Shown in pieces: positions 1-64,000 of a stretch of 64,000 bases of DNA. Source of the stretch: a bacterium. Lineage in GTDB: Bacteria; Margulisbacteria; Marinamargulisbacteria; GCA-2716485; JAYNIM01. A program made the position numbers and the translations under genes. The notes beneath the pieces are model-generated. The model was not told the origin of the DNA. It made no database searches and worked only from the letters and a program-made list of their open reading frames with translations. Each line of letters begins with the position of its first letter. Within the stretch, counting starts at the first letter, position 1. The DNA is taken from contig JAYNIM010000001.1 of NCBI GenBank assembly GCA_038109055.1, forward strand, positions 491,365 through 555,364, read 5' to 3'.

Positions 1-2
1 GT

Positions 3-794
3 TTAAAAGATCTTCATATTTCGATTAACACCATTGGTGACTCTTCCTCTCGTCCCGCAATCTGTGCCCTTATCCGCGATTTTTTTACCCCCTATCATTC
101 TCAGCTTTCAGCACATGTACAGCAATTGTTACGTCAAAATCCTTTACGAATTCTGGATAGTAAAGATCCTTTTATACAAACATGTTTAGAGCGTTTTTCA
201 GGATTTCAATCTTGTTTAAATAAAGAAAGTCTCACACATTATCAATGCGTTTTATCGTTACTAGATTTAGAAAAAATTCCATATAAAGAGACCCCTTTCT
301 TGGTTCGTGGGCTTGATTATTATACGCATACAACCTTTGAAATTTGTTCAGAACAGTTGGGTGCTCAGTCTGCTATTTGTGGAGGTGGTCGCTATGATCA
401 TCTTGTTGAAAAACTGAAGGGTCCTGCAACCCCGGCGGTTGGCTTTGCTTTTGGTCTTGAACGTTTATTAACTATCCTTGATCAGGAAAATTCCTTCAAA
501 ATAGATACAAAACCTTTGGTCGTCTTTATTCCCTTGGGTATAGAGGCAGAACAGTCTTGTTTTTCATATATGGAGCAGTGCCGAAAAGCAGGTATAGCTT
601 GTCATCGCTTTTTAGGGCTTACAAAACTCTCTCAACACTTGAAACACGCACATAATCTTAACGCGACGGCATGTGTTATTATTGGAGAGAATGAATTACA
701 AACTCAACAGTTTTTATTTAAACATATGGATAGTGGTGAGCAGTCTCATATCCCCATCGATCAACTTATTTCTACGATGGAGGCAATGAAGTGA
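3..794 (+). CDS. hisS: Histidine--tRNA ligase, 5'-truncated by the window edge
   Basis: LVRGLDYYTHTTFE, AICGGGRYDHL and GFAFGLERL motifs plus C-terminal anticodon domain; frame is open back to base 3. Confidence 0.95.
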   Translation, partial: LKDLHISINTIGDSSSRPAICALIRDFFTPYHSQLSAHVQQLLRQNPLRILDSKDPFIQTCLERFSGFQSCLNKESLTHYQCVLSLLDLEKIPYKETPFLVRGLDYYTHTTFEICSEQLGAQSAICGGGRYDHLVEKLKGPATPAVGFAFGLERLLTILDQENSFKIDTKPLVVFIPLGIEAEQSCFSYMEQCRKAGIACHRFLGLTKLSQHLKHAHNLNATACVIIGENELQTQQFLFKHMDSGEQSHIPIDQLISTMEAMK

Positions 795-1516
795 GTGATT
801 TTCATATCATCCCTGCTATTGATTTGTATAACGGGCGTGTTGTTCGTTTAACTCAAGGCAATTACGATGAATGTGAAACCTTTGACTTAGACCCAGTTGT
901 TCTAGCTAAACGTTTTGAAAAAGCAGGCGCGAAACGTATTCATATTGTTGATTTAAATGGTGCAAAAGAAGGCCACCTTGTTAATGCGTCTGTTATTACT
1001 CAGATCCGTCGCTCGGTTGACTGTGAAATTGAATTAGGTGGGGGTATTAGAAATCAAAAAAGTATCGACTTATTGTTTGATTTGGGTATCAACTATGTGA
1101 TATTAGGGTCTCTTTTAATAAAAGATATGGAAGAAAGTCAGCGTTTGATCTCTGATTATCCTGGGCGTATTATAGCAGGTTTAGATGCGAAAGATGATGT
1201 CATTGCAGTTGAAGGCTGGCGTGAGTCAAGTTCATCTACAGTTGATTCAGTGGTAAAACGTCTAAATAAACTCCCTCTTTCTGCCATTATCTATACTGAT
1301 ATTGCTAAGGATGGCATGCTTAGTGGTCCCAACTTCTCTGCTATAGAATCACTTTTACCCAAAAGCAACGCACCTATTATTGCCTCTGGTGGTGTTCATA
1401 CTTTAAAGGATATCGAGCAATTGGCTCACTATTATTCAAAAGGCCTTTTTGGATGTATTATTGGAAAAGCGATTCTCAAAAACACGCTATCATTAACGTC
1501 TATATTTTCATTATGA
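791..1516 (+). CDS. hisA: ProFAR isomerase
   Basis: IIPAIDLYNGRVVRLTQG, HIVDLNGA, GGGIR, YTDIAKDGMLSGPN, IASGGV. Confidence 0.95.
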   Translation: MSDFHIIPAIDLYNGRVVRLTQGNYDECETFDLDPVVLAKRFEKAGAKRIHIVDLNGAKEGHLVNASVITQIRRSVDCEIELGGGIRNQKSIDLLFDLGINYVILGSLLIKDMEESQRLISDYPGRIIAGLDAKDDVIAVEGWRESSSSTVDSVVKRLNKLPLSAIIYTDIAKDGMLSGPNFSAIESLLPKSNAPIIASGGVHTLKDIEQLAHYYSKGLFGCIIGKAILKNTLSLTSIFSL

Positions 1517-2187
1517 TAAAAAAAATATTCACAACCATTGAAACGAAAAATGAGAACCTTATATTAGAGTCTATTTTAGAACATTCACGTCTTGATGGTG
1601 AAGAACTCTGTCTCTTAAAAAAGATTATAGATTTGTCGTCTCATTACCCTCTAAATGAGCTTGAATCTCTCTACTCTAATATATGTAAAATAAACGCTGA
1701 CGCTAAAGATATATTTAAACATATATACAATAAAATAAAACAATACTCTGTTGATAATCGCAAAGGTGTTGAGATTTTACATCTTCATCTAAAAGTAGAA
1801 CAAACATCTGCGTATATTCTTAAAAGTGCTCAACATATTTTAATATATACACGGCTTGAGCAACAATACCCCAAGCAAATTTTTGATAGATTGACCACTT
1901 TATGCGAACTGATATCTACGATGCACCTTTATTTTAATCTTAGTTTAGAAAAATACAGTCAAAATAAATACTGCACTTCTGAATATATTTCTAAAATAAT
2001 AGATGTCGAAATATTAGTTCGTAATCACCATTTGGAAAGTTTACAGTTTGTGCTCGAACATGCGAATAAAAATACGCTTCCTCTAGGTAGTATAAGATGT
2101 CTTGAAAATCTTCTTAGCGGGCTTGAAGATATAGCTTCTGTCATTTTTGAATCGACGGTAGCACTTGAATGCTTATTACTAAACTAA
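1513..2187 (+). CDS. DUF47/PhoU-like helical protein (putative phosphate transport regulator)
   Basis: All-helical protein of about 224 aa with a DUF47-like pattern; ATG at 1513 overlaps the hisA stop (ATGA). Confidence 0.45.
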   Translation: MIKKIFTTIETKNENLILESILEHSRLDGEELCLLKKIIDLSSHYPLNELESLYSNICKINADAKDIFKHIYNKIKQYSVDNRKGVEILHLHLKVEQTSAYILKSAQHILIYTRLEQQYPKQIFDRLTTLCELISTMHLYFNLSLEKYSQNKYCTSEYISKIIDVEILVRNHHLESLQFVLEHANKNTLPLGSIRCLENLLSGLEDIASVIFESTVALECLLLN

Positions 2188-2687
2188 GATTGTCTAGGCA
2201 CTACTTTTTTATCTTCAGTTTCGTTTGGATTAAAGTTAAATTTTATTTTGTTCCTTTTTTATTGATATTTGTTGCCCTGAATCAACTTTATCTTTCTACG
2301 TTTAAGCACTTAACTGTGTGGAAAGGTGCTGGTTTTGGCATGTTTTCTGATTTATCCCATAGATTTAATAAAACCTATGCTTTTACAGACTTTCAAAAAG
2401 TTCCTATTAAAATTCCCAAAAAATATCACGATGATATTCGTGTTTTAAAAAAAATGCCTAGTTCATATGTAACAAACTATCTAAGAAAGAATTTTAAAGA
2501 GTATTCCTGGATGTTAGCACCAAAGCGCGATAGAAATAATCATTTAACACTTTGGGCGGTATCTTCTCCACAGTTATTGACATCAGTATCCACAATTTCT
2601 GTTACTGGCTTCGAATTCGAACTTTGGTCTATTCGTTTTGATTCGGCTAATTGTAGAGTAATACCTTTTCTACTTCATAAAGGTTAA
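2169..2687 (+). CDS. Hypothetical membrane-anchored protein
   Basis: N-terminal hydrophobic segment followed by LTVWKGAGFGMFS; start uncertain. Confidence 0.5.
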   Translation: MLITKLRLSRHYFFIFSFVWIKVKFYFVPFLLIFVALNQLYLSTFKHLTVWKGAGFGMFSDLSHRFNKTYAFTDFQKVPIKIPKKYHDDIRVLKKMPSSYVTNYLRKNFKEYSWMLAPKRDRNNHLTLWAVSSPQLLTSVSTISVTGFEFELWSIRFDSANCRVIPFLLHKG

Positions 2688-2709
2688 ATTTAAATCTACC
2701 TTTTTATTT

Positions 2710-3933
2710 TTATCCACCGAAATCATCGAAGGCTATCATTTCTTGCTCTACACCCAATTCATCAAGCATTTTAAACACTGCATCATTCATCATTGGCGGG
2801 CCACAAAGGTAGTATTCAATATCTCCTGGATCATCATGTTTTTTTAAATAATTTTCTAGCAATACATTATGAATAAATCCAGTATACCCAGTCCAATTAT
2901 CTTCTTTTTGTGGATCTGATAATGCTACATAATAATTAAAGTTTTTATTCGTTTTTTCTAATTCCTTAAACTCATCATCGTAAAACATTTCTCTTGCAGA
3001 TCTTGCACCATACCAAAAGGTCATTTTTCTATCTGTTTTAATACGCTTTAATTGATCAAAAATATGACTTCTCATTGGTGCCATACCTGCACCACCCCCA
3101 ATAAAACACATTTCACGTTTTGTTTCTTTAGCGAAAAACTCTCCATAAGGTCCAGAAAGGGTTACCTTATCACCTGGTTTGAGATTAAAAATATAAGAAG
3201 ATCCGATTCCAGCTGGAATACCGTCTGAACCAGGTGGAGGTGAGGCAATTCTTACGTTTAAATAGACGACCCCTTTTTCCTCTGGATAGTTAGCCATGGA
3301 GTAGGCTCTAAACACCTCCTCTTCATTGGAGGCCTCTATATCAAATAATTTAAAGTTCTCCCAATCTTTCCTATATTCCTTTTCTACATCAAATTCACTG
3401 TAGGAGAGTTTATATGGAGGTATATAAATTTGTATATATCCACCGGCTCTAAAATCTAAATCTAAATTATCGGGCATTTTAACTCTTAGTTCTTTTATAA
3501 AAGTGGCTACATTTTCATTAGAGATAACCTCACACTCAAATTTTTTAATACTAAATATTTCATCTGGAATTTTTATTTTTAGATTGTTTTTTATTTTAAT
3601 TTGACAACCCAAACGTACATTCTCTTTTCTTTCTTTAAGTGAAAGATGAGGTATCTCTGTTGGTAATACCTCTCCCCCACCTTCTATTACTTGAAGTTTA
3701 CACATGGCGCAACTGCCACCGCCACCGCAAGCAGATGGTAAAAATATCCCTTCATCAGATAATGCTGTTAGTAAATTTGTACCTGACGGAACAGTAGGAC
3801 TTTTTTCTTTGTCATTATTTATTAAAACTTCACAATCACTGGTCTCTACAACATATTTTTCAACCACATATAATATTGTTACCAAAATCATAATGATCGA
3901 TGTAAAAATAAGAATTGCACCTAAATATATCAT
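2710..3933 (-). CDS. nqrF: Na+-translocating NADH:quinone reductase subunit F
   Basis: 2Fe-2S motif [28 protein letters not shown]-terminal FDDFGG. Confidence 0.97.
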
Positions 3934-3940
3934 AAAAACC

Positions 3941-4552
3941 TCATGTTAATTTTATTCCTGCAAATGCCATAAACGCCATGGCAATTAAGCCTGTTGTGAT
4001 CATATTTATTGCAAACCCAGATAAACCTTTTGGTAATTGTGCATATTTTAATTTCTGTAATACGGCAGCCATGGCCATAATGGCTAAGTACCATCCTATC
4101 CCTGAACTAATCCCAAACACAGTTGCTTCAGCAAAATTATATTTTCGAGCCTCCATAAAAAGAGATGTCCCTAAAATTGCACAATTTACTGTAATTAAGG
4201 GAAGAAAAATACCTAATGCAGCATATAGTGCCGGTAAATAACGATCTAATACCATTTCAACCATTTGTACCATTGCCGCAATCGTTGCAATGAAGGTAAT
4301 GAAAACCAAATAACTTAGATCTACATCTGGTAATCCCGCCCAAGAAAGTGCCCCTGGTTTTAGAAGATATTCATTAATCACCCAATTCATTGGTGTTGTA
4401 ATTGTTAAGACAAAAATGACTGCAATACCTACGCTGGAGGCTGTTTTAATGTTTTTGGCGAGGGCTAAATACGTACACATGCCCAAGAAAAGAGATAATA
4501 ATATATTGTTAATAAAGATAGATTCCAGTGCTAAACTAATGAGTTCTTTCAT
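3941..4552 (-). CDS. nqrE: Na+-NQR subunit E
   Basis: [24 protein letters not shown]; operon position. Confidence 0.95.
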
Positions 4553-4555
4553 GTC

Positions 4556-5206
4556 TTATTGTTCCTTATTTGTTAATATATTTTGTAACCAAACTAACAG
4601 GCCTATGACAATAAATACTCCTGGGGCTACTAACATTAATCCCATATTTTCATATCCAGCATCATAAAATGATTGAGGAATAACGGCTAATCCAGCTAAA
4701 GTCCCCGAGCCTAAAACTTCTCTAAATAAAGATACAACGATTAATATATAACCATAACCTATTCCATTTCCAAGCCCATCTAAAAAAGATAACCACGGTG
4801 TATTTCCGCTTGCAAATGCTTCAGCACGCCCTAGAATAATACAGTTTGTAATAATCAATCCAACAAAAACTGAAAGTTGTTTACTCAGATCATACATAAA
4901 GGCTTTTAAAAACTGATCTGCAACAATGACCAATGATGAAATAACAACCATCATCACAATGATACGAATATTTCTTGGTATATAATCTCGTAACAAAGAG
5001 ATAGCTACATTTGAAAAAGCTAATACAAAGGTCATGGCTAAAAACATAACTGTTGCAGGTATCACCTGCGTTGTAACTGCTAAGGATGAACAAATGCCTA
5101 ATATTGCAACTGAAATTGGATTGGCCTTAATAATAGGCTCTGTAAACGTTTTGTACGATGGGGATTTAATAATTGATTTTATGAATGGGTTTTTAACTAA
5201 GGACAT
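4556..5206 (-). CDS. nqrD: Na+-NQR subunit D
   Basis: LGICSSLAVT, SKQLSVFVGLIITNCIILGRAEAFA. Confidence 0.95.
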   Translation of the reverse strand: MSLVKNPFIKSIIKSPSYKTFTEPIIKANPISVAILGICSSLAVTTQVIPATVMFLAMTFVLAFSNVAISLLRDYIPRNIRIIVMMVVISSLVIVADQFLKAFMYDLSKQLSVFVGLIITNCIILGRAEAFASGNTPWLSFLDGLGNGIGYGYILIVVSLFREVLGSGTLAGLAVIPQSFYDAGYENMGLMLVAPGVFIVIGLLVWLQNILTNKEQ

Positions 5207-5209
5207 CGC

Positions 5210-5899
5210 TTATCTCTCTCTTAATTTTTTTGATAATATATCATATTTTTTCAATTCCGCTTTCAAATCTCTTTCCAAGCCTTTACTGGTAATAGTAGCG
5301 CCACTCATTCCGTCAATAGAATACGATAACTCAGACTTTTTATATGTATCCTTTGCTTTCCCTTTTGCAATTTGAATAGAGGTAAACTGATTTTCTTTAT
5401 TGACTATTTGTTTACGTTGGAATTGTTTCTGAAACCATTCTTTTTCTACTTCACCGCCTAATCCTGGTGTTTCGCCATGCTTAAATACGGTTAGTCCAAC
5501 AACTGTTTTTCCATCGCCTTCCAAGGCAATAATGCCATGAATCCAGCTCCATAATCCATAGGCCTTAAACGGTATAGCATATTTTTCAATACGATTATTT
5601 ATCTCAATAATAAAGAGAGGTAATGCCCCTTCAAACACTGTTGATTTCACCTCTCCAGTTTTCATGTCCAAATAGGTATTTTTAACGTTTTTACTGTAAA
5701 GTTGAACAACAGCTTCATTTTTAAGTTTTTGTCCCCCTTTGATTAAACCCAATGCTTTTAAAATATTTTTTTGCTTATCAATTTTGATATTTAATTCTTG
5801 TCGTTCTTTCAACCCGTTTGCTGCCAATGAAAGCAATACACTTACGATCACGCACATTATTAAGGCAAATAAAAATGAATTTATTTTTTTAGATGACAT
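5210..5899 (-). CDS. nqrC: Na+-NQR subunit C
   Basis: GLWSWI, HGETPGLGGEV, FMN-attachment DGMSGATITS. Confidence 0.95.
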   Translation of the reverse strand: MSSKKINSFLFALIMCVIVSVLLSLAANGLKERQELNIKIDKQKNILKALGLIKGGQKLKNEAVVQLYSKNVKNTYLDMKTGEVKSTVFEGALPLFIIEINNRIEKYAIPFKAYGLWSWIHGIIALEGDGKTVVGLTVFKHGETPGLGGEVEKEWFQKQFQRKQIVNKENQFTSIQIAKGKAKDTYKKSELSYSIDGMSGATITSKGLERDLKAELKKYDILSKKLRER

Positions 5900-7073
5900 T
5901 TGGGATACGCTTTTTTAATTTCCGTTGCAATATGATGTGATCTATTAATGGGGCAAATACATTCATCAGTAAGATAGCTAGCATCCATCCTTCCGGATAT
6001 GCTGGATTAACCACACGAATGATCATCCCCATGCTACCAATTAAAAGGCCATAAACCCACTTTGATTCTTCCAGATCTGGGGCAGAAACTGGGTCTGTTG
6101 CCATAAATACTGTTGCAAATGCAAAACTCCCCATATATATTTGCCAAAAAGGTCCTATATGATAAAAAGGAAGACTGTCTGGACCAGAACAAAGATTAAA
6201 TAACAAGACTGTTCCAATTGCACCTATTAAAGAGCCTAACATAATTCGCCAGGACCCAATTTTTGTTAGCAATAAAAGACCTGCTCCAAGTAATACACAA
6301 AAAACAGAGGTTTCTCCAATGCTTCCTGGAATAAGTCCAAAAAACAATTTATATAAAGTAAAGCCGGCCTCTTTTAATGTATTCATAACATTTGAGCCTA
6401 TGGATGTTTGTGCTGCAACTGCCAGAGCTGTTGCTCCACTATATCCGTCAATTAGTTTTTCTTTTGCTACTGGTAAGGCTGTCCATACCTCTCCACTAAT
6501 TTGCACTGGATAGGTAAAAAATACAAAGGCACGTGCCGTCAGTGCTGGATTTAAAAAATTGCGGCCTGTCCCACCAAACACTTCTTTACCTATTACCACA
6601 CCAAATGTAATACCTAAGGCAACCTGCCAGAGAGGCAAATTAGGTGGACATGTTAATGGAAATAATAAGCCAGTCACTAAAAAGCCTTCATTAATTTCAT
6701 GTTTTCTCACTACGGCAAATAACGTTTCCCATAAACCACCTATTGTGTAAGAAACTAATATAATAGGGACAACATATCGTGCACCTGTCAAAAATACAGA
6801 TATAAAATCAAGGTTCCATCCAGCTGCTAAATGAGCCTGATATCCTGCGTTATATATTCCAAAAAGTGTACAAGGGATTAAGGCCAAAACAACGATAATC
6901 ATGTAGCGTTTTGTATCAATAGCATCTCGGATGTGGGTCTGATTCTTTGTGACTAATTTTGTGCTGACAAGAAATGATTCCAGTGCTTCAAATAAGGGAT
7001 AAAATCGCTCTAATTTTGACCCCTTTGCAAATAATGCTTCTTGCTTTTTTAACAGTGATATTACTAACTTCAT
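5889..7073 (-). CDS. nqrB: Na+-NQR subunit B
   Basis: HEINEGFLVT, KEVFGGTGRNFLNPAL, SGAT, FMATDPVS. Confidence 0.96.
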   Translation of the reverse strand: MKLVISLLKKQEALFAKGSKLERFYPLFEALESFLVSTKLVTKNQTHIRDAIDTKRYMIIVVLALIPCTLFGIYNAGYQAHLAAGWNLDFISVFLTGARYVVPIILVSYTIGGLWETLFAVVRKHEINEGFLVTGLLFPLTCPPNLPLWQVALGITFGVVIGKEVFGGTGRNFLNPALTARAFVFFTYPVQISGEVWTALPVAKEKLIDGYSGATALAVAAQTSIGSNVMNTLKEAGFTLYKLFFGLIPGSIGETSVFCVLLGAGLLLLTKIGSWRIMLGSLIGAIGTVLLFNLCSGPDSLPFYHIGPFWQIYMGSFAFATVFMATDPVSAPDLEESKWVYGLLIGSMGMIIRVVNPAYPEGWMLAILLMNVFAPLIDHIILQRKLKKRIPNVI

Positions 7074-8419
7074 GAAAGCGCCTCTCGTGCTAACTTTTGT
7101 TTAGCTTCTGAAATAATATGATCAATATCTATTTTTGACGGACATACATAGGTGCATAGGCCTGCATCTACGTAATCCAATAACCCAAGTGCGATACTTT
7201 CTTCAATATCTCCTGCCTTAATACTTTTCATCAATAATTGAGGATAAATACCTGTAGGGCATACAGTTGCACAATACCCGCATGCAATACATGAACGATC
7301 GCCTCCATTTAAACTGCTTGTTATATTTTGAGGTGTATTAGGTATTAATGCAGATAAGTAAGCATTAGATATTGTTGCCTTGTTCAAACCACCTCTCATC
7401 CAGGTTAATAATTCTGGATCAGAGCCTTCTTGTATGATATTTAATGAAAACTCATTGTAGCCCAAAAATCCTTTTTGACCGGCATTCCTTCCTGTTAATA
7501 ACCCTCCTGCTACATAACGCATATTATCTATTTTCTTTCTATCTTCATCTATTTGACTTAAAGCTATACCTTCTCTTGTTTTTATATGGCAAGGAGATGT
7601 TGCTAATGGACCGCCTATTGTGATGATCCTTTCTATTGGATATTTACCTGTTTTACATAAAGCGCCTAAGCGGGCAACATTTAATCCTGTAATTCCCCAT
7701 GATTTATTATCTTTACTACTTGTTTTGTTGTAATACAGAAAAATACCTGGATTATTGCTGGGATAGTCCCCACATAACTCGTGCGTTAAGTAACCTGACA
7801 ATCTCTTTTCTATTTCTTTATTTCCTTCTTTATAGCCAACAAATACGTTATTATTGGCTATTTTTTTTAATAGTTCTAAGCCTAATTTTAGTTCCTCTTC
7901 ATAGGCTTTGACGTACACTTCAGACTGAGGCATAAATGCCTCATCATTATCTATTGTGACATAAATTGCAGGGGGGACATCCTCTGGTTTTGGTATATTT
8001 TTAAATGGATAGGCCTGTAACAATGGCCATAGGCCTGCGGACAATAGATACTCTACTAGTTTATTTCGATCTTCTTTTTGAATCTCTTTTGAAGAATAGG
8101 TATTAAAACTTTCTTCTTTCTCAACCTTATCTTTAGTGATAATGACGGCATCTAGTGCACGGCGCTTTCCATATATAATTTCTTTAATCTTTCCAGAAAC
8201 AGGTGAACAAAACTGAATACGAGGATCTTGTTTATCAAAAAAAATGGGTGTCCCAATTTTAACAGAATCGCCCTCTTTAACATGCAATTTTGGTTTAATT
8301 AAACTTATACTACTGGGCATCACAGCAAACTCAAGGCCATCTTTAACCTCTTTTAAATTCAAAGAAGGCTTACCCTTTATTTTCACATTGTACGTGTTTT
8401 TTACAATTATTTTTTTCAT
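7070..8419 (-). CDS. nqrA: Na+-NQR subunit A, with a C-terminal ferredoxin-type Cys motif
   Basis: KPKLHVKEGDSVKIG, SPVSG, CTYVCPSKID; first gene of nqrABCDEF. Confidence 0.92.
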   Translation of the reverse strand: MKKIIVKNTYNVKIKGKPSLNLKEVKDGLEFAVMPSSISLIKPKLHVKEGDSVKIGTPIFFDKQDPRIQFCSPVSGKIKEIIYGKRRALDAVIITKDKVEKEESFNTYSSKEIQKEDRNKLVEYLLSAGLWPLLQAYPFKNIPKPEDVPPAIYVTIDNDEAFMPQSEVYVKAYEEELKLGLELLKKIANNNVFVGYKEGNKEIEKRLSGYLTHELCGDYPSNNPGIFLYYNKTSSKDNKSWGITGLNVARLGALCKTGKYPIERIITIGGPLATSPCHIKTREGIALSQIDEDRKKIDNMRYVAGGLLTGRNAGQKGFLGYNEFSLNIIQEGSDPELLTWMRGGLNKATISNAYLSALIPNTPQNITSSLNGGDRSCIACGYCATVCPTGIYPQLLMKSIKAGDIEESIALGLLDYVDAGLCTYVCPSKIDIDHIISEAKQKLAREALS

Positions 8420-8460
8420 TGCTTTGTTACTTGTATAGGAGTTTACTTAAAAAGTTTTTT

Positions 8461-9495
8461 TTATTCAAGCAAAGTTTCTCCTAATTGTCCGCAAGCTGCT
8501 GCAATATCCTGACCTTTTTTGTACCTAATTGTCACATCTACCCCTGATTCTTCTACTTGCTTCTGTAGCTGTCTTAATTTTTTTATTGATAGTTCTTTGA
8601 AGGGGATTTTAGGATGTGGGTTTAAATTAATTAAATTGACTTTTGCATTTAGATACTTTGCTAAATTGATCAAAAGCTTTATATCTAAAGGCGTATCATT
8701 GACATTTTCTAGTAGTGTATATTCTAAGGTTAATTTTCTATTATGCTGTTGTTGATATTGCCATAGAACCCGTGAAAACTCCAAAATTGGAAATCGTTTT
8801 TCTATTGGCATGAGTCTTAGCCTTTTCTTGGGGTCTACGGAGCCCACTGAAAATGCAATATTCAACACTTCATTCTCTTTCATTAAGCGCTTAATTCCTG
8901 GCTGATATCCTGCAGTAGACACCGTTATTTTTCGTTTACTAATATTCAGTCCCCATTCCGCACTTATAGCATGGATTGCCGGAAGTACTTGATCATAATT
9001 TAATAAAGGCTCTCCCATCCCCATAAATACAATATTGGTAATAGGATACCCGATATTATTTGCCACAAGGACTTGTGCAATAATCTCTTCTTTTGTTAGT
9101 TGTCTTTTAAACCCTACTATACCGGTCACACAAAACTTACAATCTAAAGGGCAACCGCATTGTGATGATACACATAATGTGTTGTAATTTTTTTCTTTGA
9201 GAACGACGGTTTCTAAACGTTGTCCATCTTGACACTTAAAGTATAATTTAATGGCATTCTCTTCTTTTGATTTTATTTTCTCGATTAAATGTAACGGCTC
9301 GAACTCTATATTTTCTTCTAATATCTGTCTATTTTCTTCAGAAATATTTGAAAAATCTTTGGTTTTATATTGATACTTTTTATATATCCAATCCATGAGT
9401 TGCTTGGCGACAAATTTTTTCATGTCTAATGCTGTGACTAGTTTTTCTAGCTCTTCTTTCGTTTTTCCTAAAATTGATATCTTTTTTGTCTTCAT
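8461..9495 (-). CDS. rlmN: 23S rRNA/tRNA m2A radical-SAM methyltransferase
   Basis: CVSSQCGCPLDCKFC, VFMGMGEPL, DIAAACGQL. Confidence 0.93.
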   Translation of the reverse strand: MKTKKISILGKTKEELEKLVTALDMKKFVAKQLMDWIYKKYQYKTKDFSNISEENRQILEENIEFEPLHLIEKIKSKEENAIKLYFKCQDGQRLETVVLKEKNYNTLCVSSQCGCPLDCKFCVTGIVGFKRQLTKEEIIAQVLVANNIGYPITNIVFMGMGEPLLNYDQVLPAIHAISAEWGLNISKRKITVSTAGYQPGIKRLMKENEVLNIAFSVGSVDPKKRLRLMPIEKRFPILEFSRVLWQYQQQHNRKLTLEYTLLENVNDTPLDIKLLINLAKYLNAKVNLINLNPHPKIPFKELSIKKLRQLQKQVEESGVDVTIRYKKGQDIAAACGQLGETLLE

Positions 9496-9540
9496 TATTT
9501 ATGTTTCATCTATGCTTGTTTTTGGGTATATTAGGTAATA

Positions 9541-10560
9541 ATGGAACAAGAATTACGTCACTTAAAACAAGAATTGGCTCTTATTAGTGATGAGTCAAAA
9601 ACGTATTTCAAACTCATCTTGCAACAATTATCTCGAATTGCACACTTAAACCCTAACGATAAATATCTTAAGCTTTTATCTAGTAATCTACAAGAATATG
9701 CCGACTCTATCGATGTTTTTCAACCTTATCACAATTATCCAAAAGTATGTTTGTTTGGATCTGCACGAACGTCTGCCAACACTCTTCTTTATCAGTTATC
9801 TGAGTCTATTTCTAAGCAATTAAGTGATGCTGGCTTTATGATTATCACAGGTGCGGGTCCTGGTATTATGGAAGCTGGAAATAAAGGGGCTCAAGACCAG
9901 GGTTTTGGGCTTAATATTTTGCTTCCTTTTGAGCAAGAGTCTAATCCGTTTATTCGAGATAGTGATAAACTTGTCTCTTATAAATATTTCTTTCTTCGAA
10001 AACTTATGTTTGTTAAAGAATCTCAGGCGACTGTCTTGTTTCCGGGAGGCTTTGGCACTTTTGATGAGGCCTTTGAGCTTTTAACATTAATACAAACAGG
10101 CCGAACATCCCCACGCCCCATTGTTCTTTTTGATGAGCCTGGAAGTATCTACTGGAAAAGGTGGATTGAACTTTTTTATGAGCAACTTTTGGATACACAC
10201 TATATCTCAAAAGATGATCTCTTATTATTTCAGCATTTTCAATCTATTACTCCTGCTGTTAATTATATTCAGACATTTTATCGCGTTTATCATTCTATCC
10301 GTTACCTTGATGACTATAGTATTATTTATCTTAATTGCACACTATCTTTGGATTTTGTTGCATCATTGAATGAACAGTTTTCGCATATTCTTACCGAAGG
10401 TCACTTTAGCTATCATAAAGCTGATCACAACCCATGTCCCCTTGATTCTACGTCTCCTACTCCTTGCTTAACCTTTTCTTTTGATAAAAAACAATTTAGC
10501 ACACTGGTCTTGTTGATTGATGCGTTAAATAAATTTGACTCGTCTCCCAGAAATTCTTGA
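9541..10560 (+). CDS. LOG-family nucleotide phosphoribohydrolase with terminal extensions
   Basis: FGSART, ITGAGPGIMEAGN, FFLRKLMFVK, PGGFGTFDE. Confidence 0.88.
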   Translation: MEQELRHLKQELALISDESKTYFKLILQQLSRIAHLNPNDKYLKLLSSNLQEYADSIDVFQPYHNYPKVCLFGSARTSANTLLYQLSESISKQLSDAGFMIITGAGPGIMEAGNKGAQDQGFGLNILLPFEQESNPFIRDSDKLVSYKYFFLRKLMFVKESQATVLFPGGFGTFDEAFELLTLIQTGRTSPRPIVLFDEPGSIYWKRWIELFYEQLLDTHYISKDDLLLFQHFQSITPAVNYIQTFYRVYHSIRYLDDYSIIYLNCTLSLDFVASLNEQFSHILTEGHFSYHKADHNPCPLDSTSPTPCLTFSFDKKQFSTLVLLIDALNKFDSSPRNS

Positions 10561-10671
10561 GTATCTCTTTCTCTACCTTTTTCATTGATCTTTGTCTCTT
10601 ATTTTTAATTTGACGCTTGTTTTATTTAGTGGTAAATATTTATTTGATGATGTTCACTGTTAAATATAGCT

Positions 10672-11274
10672 ATGTTTGAGTTATTCACTAAAGGTGGCCC
10701 AATCATGTGGGTATTGCTTGTGTGTTCAATGTTAGGCAGTTATATTGTTTTTTATAAATTATTCTATTTCATTTTTCAAAATATTTCGTACACAAAAGTA
10801 CGATCTGATGTTCAACGTATTATTAAAAATAATCAACCTGACGTTGCTATTGCTCAACTTCAGGGTCGCAATAATGTCTTAAAGAATGCTGCAGCAGAAG
10901 CGATTAAATCTGTACACCTATCTAGAGATAATCTTCATGATTCCCTACGTACCTATCTCTTAGAGCATGTTTCCAAACTAGAACGTCACATGCCTATTTT
11001 GTCTAGTTTAATTACGATCACACCTATTTTGGGACTGATGGGAACTGTTTTAGGTCTTATGCATATTTTCCAGGTGATATCTGGTGGTGGTATCGGCAAC
11101 ACAGAAGCCTTGTCTTTAGGTATAGCAGAAGCGCTCATTACGACCGTTGCTGGCCTTGCAATTGCTGTCCCTCTTATTGTGATGAATCATTACTTACAGC
11201 ATCGTATTGAAGCACTTGCTCTTCAAATTGAGCGTATATTTCTAGATACTGTTCACTTTTGTAAACAGATCTAA
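10672..11274 (+). CDS. exbB: MotA/TolQ/ExbB proton channel protein
   Basis: TPILGLMGTVLG, GIAEALITTVAGLAIAVP. Confidence 0.88.
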   Translation: MFELFTKGGPIMWVLLVCSMLGSYIVFYKLFYFIFQNISYTKVRSDVQRIIKNNQPDVAIAQLQGRNNVLKNAAAEAIKSVHLSRDNLHDSLRTYLLEHVSKLERHMPILSSLITITPILGLMGTVLGLMHIFQVISGGGIGNTEALSLGIAEALITTVAGLAIAVPLIVMNHYLQHRIEALALQIERIFLDTVHFCKQI

Positions 11275-11684
11275 TGTCGTTACACTATCCCACTTATAAA
11301 AAGCATCGACTTGAGCCTCGCATTGAGTTGGCTCCCCTTATCGATATTATTTTTGTGTTGCTTATTTTTTTTGCTGTTTCAAGTAGTCTTATTTTAAAAA
11401 ATCAAGGTATTTCTCTTTTATTACCTAAGGCTAAAAGTGTCTCTACTCACAAAAATGAACTTATTGTTCATATCGATCAGCAACGTCGTATTTTTTTTAA
11501 TAAGAACGCCATTTCACACAAAGGCTTTAACTCTGAGCTTCGTGATATGATCAAACAATCTCCTAAACTTCAGGTTATTCTACGAGCAGATCGAGAAACC
11601 CCTTACCACTTTGTTATCAATGTCTTGGACCAGATACGTTTAGCTGGGTGTTATGATATTGTTTTAGCTGCTGAAAAACCTTAA
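11274..11684 (+). CDS. exbD: ExbD/TolR biopolymer transport protein
   Basis: LAPLIDIIFVLLIFF, VILRADRETPY. Confidence 0.9.
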   Translation: MSLHYPTYKKHRLEPRIELAPLIDIIFVLLIFFAVSSSLILKNQGISLLLPKAKSVSTHKNELIVHIDQQRRIFFNKNAISHKGFNSELRDMIKQSPKLQVILRADRETPYHFVINVLDQIRLAGCYDIVLAAEKP

Positions 11685-11687
11685 TTT

Positions 11688-12197
11688 ATGTTAAAAATTA
11701 TTGCTATTTTTTTTACCATTGGCTTGCATCTTTTGCTTTTTTTTATTTCAATCCCTCAACGATTTATGACTAAAGATGTTGCGGTTAATCATGTCCCTAT
11801 TCTTCTGCCTGTTACCTTGGTTTCCGAACAGAAACAACCACTTTTGCTTCTTGCAGATTCTGAATCACCTAAGCAGGTGAAAGTCAAAGAAAAAAAGAAA
11901 ATTAAACCTACTCAATTACCAGGAGATCGTAAATTTGCAACTATTTCCAAAAAAGTTCGCCCTGTTTATCCGAAAAAAGCCCTTAATTATGACTGGAAGG
12001 GTAAGATTGTTGTTCAAGCTACTATTAATCCTAAAGGAAAAGTCAGTCATATTAAAATTTTGAAGTCAACAGGCTATACAATTTTAGATCAATCTTTTGT
12101 TCGGACTGTCATGCAGTATTATGTATTTAAACCAAAGCGTGTCATGGGCAAAAATGTCTCGTCTTTTTTAAAATTGAGCTATGATTTTGACCTTTAA
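11688..12197 (+). CDS. tonB: Short TonB-family energy transducer
   Basis: N-terminal TM with His; C-terminal PVYPKKA...GKIVVQATINPKGKV...STGYTILD. Confidence 0.85.
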   Translation: MLKIIAIFFTIGLHLLLFFISIPQRFMTKDVAVNHVPILLPVTLVSEQKQPLLLLADSESPKQVKVKEKKKIKPTQLPGDRKFATISKKVRPVYPKKALNYDWKGKIVVQATINPKGKVSHIKILKSTGYTILDQSFVRTVMQYYVFKPKRVMGKNVSSFLKLSYDFDL

Positions 12198-14121
12198 ATC
12201 TTTGTGTCTTTTCTTTCTCGTGACATTTACTTCATTTCTTTTTGCAAAGGAAATCCCTTCTCCACTCATGCTTCAAAATGAATTCATTAAACTTATTGTT
12301 AATCAGGATCCAATTAATATAGGGCGCTTTGCTATTGAAACTAGTCAAGGTGATCCAAAAAATAAACGCGATGATGAAAAGCCCTTAATCTTTGGGCGTC
12401 CTTATCCTTGGACCTCCTACACCACAATCTATCTAGATGGTAAAATCTATATTTTTGGTGGTAAGAACCCTAAATATCAAAAGCGTAGTTCTGAAAATTT
12501 GCACTTTGGTCAGGTTATACATCAGACAATTGAAAACAATCAGATTATTACAGTTTGTCGTTTTGATGATTTATCTGTCACCCAACGTTTGTATTTTTTT
12601 CGACATCCAAACTCAAAGGTGTTTGATACCGCTATGCTTCATTATGAGGTTCATAATCTTGGATCTAAGAAACACCGTGTAGGGTTAAGAGTGATGTTAG
12701 ATACCATGTTGGGGTCTAATGATGCAGCACCTTTTCGTTTTGGCTCATCTGTTATTACATCTGAAAAACAATTTCACAAAAAAGATTTTTTTAATTACTG
12801 GCAAACATTTGATAATTTAAAATCCCCTACAATTATTGCACAGGGCACGGTCCTTTTAGACAATCCTAATTTTATTGTTCCAGATCGTATTTTACTTTCG
12901 AATTGGGGACATTTGGTGGCTAATCCTTGGAAGGAAAACTATAAAAAAGAGCGTAGCTTTATACGGCAAGGTGAATTAGAACAAGACACGGCCTTGGCGT
13001 TGTATTGGGACCCTAGCACCTTGTCAGCGAATGAAACCAGGCACTACCAAACGCTTTATGGACTGGGCGGGGTTAATCTCAATGCGGGAGAACTTACCTT
13101 AGGAATGAGTGCCCCTAAACAACTTAATCAATTACAGAAAAAACCTTTTCTTATCATGGCCTATTTACTTAATGCGGGAGGTTATGATTCTTATGACACG
13201 AGCATTTCTATTCAACTCCCTGAAGGTTTTTCCTTAGTTAAAGGTAAACTTCAACATTCTCTTGGTTTATTAAAAGCAAATGATACCTATCAATTTCCTC
13301 TTCAACTCTCTATTAAACCTAAACTTATCAAGACAGGCGCCCAACTTGTGACTTTTTCTGTTCAATCAAAAAGTTTGGAAGATAATAGTTTAACTCAATC
13401 TATTAACGTTTTATCTCCTAGCCCAGCTAAAATCAATTTATCTATGCAAAAACAAATTTATCAACCTGATTCCGTGGTTTTTGTTCCTGTAAAATTAAGC
13501 ATTCAAAATACCAGTCCTTTTCCTCTTGAGCATGTTACCTGTCAAATTCAACCCAATAAAGGTCATTTTACCATTCCAAATTTTGAAATTCCTAGTAAAT
13601 CTATTTTCTTGGCTCCGTATGCAAGTAAAGACATTAACTGGCTCTTATCTTTAGCTCCTAGTCAACGTAATCATGCTGAATTATTTGTCAAAGTAGACTC
13701 TAGCTTTGATACCAACTATCTTTATGCACGTGCTGATGTCTTTAAACATGATGCTTCTTTTGTTTTTCGAATGAGTGCAGAGGATGTCAAAATTCATGAC
13801 TATTTTTTTCTAGAGTTTCAGCTACCTCAACGACTTTTGGATCAAAATCCCCGTATTGAGATTGATTTTCCTGAGCATTTGATTGAACTGTTACGATTTA
13901 ATGTTCCTTCTTTCCTTCATGATCAACATCAATCTCGTTATTATCAACGTGCTCCTTCTCGATTGATGTTTGACCTTCGTTCTTTTGACAAATTGCCAAA
14001 CAGAATCATTTTTCGTTTGCATTTTAAGGCAAAACAAAAGGGGTATTCCAGCTTACGTATCTATAATCACGGACATTTAATTAAGTCTCAACCTATATTA
14101 ATTAATGATGCTATGTTATGA
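12181..14121 (+). CDS. Secreted multi-domain beta-rich hypothetical protein
   Basis: Signal peptide ending FLFA; beta-rich N-domain (GLRVMLDTMLGSNDAAPF) followed by Ig-like segments; overlaps tonB. Confidence 0.6.
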   Translation: MILTFKSLCLFFLVTFTSFLFAKEIPSPLMLQNEFIKLIVNQDPINIGRFAIETSQGDPKNKRDDEKPLIFGRPYPWTSYTTIYLDGKIYIFGGKNPKYQKRSSENLHFGQVIHQTIENNQIITVCRFDDLSVTQRLYFFRHPNSKVFDTAMLHYEVHNLGSKKHRVGLRVMLDTMLGSNDAAPFRFGSSVITSEKQFHKKDFFNYWQTFDNLKSPTIIAQGTVLLDNPNFIVPDRILLSNWGHLVANPWKENYKKERSFIRQGELEQDTALALYWDPSTLSANETRHYQTLYGLGGVNLNAGELTLGMSAPKQLNQLQKKPFLIMAYLLNAGGYDSYDTSISIQLPEGFSLVKGKLQHSLGLLKANDTYQFPLQLSIKPKLIKTGAQLVTFSVQSKSLEDNSLTQSINVLSPSPAKINLSMQKQIYQPDSVVFVPVKLSIQNTSPFPLEHVTCQIQPNKGHFTIPNFEIPSKSIFLAPYASKDINWLLSLAPSQRNHAELFVKVDSSFDTNYLYARADVFKHDASFVFRMSAEDVKIHDYFFLEFQLPQRLLDQNPRIEIDFPEHLIELLRFNVPSFLHDQHQSRYYQRAPSRLMFDLRSFDKLPNRIIFRLHFKAKQKGYSSLRIYNHGHLIKSQPILINDAML

Positions 14122-14615
14122 TTTCGAAGATGTTTATAAGGTTATTTTTGTGTATTTATATCTTACTTTTGTGTCATTTTGTTCATGCGTTCAAAATCAA
14201 TGATTTAAACTCTTCTGATCCAGCGTATAATGCCGTTAAATCATCTATTGATAACGGTTATTTATCTCTTTATAAGAATCGTACCTTTCAAGGAAAACGG
14301 CCAGTTACCCGAAAAGAGATGGCTATTCTTATCGAGCGTTTACTCACCCGTAAAGAAAATTCAACTCTAGACTCAGACAAAATCCAAGACTTGTCTCATT
14401 TGTCAGAAAATTTCAAGCCACTTCTTTCTAATCTTCAGGAAGAATATGATCTCTTACAGGGGCTCTTTTTTGGCATTCAAGAAGAAAATATTGCGCTACA
14501 TCGTGATGTATCTGTCTTGCAAGACAAACATCGAAGCCAAGAGCTTAAATTAAAGCGTCAGCAATTATGGATTTATGCGCTATGTGGTTTTTCGATGCTT
14601 AATCTTTTTCTTTAA
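14118..14615 (+). CDS. SLH-domain protein with coiled coil and C-terminal hydrophobic anchor
   Basis: Signal peptide; SLH-like DLNSSDPAYNAV...TFQGKRPVTRKEMAILIERL; heptad region; hydrophobic C-terminus. Confidence 0.75.
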   Translation: MISKMFIRLFLCIYILLLCHFVHAFKINDLNSSDPAYNAVKSSIDNGYLSLYKNRTFQGKRPVTRKEMAILIERLLTRKENSTLDSDKIQDLSHLSENFKPLLSNLQEEYDLLQGLFFGIQEENIALHRDVSVLQDKHRSQELKLKRQQLWIYALCGFSMLNLFL

Positions 14616-15418
14616 TGTCTGCTTTTGTTACATCCTATTTAAAGGAGGTTTTAGACACATGGATTGCTAAAAATCACCTCCGTAATGGTCTTTTATTCTA
14701 TGGGTCTACCTCAGGCTTCCCTAATAAAGTGGCCAATTATTTTATACAGGCTTACTTCTCTTCTTCTACCTTCTCCCTTGATACAAATCCTGACTTTTTA
14801 CATATCTATTCTGAAAAACAAATTAAAATTGATCATATTCGTCACATTCTAGATCGTGTACGTTATGGTCCAACGCAGCACGAAAGCATGATTGTTTTTA
14901 TTGAACATTTAGAACGTCTCACCATTGAAGCCTCTAATGCCTTACTTAAGACTCTTGAAACACCTCCTAAACATGTTTATTTTCTAAGTAGTAGTCATTT
15001 ATTTTCGTCATTATTGCCAACTATTACGTCTCGTTGTCAGCCTATTTACTGCCCCTCACTGACCTATGACCAGTTGTTTAGCGCTGTAAATATGACTGTC
15101 TCTGAGATTAGTTCTACCTCAACTTATGAAGACTTACTTAAACTTGCCTGTGGTGTGGATCATCCGTCATACTGTTCTTTTCATGACTTTTTACACTTTT
15201 CTTTGTCGAAGCGTTTTGCTTTCTTTCACCAATATATTGATACTAAAGAAACCTTTACGACCCTTTTATATCACTGGCTTTCTGAACTTTCTACAGATCA
15301 AACCTATCGCTATCTTTCTTTAAGTAAACTTTTAAGAGAAACATTAACCCGTTTAACTCATCACGTTAACCTTAAACTTCAATTTGATTCATTTATTAGT
15401 CAATTACCTATCACGTAG
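14615..15418 (+). CDS. holB: DNA polymerase III delta-prime subunit, divergent
   Basis: NPDF, IKIDHIR, ASNALLKTLETPP, LLPTITSRCQ. Confidence 0.85.
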   Translation: MSAFVTSYLKEVLDTWIAKNHLRNGLLFYGSTSGFPNKVANYFIQAYFSSSTFSLDTNPDFLHIYSEKQIKIDHIRHILDRVRYGPTQHESMIVFIEHLERLTIEASNALLKTLETPPKHVYFLSSSHLFSSLLPTITSRCQPIYCPSLTYDQLFSAVNMTVSEISSTSTYEDLLKLACGVDHPSYCSFHDFLHFSLSKRFAFFHQYIDTKETFTTLLYHWLSELSTDQTYRYLSLSKLLRETLTRLTHHVNLKLQFDSFISQLPIT

Positions 15419-15499
15419 ACATAAATATTGATTTTCATTTTTCACTGCTTGATCATTTATGCTATATTTGAGTTATATTTTAGAAGGAGGTGACTGTAA

Positions 15500-15700
15500 G
15501 TGACCGAAGATAATGCTAAACAAAGTGAACGTAAGCAAGTTGATAGTCTTAATAGAAAATTAGGGAAATTTAAACGAGACTCTAAAACTAAACTCATAAA
15601 TTTACGTAAAAAAATGTATTATGAGAAACCTTCAGATTTAAAAAAACAGCGTTTTGCTGATGCTCAACGTCGTACCCGTTCTCAACAACGTGAAGATTAA
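15500..15700 (+). CDS. rpsU: 30S ribosomal protein bS21
   Basis: Basic 66-aa protein with KFKR...YYEKPS; strong SD AAGGAGGTG before the GTG start. Confidence 0.75.
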   Translation: MTEDNAKQSERKQVDSLNRKLGKFKRDSKTKLINLRKKMYYEKPSDLKKQRFADAQRRTRSQQRED

Positions 15701-18103
15701 TTGACTACAACATTTTTTACGCCTCATTCTTTAAGCAAAGCAGCCCTATTTCAAAGTGCTTTGCTTAAGATTGATCGGCATAATATTCATAGTTCTTGTG
15801 ATGATTTATATCAATTTATCACTCAATACCCTCAGCAATCTGTAGATGTATTCATTTATTTATATGAGCGTTTTAATGCGACTCAAAATAATTATTTACG
15901 TTTTTTAATTGCTAAGCTTTATTTTAAATTAGAGCAGTACTCTATGGCCTTTCTTGAATTAAAAATATTGTTAGAGCGAAAAGATATCGCTTCTGCAGCT
16001 TATCCACTTTTATTTCAATTGTATGAAAAAGGTTTATTTAAATCTGAAATTATTAGCATTTTTGAATTGTCGCATCGTGATGATCGTGACGAGTCTTTTT
16101 TGTTGGATTATTTACCTAAACTATATGTTGAAGATAAAAAATTTGACGAGTTAATTTCTTTCTATACGGAATTAATTCATATTTCGCCTAATGATCTTCA
16201 TTTGCAAGACAAATTGGCGTCAGCTTACCTGCGTGTCTCTCGTTATGAAGACGCCATTTCAACTTACACAGCTATTTTTTCTAGTAACTCTGAATGGCGA
16301 TATAAAGTAATTCCTCAAATTGAATCTTTTGTTAATGAACATTCGGATCTATTTTCTATGCGCTACTTTTTAATTGATCTTTATATTAAACAGTGCCTTC
16401 CTGATAAAGCCCTTGCTTCTTTATCCTTACTTAACTCTGAATCTTCGAAGCATGCTGAAAAAGGCCTAGAGTATTGTAAACATATTATGGATATTTATCC
16501 GAATCATTTTAATACCCTCGTATTTTCAGCTGAGCTTTATTATAAACTGGATCGTTATACTGAATCTGTTACGGTTTTAACATCAGCATTTGCTCTTAAT
16601 TCTGACAATCATCTTGTTATTCTTACCTTGTTAAAAAAAATACTTTCCCAAGAACCATCGCAAGTTTCCGCAAAACTTTTGTTATGTGATATTTATTTTA
16701 AGCAAAATAATTTGTCTTCTTACGTTCACATTCTTACTGAGCTTATTGAGAGTGAATACCCGGATCTAAACGAACTTCATTCTCGTATTAATAAACTCAA
16801 ATCTGATGATAAGAGGGCGCTTAAATTGAAAGCCTTAATTTATTTATACCAAGGTGATGCACGCTGTTTAAGCATCTGTGAATCATTAAATGACTCCTCC
16901 ATGTCGTTTGATATCTCTGTTATTGTTCTTCGATATTATTTCAAAAAAAATATGCTTTCTAAGGTCAAAGATACTCTAAAGGAATTGTTACTAGCTTCTC
17001 CATTTTCCTATGATCTTCATGATTATATCAAACAACTGCATCATTCTGCGATTCGAAATGATATTCAAATACTTAAACGTCATCAACCTAATGTTCAAAG
17101 TAACCGTCTTTCATTTCGTTTAGGATTACTTCACTTGCGTCAGGAAAATGTATTGACTGCCATTGATTGTTTTCAACATGTTTCTTCAGAACATGTGCTT
17201 TATCAAAAATCAAATGCTTTGCTTGGACGTTGTTTTTTTGAAATTGGTCGTTTTGATCTTGCACAGCAAATTTTTCAACGTTTAATGATTCACTGTAAAA
17301 AGTCATCTCGATTTTTTACTAATCAAATTAGGTTTTCTAATGCTTGTAGCCAGATACTTAATGGTAATCTGCAAAGTGGTATACGCTTACTTGAGCAAAT
17401 TTATGCATCTCAAGTAACCTTTCCATGTTTACAAAATATGCTTTCTTATTATAAGAGTTTTCATTTTGATGATGGGCGTAGTCCTTTTCTTACGGCTTTT
17501 TATTTTAAAGATCGTTTTTTCCCTTGCACATTTTATCATTCTTCTATTTTTGATCACTATGAAGATAGTTCTAAAAACGCCTGTTTATTTACGCTTAACT
17601 ATAAAGCCATGCAGCATATTTTATCGTCTCATTATCAACTTGCAAGAGTTGAATTTATATCTATACTACAACAAGCCCCGTCTTATGTGCCTGCAAAATT
17701 CAATCTTTGTCTGCTTAATATTTTGATGGATAATATTCCTGATGCTCAACGCTTGTTAGACACTCTTCGTGATTATAAAAACCTTGAAGTTCTTGCGTCG
17801 CTTTTTCAAAGTTTTATTGATCTAAAAAAAAATAAAATTTCTTCAGCTTTAACGTCGTTAAAAGATCTAGCTTCTTCCTTTCAAACTCCAGAATACTTTT
17901 TACATTATAGTAGTTGTTTTTTGCTTAACAAGGATATTTCTGCTAGTCTTTCCCCATTAAAAGATAGTTGTAATGTTGCAATTCTGTTTCCTTTTATTCA
18001 ACGATTACATGCTTACTTAGAAATTAACTCATTGGATATTACATATTGGTTGTCTCCTTTATCTTTTTCCTTTAACAGTCTTCTTAAGCGTTTTTATACA
18101 TAA
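15701..18103 (+). CDS. Tetratricopeptide-repeat protein
   Basis: Repeated TPR-like helices (LASAYLRVSRYEDAI, LGRCFFEIGRFDLA). Confidence 0.75.
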   Translation: MTTTFFTPHSLSKAALFQSALLKIDRHNIHSSCDDLYQFITQYPQQSVDVFIYLYERFNATQNNYLRFLIAKLYFKLEQYSMAFLELKILLERKDIASAAYPLLFQLYEKGLFKSEIISIFELSHRDDRDESFLLDYLPKLYVEDKKFDELISFYTELIHISPNDLHLQDKLASAYLRVSRYEDAISTYTAIFSSNSEWRYKVIPQIESFVNEHSDLFSMRYFLIDLYIKQCLPDKALASLSLLNSESSKHAEKGLEYCKHIMDIYPNHFNTLVFSAELYYKLDRYTESVTVLTSAFALNSDNHLVILTLLKKILSQEPSQVSAKLLLCDIYFKQNNLSSYVHILTELIESEYPDLNELHSRINKLKSDDKRALKLKALIYLYQGDARCLSICESLNDSSMSFDISVIVLRYYFKKNMLSKVKDTLKELLLASPFSYDLHDYIKQLHHSAIRNDIQILKRHQPNVQSNRLSFRLGLLHLRQENVLTAIDCFQHVSSEHVLYQKSNALLGRCFFEIGRFDLAQQIFQRLMIHCKKSSRFFTNQIRFSNACSQILNGNLQSGIRLLEQIYASQVTFPCLQNMLSYYKSFHFDDGRSPFLTAFYFKDRFFPCTFYHSSIFDHYEDSSKNACLFTLNYKAMQHILSSHYQLARVEFISILQQAPSYVPAKFNLCLLNILMDNIPDAQRLLDTLRDYKNLEVLASLFQSFIDLKKNKISSALTSLKDLASSFQTPEYFLHYSSCFLLNKDISASLSPLKDSCNVAILFPFIQRLHAYLEINSLDITYWLSPLSFSFNSLLKRFYT

Positions 18104-18115
18104 AATTTTTATTTC

Positions 18116-19546
18116 ATGTTTATGTCATTAAAACTAATGCCTATTCTATGTCATAGATTCGGCCTCTTTCATCATATATTACTATTTCGTTTAAGCTATA
18201 TGTCTTTTTTTATGCTCCCCTGTCTATCAGCCTTTTTGTTATTTATCCCTTTTATTCTTCCCTCTTTATTCTATCTCCAATATCTTGCATTTCTTCCTTT
18301 ATTTTATTTGCTTTCTTTTAGTAAATCTCGCTGTATTTTTGTTATTATATTTATATTCCTTTTTGCTTATTTGGCTTTACATCATTTATGGTTCTTTTTT
18401 CTTTCTCCCTGGATCCCTGTTTTTTATATTTTTATTTTTTATTTTTTTTATATTTTATCTTTAGCTCTTATTTTTTCTTTGCTGCTGTTTTTCTTACTTT
18501 ATTGTAGAAAGACCTTTTTATTTTTTATCCCTTTTTGGATATTTTTTGAGTGGGTCTGTGAGCATGTTTTTTTAAATCCTAGTTTATATCTTGCATACGC
18601 TCAAGGAAAAAATTTATTTTTTAGTCAATGGGCCTCAATACTTCCTCTGCCTTTATTTGCTTTTATTATTTTATTGCTTAATCTCCTTTTATTTTTTCTT
18701 TTCTCTGCACATCACATTAAATTAAGCGTTTGTATGATCCTTTGTGTACTATTTTTTATGCATGCTCCTGGTTTTATCAGACTACAAAATCAACCCCTTA
18801 TTAAAGATTATATCTCGGTTGTTGCGATACATGCCCAACATAGTCAACATCAACGTTTAGACCCTAATTTATCCCTGATGAACTTTCACGATTATCTTAG
18901 CTTGAGTCGTTCTATTTTAGATCAACAATCCGCTAATTTACTTATTTGGCCAGAAACTTCTACATCTTATTTTGTGATTGACGATCCTAGTATTAAGGAA
19001 ACGCTTCAGTCTTTCTGTCTACGCTATTCCTGTGATCTAGTTTTGGGTAGCAAGCACGTCGATAATGACTTATATTTTAATGGCGCTGCACATTTTCATT
19101 CAACTCAAAAAACACCTAATTTTGTTAATAAACATCGCCTTATGCCTATTGGTGAGTACTGGCCCTTTCCCTTTTTCACTACACGTTATCAACAACTTTT
19201 TTCAGTGCACAGCTATACAGCAACTGATTCTATTAAGCTATTTTCTATTTCTAACTACCCTATTGCTCTTGCTATATGTTTAGATGCCAGTTCTGTCTCT
19301 TTATTCCAATCTTTTAAACATCAAGGGGCTGTGGCAGCAATTGTTTTGGCTAATCTTGCTTGGTTTGAAGATCCATTTATCAAAGAACGGTTTTTTAGGT
19401 TCTGCCAATTTCGTGCCATTCAAATGGGTAAATCTCTTTATGTGTTGGCAAATTATGGCCGCTCAGCCTTATTCAACCCTTTTGGTCAAGCATCTATTGT
19501 TTCAGAGGACCGTTTTTCTCATCGCTTCCTTATGCCAATTTACTAA
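18116..19546 (+). CDS. lnt: Apolipoprotein N-acyltransferase
   Basis: Multi-TM N-terminus; nitrilase triad IWPET / KHRLMPIGEY / ICLDA; start uncertain. Confidence 0.85.
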   Translation: MFMSLKLMPILCHRFGLFHHILLFRLSYMSFFMLPCLSAFLLFIPFILPSLFYLQYLAFLPLFYLLSFSKSRCIFVIIFIFLFAYLALHHLWFFFLSPWIPVFYIFIFYFFYILSLALIFSLLLFFLLYCRKTFLFFIPFWIFFEWVCEHVFLNPSLYLAYAQGKNLFFSQWASILPLPLFAFIILLLNLLLFFLFSAHHIKLSVCMILCVLFFMHAPGFIRLQNQPLIKDYISVVAIHAQHSQHQRLDPNLSLMNFHDYLSLSRSILDQQSANLLIWPETSTSYFVIDDPSIKETLQSFCLRYSCDLVLGSKHVDNDLYFNGAAHFHSTQKTPNFVNKHRLMPIGEYWPFPFFTTRYQQLFSVHSYTATDSIKLFSISNYPIALAICLDASSVSLFQSFKHQGAVAAIVLANLAWFEDPFIKERFFRFCQFRAIQMGKSLYVLANYGRSALFNPFGQASIVSEDRFSHRFLMPIY

Positions 19547-19551
19547 AAAAT

Positions 19552-20364
19552 CTATGTGCTTGTAGTTGTTAAATCAAATTCTTCATCTAATGATTCTAAT
19601 GAAATTGGATCTGCATCTAAAAAATCATTTTCTTCAAATAAATCTTCTTCAATACTATTTTCTATTAATTCCTCATTTGTACCTTTGATACTTTGCATAT
19701 TCTTTGTTTCTGTAAGCTTATTTAATTCTGTTGTGCTTTGAAAACTATCCTTACGTTCTTTATTTTGATAGGATTCTTCTCTGTTATTACTTTCTTCTTT
19801 GCTACCTACCTCTATCTCATCGTTTTCATAAAATTGCATATATAATGCGTTGAATATACTTTCATCTAAAGGCGTGTTTTTTACTTTAGTATTTAGTATT
19901 CTTGATTTTTCATTTTCAGAGTAATGTTTTAGAATATTTTCTTGTTCTTGAAGGTCTAATTTAGTCAAAAAAAAGGCGATTGTTTGTACCTGTTCATTTT
20001 TTAATATCTCGGCAATTTCACTGTAGCTTCTCTGTGACCTGTCTGGATGACTATCTGCTACCTCTAACAGGTCATCATCTTCTTCCGAAGTTTTTTCTTC
20101 TTCCTCTTCTTCCTCTATGTCATTTAAAAAATTGTCTTCCTGTATAAGACTCATATCTTCTGGTTGCTCTAGTGTAATATGATCTACTTCTTCAATAAAT
20201 TCTGCTATTAATTGGTTTAGCTCTTTTTGAGATGGCATTGGAGGTTGTTCTATTTTTAACAACCTAGTTAAAGTATCTTGCCGCATGTGCTTTAAAACAG
20301 CCTCTGCTTGATTACCTAAAACAGATACTATAACCTTTGCTTTTATATGATTTTCTAGTGTCAC
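19552..20364 (-). CDS. fliG: FliG-like protein (N and M domains only, acidic tail)
   Basis: KAKVIVSVLGNQAEAVLKHM (FliG-N); EILKNEQVQTIAFFL (EHPQ-like FliG-M); directly follows fliF. Confidence 0.7.
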   Translation of the reverse strand: MTLENHIKAKVIVSVLGNQAEAVLKHMRQDTLTRLLKIEQPPMPSQKELNQLIAEFIEEVDHITLEQPEDMSLIQEDNFLNDIEEEEEEEKTSEEDDDLLEVADSHPDRSQRSYSEIAEILKNEQVQTIAFFLTKLDLQEQENILKHYSENEKSRILNTKVKNTPLDESIFNALYMQFYENDEIEVGSKEESNNREESYQNKERKDSFQSTTELNKLTETKNMQSIKGTNEELIENSIEEDLFEENDFLDADPISLESLDEEFDLTTTST

Positions 20365-21854
20365 GTAAGTACCTCTTCTTTTAATAATTCTTCTAGAGCA
20401 GCTGCTATATGTTCTGGGTTTGATGTTGCTTTTTTCTTTAAGTCATCTATATTTCTTTCTTTTTGAATCTCTTCTTTTAGTTGTTCAAATTTAGTGACTT
20501 CGTTTTGCTTTTTATTCAAAGAGCTACTGCCCTTTTTTCTTGACTTTAAGAAAAAATAAACCAAAGTTAAGCCCATAGACAACATGCCTATAACACCCCA
20601 ACTTTCAAAATATTCAAAGATAGTTTTACTTTCATCTTTATAAAAAGGGGCTTTATTAAGAAAAATAATATCACGCCCATCTTGATAGCCTATAATTGCG
20701 GCTATGGTAGAAAACACCTCTATTTTTTTTGCATCATCCAGCACAATATCTTCGTTATATTCATCGACTATTATACTCACCGTTGTTCGTTTAATTTCGG
20801 CACTGTTACCGTCTTTTGATGCAGTAATTTCTGCATTTGCAGCTACCTTAAATGAATTTCTAGGAAAAACTCCAGCCAATTGTTTATTAATTTTACTTAA
20901 TATATTATTTTCAAAATTTTCTTTTATTGTGAACCATTGTTTAATATTCTCAAAATTTGGAAGTATTGGCTGCAATTCTTTTATTTCATCTGATTTTTCT
21001 TCTTTCTTTTTATCTAAGAGTCTATCTTTCTCAAAGACTTTTATTTTTTGTTCATTTTTTATTTCATCTAAAATACCATAGGACAACTCAGTTCCTTGTG
21101 TGTCTACAACTGTTATATTTTTAAGACTTAAGCTTTCTACGGCTTTTGCGACGAGCTGCATAATACTATAAACCATGGTTGTGGTTAATGTTTTACCAGG
21201 TGTTTTTCTAACCAAAATACTTGCTGTTACTGGGGGCTGTTTTGATATAAATAGACGCTCTTTAGGCATTACAATTTGAACTTTAGCATCTTCGATCATT
21301 TCCAAACTTGTAATGACTTTTTCGAGTTCTCCAGACAAGGCTCTTAAATAACGTACTTTCTTATCAAATTCTGTGACGCCTAAAGTTTGAGTATTGTCTA
21401 ATAACTCATAGCCTTTAACAGCACCTGAAGGCAAGCCCTTTGTTGCGAGTAATACCTTTGCAGTTTCTAATTTTTTACTATCGACTGATAAACTAAAATT
21501 CTTTCCTTTTTGTGCCAAGGTAAATGAAATATTTGCAAAGCTTAATTCTTTAATGACTTGTGAGACTTGTGTCGCTGGTAATTGTGGGTATAGAACCAGG
21601 TATTTTATTTTCTTATCCCGCTTGGTTTTTTTCTTTGTTTGAGATTGTGCCTCATTTTTCCCCTTATTTCCCTCTAACCCAATGTCATCATTATCTAAAT
21701 TAACATAAAATAATAGGCCTCCTATTATTAAGGCTGTCATAATAATGGCAGCCATCCATATATTTTTTTTATGAAATAACCTAGATGTTTTATCTTGTGT
21801 TAAGTTATTTAAATCTTCTTCTAAATCATCAATTATCAAATTTTCTTCTGCCAT
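20361..21854 (-). CDS. fliF: FliF-like MS-ring protein
   Basis: Two TM helices; GLPSGAVKGYELLD, RALSGELEKVI, AKVQIVMPKERLF, ITVVDTQG. Confidence 0.9.
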   Translation of the reverse strand: MAEENLIIDDLEEDLNNLTQDKTSRLFHKKNIWMAAIIMTALIIGGLLFYVNLDNDDIGLEGNKGKNEAQSQTKKKTKRDKKIKYLVLYPQLPATQVSQVIKELSFANISFTLAQKGKNFSLSVDSKKLETAKVLLATKGLPSGAVKGYELLDNTQTLGVTEFDKKVRYLRALSGELEKVITSLEMIEDAKVQIVMPKERLFISKQPPVTASILVRKTPGKTLTTTMVYSIMQLVAKAVESLSLKNITVVDTQGTELSYGILDEIKNEQKIKVFEKDRLLDKKKEEKSDEIKELQPILPNFENIKQWFTIKENFENNILSKINKQLAGVFPRNSFKVAANAEITASKDGNSAEIKRTTVSIIVDEYNEDIVLDDAKKIEVFSTIAAIIGYQDGRDIIFLNKAPFYKDESKTIFEYFESWGVIGMLSMGLTLVYFFLKSRKKGSSSLNKKQNEVTKFEQLKEEIQKERNIDDLKKKATSNPEHIAAALEELLKEEVLT

Positions 21855-21860
21855 AACTAC

Positions 21861-22439
21861 CTAAATTTGCATTGATATTAATTCTTTGAATGTTTGAGAT
21901 GCAGTTGAAATAACCGTGGTTGCAAAGCTTATTGCTAAGTTTAATTTTGTCGTTTCAATCGATACCTCCTCGATTGATACTTTCCCTTCTACATATTTTT
22001 GCATAAGGTCATTTACTCTAAATTCTAACTGGCTAACACTGTTTAATGATTTAACGGCTTGTTCACTAAAATACTGAAAAGGTGTGATCTCTAGTGCATG
22101 GTCAAAATTTAAATATTCTAATTTTTCCTCTTCTTTCGTTTCTGCATCAAATAGCTCTTTTGTTCTTTTTTTTCTATCTTGAATTGTTAAATTTGGATCA
22201 TTTGCAGTTGCTGCTTGTGCAATTAAGACATGTTGATTTAAGTTAATTGGGTTATTTTGTATTGTTACTTGTGGTAGTGGATTTTTTTCCTGAGTTTTAT
22301 TATCCATTATTCCATCTAACAATAACTTAAACTCATTTTTTATTTCTGGTTTTACGATATTTTGCGCAAAGGATGTTGCTGATGTTGTGGGGTTTACGTT
22401 GTTAAGAGGGTTTATATTAAGGGGACTTATATTACTCAT
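21861..22439 (-). CDS. fliE: FliE-like protein with long N-terminal extension
   Basis: C-terminal GKVSIEEVSIETTKLNLAISF...FKELISMQI; lies between flgC and fliF. Confidence 0.8.
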   Translation of the reverse strand: MSNISPLNINPLNNVNPTTSATSFAQNIVKPEIKNEFKLLLDGIMDNKTQEKNPLPQVTIQNNPINLNQHVLIAQAATANDPNLTIQDRKKRTKELFDAETKEEEKLEYLNFDHALEITPFQYFSEQAVKSLNSVSQLEFRVNDLMQKYVEGKVSIEEVSIETTKLNLAISFATTVISTASQTFKELISMQI

Positions 22440-22440
22440 A

Positions 22441-22896
22441 TTATTTCATTAACTCTATTGCACTTTGATACATTGATTTGCTAACTTTTAATGCGGTTAT
22501 GTTTGCCTCATATACGGCCTCTGTAAATGTTAATGTCATCATCTCATTAGGCAGATTAACATTTGGATAATAAAAATAACCATTTTCATCCGCTTGAGGT
22601 GCGGCTGGATCAAAATAACGCCCGAAAGGTTCTGTACTTCTTTTTATTCCAGTTACTTTTACCCCGTCTTTAAATTTTTCTAGTTGAATATATTTCTTTT
22701 GATAAGGTAATCCTGTTTCTTCGTCTTTTAAAGTATTTAAGTTTGCAACATTTTCTGCGATAATCATCATTTTTGTTCTCTGTGCTAAAATCCCCGATAT
22801 ATTTATAGAAAATGAATCATCTAAATTTGAAACTGCATAGACTGAGTATGATACGTATACTGTTATTATACATATAATTGCCGTTATTCTATTCAT
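22441..22896 (-). CDS. flgC: Rod protein FlgC homolog with Sec-type signal peptide
   Basis: SGILAQRTKMMIIAENVAN, PYQKK, DPAAPQADENGYFYYPNVN, YEANITAL. Confidence 0.92.
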   Translation of the reverse strand: MNRITAIICIITVYVSYSVYAVSNLDDSFSINISGILAQRTKMMIIAENVANLNTLKDEETGLPYQKKYIQLEKFKDGVKVTGIKRSTEPFGRYFDPAAPQADENGYFYYPNVNLPNEMMTLTFTEAVYEANITALKVSKSMYQSAIELMK

Positions 22897-23309
22897 TATT
22901 GTTTACCTAGTGTCACTACTTTTCTTAAATTCTCTACGCGTTTTTTATAAAGTGTATATAACGCTTGTTGCCGTTTGTTGTTTTCTGCAATTTTTCCCAT
23001 AAAATGTTCTATCATTACTTTCGAAAAGTATGCTTTATCTTCTGTTTCAACATTAAACAAGCGCTCTAATTCGGCTCTATCTTCTGGTAATAAAATTGGC
23101 CTAAATTTTGGTGTTGTGGCATTTGCTATGTTGTATGAATATATCGCATGTTTTTGGTTACTATATTTTATAGCACGCTCTAATACCATCCCTGTTGAAT
23201 CTTCAAGTATATGTCCTTTTGTTTTACTTTTTGCTATATCTAGTTTTTGTGCTAGTAAGGACGTAGTTAAACTTATAAATATAGCTATTACCAGTATTCT
23301 CGCTATCAT
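22896..23309 (-). CDS. flgB: Rod protein FlgB homolog with Sec-type signal peptide
   Basis: LERAIKYSNQKHAIYSYNIANATTPKF plus FlgB-type C-terminal helix; directly upstream of flgC. Confidence 0.82.
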   Translation of the reverse strand: MIARILVIAIFISLTTSLLAQKLDIAKSKTKGHILEDSTGMVLERAIKYSNQKHAIYSYNIANATTPKFRPILLPEDRAELERLFNVETEDKAYFSKVMIEHFMGKIAENNKRQQALYTLYKKRVENLRKVVTLGKQ

Positions 23310-23318
23310 ATTTTTTGT

Positions 23319-24044
23319 TTATATATAAATATCTTTTTCTTCTAATTCTAAATATCTCTTAATTAATTTTAACGCTTCCATATGGACTCTGCAAACTTTG
23401 CTTTTGGACACCTTTAATTTCTCTGCAACTTCGTTTTGTTTCATGTTACTTTGATAAATTAATTGTATAACTTCTTTCTTAGCTGATTCTAATTTATTCA
23501 CAATATTCCATATATTTGTTGTACTTTCAATATACGCTTCTTCTATATCTCTTCCACACGTATTGGCGGTAGAAAATTTCTCTAAATCGTTGGTATTTAG
23601 TAGATAGGATACGGATGACTGTGTCACGATCTCATTTAATGTTTTTTCAAAACTTTGTCTATTTGCTTTATTTTTATCGTCGAGTATATTCTCCGTAATC
23701 TCCATCATTTTTTCTTGTATATTTTCTCTATATCTTGCGTATTCAGCAGGATTCTTTTGTTTCCATTCCAACCTCAAATTATCCATTATCTGACCTTGAA
23801 TACGATAATATGCGTAGGTTTTAAAATTAGATTCTTTTTTTTCTTTGTATTGCACTTTCGCTTTAATCAAGCCTTCAATACCCCAACTGATTAAATCCTC
23901 TTTTTCAACACCTGAAGGTATTTTAGACTTCATAAATATTTTACTCGCAACTCCTTTAACTAGAATTAAATGGTCATCGATAAATGCTTGTGATACTTGC
24001 TGTTGTAATATCTCTTCTTTGCTATTCATATTTATGTTAGTCAA
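23319..24044 (-). CDS. fliA: FliA/WhiG-family sigma factor
   Basis: EDLISWGIEGLI, FKTYAYYRIQGQIMDNLR, region-4 QNEVAEKLKVSKSKVCRVH. Confidence 0.8.
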   Translation of the reverse strand: MTNINMNSKEEILQQQVSQAFIDDHLILVKGVASKIFMKSKIPSGVEKEDLISWGIEGLIKAKVQYKEKKESNFKTYAYYRIQGQIMDNLRLEWKQKNPAEYARYRENIQEKMMEITENILDDKNKANRQSFEKTLNEIVTQSSVSYLLNTNDLEKFSTANTCGRDIEEAYIESTTNIWNIVNKLESAKKEVIQLIYQSNMKQNEVAEKLKVSKSKVCRVHMEALKLIKRYLELEEKDIYI

Positions 24045-24672
24045 TTAATTTTTGTTTTGTTTTGTGTATATATATGATATCTCTTTCTTCATTATAATCT
24101 ATAGTATCAGATACGATTAAAAAAACAGATTCTTCTATTTTTTCATCTAAACTATTCTCTTGTGCTAATATACTTATACTCTTTTTTTGAATAGTGCTAT
24201 TATTTTTATTTAACTCTACTCTTGAGACTATTCTAAAGGATTTTTCTGGGAATGCTTCTCTCAACTTTCTTTTTACTCTATTGGATAAATTGTTTTCTAT
24301 ATGTTCTTTCCGTGAGAGTGATGCATCTTTGGGCAAAAATTTTTCCTCAAACTTTAATAAATCCATTTTTGCAAGTTTATCTGCCATTTCTTTAGCTAGC
24401 AGATCATTGATCATGTCACTTTGTGTCACATCTATATAATCGATATCTTCATCTATAAATATTTCCATTTTTTTAAAAGCAGGTTCCGTTAAAATCTTCT
24501 TGATAAAAAAAGACTGCATAAACTGGACTGCTTCTTTTCTTGTTCTGGGTTTTTTATTATTATACAAACTTGAAGAATAATGATTAGCCGCTAATGGTAT
24601 TCCTTCGTAACTCATTGATGGAATAGCATAACTAATAGCAATAATACCTATAATTATTATAATTTTGTTCAA
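24037..24672 (-). CDS. FlgJ rod-binding-like domain fused to a FliF-RBM3-like domain, with signal peptide
   Basis: KEAVQFMQSFFIKKIL...SDMINDLLAKEMADKLA directly downstream of flgI; C-terminus aligns by eye with this operon's FliF C-domain. Confidence 0.6.
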   Translation of the reverse strand: MNKIIIIIGIIAISYAIPSMSYEGIPLAANHYSSSLYNNKKPRTRKEAVQFMQSFFIKKILTEPAFKKMEIFIDEDIDYIDVTQSDMINDLLAKEMADKLAKMDLLKFEEKFLPKDASLSRKEHIENNLSNRVKRKLREAFPEKSFRIVSRVELNKNNSTIQKKSISILAQENSLDEKIEESVFLIVSDTIDYNEERDIIYIHKTKQKLID

Positions 24673-25727
24673 ATGATTTCAATGTTTGCTATCAGTGCGC
24701 CTGCTTCTTTTAGTGCTTGTATAATTGAAATTAAATCTCTTGGAGAAGCACCAATTTCATTTAAAGTATCTACTAAGCTTGATAGTGTTTCGTTTGATTT
24801 TAAATATACTAACTTTTTCTTCTCTTCATCAATTTCTAACTGATTTTGCTGATCTGATATTGCACCTGCTTGTGGTTCTGTAATTCGAATAGATACAGCC
24901 CCATGTGTCAAGGCTACAGGGCTTAAACGCACCATTTCTCCAATTACAATGGTACCTGTTCTTTCATTAATGACAATTTTTGCTGATTGGTCAGGCTTTA
25001 CTGAAATATTTTCTAATTTTGCAATGGTACTAATTAAATTTGCTGAATTCAAATCTGTTAATGGTATTTTAATTTGTCTAGCATCTAATGCTTTTGCACC
25101 TAAAAAGCCCTCATCATGGATGGCATTAACTGCACGATCTATAGTTATAAAATTTGAATCATTTAAAACAATGGAGATATTGTGCACATCTGTAAAGGTG
25201 ACGGGAACTTCTTTTTCTACAATGGCCCCATCTGTGATAATTCCAACTGTTGGTTTGTTTTTAGCATACATAATGGTACTTGAACGCTGTGCTGCACCTC
25301 CCACTACAACCGAACCTTGGCCAACAGCATAAACTCTCATATCAGCACCTTTCAAGGGGGTCATCAATAAGGTACCTCCATCTAAACTAGATGCATCTCC
25401 GAGTGCTGATACCGTTAGTGAAATCCGTTGTCCTGACTTTACAAATGCGGGTAGGGTTGCTGTCACCATCACGGCTGCCGTGTTTCGTATATTACCAACA
25501 CTACCTACTTGTACACCCATTTTAACTAATAAATTTCTCAGTGCAGTTGGTGTAAAAAAGGTATTTCGACTGTCACCAGTACTTTTCAATCCAACCACTA
25601 AGCCAAATCCAATTAATTGGTTATCTCTCATTTCTACAATTTTTGAAATATCTTTTAACCTTACTTCTACAGCAAAGCTTGCTGTAGTAAAGCTAAATAA
25701 TACTAGTAGTAACAATGCTCGTTTCAT
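24669..25727 (-). CDS. flgI: Flagellar P-ring protein
   Basis: VRLKDI, NQLIGFGLVVGL, AAVMVTATLP, GDASSLDGGTLLMTPLKG, INERTGTIVIG; ATG at 25727 preferred. Confidence 0.96.
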   Translation of the reverse strand: MKRALLLLVLFSFTTASFAVEVRLKDISKIVEMRDNQLIGFGLVVGLKSTGDSRNTFFTPTALRNLLVKMGVQVGSVGNIRNTAAVMVTATLPAFVKSGQRISLTVSALGDASSLDGGTLLMTPLKGADMRVYAVGQGSVVVGGAAQRSSTIMYAKNKPTVGIITDGAIVEKEVPVTFTDVHNISIVLNDSNFITIDRAVNAIHDEGFLGAKALDARQIKIPLTDLNSANLISTIAKLENISVKPDQSAKIVINERTGTIVIGEMVRLSPVALTHGAVSIRITEPQAGAISDQQNQLEIDEEKKKLVYLKSNETLSSLVDTLNEIGASPRDLISIIQALKEAGALIANIEII

Positions 25728-25729
25728 TT

Positions 25730-26338
25730 TTAAAATACCCAATTAAATATCCTACTTATTATTCCTGGATTCTGCTTGGCTGCAACTGGTCCCCCTCTAC
25801 CGCTTACTGAAACCTCAGCTTTTGCAATTTGATACGAAAAAATAGTATTCTTTGGAGTCACATCTGCAGGCCGCACAATCCCAGATACTCGAATAGTTTC
25901 GATGTCATGATTCACTTTAACCTTGTGTTCTCCCACTACAAATAAATTCCCGCTCTTTAACACTTCTGTCACAATTGCCGTTATAATTGCCTTTACGTTG
26001 CTTTTTCTCGTCGTTTGTCCATTGCCTTGATATCTATCACCCCCGCCTATAGAGATATCTCGTTTTTTCCTCACTCGTTCATTGCCTAATAAATTAGCCA
26101 CTTGATCCCAATTGTCTGCAAGTGATGAGGTTAGTGAGGTTGTTTTTCCTGAAGAGGTGCTCGCCTGTTGTACAGCGGAGGTGGATTCGGATACGTAGAT
26201 AGTAACGATATCCCCCACTGAAATTCTTCGTCGCGATGGTTGGTATATGCCTTCACTATAGGTTCTCCATAATGAATCTGCCCCAATAGATGTTGTTACT
26301 AAGATTAATAAACTAATCAATATAAATATTTTTTTCAT
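25730..26338 (-). CDS. flgH: Flagellar L-ring protein, no lipobox Cys
   Basis: ADSLW, VGDIVTIYVSE, VTEVLKSGNL, SGIVRPADV, SYQIA. Confidence 0.92.
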   Translation of the reverse strand: MKKIFILISLLILVTTSIGADSLWRTYSEGIYQPSRRRISVGDIVTIYVSESTSAVQQASTSSGKTTSLTSSLADNWDQVANLLGNERVRKKRDISIGGGDRYQGNGQTTRKSNVKAIITAIVTEVLKSGNLFVVGEHKVKVNHDIETIRVSGIVRPADVTPKNTIFSYQIAKAEVSVSGRGGPVAAKQNPGIISRIFNWVF

Positions 26339-27050
26339 CTATCACTTTTCCTTTTAATCGTTTTAGTGTTGATAATTTTGATGTTACCGGTATGTACCCA
26401 CCTATTTGACCATCCGCTAATGCTTGTCCATCAACTTTTATTTGCCCCCATTTTTTATTTATTAAAATTGATATAGGATCACCTTTTTGTATTGCTGGTT
26501 TTTCTTCTATGGCTAAATAATGTACCTGTGTATTTTTAGGAATACTACGTTTTGCTATTTTTCCTATCATTTCTTCCTTAGTAAATATATAATTCTGCAG
26601 GGTTGATAATTTTGAATAAATTAATTTTTCTTTCATGATTAAATCAGACTCTGTAATCATTTTACCTCGTTGAATCAAGTGCTTTGTGACAGGCATTTTT
26701 GTGGTTGCTTCTATTTTTAATAAAAGGGTCTGTCTTTCTAGAAGAGTCCCCTGCCGGTCATAGAAAAAAATCGGCTGTATTTGAGTCCCCAGTAAATCGT
26801 TGATTTTAGGGTCTGGACATTTAAAATAACTGGCTTTTTCAGGTATATCTAATTTTGTTAAATCAATTTTGAATGTCATTTTAAAGGTCATTAATTCTGC
26901 ATTTATATTTCCCAGAACATGCTCTAATTTTTGTCGATAGACAGTTCTGACTTCTTTTTTGATATCTGCTAGACTCACCGCAGCATGAATCGTATTTATC
27001 GCTAGACTCACAATCAAACTAATAATAAAAAAAAGCCTACTTAATGTCAC
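26313..27050 (-). CDS. flgA: P-ring assembly chaperone
   Basis: Signal peptide; SAF-like IQRGKMITESDL; C-terminal IQKGDPI...GQALADGQIGGYIPV. Confidence 0.85.
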   Translation of the reverse strand: MTLSRLFFIISLIVSLAINTIHAAVSLADIKKEVRTVYRQKLEHVLGNINAELMTFKMTFKIDLTKLDIPEKASYFKCPDPKINDLLGTQIQPIFFYDRQGTLLERQTLLLKIEATTKMPVTKHLIQRGKMITESDLIMKEKLIYSKLSTLQNYIFTKEEMIGKIAKRSIPKNTQVHYLAIEEKPAIQKGDPISILINKKWGQIKVDGQALADGQIGGYIPVTSKLSTLKRLKGKVIDEKNIYID

Positions 27051-27834
27051 TTCCAGCCTTTAGCATATCATCGGATGCTTTCATTGCTTTAATAACCGTT
27101 TCAAAGGAACGTTGACACATCAGCATTTCCATCATTTCAGAGATAATATCTACATTTGAAAATTCCAATGATCGTTGCCTGATAGACCCCATGCCCTGTT
27201 CACCCGGTATAATTAATTGTGGATCCCCAGAGCTTTCTGTTTCTTGCATTAAATTTTGGCCAATATCTTTTAAACCTTCTGGATTCATAAACTTTGCTAA
27301 GACCATCTGTCCAATTTCTTGTTGTTGAGTATCTCCATCTAATAAGGCAAAAATTCGGCCTTCTTGATTCACAATAATTTCTCTTGCTTCTAAAGGGATA
27401 GTTAATGGTGGATCTAAGGGATGTCCGCTAGAATTTAATACTCTTCCTTGACTGTCTACATGAAAATTTCCTGCTCGACTATAAGCGGCGCTTCCATCTG
27501 GCAATTGAAACTGAAACATACCATTCCCTTCGATTGCCATATCCATTTGCCTGTTTGTTACTTCGATTGTTCCAGTACTAAAGTTCTTTGTAATACCCAC
27601 GAACCGAACACCTTGACCAAACTCGATATATTTTTTTCTACGTTTGCTGCTACCTGTTTCTTCATCAGACTCCGTCACAGCTCTTTCAAAAATTAATGGA
27701 AACAAACTTTCCATCTCTAAGCGTCTTTCCTTATATCCTGGTGTTTGTGCATTTGAGATATTATTTGTAATAACCTGCATTTTTCGTTGAAACGAATATA
27801 ATGCTGATTTTGCCATATGTAATTGAGATAACAT
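27037..27834 (-). CDS. flgG: Distal rod protein FlgG
   Basis: VITNNISNAQTPGYK, DMAIEGNGMFQ, YSRAGNF, LEFSNVD; canonical N-terminus without signal peptide. Confidence 0.93.
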   Translation of the reverse strand: MLSQLHMAKSALYSFQRKMQVITNNISNAQTPGYKERRLEMESLFPLIFERAVTESDEETGSSKRRKKYIEFGQGVRFVGITKNFSTGTIEVTNRQMDMAIEGNGMFQFQLPDGSAAYSRAGNFHVDSQGRVLNSSGHPLDPPLTIPLEAREIIVNQEGRIFALLDGDTQQQEIGQMVLAKFMNPEGLKDIGQNLMQETESSGDPQLIIPGEQGMGSIRQRSLEFSNVDIISEMMEMLMCQRSFETVIKAMKASDDMLKAGSDIK

Positions 27835-27852
27835 AATTAAACTCCTTTTATT

Positions 27853-28659
27853 TTAATTTGGTGCGGCAATTTGTGTCGCTGTATTGGCTGATCGTGCCAA
27901 TACTTTAAGAACCTTTGCATTTGATTGATACCCATTTGTTGCATAGGTTATATCTCCTACTAAGGCTTTTACTACATTATTTTCTTCTATATGACCTTGT
28001 ACAACTTTATAGTACTCAACCCCACTCAAAATTTCAGCCTCTTCTACTAGTACAAATACGGATCCATTCAGTGAATTGAGCTTTTGCATTTCTTTATAGG
28101 AGGCAAATACCGCTACTTTTATACGATCTACTTCTTCACCATCTACGTATATCATTCCAGATCGTGACACAACAACATCGCCTTTAGGCAAGTATATTGG
28201 CCCTTTATCACCTAATACGGGATAATTTCCGGCAACAGTGACTAAACGGTCACTCCCATCTCTCGTGAAGCGCCCATCTCGGGTATAACCCAGAGTTGTT
28301 TTTAATTGTATAACAAAAAAACCTTTACTCATCGCATCTATGTAAAAATCTAATGGTCTATGTGTTTCAACGACCGGACCTGCTCGCCAACGATAAAAAG
28401 GAATGGCATCTATTCGTTTCTCTCCATTCTTATCAATCATTCTTGAATTAAACGCGCCTGTTTCGATAAAGCCTGGTGTGTTTACATTCATGGTGTAAAA
28501 CAACCAATTACTCCACTGAATTTGAAAAGCCCTCATTGCTTGCATACTTCCATTAGCGGCAATATCTTGAATCTCACCATAATCCTCATAAGAAGAAAGG
28601 TTACTCGTTATGATAAGTAGACATACTATCAAGGTCTTTATTTTATTAATACCGTTCAT
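27853..28659 (-). CDS. flgF: Rod protein FlgF homolog with Sec-type signal peptide
   Basis: NVNTPGF, THRPLDF, GFFVI, YTRDGRF, VVQGHIEENNV; directly upstream of flgG. Confidence 0.85.
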   Translation of the reverse strand: MNGINKIKTLIVCLLIITSNLSSYEDYGEIQDIAANGSMQAMRAFQIQWSNWLFYTMNVNTPGFIETGAFNSRMIDKNGEKRIDAIPFYRWRAGPVVETHRPLDFYIDAMSKGFFVIQLKTTLGYTRDGRFTRDGSDRLVTVAGNYPVLGDKGPIYLPKGDVVVSRSGMIYVDGEEVDRIKVAVFASYKEMQKLNSLNGSVFVLVEEAEILSGVEYYKVVQGHIEENNVVKALVGDITYATNGYQSNAKVLKVLARSANTATQIAAPN

Positions 28660-28674
28660 TTATCTCTATTCTCA

Positions 28675-29046
28675 TTATTTTCTTTTTAGTTTCTTATTAA
28701 TCTTATTTCGTTTATCCGATAATTTTTCAAGTTGATACGCAAAGGCTAACACCTCTGCTATTATAGCATATAATTTTGATGGTATATGTTGATTCAATTC
28801 TAATTTAGACAACAAATTACTTAATACGGGATCTTCATACAGAGGTATTTTGTGATCTTCTGCAATATGTAAAATCATTTCAGCAATTGAGGCTTTACCA
28901 GATGCAACGATTTTTGGGGCCTTGTCTTTTTCAATATCATATTTTATTGCGACTGCTTTTAACTTTTCTTTTTTGGGTAGATTTAACTGATCAATACGTT
29001 TCTTAAAGTTGATCTTATGTTTCTTCTGATTCTCGTTTGCCATCAT
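28675..29046 (-). CDS. Stand-alone FlhB/EscU cytoplasmic-domain protein (FlhX/YlqH type)
   Basis: KAVAIKYD, APKIVASG, IPLYEDPVL, IPSKLYAIIAEVLAF. Confidence 0.9.
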   Translation of the reverse strand: MMANENQKKHKINFKKRIDQLNLPKKEKLKAVAIKYDIEKDKAPKIVASGKASIAEMILHIAEDHKIPLYEDPVLSNLLSKLELNQHIPSKLYAIIAEVLAFAYQLEKLSDKRNKINKKLKRK

Positions 29047-39468: not shown

Positions 39469-40283
39469 TGTTGGTTGTTTATGGTCTTTCCTAACATGGA
39501 GTTCGTCCTTTATACTTGAGAATCATGCGATATGTACCTGATTTTTGTTATGTTATTTTCCTGAGTTTTTGTATGAGTGTGCTGCCCTTGCTTGCATTGG
39601 TCAATACCGAGGCTTTACGTTCTTCTGATAGTGTTAAGGGGCTTCGGCATGATCTGTCTTATGAATTAGGCTGGCTGTCTGGGGATTCGGTCAAGCATAG
39701 TTTTAGTGGAGATTATCGCCTTGATTATCGACATGCAGGTAGCGAATATTTGATGATTTTGTCTAGGGACTATGCCAAATCAAATGGGCTTGTGTCGCAA
39801 GATAAGGGCTTTGTCCACCTAAGACGGATTAAGGATCTTTCGTCTACGCTTGCCTATGAAGGCTATATTCAAGATCAATTTGATCGTTTTATTAATCTGA
39901 AAGAACGCCTTTTATACGGCTTGGGGTTGCGTTTTTATTTGGGTAAAAGCACCTTTAAGACCTTTTATTTGGGCTGTAGCCTCATGAACGAACATGAGCG
40001 CTACAGTAACCAAGCTGATCACGAGCATCTACGCCTGAGTAACTATGTCTCTTTTTCGTATCTACTAGGCAGTACCTTTAACTACCGCCATACCACCTAC
40101 TATCAGGTGAGTACCACAGATTTTCAGAACTATCGGCTACTGTCCTTACAGGACCTTAACCTTGCATTCAGCCCTGTGATTTCGCTGTTTTTAAAACTTG
40201 AACTTCGCTATGATAATCAGCCTTTTGCTCGTATTGAACGTTTTAACTCTGTATTAAAGCAGGGGTTGCGTCTACGCTTTTAA
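38698..40283 (+). repeat. 1,586-bp direct repeat, copy 1 (NADAR domain + DUF481 gene)
   Basis: Near-identical to 43552-45137 (offset 4854). Confidence 0.97.
39516..40283 (+). CDS. DUF481-family outer-membrane beta-barrel, copy 1
   Basis: Signal peptide, LVNTEALR mature start, amphipathic strands, C-terminal GLRLRF. Confidence 0.7.
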   Translation: MRIMRYVPDFCYVIFLSFCMSVLPLLALVNTEALRSSDSVKGLRHDLSYELGWLSGDSVKHSFSGDYRLDYRHAGSEYLMILSRDYAKSNGLVSQDKGFVHLRRIKDLSSTLAYEGYIQDQFDRFINLKERLLYGLGLRFYLGKSTFKTFYLGCSLMNEHERYSNQADHEHLRLSNYVSFSYLLGSTFNYRHTTYYQVSTTDFQNYRLLSLQDLNLAFSPVISLFLKLELRYDNQPFARIERFNSVLKQGLRLRF

Positions 40284-40383
40284 TTTATTTGTTTAGTTTT
40301 TTCTGATAGTGGGTATTTTCTATATAGGAAATACATATGGCTTATTATACCTTTGACTTTGAATTATTTTATCCCTGCTTTGT

Positions 40384-43300
40384 ATGGGTTCAAGGAATGT
40401 TGTTATGGATAGTATAGAAAGGTCAATAGAAACTACACCTCCATCCCCACTCTCACCTTTAGCAAAAGGTGAGGATTTACCCTCTCAAGCAACTTCTTCT
40501 GCTTTATCTCCTTCTATTAAGACAGATCCTACTGATATGGGCGAGATTTTTCATGAAAATGGAAGCGTCTATGAAGGTCCTTTAAGCAATGATCTTCCGC
40601 ATGGAGAAGGTAAACTGATATATCCTGGTGTTTCTACATTAGAAGGTGTTTTTTCTAATGGGCATTTGGTTAATAGTTATGGGAAGATATCTTATCAAGA
40701 AAAGGGAGATTACCCTGGTGCTTCATATCTAGGTAAGGTCAATAATCGCTGTCAACCGCAAGGACCAGGCACAATGATTTTTAAGGAGGGTCTGGTTTTA
40801 AGGGGGAATTTTGATAAAGTTCATCAATGTGTTGTTAAGTATAATGGTGCTTCGGGTGCCTATACGGGTAGTATAGATAAACGTGGTTACCCATATAATG
40901 GATCAGGGATGTTTATGGACAACGCAGGAAACGTATTTGAAGGGGTCTTTATTGATGGTAAATATCACAAAGAAGATACGTTGAGTCGACAGGAGCCTCA
41001 TAGTCCCCCGGCTACCACTCGTCTTGCTGGGGTTACTTATGATTCTTTATCAGACATCTCTTCAACAGTAGCTCTTGTTCAAAATATCCATCACCAGGTT
41101 CAAACATTGATTGATTTCCCTGATGGGGCAGGTTATAAAGATTCTGCGGGTGTTTTGCAGGCGCTTTTACATGACAGTAATCCGTTTTTGAATGTTCTAT
41201 TTTCTGATCATGAGACTGTTAATCACTCTTTTCCTATTGGGACATTGCGTTCCTATCTTCTTCACCCTGCCCCTCCTAAAAGGGCATTAGCCATCCAAAA
41301 CCTTTCTCGTTTGTGTATCAACCAGTTTGCGCACTATGAAAGAAGTGATCCATCATCTCCTGAAAGTGCCATTAGACGCTATGCCCTGATGAAAATTTCG
41401 GGGCTACTGTTTCAGATGGCGATGTGTTGTTCGACGGAGGACTCTATTCCTGATGATTTTAAAAAGGCGCTACTTTTAGATGTACAATCGTTATTTTTTA
41501 ATCATGTTGCGACCTTTGCTGATTCAGGACTAGCTTCAGGGTCACCTATACCAGACCTCATTGAACGTCATACGGGTATTCCTGATATTGGGTTAGAACT
41601 ACAGGCCGTTAGGATGTATATGTCTGACATGTCTGCTAGTTCTGCTTCTTCTGAATTGGCCCCTTCATCAGAGCACTATAATGTATTACCTAAAGAATAT
41701 GGCCAATATTTTTGTGTAGAAACCTTCCCTGTCGAACATCCCTCTGATGATCTTAGCGATATTTCCTTGCTTTCACCTTATTCTGCAAGTGATCTTAACT
41801 TTCATCTATTTCCAAGTGATCGCAGCGTACCCACTGTTAGAATTAGAGGTGCTTATACTCATCGACTTGCTCTTTATCCTCGTCGATATTCTGCTCTCCC
41901 TGCTGTTCGTCTTGATACGGCGAGTTCTGTTGAGGATGATACTGCTGATCTTTCTGCAGCTTTACCTGCACAGGCTCCTTCGAGTCAGTCTGTTATGGGT
42001 CCGTCTCTTCCTAACCAAACTTTTGGCCCTCACGTCCCTCACGTTTCATCTGAGACTAGGATTTCCTTAGGTTCTGACCCTCGAAATGATCCGACTATAC
42101 GTGCAAACGCTGTCTATGCGATCTATGATACAACTGCCCCTCCTGTTGATGCTGCCAGTAGTCCTCCTGACACAGCTGATTTGTTTAGACCCTTAGCTGC
42201 CGCGACTGAAAAAAGATCTACATTCGAAGAGACCTTACATCGTTTTATTGCTTCACTACCTCCGAAGTTTCAAAAACAGGCTGCTGATTGGTATTCTCGT
42301 AAATCAAGGTTTGATTCTACAACACCTCATTCTGATCCACTTAGGCTTCTTGAAAATATCTTAACTGACATGTTTAATTCTTCGAATATTATAAGCGATC
42401 ATGGTGCAGGTAAGTTTCATCGTGTATTTTTTGATACTAAGGAACATACATGGAAAATGACTATTATTCTGCCTGATGGTGATCATGCAACATCGTTACT
42501 CAGTGAGTGTGACCAAGATCTGTCTCAGTCTCATTCCGAACAAGCTATCTTTGATGCCATGGTAGCAGGACTGGGCCAAGATGGAGATGACCCCTTTGCA
42601 GATGACCCCTTTGCAAACGTTAGCCCCGATGATTTAATTAAACTTCTTAAGTCATCTTTTCATTGTAGTTATAGTGGGTCTCTTTCTGATGTAGACGATC
42701 CAATCTATCAAGAATTTAAAAAATTTGAACCAGCTTACTTAACAAATCCTGATCCTAGAGTTACGAATCAGAATCTTACTCATTTTAGACGACAAATTTG
42801 TATACTGTTAGAACGTAAAGATCCCGATCGTTACACTGGCCTCACATCGTTGTTTAATGATCTAGGAAAGTATGGTGGTTATACCTTCGATGAACATCAG
42901 TTTCATAACGGAAAATGGAAGGACTCTACCTATGCAGAGGCCTGTGGGGACTTTTTAACTGCCCTTTCACATCGGGAGGGTTCTAATACCGACCTCAGTA
43001 GACTATCTCCAGAGTATATTCCGGCTTATCACCAATTAATGCAACGGTTTACGCCGGGTGATAGAAAATGGATTTTACTTCAACCTACTACTATCACTAA
43101 TCTTATAGAGGCCTTAAACTCAGGATATGATATCGACTTTTTAGAAGGTCATCTTAGACAGTTATTGTGTGATCCTGCAACCTCTGCAGCTGCAGGGAGT
43201 TCTGGTACTACGATAGCTCCTGCAGATTCTCAGCCTGCAATACCTGCCATAAAACCTAGTTCAACTCTGATGGCTTGTTTGCCTTCCCGTGTTACTCCAC

Positions 43301-44322
43301 AAAATAGTTCAGGAAAAAAGGAAATAGTTCTTAACTTTGATTCAGTGGACACACTTAATCAATGTGCTGCACTTTTATATCCATTGGGTGTTCAAAACCG
43401 ACATCTTGGTGTCAAACAGGCGATTCCTGGTACTACCAAACTTGTCCTTACTGACTATAACATTGTTGCTTTACAACCACATCTTGCTCAATTACGCGCG
43501 CAAGGTGCTCAAATTATTGCTGATGCAGTTCAAACATGGATTGATGATACGGCTGCTGCTTCTGCTGTGGCTGCTGGATCTCCAGTCCCATTGCCTGCTG
43601 TTCGAGGTATTGCTGCGTCTGGGTATTTACATCACCTTCAACAACAACATTTCAGACAGGATCCTCACATAGGGCTAGATATGCAACATGTTGCCCATGA
43701 TACTATTGCTTTTAATGAAGAAAACCATGCGACGGGTGTATTATCGAATACAGCACGTGCCCCTTTTAAGGCAAAGGTACCCTATCATGGACCCGAACAA
43801 GAAAAAGAGTTTCCATCAGCTGAACATTATTTTCATTATATGAAATTGGCTTATATTGAACAGAATTCTACCCATGGGCTATTACATGGTAACGACCCAC
43901 AAACTAAGGAATACTGGCTTAAACGCATGTTACCTCTACAAGGTTCACAGTTGCAAGATCAGTGTGATGACTGGGGATTCAATGACGCTTTTAAATCACC
44001 TGGCGTTCCCGAATGGCATGACGAGGGTAAAAAAAAAGTGATGTGGGATGCCTTATGCCTCAAATATCAGGCCCCTCATAACCAAGAGTTTAGAAAGATG
44101 ATCAATGAAATAGCTAGGTGCGATGTCAAGGTATGGGAATGGCGAAATCATGATCAAAAATGGGGGAGAACCGCAACGAATGGAGGGAGTAATTTAGCTG
44201 GATGTTTATTGACTGGTTTAGCGTGGAGTCTTAAATTACAGACTAATCGTAGCGATTATGATTCAAATCGCACATACGTGCTTCCTGATTACGATCCTAC
44301 ATTAGTACCTTCTGGTATTTAG
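40384..44322 (+). CDS. Effector-like mosaic protein: MORN repeats + unknown domains + NADAR
   Basis: YEGPLSNDLPHGEGKLIY-type MORN units; C-terminal ~255 aa near-identical to the 36346 ORF. Confidence 0.8.
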   Translation: MGSRNVVMDSIERSIETTPPSPLSPLAKGEDLPSQATSSALSPSIKTDPTDMGEIFHENGSVYEGPLSNDLPHGEGKLIYPGVSTLEGVFSNGHLVNSYGKISYQEKGDYPGASYLGKVNNRCQPQGPGTMIFKEGLVLRGNFDKVHQCVVKYNGASGAYTGSIDKRGYPYNGSGMFMDNAGNVFEGVFIDGKYHKEDTLSRQEPHSPPATTRLAGVTYDSLSDISSTVALVQNIHHQVQTLIDFPDGAGYKDSAGVLQALLHDSNPFLNVLFSDHETVNHSFPIGTLRSYLLHPAPPKRALAIQNLSRLCINQFAHYERSDPSSPESAIRRYALMKISGLLFQMAMCCSTEDSIPDDFKKALLLDVQSLFFNHVATFADSGLASGSPIPDLIERHTGIPDIGLELQAVRMYMSDMSASSASSELAPSSEHYNVLPKEYGQYFCVETFPVEHPSDDLSDISLLSPYSASDLNFHLFPSDRSVPTVRIRGAYTHRLALYPRRYSALPAVRLDTASSVEDDTADLSAALPAQAPSSQSVMGPSLPNQTFGPHVPHVSSETRISLGSDPRNDPTIRANAVYAIYDTTAPPVDAASSPPDTADLFRPLAAATEKRSTFEETLHRFIASLPPKFQKQAADWYSRKSRFDSTTPHSDPLRLLENILTDMFNSSNIISDHGAGKFHRVFFDTKEHTWKMTIILPDGDHATSLLSECDQDLSQSHSEQAIFDAMVAGLGQDGDDPFADDPFANVSPDDLIKLLKSSFHCSYSGSLSDVDDPIYQEFKKFEPAYLTNPDPRVTNQNLTHFRRQICILLERKDPDRYTGLTSLFNDLGKYGGYTFDEHQFHNGKWKDSTYAEACGDFLTALSHREGSNTDLSRLSPEYIPAYHQLMQRFTPGDRKWILLQPTTITNLIEALNSGYDIDFLEGHLRQLLCDPATSAAAGSSGTTIAPADSQPAIPAIKPSSTLMACLPSRVTPQNSSGKKEIVLNFDSVDTLNQCAALLYPLGVQNRHLGVKQAIPGTTKLVLTDYNIVALQPHLAQLRAQGAQIIADAVQTWIDDTAAASAVAAGSPVPLPAVRGIAASGYLHHLQQQHFRQDPHIGLDMQHVAHDTIAFNEENHATGVLSNTARAPFKAKVPYHGPEQEKEFPSAEHYFHYMKLAYIEQNSTHGLLHGNDPQTKEYWLKRMLPLQGSQLQDQCDDWGFNDAFKSPGVPEWHDEGKKKVMWDALCLKYQAPHNQEFRKMINEIARCDVKVWEWRNHDQKWGRTATNGGSNLAGCLLTGLAWSLKLQTNRSDYDSNRTYVLPDYDPTLVPSGI
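42586..42615 (+). repeat. 15-bp tandem duplication encoding DDPFA twice
   Basis: GATGACCCCTTTGCA x2. Confidence 0.9.
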
Positions 44323-45137
44323 TGTTGGTTGTTTATGGTCTTTCCTAACATGGAGTTCGTCCTTTATACTTGAGAATCATGCGATATGTACCTGATTTTT
44401 GTTATGTTATTTTCCTGAGTTTTTGTATGAGTGTGCTGCCCTTGCTTGCATTGGTCAATACCGAGGCTTTACGTTCTTCTGATAGTGTTAAGGGGCTTCG
44501 GCATGATCTGTCTTATGAATTAGGCTGGCTGTCTGGGGATTCGGTCAAGCATAGTTTTAGTGGAGATTATCGCCTTGATTATCGACATGCAGGTAGCGAA
44601 TATTTGATGATTTTGTCTAGGGACTATGCCAAATCAAATGGGCTTGTGTCGCAAGATAAGGGCTTTGTCCACCTAAGACGGATTAAGGATCTTTCGTCTA
44701 CGCTTGCCTATGAAGGCTATATTCAAGATCAATTTGATCGTTTTATTAATCTGAAAGAACGCCTTTTATACGGCTTGGGGTTGCGTTTTTATTTGGGTAA
44801 AAGCACCTTTAAGACCTTTTATTTGGGCTGTAGCCTCATGAACGAACATGAGCGCTACAGTAACCAAGCTGATCACGAGCATCTACGCCTGAGTAACTAT
44901 GTCTCTTTTTCGTATCTACTAGGCAGTACCTTTAACTACCGCCATACCACCTACTATCAGGTGAGTACCACAGATTTTCAGAACTATCGGCTACTGTCCT
45001 TACAGGACCTTAACCTTGCATTCAGCCCTGTGATTTCGCTGTTTTTAAAACTTGAACTTCGCTATGATAATCAGCCTTTTGCTCGTATTGAACGTTTTAA
45101 CTCTGTGTTAAAGCAGGGGTTGCGTCTACGCTTTTAA
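43552..45137 (+). repeat. 1,586-bp direct repeat, copy 2
   Basis: Near-identical to 38698-40283. Confidence 0.97.
44370..45137 (+). CDS. DUF481-family outer-membrane beta-barrel, copy 2
   Basis: Protein identical to 39516-40283; stop overlaps the menC stop (TTAA). Confidence 0.7.
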   Translation: MRIMRYVPDFCYVIFLSFCMSVLPLLALVNTEALRSSDSVKGLRHDLSYELGWLSGDSVKHSFSGDYRLDYRHAGSEYLMILSRDYAKSNGLVSQDKGFVHLRRIKDLSSTLAYEGYIQDQFDRFINLKERLLYGLGLRFYLGKSTFKTFYLGCSLMNEHERYSNQADHEHLRLSNYVSFSYLLGSTFNYRHTTYYQVSTTDFQNYRLLSLQDLNLAFSPVISLFLKLELRYDNQPFARIERFNSVLKQGLRLRF

Positions 45138-46150
45138 CACATGTGTTTCAAAAGATCCTCACTGACCTTTGTTTTCCAATAATGAGATGCCGGACAAAGT
45201 TCGGATATGGGATCGAGTCGGGGGTGCATGGCCAGTGCCTGAGTATAAGAGCGTCCAATTTCACTTTCCAATAGACCTCCAATATGGCAAGGGATGCGAT
45301 GTTTATCACAATAATTGACACATTGTATGGCGGGCCAAAACCCCCCAAGCTTTGCAGGTTTAAGACTGACCCTTCTGCCGGACATCTCTCTTTTCATTCG
45401 TTGTATATCGTCCAAACATGTGATGCTTTCATCCAAACATAGGGGGATATTTAGGGTCTTTTGTAGCTGGCTAAGACCTGCCCAATCGTTTCGATTTAGA
45501 GGCTGTTCGATATAGCGATACCGCCCCTTTAAGGTCGTTAATTCTGATAATGCTTGATCGAGCGTAAATGATTCGTTGGCATCTAAGACAAACCTTATAT
45601 CTGGGTATCTATCTACAACTGTCTCTACCCATTTTAGGTAGTTTCCTGGTTTTATTTTTACTTTGAGATGACGATAGCCCTGTTTCTGTAGCTGTTGACA
45701 GCTGTGGCTGAGTGCTTCTAGTGACTCTTTTATGCCCATAGCTGGCAGCTTTTGAATCTGGCGTGTTTGGTTTATGCCTAATTGCTGCCATAATTCTTGT
45801 TGTTGTTTTTTTGCTTCCAGCTTCCATGCCCCCATCTCGATACAGGCTTTGCTGAGTGGCTGGCCTGATACTAACTCGTTCATCTTGTAAGATAGGTCTT
45901 GTATATCTGTGTAATCATACCCTTGAATGCAGGGGATAAGGCGTGATTCGAGTGTCTGTCTTGCATCTTGAATACTCTCTGGAAAATAACTACGGTCTGG
46001 CAAGGCCGCACATTCACTAAATACTGTGTCTGCTCCAGAACATATACGCAAAAATAAGCGTGATATTTTACTATAGTTAGAGTGAGAGGTAATGAATGGA
46101 TAGTGGGGCTCAAGATTAACACTGATAATCTCAATTGAGTCTATCTTCAT
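45134..46150 (-). CDS. menC: o-Succinylbenzoate synthase / NSAR-like enolase-superfamily enzyme
   Basis: HLKVKIKPG, LDANES, YIEQP, LCLDESI, SLKPAKLGG, GGLLESEIGR. Confidence 0.8.
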   Translation of the reverse strand: MKIDSIEIISVNLEPHYPFITSHSNYSKISRLFLRICSGADTVFSECAALPDRSYFPESIQDARQTLESRLIPCIQGYDYTDIQDLSYKMNELVSGQPLSKACIEMGAWKLEAKKQQQELWQQLGINQTRQIQKLPAMGIKESLEALSHSCQQLQKQGYRHLKVKIKPGNYLKWVETVVDRYPDIRFVLDANESFTLDQALSELTTLKGRYRYIEQPLNRNDWAGLSQLQKTLNIPLCLDESITCLDDIQRMKREMSGRRVSLKPAKLGGFWPAIQCVNYCDKHRIPCHIGGLLESEIGRSYTQALAMHPRLDPISELCPASHYWKTKVSEDLLKHMC

Positions 46151-46354
46151 AGATGTAGGTGTTATCTTGGAGTTTCTTAGAAAGATTGCTTACTTTTTCT
46201 CTTTATATAAAACGTGTTTTCTTAGATGTGGATCGTATTTTTTAATTTCCATACGCTCAACTGTATTTCGTTTGTTTTTGTTGGTGTGATAACTATGTCC
46301 ACTTTCAGTACTATTTAAAATAATGTGTTTTCTATCGCCTTTTTTTGCCATGAT

Positions 46355-46744
46355 TTAGCCCTTTTCTTTCTCTTTTTTTTGTTCCGTTTTTTTAGCTGTC
46401 GTTTTCTTTTTAGTCTTGGATTCTGTCTTTTTCGTGACCTTCGTTGTTGAACTATCCTGGTCTTTTTTTGCTGCTTGCTCTGCTGTTTGATTGCTTGATT
46501 TTTTCTTTTTACGTGTAAGTTTTAATAGACCTGCTTCTCTTAAAACAGATTCGATGCCGTTTTTGGCAATGGTTCTTAAAGCTGAGGTGCTGACTTTTAA
46601 ACGTACCCAGCGTTTTTGTTCGGGTAACCAAAAGCGTTTCCACTGTATATTTACCTGCTGTTCGCGTTTTGTCTTACGGTTTGAATGGCTGACGTTATTT
46701 CCTACCAATCGTTTCTTTTTTGTTATCTGACACTGTCTAGACAT
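46355..46744 (-). CDS. rpmB: 50S ribosomal protein bL28 with Lys-rich C-terminal tail
   Basis: MSRQCQIT...GNNVSHSNRKTKR...LKVSTSALRTI. Confidence 0.95.
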   Translation of the reverse strand: MSRQCQITKKKRLVGNNVSHSNRKTKREQQVNIQWKRFWLPEQKRWVRLKVSTSALRTIAKNGIESVLREAGLLKLTRKKKKSSNQTAEQAAKKDQDSSTTKVTKKTESKTKKKTTAKKTEQKKEKEKG

Positions 46745-46778
46745 GTGACTTATCTCCTTCGTACATTAGTCTTCTAGT

Positions 46779-48176
46779 TTATTCAACTTCAAGCTGTTTT
46801 GCAACACTTAAACCTGATTTTTTCAATTGATCTTTTATTTTACTATAGTCGCTTACCAATACAATCTGCCATTCCTTGTCTTTAAAATAGCGTTTTATAA
46901 AGGTATTTACTTCTTTTAACGTTACCTTTTCTAGATTTAAGAGTTCTTGTCTAATCTCCTGATCACTCAAGCCCTGTTGCCATGCGTTTAACATATGACT
47001 GGCTTTTTGTAAGGGGGTTTCGTAACGAATAGGTAAATTTCCGCGGTAATAGGATTTGGCTGCGTCTAACTCTTCCTTGGTCATTCCCTCGTTGATCAAT
47101 TGATCACAGGTTTGTTTTATCGCGTCAATGGTCACGGCCACTTCCTCGTTTCGGGTAAAAGTTTTGATCGTAAATAACCCATAATCAGGTTCTAACTGCA
47201 TACTTGAATAAATCGAATAGGTTAAGCCTTTTTTAACCCTAACTTCGTTCATCAAACGTGAAGAAAATGATGAGGCGCCTAAGATATAGTTCATCATGCG
47301 ATAGGCGACAAATTCTGGATCTGTTTGTTTAAGTCCAGGCAATGATAGAGCAATGGTGGTTTGACTTAAACCTTCTTTGTTTACTACCCAAAGTTGTTGT
47401 TTTGTGGCGCTTTGTGGTTGTTCTGTTTGTTTATTCATCGTCTTGGCCGCCCAGGATGAAAATCTTTTTGTTAATTTCTTCTTTAGTTCCTTGCTATTAA
47501 TATCTCCAATACATACCAAGACAGTGCCCACTGGCGAGGCATGATTATAATAAAAGTCATTGATATTACTTTGATTAATCTTTGAAATACTTTGGATGGT
47601 TGCTTCTCGGCCACTGCGCTGTTTGGGCCCAAAAACAAGTTCATCTAAATAGCGTGTAGCAAGATAGTCTGGGTCTGTTTTTTGTTTTTTGATTGCAAAG
47701 ACACTTTGCTTTTTTTTACGCTCCAAGTCTTTGGCTGGAAAGGTAGGAAATTGGCTAAGTTCTTGGATAAGACTGATGGCCAAATCGATATCTTTCTTTA
47801 ACACTTGGCAGTGTATTTCTAGTCCATACAAACTTGGCAGTACTGTTAAACGCCCTCCTACCTGATTGATTTTCCGGGTAATGTCTTCCCCACTAAATGA
47901 TCGGGTACCCTGCTCTAGCATCTGAGAAATTAATGTGAGCATGCCTTCTTTTCCCAATGGATCGTAAAGCGTCCCTATAGGCATCATTAACTGAAAAAAA
48001 ACAACCGGTTGTTCCTTGTCTTCTGATAACCATAGGCTCATGCCATTTTCTAATATTGTTTTTTCAAAAACTGGTAATTTTAATGGATTCATTTTTTTTT
48101 CTGTACTTAGGGCTAAAACATGCACGTTTAGGCTTAGTAAAAGACCGACTAGGGCTATCCTCAGGTAGCTAGCCAT
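46779..48176 (-). CDS. M16B peptidase, non-catalytic subunit
   Basis: LENGM, MLEQGT, SSRLMNEVRVKKGLTY; no HxxEH. Confidence 0.88.
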   Translation of the reverse strand: MASYLRIALVGLLLSLNVHVLALSTEKKMNPLKLPVFEKTILENGMSLWLSEDKEQPVVFFQLMMPIGTLYDPLGKEGMLTLISQMLEQGTRSFSGEDITRKINQVGGRLTVLPSLYGLEIHCQVLKKDIDLAISLIQELSQFPTFPAKDLERKKKQSVFAIKKQKTDPDYLATRYLDELVFGPKQRSGREATIQSISKINQSNINDFYYNHASPVGTVLVCIGDINSKELKKKLTKRFSSWAAKTMNKQTEQPQSATKQQLWVVNKEGLSQTTIALSLPGLKQTDPEFVAYRMMNYILGASSFSSRLMNEVRVKKGLTYSIYSSMQLEPDYGLFTIKTFTRNEEVAVTIDAIKQTCDQLINEGMTKEELDAAKSYYRGNLPIRYETPLQKASHMLNAWQQGLSDQEIRQELLNLEKVTLKEVNTFIKRYFKDKEWQIVLVSDYSKIKDQLKKSGLSVAKQLEVE

Positions 48177-49554
48177 TTGTCTCTTTTATGTCCTCCTTTT
48201 TTGGATAAAAAAGTAATTCTGTTGCATTACCGGGCCGTAAATATTTTCTGGCGACACGTATAATATCATCATGAGAGACATTTTTTACCTCTTCAATATA
48301 GTGTTCATAACTCTGATAACCGTTCTCGATCAAGGCGGCATGTAGTAATTGTGACGCAATTTTTTCTGCGGTATAACTGTCAAAATAACGACGTGCTAAT
48401 GCTTGATTCTTGGCTTTTTGTAGTTCTTGATCCGTCGCGCCTTTTTGTTGAATATCTTGAATCTCTTTAAAAATAATGTCTCTAATTTTTGATTCTGCCT
48501 CGGGTTGATGATATGCCATGAAAGACAAGGTGCCTGTCCCTAGAGAAAAGTCTGGATAACTGACAAAATTAAAGGCAAGCTCATTTTCTTTGACAATTTT
48601 ACGATGAAAACGTGCTCCCTTATCATAGTCTAAAATTGAATAGAGTAATTTTAGTGGAATCGCATCCGGGTGTCTTGCTTCTGGGGTATAAAACGTCCAA
48701 ATAGTCACAGGAGTAGGCAAGCTACTTTGATCTTTAAACGTCGTTAATTCTTGGGTTTGTCTTGGGGCTAAGTCCAAATTAATATCCGGCATTTTTGGCC
48801 TAGAAGGTATTGCTGTAAAATATTTTTTGGCTAACTGTTTAACAGTGTCTGGAGAAACGTCTCCCACAACAACTAATACCGCCTTATTAGGGGCATAGTG
48901 TTTTTTATAAAAAGCCTCACATTGTGCCACTGTAAAATGATTAATATCCTCTAATTTTCCGATAGGTCCATACATGAAAGGATGATTTGGATAAAGTTTT
49001 TGTTGTGCTTTGTAATACATTTCTCCATCTGGGTTGTTTTGCACACGCCAATGATATTCTTCTTTGACAACTTCGCGCTCTTTATCCAAACGTTGCTGAT
49101 CAATTTGTAAATATTGCATACGATCAGCTTCTAATCGAAAAACAAGCTCTATTTCAGATGCAGGGATTGTTTGAACATAGACGGTTCTGTCATCCGCTGT
49201 ATACGCATTACTATATCCGCCCACTGCTTGGATTAACTGACTATGTTCTTCATCCCCCACATTTTTGGATCCGCGAAACATCATATGTTCAAATAAATGA
49301 GCCATCCCTTTCTCACCCTTTTGTTCTACATAAGATCCCACACGATAACCGAGATAAACAGCGGCTTTTGCGGTGCTATGTTTTTCGTAGACAATACACT
49401 CCAAACCATTTTTCAATTTAAACGTAGAGATGGGACTTTGCTTGTGTTTTGTTTGAATCTTGTCTGTTATTTTTGCCATTGTAGATGTTGCATAAATGAT
49501 TGATAGTAGATAAAAACTTAGTGTTGTTAATTTAAAAAATTTTATTTTTTCCAT
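48169..49554 (-). CDS. M16B zinc peptidase, catalytic subunit
   Basis: GMAHLFEHMMFRGS, NAYT, LEADRM, EREVVKEE; signal peptide. Confidence 0.92.
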   Translation of the reverse strand: MEKIKFFKLTTLSFYLLSIIYATSTMAKITDKIQTKHKQSPISTFKLKNGLECIVYEKHSTAKAAVYLGYRVGSYVEQKGEKGMAHLFEHMMFRGSKNVGDEEHSQLIQAVGGYSNAYTADDRTVYVQTIPASEIELVFRLEADRMQYLQIDQQRLDKEREVVKEEYHWRVQNNPDGEMYYKAQQKLYPNHPFMYGPIGKLEDINHFTVAQCEAFYKKHYAPNKAVLVVVGDVSPDTVKQLAKKYFTAIPSRPKMPDINLDLAPRQTQELTTFKDQSSLPTPVTIWTFYTPEARHPDAIPLKLLYSILDYDKGARFHRKIVKENELAFNFVSYPDFSLGTGTLSFMAYHQPEAESKIRDIIFKEIQDIQQKGATDQELQKAKNQALARRYFDSYTAEKIASQLLHAALIENGYQSYEHYIEEVKNVSHDDIIRVARKYLRPGNATELLFYPKKEDIKETNG

Positions 49555-49579
49555 TATTAGCTGTTAAACTTATGATGAT

Positions 49580-51031
49580 ATGGCTTTAAAATCAATGGTT
49601 CTTATCATAGCACTAAAAGATACATGTACAGAAGTCCAACTTTTAAATTCGCAAGCCAAGGTCTGTGCGTCTGCTACACAAGAGTATTCTAGTCATGATC
49701 AACACGCCGATATGATCTCCTATGATCCGATTGAACTCTTATTTCATGTTCGTTCTGCCATCCAACAGGTGCTTCAACAGGCCAAACAGTGCCATATTGC
49801 CCATATTCTTATTTGCAATCACAGTCAAACAGCCATGTATTGGGATGCTGATAGTGGAAAACCCCTGTCTCCTGTTATTGGTAGTACATGTTTGAGAGGT
49901 ATCAGTAGTTGTCGTTTTTTTCAAAACAATCATTTAGCTGATGATATTTATCATAAAACTGGACTCCCTCTATCTCCTAGTTACCTAGGCATCAAATGTC
50001 ACTGGCTAAACGAGAATTTCTCTGATGCCTTTTTCTCTAAAAAAATCATGTTTGGAGGATTTGAAACCTGGCTCCTGTATCAATTAAGCGGTAAAAAAGC
50101 GTATTGTATGTCTCTGTGTCAAGCAAGTCAAAGTATGCTTTTTAATATTTCTAGTTGTGATTGGGATCCTTTATTATGTTCAGACTGCCTTCCTCAAAAC
50201 CACCTTTTACCCAAGGTCATTTCTGATCCAAGCTCTATTTTTGCTAAAACGCTGCACTTTATGCCGTTGCTTGATGATATCCCTATTACTATCATCTGTC
50301 ATGAAAACAAATCGAAATATTGGGCCTGTCAGCACTTTAACTTCTCAGACTTAGTGATTGATTTTTCTGCTGAACGCTTTTCCTTGCTTTCTCATTCTGG
50401 CCACCATTTTAACAAAACAAATACCCGATTACCCCAACACTTGATTCATCGTGCAGATGACTCACTTTATTTGTTTAAGAAAACCGTGGAACTTGCACCT
50501 TGGCCCCAACAGCTTTTCCCTCAACTTTCTACCAAATTATTATCTGATACCCCTATTTCACTTGAACATATTCAACATCCTCAGGTGATTATTCATTCTA
50601 CTAGTTTACCAAGGCCTTCTTTTGGTCGACCTAAACAGACCTTGGGTATCCTAGGACTTGATGCTACTTCCTCTATCGATGATTTAACCTGGGCGTTTAT
50701 TGCACATCGCGCCTTTGTTTTATTTGAAGCCATAGAATCACTGTCTACTGTTCTATCTAAGTCGCCTCAACATCTTTTCTTTGCCAGTCACTGTCTGAGT
50801 TCTGAATCGTATATACTATGTGAGTTGCTCCAACGGCCACTTAGCTGTTTTTATGGCCCTTCTTGGGACCTTTATGGATGCCTGTTATTATTTCAGAAGC
50901 AGACCTCTTTTTTTTCTGAACTTTCTTTAAAAAAATGGCTCAAATCAAAAACCTTATTACCTAATTTGGATCCTATTACTGTGTATGGGTTAAAACAAAG
51001 CTGGACCCAGGCGTCTTCTAACACAAAATAG
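49580..51031 (+). CDS. Highly divergent FGGY/glycerol-kinase-like protein
   Basis: WDADSGKPL, KTGLPLSPSY, FGGFETWLLYQLSG, ASQSMLFNI..CDWD. Confidence 0.7.
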   Translation: MALKSMVLIIALKDTCTEVQLLNSQAKVCASATQEYSSHDQHADMISYDPIELLFHVRSAIQQVLQQAKQCHIAHILICNHSQTAMYWDADSGKPLSPVIGSTCLRGISSCRFFQNNHLADDIYHKTGLPLSPSYLGIKCHWLNENFSDAFFSKKIMFGGFETWLLYQLSGKKAYCMSLCQASQSMLFNISSCDWDPLLCSDCLPQNHLLPKVISDPSSIFAKTLHFMPLLDDIPITIICHENKSKYWACQHFNFSDLVIDFSAERFSLLSHSGHHFNKTNTRLPQHLIHRADDSLYLFKKTVELAPWPQQLFPQLSTKLLSDTPISLEHIQHPQVIIHSTSLPRPSFGRPKQTLGILGLDATSSIDDLTWAFIAHRAFVLFEAIESLSTVLSKSPQHLFFASHCLSSESYILCELLQRPLSCFYGPSWDLYGCLLLFQKQTSFFSELSLKKWLKSKTLLPNLDPITVYGLKQSWTQASSNTK

Positions 51032-51089
51032 ATAACCTGTATTATATGTTTACGAAAACTTAAACTGGGGCATATAATACATACAACCT

Positions 51090-51728
51090 ATGATTTTATG
51101 TATCAATACTGCTTGTTTTCCATTTGGCATTGCCCTTTTTGATAAAGGTCAATTATCTGCGAGTCGCTACCCTATTGATGGACAGTCTTTATCAGAGAAT
51201 TTAATTTCTCAGTTACATGACCTGACGCGTCCCTTTGGAGGTCTACGTCAGTTGTCTGGTATCGCGTGTCTAAAAGGTCCCGGACGTTACATTAGTTTGC
51301 GTATTGGTTCGACGACTGTTCGTACAATTGCGCAAATATTTGACATCCCTATTCGAGGGTTTTGTTCGTTGACCTGTATGGCCATGCCTTACCGTTTTCA
51401 TGCAGGCCTTTATATGTCGATTCTTCCCTCCTATGCGTCGCATTATCATGTTCGTCTTTTTGGCTCAGATGGCATGACATTACAGCCTAAAACCTCTCTT
51501 ATGCATCTTGATCACGACCGTTTATGTCAGCATTTATCTGCCTATAAAAAAGAGGTCTCTGTTATTTGTAACTCTGATTGTTCCTTTTCTAAACAGTTTG
51601 ATCATCAGCCTTGGATTCGTTTTTTGACCTGTGATTCTCATTTGCAAAATTTACTCGCTTGTTATCTTGATATCCCCAGCCATCACACGTCTTGGAGGGA
51701 ACTTGACCTTGTTTATCAAGAACATTAG
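51090..51728 (+). CDS. tsaB: t6A biosynthesis protein TsaB, divergent
   Basis: MILCINTA, SENLISQL, GPGRYISLRIG. Confidence 0.8.
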   Translation: MILCINTACFPFGIALFDKGQLSASRYPIDGQSLSENLISQLHDLTRPFGGLRQLSGIACLKGPGRYISLRIGSTTVRTIAQIFDIPIRGFCSLTCMAMPYRFHAGLYMSILPSYASHYHVRLFGSDGMTLQPKTSLMHLDHDRLCQHLSAYKKEVSVICNSDCSFSKQFDHQPWIRFLTCDSHLQNLLACYLDIPSHHTSWRELDLVYQEH

Positions 51729-54102
51729 TACTGCTTTTCGACAAACTACATTTGTTGCTTTATTTCCTACATTCCTGACTTGGCTTATTTTTTATTTTAT
51801 TATCTTTGTTCCTATCTCTTTGTCTGCGACATCCTCTACCTTGTATGATGCCTTAAAACAAGGCCTTAATACTCGTGCTCATACTATGGGTCAATCTTTT
51901 ACAGCCATTGCTGATAATGGCAGTGGATTAAGCTATAACCCAGCAGGGATTTCTCGCTTAGATTTTGGCCTTGATTTTCAACATATTGATGTACAACATG
52001 CGGTCTATGAGCGCGCATCAACCTATAGTTTAAAATTACCCCCGCTGGCCTTAAATATTGACAGTTACCACTCTAGTTCAGATGTTTTTGCACGTGTTTC
52101 TGCATTAAACTTTGGCTCTGTTAAGCCTCGTTCAATCTCCTGGGGCTTTCGTTATAAATATATTGAATCGTCTGATAAAGATGGTTGGAGTAGCGATATT
52201 GGATTGTTGCTACACACCTACCCTTTTATGGATATTGGCCTTGTTGCCAAAGACTTTATCAATACCGTTGATATTGATAGCACCTTTGCTATTGGCTCTG
52301 CTTTTTTTACCCCTCAGAAGCGCTTTATTTTTGCTAGCGACCTTATTTATGATAGCTCCTCTTTGCGTGGATCTTCTTATGATCTTACTGTTGGCATTGA
52401 ATTTCATGTCTTACAAGAATTGGCATTGCGAGCCGGATATGGCCAACATCATTCTCGCTTGGGCTTTGGATTTTTATTCCCTTTTGGAAGCCTTGATTAT
52501 GGGGTTAAATTTTTATCGAATGAAGAACAACATATGCTTGGTATTCAGATTGGCCTGCCTCGCAGTTTTCGTCCTAAATTTTATCAAACGCTTACTCGGC
52601 CATCTCATTATACCTTTATTGAGTTAGGACAGGGCAGCCTTAGTCAGGGCAAATCAGAAAAAAGTTTATTGGGTGGCAATAAATTAGGGAGTAACGATTT
52701 ATTATCCTTGATTCATACCTCTAGTCTGGATCCTTTCTGTGAAGGCTATGTCATTAAACTTCATTCTTTATCGTCAGATTTGGCATCGTTAAGTTTACTG
52801 CAAGAACTTCGTCTTGAACTTGAGAAAGCCAAAAAAAATGGTAAAAAAATCTATGTTTATATTACGCACTGGGCCACCATGCCTGATTATTATCTTGCTA
52901 GTATCGCTGATCACATTGTTATCCCTGAACTTGGCACACTGAGCCATTTGGGCTTAACCTTAGATATTAAAAAAACCAAAGCATTTTTGAATAAATTTGG
53001 CATACAGCCTATTGTCCTATCTCAAGGTGCGTATAAAACAAGCTCTTCTCCACATACGGATCCCCTTGAAGACTACGAAAAATCTTTTTTAGAAGATTTA
53101 TTACAAACTATGTACATGCAACTGGCTGAAGATATTCAATCTTCTCGTCATATTACTTGGCAGTCGATTCATCATTATTTTGATGGCCAATTGATTACTG
53201 CCTCGCAAGCCAAAAAAATTGGCCTTGTTGATCACTTGGCATACTGGCCTGATTTAAAGCATGTTGTAAATAAAAATGGTGATGACATACGTCTTGTCCC
53301 TATTGAGGCGTATCTCCCCCCCCCACAAGCACGACCTCTCTTAGATTTTTCTGATTATATTGCAGTCATTGAAATTGATGGGTTTATTCAGCAAGGCCCT
53401 AATACAACTAATTTCCTTTTTGGACAGAATGCGACGGGCTCTGATGACTTTGACGAGATGATTGATTCACTCATTAAAAACGCTCATATTAAGGGGCTTA
53501 TTGTACGGATTAATAGTGGTGGTGGTAGTATGATGGCGTCTGATCAAATATATCAAGCTCTACAAAAATTTCGCTCATCTGGCCGGCCTGTTTATAGTTC
53601 TATGGGAAATTTAGCTGCTTCTGGCGGATACTATGTTGCACTGGGAAGTGATAAAATCTTTGCTAATAGTTCGACGTTAACAGGCAGCATTGGAGTCATG
53701 TCGTCTTTTTTGAATTTCCAAGAACTTTACGAACGTTTAGGTATTTCTCATGACCAGTTGAAAACCGGTAAATTCATGGATTTATTTTCGTCAAATCACT
53801 TACCTAGTGAGGAGCATCTGCAGATGATCAAAGCTCACCAGCAAAAACATTATGATTTTTTTTCAGCTAGAGTGATGAAAGATCGTCACCTGACTGATGA
53901 CGAAGCATTTTTTGTTTCTCAAGGTCAATTATTTACTGGAAAACAAGCTAAAAAATTAAAGTTAATTGATGAAGTCGGAAACTTTCAGGATACTATACAG
54001 ACACTTGCAACTAAGCTTTCTATCAATCCTAAAAACTTACTATTTATTCGGAAGAAAGCTAAACAACATTTTTCTTTGATGGATATTCTTTCGTTGTTTT
54101 AA
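51703..54102 (+). CDS. sppA: SppA (67K type) fused to an N-terminal PorV/FadL-like beta-barrel
   Basis: RINSGGGS, SMGNLAASGGYY, TLTGSIGV; N-domain RAHTMGQSFTAIADNGSGLSYNPAG; probable TTG start after GGAGG (51703 or 51709). Confidence 0.85.
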   Translation: MTLFIKNISTAFRQTTFVALFPTFLTWLIFYFIIFVPISLSATSSTLYDALKQGLNTRAHTMGQSFTAIADNGSGLSYNPAGISRLDFGLDFQHIDVQHAVYERASTYSLKLPPLALNIDSYHSSSDVFARVSALNFGSVKPRSISWGFRYKYIESSDKDGWSSDIGLLLHTYPFMDIGLVAKDFINTVDIDSTFAIGSAFFTPQKRFIFASDLIYDSSSLRGSSYDLTVGIEFHVLQELALRAGYGQHHSRLGFGFLFPFGSLDYGVKFLSNEEQHMLGIQIGLPRSFRPKFYQTLTRPSHYTFIELGQGSLSQGKSEKSLLGGNKLGSNDLLSLIHTSSLDPFCEGYVIKLHSLSSDLASLSLLQELRLELEKAKKNGKKIYVYITHWATMPDYYLASIADHIVIPELGTLSHLGLTLDIKKTKAFLNKFGIQPIVLSQGAYKTSSSPHTDPLEDYEKSFLEDLLQTMYMQLAEDIQSSRHITWQSIHHYFDGQLITASQAKKIGLVDHLAYWPDLKHVVNKNGDDIRLVPIEAYLPPPQARPLLDFSDYIAVIEIDGFIQQGPNTTNFLFGQNATGSDDFDEMIDSLIKNAHIKGLIVRINSGGGSMMASDQIYQALQKFRSSGRPVYSSMGNLAASGGYYVALGSDKIFANSSTLTGSIGVMSSFLNFQELYERLGISHDQLKTGKFMDLFSSNHLPSEEHLQMIKAHQQKHYDFFSARVMKDRHLTDDEAFFVSQGQLFTGKQAKKLKLIDEVGNFQDTIQTLATKLSINPKNLLFIRKKAKQHFSLMDILSLF

Positions 54103-54412
54103 TCCCTTATCTTTACTCAAATCATTTAAGGATAGTCTGTATATATCTGATTCAAGAAATTTCTGCCCCCTTTGATTAAGATTATAAGACCTTAGTTAAA
54201 TTTTACAATATTTTTATTCATCCGGATCTATTTCATCTTTTAAGAGGATGCAGAGTTTTTGTCGCTAAAGGTATAAATTTTACTGAAAACTAAGCCAATA
54301 AAACACTTGCTATTCTAGCTAAAAATGTCGTCTTTCTTTTGAAAGAGTCCAAAGAAGGATTTTTGATGGGTATCTATACCTTCTTTTTTAATTTTTTTTC
54401 TTTTGTATGTAA

Positions 54413-54712
54413 TTAATAGTCGCTTCTGTTTGACCCAAAACTTGATGAGCGGCCTTTGGGTCTTCTATCTTCTGCTTCATTTACTCTGAGTGCACGACCT
54501 TGTAATTCTTCGCCATTTTTTTTACAGGCTTCTTGCATGCCTTCTTCTGTTTTAAATGTAATAAAAGCAAAACCCTTAGAACGGCCTGTTTGCATATCTG
54601 AAATAAGTTTTACTTCTTCAATTTCTCCGCATTTGCTAAATTCTTCTTCTAGCGCTTCTTCTGAAAGAGAAAAAGACAAATTTCCAACATATACTTTTCT
54701 ATTATTTTTCAT
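54413..54712 (-). CDS. RRM RNA-binding protein
   Basis: RNP2 VYVGNL, RNP1 KGFAFITF. Confidence 0.95.
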   Translation of the reverse strand: MKNNRKVYVGNLSFSLSEEALEEEFSKCGEIEEVKLISDMQTGRSKGFAFITFKTEEGMQEACKKNGEELQGRALRVNEAEDRRPKGRSSSFGSNRSDY

Positions 54713-54777
54713 TTTTTCCTTTTTTTACCTACCCATAGTTAATTTTTCTACTATACATTCAGCGTATGGATTCGCCT

Positions 54778-56211
54778 TTAAACTCGTATAATGAATCTGA
54801 ACAATAACAGAAACAATAAGCTTATTGCAACTGTCACGACTGCTTTTTTTATAAAACTTGTCTGTTTTTGTTCATTACCGTTGCTTTTTAATTCTCTATT
54901 TACTGTTTTAATAGCTTCACTTTCTTTAATTTCTGGCTTGCTTATATTTATTTTAGATGTACCCTCTAATTTTAATAACTCTTTGATTTGTTTCTGTCTA
55001 GCCTTCACTTGCTTCTTTGATACCTTTTCTGACTTTGCCTTTCTTAGCTGCTCTAAATTAATTTTTTTGATAGGCACTGTTATTATTGCTTTAGGTGTTA
55101 TAACAGGTTTCGCTATGGCGTGTATTGGTTCCTTGATTACTGGGATGTTCTTTTCTATGACAATAAGGTCTTCTTTTTTCTCTATCTCTTGCTTTTTCTC
55201 AGTTTTCTCTATTTTTTCTACCTTTTTTTCCTTTGTAATTAGTTTCTTGAGATTAATAGAAAAATAAAACTGATTTTGATTGACCTCATAATCAGTTTTT
55301 TCATAAGCAAAATCAAAACTAACCTTCCCTATGTCTACGTTTATCCCCATACTATACTGCCCAAAACGCTTATTCTGCGCGATATGTTGTGAATATCCCC
55401 CAGAGACTGTAATAGTAGGTACATTAAACACCGTTTTTTCTAAGGCAATGGCTGGACAAAGGTAGACCCTATTATCTGCGTAGGTATTGTTATAGCTTAG
55501 GATATTTAGCTGTCCTAGGATATTAAGGTCTTGTACCTGATATTTGAGCGCTGCTTGAACCTGTTGAGGTAAGTGATAGCTAATTCCATTACTTTCGCCT
55601 CCGCTATAGTTCATTTTAGAGAACGATAGAATATTTTTTAACCCGATACTTGTTGATAAACGCTCATTAATCTGGGTATATAGACCTAGATCCATGTTGA
55701 ATGCACTACCACTCACTCTATCCATTTTATAGCTAAAATGAGAAAGATTTATCCCTATTTTGTGTCTTTCCTTCAAACTATTGGCATAGCCCACTTTTAA
55801 CACGCTATCTTTATAGGCGAAGTAGTAATCGACTCTGGGAAAATCTGTCTCTCCTAAACCTTCGACCTTAATTAAAGCCGTTGTATGTGGAATCACATCT
55901 GAACTATGCTGTATATATCCAATCGCGATACTTCCTTTTTTGAACGGATAATTGATCGCGAGGCTACTTAGTTTACCTTCTCTGTCTGCAATATAGCTAT
56001 CAAACAGGGTCATACTTGCATAGTTTAAATTGTCTAAGGCTGCTGGATTCTCGAATATCACTGTGGCTGTCTGTCCAAAACCGGCGATCCTGGCTTGCCT
56101 TAAAAAACTCGCTGAACTTGGTAATAAGGAGACATCTAAGGCGGTACTCGCCAAGGTTGTACTAATCAACATGCCCATCATTACTGTTATTATTTTTCTT
56201 ATGATTTTCAT
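54778..56211 (-). CDS. PorV/FadL-like outer-membrane barrel with C-terminal linker and TM helix
   Basis: Signal peptide, IFENPAAL plug motif, amphipathic strands ending QFYFSINL, then Lys/Glu-rich linker and hydrophobic helix. Confidence 0.6.
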   Translation of the reverse strand: MKIIRKIITVMMGMLISTTLASTALDVSLLPSSASFLRQARIAGFGQTATVIFENPAALDNLNYASMTLFDSYIADREGKLSSLAINYPFKKGSIAIGYIQHSSDVIPHTTALIKVEGLGETDFPRVDYYFAYKDSVLKVGYANSLKERHKIGINLSHFSYKMDRVSGSAFNMDLGLYTQINERLSTSIGLKNILSFSKMNYSGGESNGISYHLPQQVQAALKYQVQDLNILGQLNILSYNNTYADNRVYLCPAIALEKTVFNVPTITVSGGYSQHIAQNKRFGQYSMGINVDIGKVSFDFAYEKTDYEVNQNQFYFSINLKKLITKEKKVEKIEKTEKKQEIEKKEDLIVIEKNIPVIKEPIHAIAKPVITPKAIITVPIKKINLEQLRKAKSEKVSKKQVKARQKQIKELLKLEGTSKINISKPEIKESEAIKTVNRELKSNGNEQKQTSFIKKAVVTVAISLLFLLLFRFIIRV

Positions 56212-56660
56212 GGCTGTACGGCTATCTTTCCTTTATACAAGAGGGTATTACTGTCTTTTTCGTAAATCAGAAATAAATAAACGCCCGGTGTGAAATACTG
56301 ATTTGCAAGTTCAGCTCGTTTGATCTCAACTTTATTTACTCCCTGTTTAGCCCCTGCTTGATTACGTAATATTACTTTTGTAAATAAGGCATTTCCTATC
56401 GAATTGTAGATGTTTATTTTGATTGTTTCTGCAGATTCTAAATAATAAAACAGTGTAGGAAATCCTCCTTTGTTGATATAGAAGGGATTCGGCCAGCTTA
56501 AGGCTTGTTTTTTAACTGTTTCTAAACTTAGGGTCTCGTCTGAACTGCTAGTAGATATAAAGGAAAATGGTGGATCGCCAAAGGAAGAAAATGCGACATA
56601 CGCAGATAGTGACGTCTGTAATGCCATAGCCATGACAATTACGATGATGATTCTTTTCAT
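56208..56660 (-). CDS. Small secreted protein consisting of a T9SS-CTD/FlgD-Ig-like domain
   Basis: WPNPF...IKINIYNSIGN...PGVYLFLI...KGKIAV. Confidence 0.65.
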   Translation of the reverse strand: MKRIIIVIVMAMALQTSLSAYVAFSSFGDPPFSFISTSSSDETLSLETVKKQALSWPNPFYINKGGFPTLFYYLESAETIKINIYNSIGNALFTKVILRNQAGAKQGVNKVEIKRAELANQYFTPGVYLFLIYEKDSNTLLYKGKIAVQP

Positions 56661-56683
56661 TCCCCCCCCTTTTTTTTATATTT

Positions 56684-64000: not shown

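Follow-up and report, generated by a model that had tools for sequence, protein, structure and literature searches.

The axial parts of the bacterial flagellum (rod, hook and filament) are held to be exported by the type III channel of the flagellum itself and to be added at the distal tip, with the Sec pathway being used only by the ring proteins and FlgA. A flagellar-type gene cluster from an uncultured marine bacterium (Candidatus Marinamargulisbacteria) encodes rod proteins with Sec-type leaders, and raises the question of the route by which the first rod subunits arrive at the rod. The cluster is located in a window of 64,000 nucleotides, the whole stretch of DNA analysed here, to which all coordinates refer.

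Rod genes and their N-termini

The following genes were recognised, including the order fliA-flgB-flgC-fliE-fliF, and Pfam annotation revealed no dedicated chaperone gene within the cluster.

19552..20364, minus strand: short fliG, N and M domains only (PF14842 and PF14841, without PF01706)
20361..21854, minus strand: fliF, MS ring (PF01514, E 4e-48)
21861..22439, minus strand: fliE, 192 aa (PF02049 on residues 124-192), without leader
22441..22896, minus strand: flgC, 151 aa (PF06429 and PF00460 of Pfam, TIGR01395), leader present
22896..23309, minus strand: flgB, 137 aa (TIGR01396 below cut-off, ortholog profile, gene order), leader present
23319..24044, minus strand: fliA-like sigma factor (Sigma70 regions r2 and r4)
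24037..24672, minus strand: 211-aa protein, tentatively FlgJ-like, between flgI and fliA, leader present
24669..25742, minus strand: flgI, P ring (PF02119, E 4e-107), Sec leader as expected, rule passed
25730..26338, minus strand: flgH, L ring (PF02107), Sec leader, rule passed
26313..27050, minus strand: flgA (PF13144), Sec leader, rule passed
27037..27834, minus strand: flgG, 265 aa (TIGR02488), without leader
27853..28659, minus strand: flgF-like, 268 aa (PF22692, the Pfam D1 domain; TIGR02490 below cut-off), leader present
28675..29046, minus strand: small protein like the FlhB C-terminal domain (PF01312 on positions 262-334; TIGR00789)
29043..30260, minus strand: FliK-like protein (PF02120), without leader, Hmax -0.23

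Signal-peptide-like N-termini were called with a simple, crude rule of our own, which N-terminal membrane anchors also pass; the leader form comprises a positive n-region, an uncharged hydrophobic h-region and small residues at -3 and -1. When applied to Flg controls of E. coli K-12, the rule called all three Sec-dependent proteins and none of the nine type III exported ones (12/12 correct). FlgB, FlgC, FlgF and the 211-aa protein all satisfied it, each having a basic tip followed by a hydrophobic core, with a small-x-small site immediately N-terminal of the conserved rod domain. Hmax ranged from 2.96 to 3.36 for FlgB, FlgC and FlgF and from 2.98 to 3.52 for FlgA, FlgH and FlgI, compared with -0.51 to 1.56 for type III substrates of E. 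coli. Position 1 of the rod domain, according to the family models, was found approximately 25-35 residues into FlgC, FlgB and FlgF, as opposed to residue ~4 of FlgG. As read from the alignments, the rod domains are full-length and the leaders simply extend them at the N-terminus.

The protein encoded at 22441..22896 is assigned as the flagellar rod protein FlgC by an equivalog model (TIGR01395 of NCBIfam, 102.6 bits against a cut-off of 102.1, alignment from residue 28) and by solved chains, with FlgC residues 29-147 aligning to residues 7-130 of Salmonella FlgC chain 7bin_V (E 2e-12). Its N-terminus is MNRITAIICIITVYVSYSVYA/VSNLDD, in which the leader occupies codons 1-21 (22834-22896) and the rod domain begins at residue ~23-28. 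Hmax was 2.96 and the rule was passed; relative to canonical FlgC, the leader is inserted after Met1 without replacing any residue, and the alignment resumes at residue 2. The flgC ATG and the flgB TAA stop have one base in common (TAATG), and after codon 1 the next in-frame ATG, GTG or TTG occurs at codons 43-44, within a conserved helix. The initial annotation had reported this leader, the lack of a Met between it and the conserved core, and the overlap with the flgB stop, all of which are present in the sequence.

Identification of FlgB required a profile. TIGR01396 (NCBIfam) scored 24.8 bits, below its cut-off of 59 (residues 39-108 on model positions 4-74), and the single sequence found no match among PDB chains, whereas a profile of 25 FlgB orthologs had Salmonella FlgB 7bin_Q as its first match (E 1.7e-6, profile position 41 to chain residue 14). 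Gene order favours the same identity. The FlgB N-terminus is MIARILVIAIFISLTTSLLA/QK, with the leader at codons 1-20 (23250-23309), Hmax 3.36 and the rule passed; the leader thus ends before QK, as annotated initially. No strong Shine-Dalgarno sequence was observed upstream of flgB, and the sole other in-frame start is an ATG at codon 41, at which the aligned orthologs lack a Met.

The product of 27853..28659 is FlgF/G-like by fold, and is called FlgF rather than FlgG on the basis of position and best match. TIGR02490 was the best model (82.8 bits, below the cut-off of 178.5), and residues 33-172 aligned to residues 7-148 of the PDB FlgF chains 7bin_b and 8z5s_m. Its N-terminus is MNGINKIKTLIVCLLIITSNLSS/YE, with the leader at codons 1-23 (28591-28659). 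NNxAN is the usual motif of rod proteins, and QIQWSNWLFYTMNVNTPGF stands in its place; both the leader before YE and this altered motif had been correctly noted. In an AlphaFold2 model, a helix at 3-22 was followed by a low-confidence linker at 22-31 and then by an N-helix, a beta domain and a C-helix, placing the linker exactly at the predicted cut, with the leader helix on one side and a normal rod fold on the other. The top Foldseek matches of this model were rod chains of 7bin, 8z5u and 8wk3 (E about 1e-14, TM 0.55-0.62), FlgF and FlgG being the proteins matched in fold.

FlgG begins directly with MLSQLHMAKSA, preceded by a ribosome site (AAGGAG), and TIGR02488 matched it from residue 5 (260.2 bits, cut-off 252.75). 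With an Hmax of 0.31 and none of 16 orthologs called by the rule, FlgG is without a signal peptide, in agreement with the initial annotation. FliE carries a long, non-hydrophobic N-terminal extension (Hmax 0.58).

The initial annotation had placed leaders on FlgB, FlgC and FlgF, a set that stands and is incomplete, as a fourth was observed on the 211-aa protein (Hmax 3.74, rule passed). This protein had no match in Pfam or NCBIfam. In sister classes its locus is occupied by proteins of about 105 aa, one of which weakly matched TIGR02541 FlgJ (E 0.0023), while hhalign of the 211-aa protein against E. coli FlgJ gave just 5.9% probability (E 0.0064). It is tentatively regarded as a relative of the N-terminal (rod-binding) part of FlgJ.

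Leaders among related loci

The rule was passed by 250 of 1506 crude ORFs of the organism's own genome (16.6%), a background at which three independent passes would be expected at about 0.005. Conservation in relatives is a stronger argument than this chance estimate. Among 23 related loci, the rule called leaders on FlgB in 19/22, FlgC in 20/23, FlgF in 13/16 and the 211-aa protein in 6/7, and on the known Sec substrates FlgA in 14/16, FlgH in 17/18 and FlgI in 16/19; FlgG (0/16), FliE (0/21) and the FliK-like protein (0/12) yielded none. The rod-protein leaders are, by this sequence rule, about as frequent as those of FlgA, FlgH and FlgI, and are present across the class.

In sister classes, a second flagellar-type system was found beside a canonical flagellin-bearing flagellum, and all five genomes checked encoded two full sets (two FlhA, two FlgI and two FlgC). 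FlgC of the second system carried a leader in 36/36 sequences, each with a site that conforms to the -3/-1 pattern, situated past the hydrophobic core but ahead of the first charge; together, the h- and c-regions had a median length of 17 residues, and apart from the -3/-1 site these leaders were otherwise unconserved. For FlgF, FlgB and the FlgJ-like protein, the occurrence of leaders was uneven across classes, different proteins having gained them in different classes, a spread which bears out the earlier argument that separate gains speak against chance. The FlgC leader was gained in at least two separate clades; unrelated FlgC of alphaproteobacterial type, from one clade or more, likewise bears Sec-type leaders. 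Tat-like motifs were detected in 1/36 FlgB and 1/44 FlgC (both read as upstream of the start Met), 0/20 FlgF and no 211-aa protein, and lipobox-like motifs in 3/36 FlgB (two read as upstream of the start), 0/20 FlgF and no 211-aa protein.

A motif of FlgB equivalent to Salmonella F45-x-x-x-L is described as required for FlhB docking in the available text of PMC9307174. This F-x-x-x-hydrophobic motif occurred in all FlgB compared from canonical systems (3/3) and sister classes (12/12) but in none from Marinamargulisbacteria (0/21), and was kept in 28/28 FlgG. By sequence comparison, Marinamargulisbacteria FlgB has lost the motif, effectively in one event on one stem, the relatives not being independent. 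Four sister-class FlgB proteins carry both a leader and F-x-x-x-L, so gain of a leader and loss of the motif need not go together.

Routes to the rod

Signal peptidase I and SecY are encoded in the organism's own genome (PF10502, 163.7 bits; PF00344, 345.3 bits), as is a type III export apparatus (FlhA, FlhB, FliPQR, FliN and FliH/I/J). No Flagellin_N match was found in this genome (93% complete), and flagellin was absent from 54 of 55 class genomes, the remaining one exceeding the cut-off on a 1986-base contig. By gene content, the cluster is a distinct second flagellar-type system and not a modified ordinary flagellum. The earlier proposal of a proximal rod rerouted through Sec is supported in part, in that all sequence tests fit leaders of the Sec/signal peptidase I type on FlgB, FlgC and FlgF.

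The presence of ordinary signal peptides on three rod proteins suggests that these probably reach the periplasm via Sec and not through the flagellar export channel. FlgB, FlgC, FlgF and probably the FlgJ-like protein are likely to be precursors with cleavable Sec-type signal peptides, joining the rod from the periplasm; Sec targeting, cleavage and periplasmic incorporation are inferred here from sequence. SecYEG would carry the precursors through the inner membrane, and signal peptidase I would cut after the small-x-small site, releasing rod proteins whose new N-terminus corresponds, for FlgC, to residue 2 of the canonical protein. The subunits would then enter the proximal rod from the periplasmic side, atop FliE and the FliPQR gate, while the leaderless FliE, FlgG, FliK-like ruler and short FlgE-like protein would still travel via the retained flagellar type III apparatus. 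Against this reading, a hybrid rod would be required, with FliE and FlgG delivered by type III export and FlgB, FlgC and FlgF by Sec, and order and stoichiometry would have to be kept across the two routes.

The leaders could instead be uncleaved signal anchors, with FlgB, FlgC and FlgF tethered to the inner membrane and forming or nucleating a periplasmic structure, not a free rotating rod. Such anchors would pass the rule, which does not separate them from signal peptides, some uncharged stretches are 20-23 residues long, and the system is atypical in its short FliG and in the flagellin missing from 54/55 class genomes. This reading is nevertheless unlikely: a small -1 and a permitted -3 residue are retained at the core boundary in 36/36 otherwise unconserved FlgC leaders, and in the own FlgB and FlgF the uncharged stretch ahead of the predicted cut is only ~15-16 residues long, on the short side for a membrane helix. 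The mature part still has, in full, the N-terminal helix with which subunits of solved rods pack into the core, the MS ring probably leaves too little room for such a tether to pass, and the P and L ring genes, encoding the bushing of a turning rod, are kept. Quite improbable, too, is continued type III export, in which the N-terminal hydrophobic stretch would serve either as an atypical type III signal or as a regulatory pro-segment, with a chaperone shielding it from Sec/SRP. A full export gate and ATPase complex are encoded and the four leader-bearing sister-class FlgB retain the docking motif; moreover, type III signals lack a fixed sequence, but known flagellar ones are disordered and not hydrophobic, as far as the available text of PMC9307174 describes them. 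The Hmax of E. coli substrates (-0.51 to 1.56) lies below that observed here, by our rule the leaders look no different from the ones on FlgA, FlgH and FlgI, encoded in the same operon, the docking motif is lost in 21/21 FlgB, and the cluster has no recognised dedicated chaperone gene.

Were the leaders untranslated, with true starts downstream and the upstream open frames being annotation artefacts, the ATG at FlgB codon 41 and the lack of a strong Shine-Dalgarno sequence ahead of flgB would be accounted for. In 18/23 FlgC frames, the 14 codons preceding the conserved SG anchor also include a possible start (ATG, GTG or TTG), so for those genomes codon evidence by itself leaves room for a start downstream. 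In 5/23 frames none occurs near the anchor, however, and the own FlgC has none between codons 1 and 43. Downstream starts would truncate the conserved N-terminal helix, and the open frame, an ATG followed by K/R, the hydrophobic stretch and the -3/-1 site are all retained across class- and phylum-level divergence, whereas in 16/16 full-length FlgG orthologs a stop codon interrupts the frame 0-15 codons ahead of the start Met. An artefact of this kind is very hard to credit.

Comparison with known flagella and implications

To our knowledge, there is no precedent for an axial flagellar structure built from periplasmic subunits, and no description of Sec leaders on flagellar rod proteins was found in the literature searched. 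The proteins of the cluster resemble the proximal rod of Salmonella and E. coli (FliE-FlgB-FlgC-FlgF-FlgG; 7BIN, 7CGO, 8WK3) in families and folds, the FlgF model superposing on solved rod chains, and the neighbourhood of fliE, fliF, flgG, flgA, flgH and flgI is matched. In the available text of PMC9307174, canonical FlgB, FlgC and FlgF are leaderless early type III substrates with disordered N-termini that dock on FlhB; their counterparts here bear leaders of the Sec type, and in FlgB the docking motif is missing. The non-hydrophobic, leaderless N-terminus of type III substrates was not observed in these three proteins (Hmax 2.96-3.36). In kind of N-terminus and leader frequency among orthologs they resemble FlgA, FlgH and FlgI, which are ring or chaperone proteins around the rod and, unlike the rod proteins, neither axial nor helically polymerising.

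SltF of Rhodobacter sphaeroides is reportedly a Sec-exported rod-associated enzyme of a split FlgJ system. A further such enzyme is Borrelia BB0259 (PMC8517470). As far as the available accounts describe them, split FlgJ systems provide a precedent for arrival via Sec of a protein acting at the growing rod, but the partner exported in this way is a peptidoglycan enzyme, neither a subunit of the rod nor the cap domain that binds it. Dual flagellar systems such as Fla1/Fla2 of R. sphaeroides (PMC7277832) comprise two full sets per genome, as in the sister classes; in the accounts available both sets make flagellin filaments, in contrast to the missing flagellin (54/55), short FliG and leader-bearing rod proteins observed here.

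More broadly, and at a confidence just short of probable, the cluster may represent part of a phylum-wide second machine that has a P ring, an L ring and a type III gate of its own, lacks flagellin, and has shifted axial delivery stepwise to Sec, for FlgC in every lineage and then for FlgF, FlgB and the FlgJ-like protein in some. As FlgC leaders also occur in at least one unrelated clade, assembly of the proximal rod from the periplasmic side would be a recurrent and viable alternative to type III export.

If true, axial flagellar assembly would have no intrinsic need of passage through the central channel, and a natural system with Sec leaders on its first rod subunits would show that the axial base can be built from the periplasm. 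This bears on rod nucleation on FliE and FliPQR, on the role of the rod cap and on the evolution of flagellum and injectisome from simpler parts. Test material is offered by the leaders, short enough for reporter fusions, and by genomes that naturally encode one paralogue with a leader and one without. The cluster also marks a flagellin-less flagellar-type machine in an abundant marine lineage.

The flagellar gene cluster and the identity of its rod proteins

The flagellar cluster comprises 14 genes on the minus strand, running from position 30260 to position 19552 of the window.

Genes of the flagellar cluster, in cluster order
1; minus; FliK-like gene
2; 28675-29046, minus; small stand-alone protein resembling the C-terminal domain of FlhB (TIGR00789), flanked by the FliK-like gene and flgF
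3; minus; flgF-like, NCBIfam FlgF model matched below cut-off
4; minus; flgG, NCBIfam 260.2 bits against a cut-off of 252.75
5 to 7; minus; flgA, flgH and flgI
8; minus; 211-aa protein, no Pfam or NCBIfam match
9; minus; fliA-type sigma factor
10; minus; flgB, NCBIfam FlgB model matched below cut-off
11; minus; flgC, NCBIfam FlgC equivalog 102.6 against a cut-off of 102.1 bits
12; 21861-22439, minus; fliE, 192 aa
13; minus; fliF
14; minus; short fliG, N and M domains only

All three rod protein assignments (FlgB, FlgC and FlgF) were backed by solved Salmonella rod chains: FlgC matched chain 7bin_V, FlgF matched chains 7bin_b and 8z5s_m, and a profile of 25 FlgB orthologs matched the FlgB chain 7bin_Q, while FlgB of the window as a single-sequence query gave no match to the solved chains. 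For FlgF, AlphaFold2 (13-row alignment, mean pLDDT 76) predicted a helix at residues 3-22 and a low-confidence linker at residues 22-31, followed by a rod-type N-helix, a beta domain and a C-helix, and the best Foldseek matches of this predicted structure were rod chains of 7bin, 8z5u and 8wk3 (E ~1e-14, TM 0.55-0.62). The 211-aa protein was considered as a possible FlgJ; given the lack of a family match and a probability of 5.9% in an hhalign comparison with Escherichia coli FlgJ, this name is tentative.

The small FlhB-like protein is kept in 12 of 23 related loci. FliE is longer in Marinamargulisbacteria (192 aa here, open frames of 175-252 aa in relatives) than in sister classes (~101-111 aa), the surplus being an N-terminal, non-hydrophobic stretch of low complexity. 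The G+C content of the cluster (0.31-0.35) is lower than that of most of positions 32001-46000 of the window (0.41-0.46, falling to 0.38 at 36001-38000). An Rfam scan of the whole window returned no family match.

Leaders on rod proteins and their distribution

Signal-peptide-like N-termini were scored by a rule that requires an uncharged 10-residue window of mean Kyte-Doolittle hydropathy >= 2.2 within the first 31 residues, a non-negative net charge of the n-region, and A, S or G at position -1 plus a permitted residue at -3. When applied to E. coli K-12, the rule was positive for FlgA, FlgH and FlgI (3/3) and negative for FlgB, C, D, E, F, G, J, K and L (9/9); its background rate was 16.6% (250 positives among 1506 crude ORFs genome-wide). 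In the window cluster, FlgB, FlgC, FlgF, the 211-aa protein, FlgA, FlgH and FlgI were positive and the remaining seven proteins negative. Tat-like and lipobox-like motifs were nearly absent.

Re-reading of the sequence confirmed the leaders of FlgB, FlgC and FlgF as the initial annotation had given them, as well as the overlap of the flgC ATG with the flgB stop and the absence of a leader from FlgG, the conserved helix of which begins directly after an AAGGAG site. According to family models and solved chains, canonical residue 1 maps to about residue 23-35 of FlgC, FlgB and FlgF and to about residue 4 of FlgG, and in an alignment with E. coli and same-phylum canonical FlgC the leader of FlgC is cleanly inserted after Met1, ahead of residue 2.

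A FlgC match was obtained for 38 of 41 relatives; of 141 genomes sampled across the phylum, 128 gave one. Conservation of the leaders in orthologs was surveyed in 23 named loci that share the gene order, any upstream start being allowed: the rule was passed by 19/22 FlgB, 20/23 FlgC and 13/16 FlgF proteins. The other products of the cluster scored as follows.

Products passing the rule in the 23 loci
211-aa protein, 6/7
FlgA, 14/16
FlgH, 17/18
FlgI, 16/19
FlgG, 0/16
FliE, 0/21
FliK-like protein, 0/12
FlhB C-terminal-domain-like protein, 0/12
FliA, 0/14
short FliG, 0/9
FliF, 0/19 from the longest start and 4/19 from any start

The four FliF hits are attributed to the membrane segment of this protein. 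Rod proteins that missed the rule had runs of N in the frame (FlgB of locus L026, FlgF of L031), a borderline hydropathy of 1.92-2.19 (FlgC of L035, L036 and L046; FlgF of L035 and L046) or a hydrophobic N-terminus failing another clause (FlgB of L028 and L037). A leaderless second FlgC in the class genome G038 was uninformative, its frame being cut by a contig end. The cluster is also present in metagenome-assembled genomes (MAGs) titled Rickettsiales or Actinomycetota bacterium (L026, L031, L032, L035 and L046); the FlgC tree places L026, L032, L035 and L046 within the Marinamargulisbacteria clade, and these titles therefore look like mislabels.

Many genomes of other classes in the phylum carry two FlgC genes, and 20 loci fetched from sister classes comprised seven canonical clusters and 13 syntenic with the window. 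The canonical clusters encode a leaderless FlgC adjoining FliF, with FlgB recognised in two of them. The 13 syntenic, second-system clusters share the order (FlgF)-FlgG-FlgA-FlgH-FlgI-small FlgJ-like-FliA-FlgB-FlgC-FliE-FliF-short FliG, and the longer ones continue with genes read as FliH, FliI and FliJ. Here, FlgC carries a leader in 13/13 and the N-terminus of FlgF is hydrophobic in all three clusters where FlgF was detected, with leaders on 4/12 FlgB (leaderless in L060, L064, L066, L068, L070, L072, L076 and L079) and on one of eight small FlgJ-like proteins. In Marinamargulisbacteria, all four proteins bear a leader. In a FlgC tree computed without the leader columns, canonical FlgC and E. 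coli formed one starred clade (99/97), with 36/36 leader-bearing sequences on the other side and a Marinamargulisbacteria clade supported at 100/100.

Beyond the phylum, 1.84 billion proteins were searched; the 150 top-ranking FlgC cluster representatives include 23 that pass the rule. One of these, P0112, sits among alphaproteobacterial FlgC and carries a leader, whereas its named relatives, among them Pelagibius, Roseomonas and Dongia, are leaderless; 23 of its best 120 homologues pass the rule. P0112 and P0152-P0179 are uncultured alphaproteobacterial-type FlgC proteins with Sec-like leaders. A quick tree built from 55 FlgC cores requires at least three changes of the leader state, with starred branches forcing at least two, and 16 leader-bearing and nine leaderless alphaproteobacterial sequences share one starred clade (99); this alphaproteobacterial-type clade of leader-bearing FlgC is independent. 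The genomic context of the alphaproteobacterial-type leader-bearing FlgC was sought in one metagenome scan, where 80 loci matched and six were inspected; no leader-bearing FlgC occurred in these six, and the FlgC recognised in them was leaderless.

Export of the rod proteins

The pattern of leaders most likely reflects Sec export of FlgB, FlgC, FlgF and the FlgJ-like protein. Signal peptidase I, which is encoded in the genome together with SecY, would cleave these substrates to rod proteins of canonical length, and the cleaved subunits would join the nascent rod from the periplasmic side. FliE, FlgG, the FliK-like protein and a FlgE-like protein would still use the type III gate. If the leaders were untranslated, starts further downstream would be expected to serve. 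As the initial annotation had stated, FlgC has no Met between leader and conserved core; the next in-frame ATG/GTG/TTG, at codons 43-44, already falls within the conserved helix. FlgB has a single further in-frame start, at codon 41, a position that is not Met in aligned orthologs. The 14 codons adjoining the conserved SG anchor are free of such starts in just 5/23 FlgC frames, that of the window included (one frame was skipped owing to N), so the case against downstream starts rests mainly on leader conservation rather than on codons. Untranslated leaders appear highly improbable. In 16/16 full-length FlgG orthologs, the frame is closed by a stop that precedes the start Met by 0-15 codons.

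The rule does not tell signal peptides from N-terminal anchors, and the leaders could be read as uncleaved anchors. In all 36 leader-bearing FlgC proteins, a -3/-1 compliant site follows the hydrophobic core and precedes the first charged residue, with an h+c length of 8-23 residues (median 17), and in Marinamargulisbacteria the usual boundary is a small residue, then Q, then L-D-D-A; uncleaved anchors are considered unlikely. A docking site of FlgB bears on continued type III export of the rod proteins. According to PMC9307174, the signals for flagellar type III export lie at the N-terminus and are disordered, and F45 of Salmonella FlgB is indispensable for secretion and shows a genetic interaction with the hydrophobic pocket in the C-terminal domain of FlhB. 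The corresponding motif, scored as aromatic-x-x-x-hydrophobic after the NIAN box, was found in 3/3 canonical FlgB and in 12/12 sister-class second-system FlgB (eight leaderless, four with a leader), and in 0/21 Marinamargulisbacteria FlgB; FlgG retains a motif of this kind in 28/28. This distribution fits a FlgB that may have been freed from FlhB docking in Marinamargulisbacteria. The loss is in effect a single event on a single branch, and the four leader-bearing FlgB with a motif indicate that leader gain and motif loss are not strictly coupled. Type III export of the leader-bearing rod proteins is regarded as improbable.

With regard to Sec export followed by periplasmic addition, the growing proximal rod is located in the periplasm and stays exposed to it up to ring formation. 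Type III secretion is described in PMC13344023 as discharging into the periplasm in the absence of rod-hook proteins. Subunit access to the rod from the periplasm is therefore plausible, given this exposure and discharge. We know of no demonstration of such access. Searches of the full-text literature found no account of signal peptides on rod proteins, nor one of a flagellar system in Marinamargulisbacteria; the single paper that mentions both this lineage and flagella is a nomenclature list. PMC13344023 was set aside as a precedent for Sec leaders, as it employs Sec-less beta-lactamase reporters only.

A flagellar system in a genome lacking a flagellin match

Further components are encoded elsewhere in the genome (completeness 93%): FlhA, FlhB, FliP, FliQ, FliR, FliN and a FliM-like protein on contig C2, and FliH, FliI and FliJ on contig C3. 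FliG of the basal-body operon lacks the C-terminal (torque) domain. A non-rotary machine, as read from this short FliG, was rejected as stated, since a FliG_C-domain protein is encoded beside MotA-like and MotB-like genes at three other loci, outside the window (G000:C1:39099-41499, G000:C2:122379-126563 and G000:C2:149192-152051). These loci could encode either multiple stator-rotor modules or a rotor protein that is split; class-wide, FliG_C was present in 45/55 genomes and MotB_plug in 42/55.

Sister-class clusters contain a gene of ~117 aa between flgA (where recognised) and flgH, which the window cluster lacks; its product, we presume, starts like aspartate 1-decarboxylase (PanD).

Positions of the ~117-aa gene in sister-class loci
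L060, 2698-3051
L064, 10020-10376
L066, 3045-3401
L070, 10128-10478
L074, 7569-7925
L078, 2670-3020
L079, 1637-1987

A search for Flagellin_N in the genome gave no match, and among 55 class genomes flagellin exceeded the cut-off in one, the contig concerned being 1986 bases long and part of a 500-contig MAG with a completeness of 78%. All five two-copy sister-class genomes checked encode two FlhA, two FlgI and one to four flagellins. Given the two sets in sister classes, the window cluster is therefore the only remaining one of two systems in Marinamargulisbacteria. Contig C8 encodes a short, leaderless FlgE-like protein (287 aa; L057, G000:C8:72214-79533; TIGR03506 score of 81 against a cut-off of 70), preceded by unknown proteins of 596, 273, 876, 172 and 136 aa; in genomes G001 and G019 two proteins, of ~270-280 and 590 aa, likewise precede the FlgE-like gene (288 and 294 aa). 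The FlgE-like protein and the unknown proteins preceding it are candidates for components of the external part of a flagellin-less machine.

What the first reader, a model, noticed from the sequence alone, without database searches (positions are those of the whole stretch)
24037..24672. Fusion of signal peptide, FlgJ-like rod-cap domain and a duplicate of FliF's collar-less RBM3
Seen: C-terminal EHIENNLSNRVKRKLREAFPEKSFRIVSRVELNKNNSTIQKKSISIL...VFLIVSDTIDYNEERDIIYIHK aligns with FliF ENFENNILSKINKQLAGVFPRNSFKVAANAEITASKDGNSAEIKRTTVSII...VFSTIAAIIGYQDGRDIIFLNK. The N-half resembles the FlgJ rod-binding domain, in the flgJ position, with no muramidase. Inference: a periplasmic subunit that could co-polymerise with or stack on the S-ring and template rod assembly from outside. 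I know of no such fusion.
Basis: partly seen in the sequence, partly recalled or inferred. Interest (0 to 1): 0.8.

Follow-up and report, generated by a model that had tools for sequence, protein, structure and literature searches.

The report
FlgJ-type rod scaffold fused to FliF ring domain
A gene in the flgJ position of an uncultured marine bacterium joins an export signal, a FlgJ-like rod-binding domain and a fast-diverged copy of one ring-building domain of its own MS-ring protein FliF, a combination found in no other genome searched.

Summary
ORF 24672..24037(-) encodes 211 aa.

- **C-terminal half:** residues 122-204 align to residues 311-401 of the window's own FliF (BLASTP 50.1 bits, E 9e-12; 0 of 2000 shuffles reach the score, z 14.4).
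- **Fold:** modelled with an alignment of FliF RBM3 segments, it gives a confident alpha-beta-beta-alpha-beta fold (pLDDT 91). Its best solved matches are FliF RBM3 (Z 13.5-11.8). The strand 1-2 loop is 6 residues where Salmonella has the 107-residue beta-collar.
- **N-terminal half:** it has no Pfam hit itself. It belongs to a family of 104-135 aa proteins encoded right after flgI in relatives, and two of these pass Pfam's Rod-binding (FlgJ N-domain) threshold.
- **Uniqueness:** of 55 genomes of the class, only this one has a second RBM3 copy of this kind. The closest N-half relatives (47-55% identical) lack it.
- **Origin:** the copy branches with its own FliF (99/96) on a very long branch.
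- **Reality:** a second strain and independent metagenome contigs carry the same fusion.

The function is inferred only. Most likely the protein is a Sec-exported rod scaffold docked on the S-ring through RBM3 contacts. I rate it a new domain-architecture variant of FlgJ, of moderate interest.

The parts
24037..24672 (-). Whole ORF, 211 aa plus stop: signal peptide + FlgJ-like domain + RBM3 copy
   Evidence: The same 211-aa protein occurs in a second strain (P0012). Contigs of runs X3 and X8 bridge the joint.
24610..24672 (-). N-terminal hydrophobic segment (res 1-21), read as a Sec-type signal peptide. TTG start overlaps the flgI stop (TTGA).
   Evidence: Sequence. A 4-nt start/stop overlap with flgI and a hydrophobic N-terminus, mostly with an A-x-A|Q site, are seen in orthologs. 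No SignalP run was possible. Records P0011/P0013 start at M20 instead.
24325..24555 (-). FlgJ-type rod-binding-like domain (about res 40-116)
   Evidence: A profile of 11 distant family members, built without the target, scores target res 1-116 at 71.6 bits. It also scores the Pfam-passing orthologs of G002 and G021. PF10135 hits the orthologs. Synteny is flgI-X-sigma-flgB-flgC.
24052..24312 (-). RBM3-type ring-building domain without beta-collar (about res 121-207)
   Evidence: sequence; AF2 pLDDT 91, a-b-b-a-b; best structural matches FliF RBM3, Z 13.5, rmsd 2.2 A over 97 residues
20652..20924 (-). Parent segment: RBM3 of the window's own FliF (res 311-401), also without beta-collar
20361..21854 (-). 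fliF (497 aa)
   Evidence: PF01514 at 164 bits and TIGR00206 at 143 bits, on res 81-268 only; PDB FliF chains match
24669..25742 (-). flgI, directly upstream
   Evidence: PF02119 at 358 bits
23319..24044 (-). sigma-70 family (FliA-like) gene directly downstream, then flgB, flgC, fliE

Best explanation
Shown: this is a real, intact gene in the flgJ position of a basal-body operon (fliK-like, flhB-C-like, flgF, flgG, flgA, flgH, flgI, THIS, sigma, flgB, flgC, fliE, fliF, short fliG). Its product has a hydrophobic N-terminal segment, a domain of the FlgJ N-terminal (rod-binding) family, and a ~90-residue RBM3-type ring-building domain. The RBM3 domain arose by partial duplication of the organism's own fliF, about 3 kb away in the same operon. 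It happened in this lineage only and the copy then diverged very fast. Inferred: the protein is exported by Sec, so the folded RBM domain never has to pass the flagellar export channel. The RBM3 copy uses RBM-RBM contacts to dock the protein on the ring formed by FliF's own RBM3 domains. This holds the rod-binding domain next to the nascent rod, in a motor whose FliF has no beta-collar to contact the rod. I put about 0.85 on the architecture and origin and about 0.35-0.4 on the docking mechanism. The confidence given is for the whole statement.
For: Similarity to own FliF RBM3: E 9e-12; z 14.4, 0 of 2000 shuffles; 45.1 bits with the class profile. Fold: (pLDDT 91.0, pTM 0.80, H-E-E-H-E). In one search the top 14 rows are all FliF RBM3: Z 13.5-11.8, rmsd 1.9-2.2 A, 93-97 of 100 residues. 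The next unrelated rows are OsmC 9.5 and EscJ 9.0. In one search the top 17 Foldseek rows are all FliF. All 4 invariant columns of 30 FliF RBM3s (E126, R197, D198, I200) are kept, as are 12 of 29 columns at >=80% and 20 of 29 hydrophobic columns. Origin: the copy is sister to its own FliF at 99/96. Its best BLAST score is to own FliF, 51.2 bits against 39.3 for the next. Lineage-specific: with the RBM3 segment as query, 37 of 41 genomes match; every matching genome other than G000 has only its FliF, and G000 alone has a second hit. With the class profile, 50 of 55 genomes match. Only G000 has the target as an extra strong hit. The 8 true N-half relatives among 1.84 billion representatives are 105-147 aa without the C-half. 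N-half: PF10135 hits the syntenic orthologs, 2 above Pfam's cut-off (G002 26.5 bits, G021 25.1) and 5 weaker. 4 of 15 aligned members hit it. The family profile ties the target to them. Reality: a second strain has 10 substitutions and an intact frame. A 542-nt contig of X3 and a 192-nt contig of X8, from another study, span the joint. From papers: the Salmonella FlgJ N-domain is a rod scaffold and single-domain FlgJ is widespread (PMC8517470, passages). The RBM3 ring is 140 A wide, the collar 100 A, and the beta-insertion is residues 273-379 (10.1101/718072, passages).
Against: The target itself has no Pfam or NCBIfam hit for FlgJ. hhalign of the family against E. coli FlgJ is not significant (E 0.2), although it picks the expected region. 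The fold model rests on an alignment made of FliF RBM3 sequences, so it partly assumes what it shows. The single-sequence model was poor (pLDDT 45) and drew a strand where the helix should be. The copy has lost 17 of 29 strongly conserved FliF RBM3 positions and sits on a branch of 3.91 changes per column, so the ring interfaces may be gone. Relatives build the same basal-body gene set without this domain, so it is not essential to the machine. No experiment or prediction here shows any binding. The signal peptide is read by eye, and a public annotation starts at M20 without it.
Confidence: 0.4

Rival explanations
1. The RBM3 copy no longer contacts FliF but oligomerises with itself. It forms a separate periplasmic ring around the proximal rod, with the FlgJ-like domains pointing inward. 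This would resemble RBM proteins of the sporulation channel or accessory flagellar rings.
For: RBM domains commonly form homo-oligomeric rings. Isolated Salmonella RBM3 (with collar) forms rings (PMC8786727, passages). The fold is well kept, while many surface positions differ from FliF.
Against: No test of self-association was possible. Much of the buried area in the Salmonella RBM3/collar ring comes from the collar, 77000 A^2 (10.1101/718072), and the collar is absent here. The stoichiometry of a rod cap is expected to be small.
Confidence: 0.15
2. The soluble RBM3 copy acts in trans on MS-ring assembly. It could nucleate, cap or time the oligomerisation of FliF, and so couple ring completion to rod initiation.
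For: In Salmonella, RBM3 added in trans releases the RBM1 block on RBM2 oligomerisation (PMC8786727, passages). The gene lies in the same operon as fliF.
Against: Relatives lack any such factor. It gives no reason for the link to a rod-binding domain. It is untested.
Confidence: 0.15
3. The appended domain is a near-neutral by-product of a partial gene duplication. The protein works as an ordinary single-domain FlgJ-like scaffold and the tail does nothing.
For: It is found in one lineage only. The branch is very long. Between the two strains the C-half changed more (4 of 94 residues) than the mature N-half (1 of 93).
Against: The frame is intact in two strains. The 4 changes are conservative (V/I, S/N, T/N, Q/K) and three of them lie in or next to loops. 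All 4 invariant FliF RBM3 residues and 20 of 29 core hydrophobic positions are kept despite about 70% sequence change. A decaying tail would be expected to lose these and pick up stops.
Confidence: 0.2
4. It is an artefact: a mis-assembly, or a frameshift joining two genes.
For: The genome is a 22-contig draft at 93% completeness.
Against: The C-half is only 28-30% identical to fliF, so it cannot be a mis-joined fliF read. Records with the same architecture exist (P0012 and P0013 from other sources). Contigs from two studies span the joint without gaps.
Confidence: 0.02

Closest known systems
Single-domain FlgJ (rod-binding domain only; e.g. Borrelia burgdorferi FlgJ, as described in PMC8517470)
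   Same: Small protein of the Rod-binding family (through orthologs). It is encoded after flgI and has no peptidoglycan hydrolase domain. One separate SLT-domain ORF exists in the genome (G000:C1:488449-488817).
   Different: It carries an extra C-terminal RBM3 domain. It has a Sec-type N-terminal signal where canonical FlgJ is a flagellar type III substrate (the latter is recalled knowledge). The target itself is too diverged for PF10135.
Dual-domain FlgJ of Salmonella / E. coli (Rod-binding + glucosaminidase)
   Same: Same gene position (E. coli flgI-flgJ overlap). An N-terminal scaffold domain is followed by a second, unrelated C-terminal domain.
   Different: The second domain is a ring-building motif, not an enzyme. 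The known plasticity of the FlgJ C-terminus concerns lytic domains (PMC8517470 citing Nambu 2006; I did not see the Nambu paper).
FliF RBM3 / S-ring (Salmonella 6SCN, 6SD1, 6SD3; Vibrio 8Z5V)
   Same: Same fold, with best structural matches at Z 13.5. Significant sequence similarity to own FliF RBM3. The invariant E, R-D-x-I are kept.
   Different: It has no beta-collar insertion, no RBM1/RBM2, no transmembrane helices and no FliG-binding tail. It is a soluble periplasmic domain on another protein.
Chlamydiaceae short FliF (Bergeron 2016, PMC4768692, passages read)
   Same: A precedent for a FliF whose last periplasmic domain is a plain ~70-residue RBM without the SpoIIIAG-like insertion.
   Different: That is FliF itself, fused to FliG. 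It is not a copy of the domain moved onto a rod protein.
SpoIIIAG / SpoIIIAF and injectisome SctJ (EscJ, PrgK) RBM domains
   Same: [quoted passage not shown]
   Different: Clearly weaker matches than FliF RBM3, and no sequence similarity was found.

Membership tests
FlgJ N-terminal rod-binding domain (Pfam PF10135) | Match to PF10135 at or above its gathering score (25.1 bits) | tested here: not met
   The target has no hit at E<=10. Syntenic orthologs do hit: G002 26.5 bits and G021 25.1 bits over the cut-off, and G024, G004, G039, G001, G008 below it.
FlgJ N-terminal rod-binding domain (Pfam PF10135) | Homology of the target's N-half to proteins that do pass PF10135 | tested here: met
   A profile of 11 family members, built without the target and its 3 close relatives, scores the target at 71.6 bits (res 1-116). 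It scores the G002 ortholog at 74.2 and the G021 ortholog at 47.5.
FlgJ N-terminal rod-binding domain (Pfam PF10135) | Gene directly downstream of flgI in a rod/ring gene cluster | tested here: met
   Same order in 11 relatives' loci and in E. coli.
FlgJ N-terminal rod-binding domain (Pfam PF10135) | Binds rod proteins and is needed for rod completion | not testable with these tools
   Needs pull-downs or genetics.
Dual-domain FlgJ (muramidase type) | C-terminal glucosaminidase (or other lytic) domain | tested here: not met
   No Pfam or NCBIfam family on the C-half. Its fold is an RBM.
FliF RBM3 domain | Significant sequence similarity to FliF RBM3 | tested here: met
   The profile including it hits PDB FliF chains first, but weakly (9yh6 E 0.026).
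FliF RBM3 domain | alpha-beta-beta-alpha-beta ring-building fold, closest to solved RBM3 | tested here: met
   pLDDT 91; Z 13.5, rmsd 2.2 A, 97 aligned residues; FliF rows stand 2-4 Z above the rest. Caveat: the alignment used for folding consisted of FliF RBM3s.
FliF RBM3 domain | Long beta-insertion (collar) between strands 1 and 2 | tested here: not met
   The loop is 6 residues in the model, against 107 residues (273-379) in Salmonella. Own FliF and all 30 aligned FliFs of the class also lack it.
FliF (MS-ring protein) as a whole | Two transmembrane helices, RBM1-RBM2 (PF01514), FliG-binding C-tail | tested here: not met
   No PF01514 hit. The sequence ends 8 residues after the RBM. It is a domain copy, not a FliF.
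FliF RBM3 domain | Forms or joins a ring | not testable with these tools
   Needs biochemistry or EM.

The most novel reading that the evidence does not exclude
In this lineage the rod is not capped from inside the export channel. It is built with help from a Sec-exported adaptor that is itself part of the basal body. The RBM3 copy inserts into or stacks on FliF's collar-less RBM3 ring, and the FlgJ-like domain bridges the gap of roughly 30 A to the rod, taking over the contact normally made by the beta-collar. Together with Sec-type signals on FlgB, FlgC and FlgF and a second, collar-bearing mini-FliF next to a full FliG and MotAB, this would mean a flagellar motor whose periplasmic core is assembled by a different route and from a different set of ring proteins than any described.
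Probability: 0.15. Interest if true: 0.8.

Novelty: new variant of a known kind. Interest (0 to 1): 0.55.

Why it matters
FlgJ is the least understood cap of the flagellar axial structure, and how it is held at the growing rod is not known. A natural fusion of its rod-binding domain to a copy of the MS-ring's own ring-building domain suggests where such a scaffold can sit relative to the S-ring. It also gives a simple pair of domains whose binding to FliF and to rod proteins can be tested in vitro. It is a dated example of how ring-building motifs spread: a partial intra-operon duplication, fusion to a neighbouring gene, and rapid divergence with the fold kept. The same process has been proposed for the origin of injectisome ring proteins (PMC4768692). 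The value is limited because the fusion is confined to one uncultured lineage and its relatives do without it.

Tried and rejected
- **Complex prediction:** FliF RBM3 (A5) with the target's C-half (A4) returned 'no answer', score 0.00, and the controls were not run. This is no evidence either way.
- **Single-sequence AF2 of the whole protein:** pLDDT 45, unusable.
- **Mosaic alignment (A3)** of N-half relatives plus FliF segments for a full-length fold: MAFFT put the FliF segments on the N-half, so I dropped it. No confident model of the N-half exists as a result.
- **ESM Atlas:** feature hits (HD_assoc_2, 0.95) and structure rows (best SpoIIIAF, TM 0.38/0.47, under the bar) rest on a poor model, so I did not use them.
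- **The search for homologous proteins (near lengths):** only the protein itself.
- **Collection scans:** three found nothing, two of genome contigs and one of metagenome contigs, and one alignment was too variable to scan with. I therefore could not see the DNA context of the closest N-half relatives P0002-P0004.
- **hhalign of the N-half family against E. coli FlgJ:** E 0.2, not significant.
- **hhalign of the RBM3 profiles against E. coli FliF:** only the post-collar half aligned (370-430), E 0.007/0.005, with low probability.
- **Sequencing runs:** no RNA holder listed, so nothing can be said on expression.
- **FlgM (anti-sigma) reading of the N-half,** suggested by the sigma gene downstream: rejected. 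Only PF10135 recurs among family members, and the N-terminus is a signal-like segment with no cytoplasmic domain.
- **Lineage name:** an earlier AI note calls the chromosome Margulisbacteria-type. I did not test this. Literature searches on that name plus flagella gave nothing relevant, and neither did Dependentiae.

Full report
**What is there.** On the minus strand the window carries a tight operon. Pfam/NCBIfam scans read it as:
- a FliK-like protein (30260..29043)
- an FlhB C-terminal-domain protein (29046..28675)
- FlgF-like (28659..27853)
- FlgG (27834..27037)
- FlgA (27050..26313)
- FlgH (26338..25730)
- FlgI (25742..24669)
- the ORF in question (24672..24037, 211 aa)
- a sigma-70 family protein (24044..23319)
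- FlgB (23309..22896), FlgC (22896..22441), FliE (22439..21861)
- FliF (21854..20361, 497 aa)
- a short FliG (20364..19552)

The ORF starts with TTG inside a TTGA overlap with the flgI stop. It ends 8 nt inside the first possible start of the sigma gene.

**The similarity to FliF is real.**
- BLASTP of the ORF against the window's FliF gives one significant segment: target 122-204 against FliF 311-401, 50.1 bits, E 9e-12, 30% identity.
- A Smith-Waterman score of 130 is reached by none of 2000 shuffles of the C-half (mean 40.1, sd 6.25, max 81, z 14.4). The N-half shows nothing, scoring 32 against a shuffle mean of 36.
- A profile of 30 FliF segments from the class scores the ORF at 45.1 bits, E 1.4e-11.

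**The FliF segment is RBM3, and it lacks the collar throughout the class.**
- PF01514/TIGR00206 and the solved Salmonella FliF cover only residues 81-268 of this FliF, which is RBM1-RBM2.
- The profile of residues ~303-408 finds PDB FliF chains first, though weakly (9yh6 E 0.026). It hits in two pieces that correspond to the two halves of RBM3.
- hhalign places its second half on E. coli FliF 370-430, directly after the collar (E 0.007).
- In Salmonella the beta-insertion that forms the collar is residues 273-379, between the first two strands of RBM3 (10.1101/718072, passages read).
- In all 30 aligned FliFs of this class that loop is about a dozen residues. 'Collar-less' is therefore a property of the whole class, not of the copy.
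- A plain RBM in place of the SpoIIIAG-like domain has a precedent in the short Chlamydiaceae FliF (PMC4768692, passages read).

**The fold of the C-half.**
- Folded alone without an alignment, the protein gave a useless model (pLDDT 45.1).
- Residues 112-211 were then folded with the 30 FliF RBM3 segments as alignment. This gave mean pLDDT 91.0 and pTM 0.80.
- The order of elements is helix 115-140, strand 146-154, strand 161-171, helix 177-190, strand 199-205 in protein numbering. This is the ring-building motif.
- The top 17 Foldseek rows are all FliF RBM3/collar structures (E 7.6e-4 to 4.7e-3).
- On the second look the top 14 rows are FliF of Salmonella and Vibrio, at Z 13.5-11.8 and rmsd 1.9-2.2 A over 93-97 of 100 residues. 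OsmC scores 9.5, EscJ 9.0 and PrgK 8.5.
- Caveat: the alignment that drove the model consists of FliF sequences.
- The copy keeps all four invariant columns of the FliF set (E126, R197, D198, I200). It keeps 12 of 29 columns conserved at 80% or more and 20 of 29 conserved hydrophobic columns.

**The N-half.**
- The ORF itself matches no Pfam family at E<=10 and no NCBIfam family above cut-off. PF10135 (Rod-binding) finds nothing in this genome.
- The N-half does have relatives. An exhaustive HMMER search of 1.84 billion representatives found 10 proteins at E<=0.001. These are the protein itself, one low-complexity false hit (P0006), and eight proteins of 105-147 aa that align to residues ~2-118 only. 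Three of them are 47-56% identical.
- In 41 genomes of the same class, 25 gave a match. N-half matches fall in small frames and C-half matches fall in ~500-aa frames, which are FliF.
- In the 11 relatives' loci I read, the small ORF (104-135 aa) lies between flgI and the sigma gene, followed by flgB and flgC. In most of them it has the same 4-nt overlap with flgI.
- PF10135 hits seven of these syntenic ORFs, two above Pfam's gathering score: G002 at 26.5 bits and G021 at 25.1. 4 of 15 aligned members hit it.
- A profile built from 11 distant members, without the target and its three close relatives, scores the target's residues 1-116 at 71.6 bits. It scores the two Pfam-passing ORFs at 74.2 and 47.5 bits.
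- hhalign against E. coli FlgJ picks the expected region (FlgJ 72-107) but is not significant (E 0.2).
- I therefore file the N-half as a diverged member of the FlgJ N-domain family by transitive homology and gene position, not by a direct match.
- It is a single-domain FlgJ type, which is well known (PMC8517470, passages read). One SLT-domain ORF exists elsewhere in the genome.

**The signal.**
- Residues 1-21 (MNK, then a run of 14 hydrophobic residues, then PSMS) look like a Sec signal.
- Most orthologs have clearer ones ending in A-x-A before Q. The orthologs in G021 and G024 have none.
- I had no signal-peptide predictor, so this reading rests on the sequence and on recalled rules.
- Two public records of the protein start at M20 and omit it (P0011, P0013). 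The conserved start/stop overlap with flgI argues for the long form.

**The fusion is lineage-specific and real.**
- With the FliF RBM3 segment as query, 37 of 41 genomes match. Every matching genome other than G000 has only its FliF; G000 alone has a second hit, the ORF.
- With the class profile over all 55 genomes of the class, 50 match. Extra hits occur only in G000 (the ORF, and a third protein described below) and weakly in G011.
- None of the N-half relatives carries the domain.
- In a tree of 30 FliF RBM3 segments plus the copy, the copy is sister to its own FliF (ultrafast bootstrap 99, SH-aLRT 96). Its terminal branch is 3.91 changes per column, against a median of 0.32. The other very long branch (L044) did not attract it.
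- The best BLAST score is also to its own FliF, 51.2 bits against 39.3.
- So a piece of fliF was duplicated within the operon, joined to the 3' end of the flgJ-like gene near residue 117, and then changed fast.
- The same 211-aa protein occurs in a second strain with 10 substitutions: 5 in the signal, 1 in the mature N-half, and 4 conservative ones in the C-half (P0012/P0013).
- A 542-nt contig of run X3 (0 differences) and a 192-nt contig of run X8 from another study (3 differences) span the joint. Mis-assembly is excluded for practical purposes.

**How it most likely works (inference).**
- The protein reaches the periplasm by Sec, so a folded ring-building domain is compatible with it.
- RBM domains bind each other side by side. 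In Salmonella, isolated RBM3 forms rings, and RBM3 added in trans acts on RBM1-RBM2 (PMC8786727, passages read).
- The closest partner for a diverged RBM3 copy is the RBM3 ring of FliF. Docking there would hold the FlgJ-like domain, attached by a linker of about 8 residues, at the inner rim of a ring that has no collar to reach the rod.
- In Salmonella the RBM3 ring is 140 A wide and the collar 100 A. A ~90-residue domain could span that difference.
- I put about 0.35-0.4 on this. The rest goes to a self-made ring, a trans-acting assembly factor, and a tolerated but useless tail.
- Against any essential role: all relatives lack the domain.

**Context that changes the picture of the machine (outside the finding).**
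- The genome has one FlhA and one FliP on another contig. No flagellin N-domain hit was found. Only FlgG and FlgC hit Flg_bbr_C.
- The class profile also hit a 319-aa ORF at G000:C1:38152-39111 (28.6 bits, E 1.8e-6). This ORF has a transmembrane helix, an RBM3-like first half, an insertion of about 105 residues where the collar would be, a second half, a second transmembrane helix, and a tail resembling FliF's FliG-binding helix.
- That ORF is followed by a FliG with a FliG_C domain (23.6 bits, cut-off 23.3), then MotA and MotB.
- Pairwise BLAST of this ORF to E. coli FliF, to own FliF and to the target is not significant. As a single query it finds only weak matches in 5 of 54 other genomes. 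One of these falls in a relative's FliF, and G011's similar ORF is not among them.
- If confirmed, FliF's functions are divided between two proteins in this class. The torque-bearing FliG is then not missing but encoded elsewhere.

**Novelty and verdict.**
- I found no paper that holds both 'FlgJ' and 'ring-building motif' and describes such a fusion: 2 papers hold both terms and neither concerns it by title and abstract. Searches on FlgJ domain structure gave nothing either. A search on FliF RBM3 paralogs listed 2 papers and gave only Bergeron 2016.
- The library misses many subscription papers, and I saw no supplements.
This is a new domain-architecture variant of FlgJ, found in one lineage of uncultured bacteria whose related records carry marine or estuarine labels.

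Noticed in passing
window 20361-21854 (-), and FliF genes in loci L016-L044: All 30 aligned FliFs of this bacterial class have an RBM3 with only about a dozen residues between strands 1 and 2, so no beta-collar. The RBM3 segment is found once per genome in 50 of 55 genomes.
   Followed up: partly
L046:2653-6000 (= G000:C1:38152-41499); similar in L047:1617-3954 (G011): A second cluster holds four genes. The first is a 319-aa two-TM protein with an RBM3-like domain split by a ~105-residue insertion and a FliF-like C-tail. It is followed by a FliG carrying FliG_C (PF01706 23.6 bits), then MotA and MotB. This suggests FliF and FliG functions are split over two gene sets.
   Followed up: partly
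window 22896-23309 (FlgB), 22441-22896 (FlgC), 27853-28659 (FlgF-like), all minus strand: These rod proteins begin with Sec-signal-like hydrophobic segments, as does the FlgJ-like protein. FlgG, FliE and the FliK-like protein do not. The FlgB and FlgC orthologs read in relatives of the order show the same. Canonical rod proteins are type III substrates without such segments (recalled). One literature search found nothing on this.
   Followed up: partly
whole genome G000: No Flagellin_N hit was found, and only FlgG and FlgC hit Flg_bbr_C. One FHIPEP (FlhA) and one FliP lie on contig 2 at 189-194 kb, spaced as in a fliPQR-flhBA cluster. The genome is 93% complete, so absence is not shown.
   Followed up: partly
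window 24613-24615 (M20 of the ORF): Two public records of this protein (P0011, P0013, 192 aa) start at the internal ATG and so omit the signal-like segment. The TTG start in the TTGA overlap with flgI matches the 4-nt flgI overlap read in five relatives' loci.
   Followed up: yes
window 21861-22439 (-): FliE is 192 aa. The FliE domain covers only residues 124-192, and an N-terminal extension of about 120 residues has no family.
   Followed up: no
G000:C1:488449-488817 (-), about 2.5 kb before the window start: This is the only SLT (lytic transglycosylase) domain ORF found in the genome (265-aa frame, 61.8 bits). It is a candidate partner for a FlgJ without an enzyme domain.
   Followed up: no
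window 19552-20364 (-): The short FliG has a long acidic, low-complexity C-terminal part instead of FliG_C. An earlier report of the scan has already treated it.
   Followed up: no
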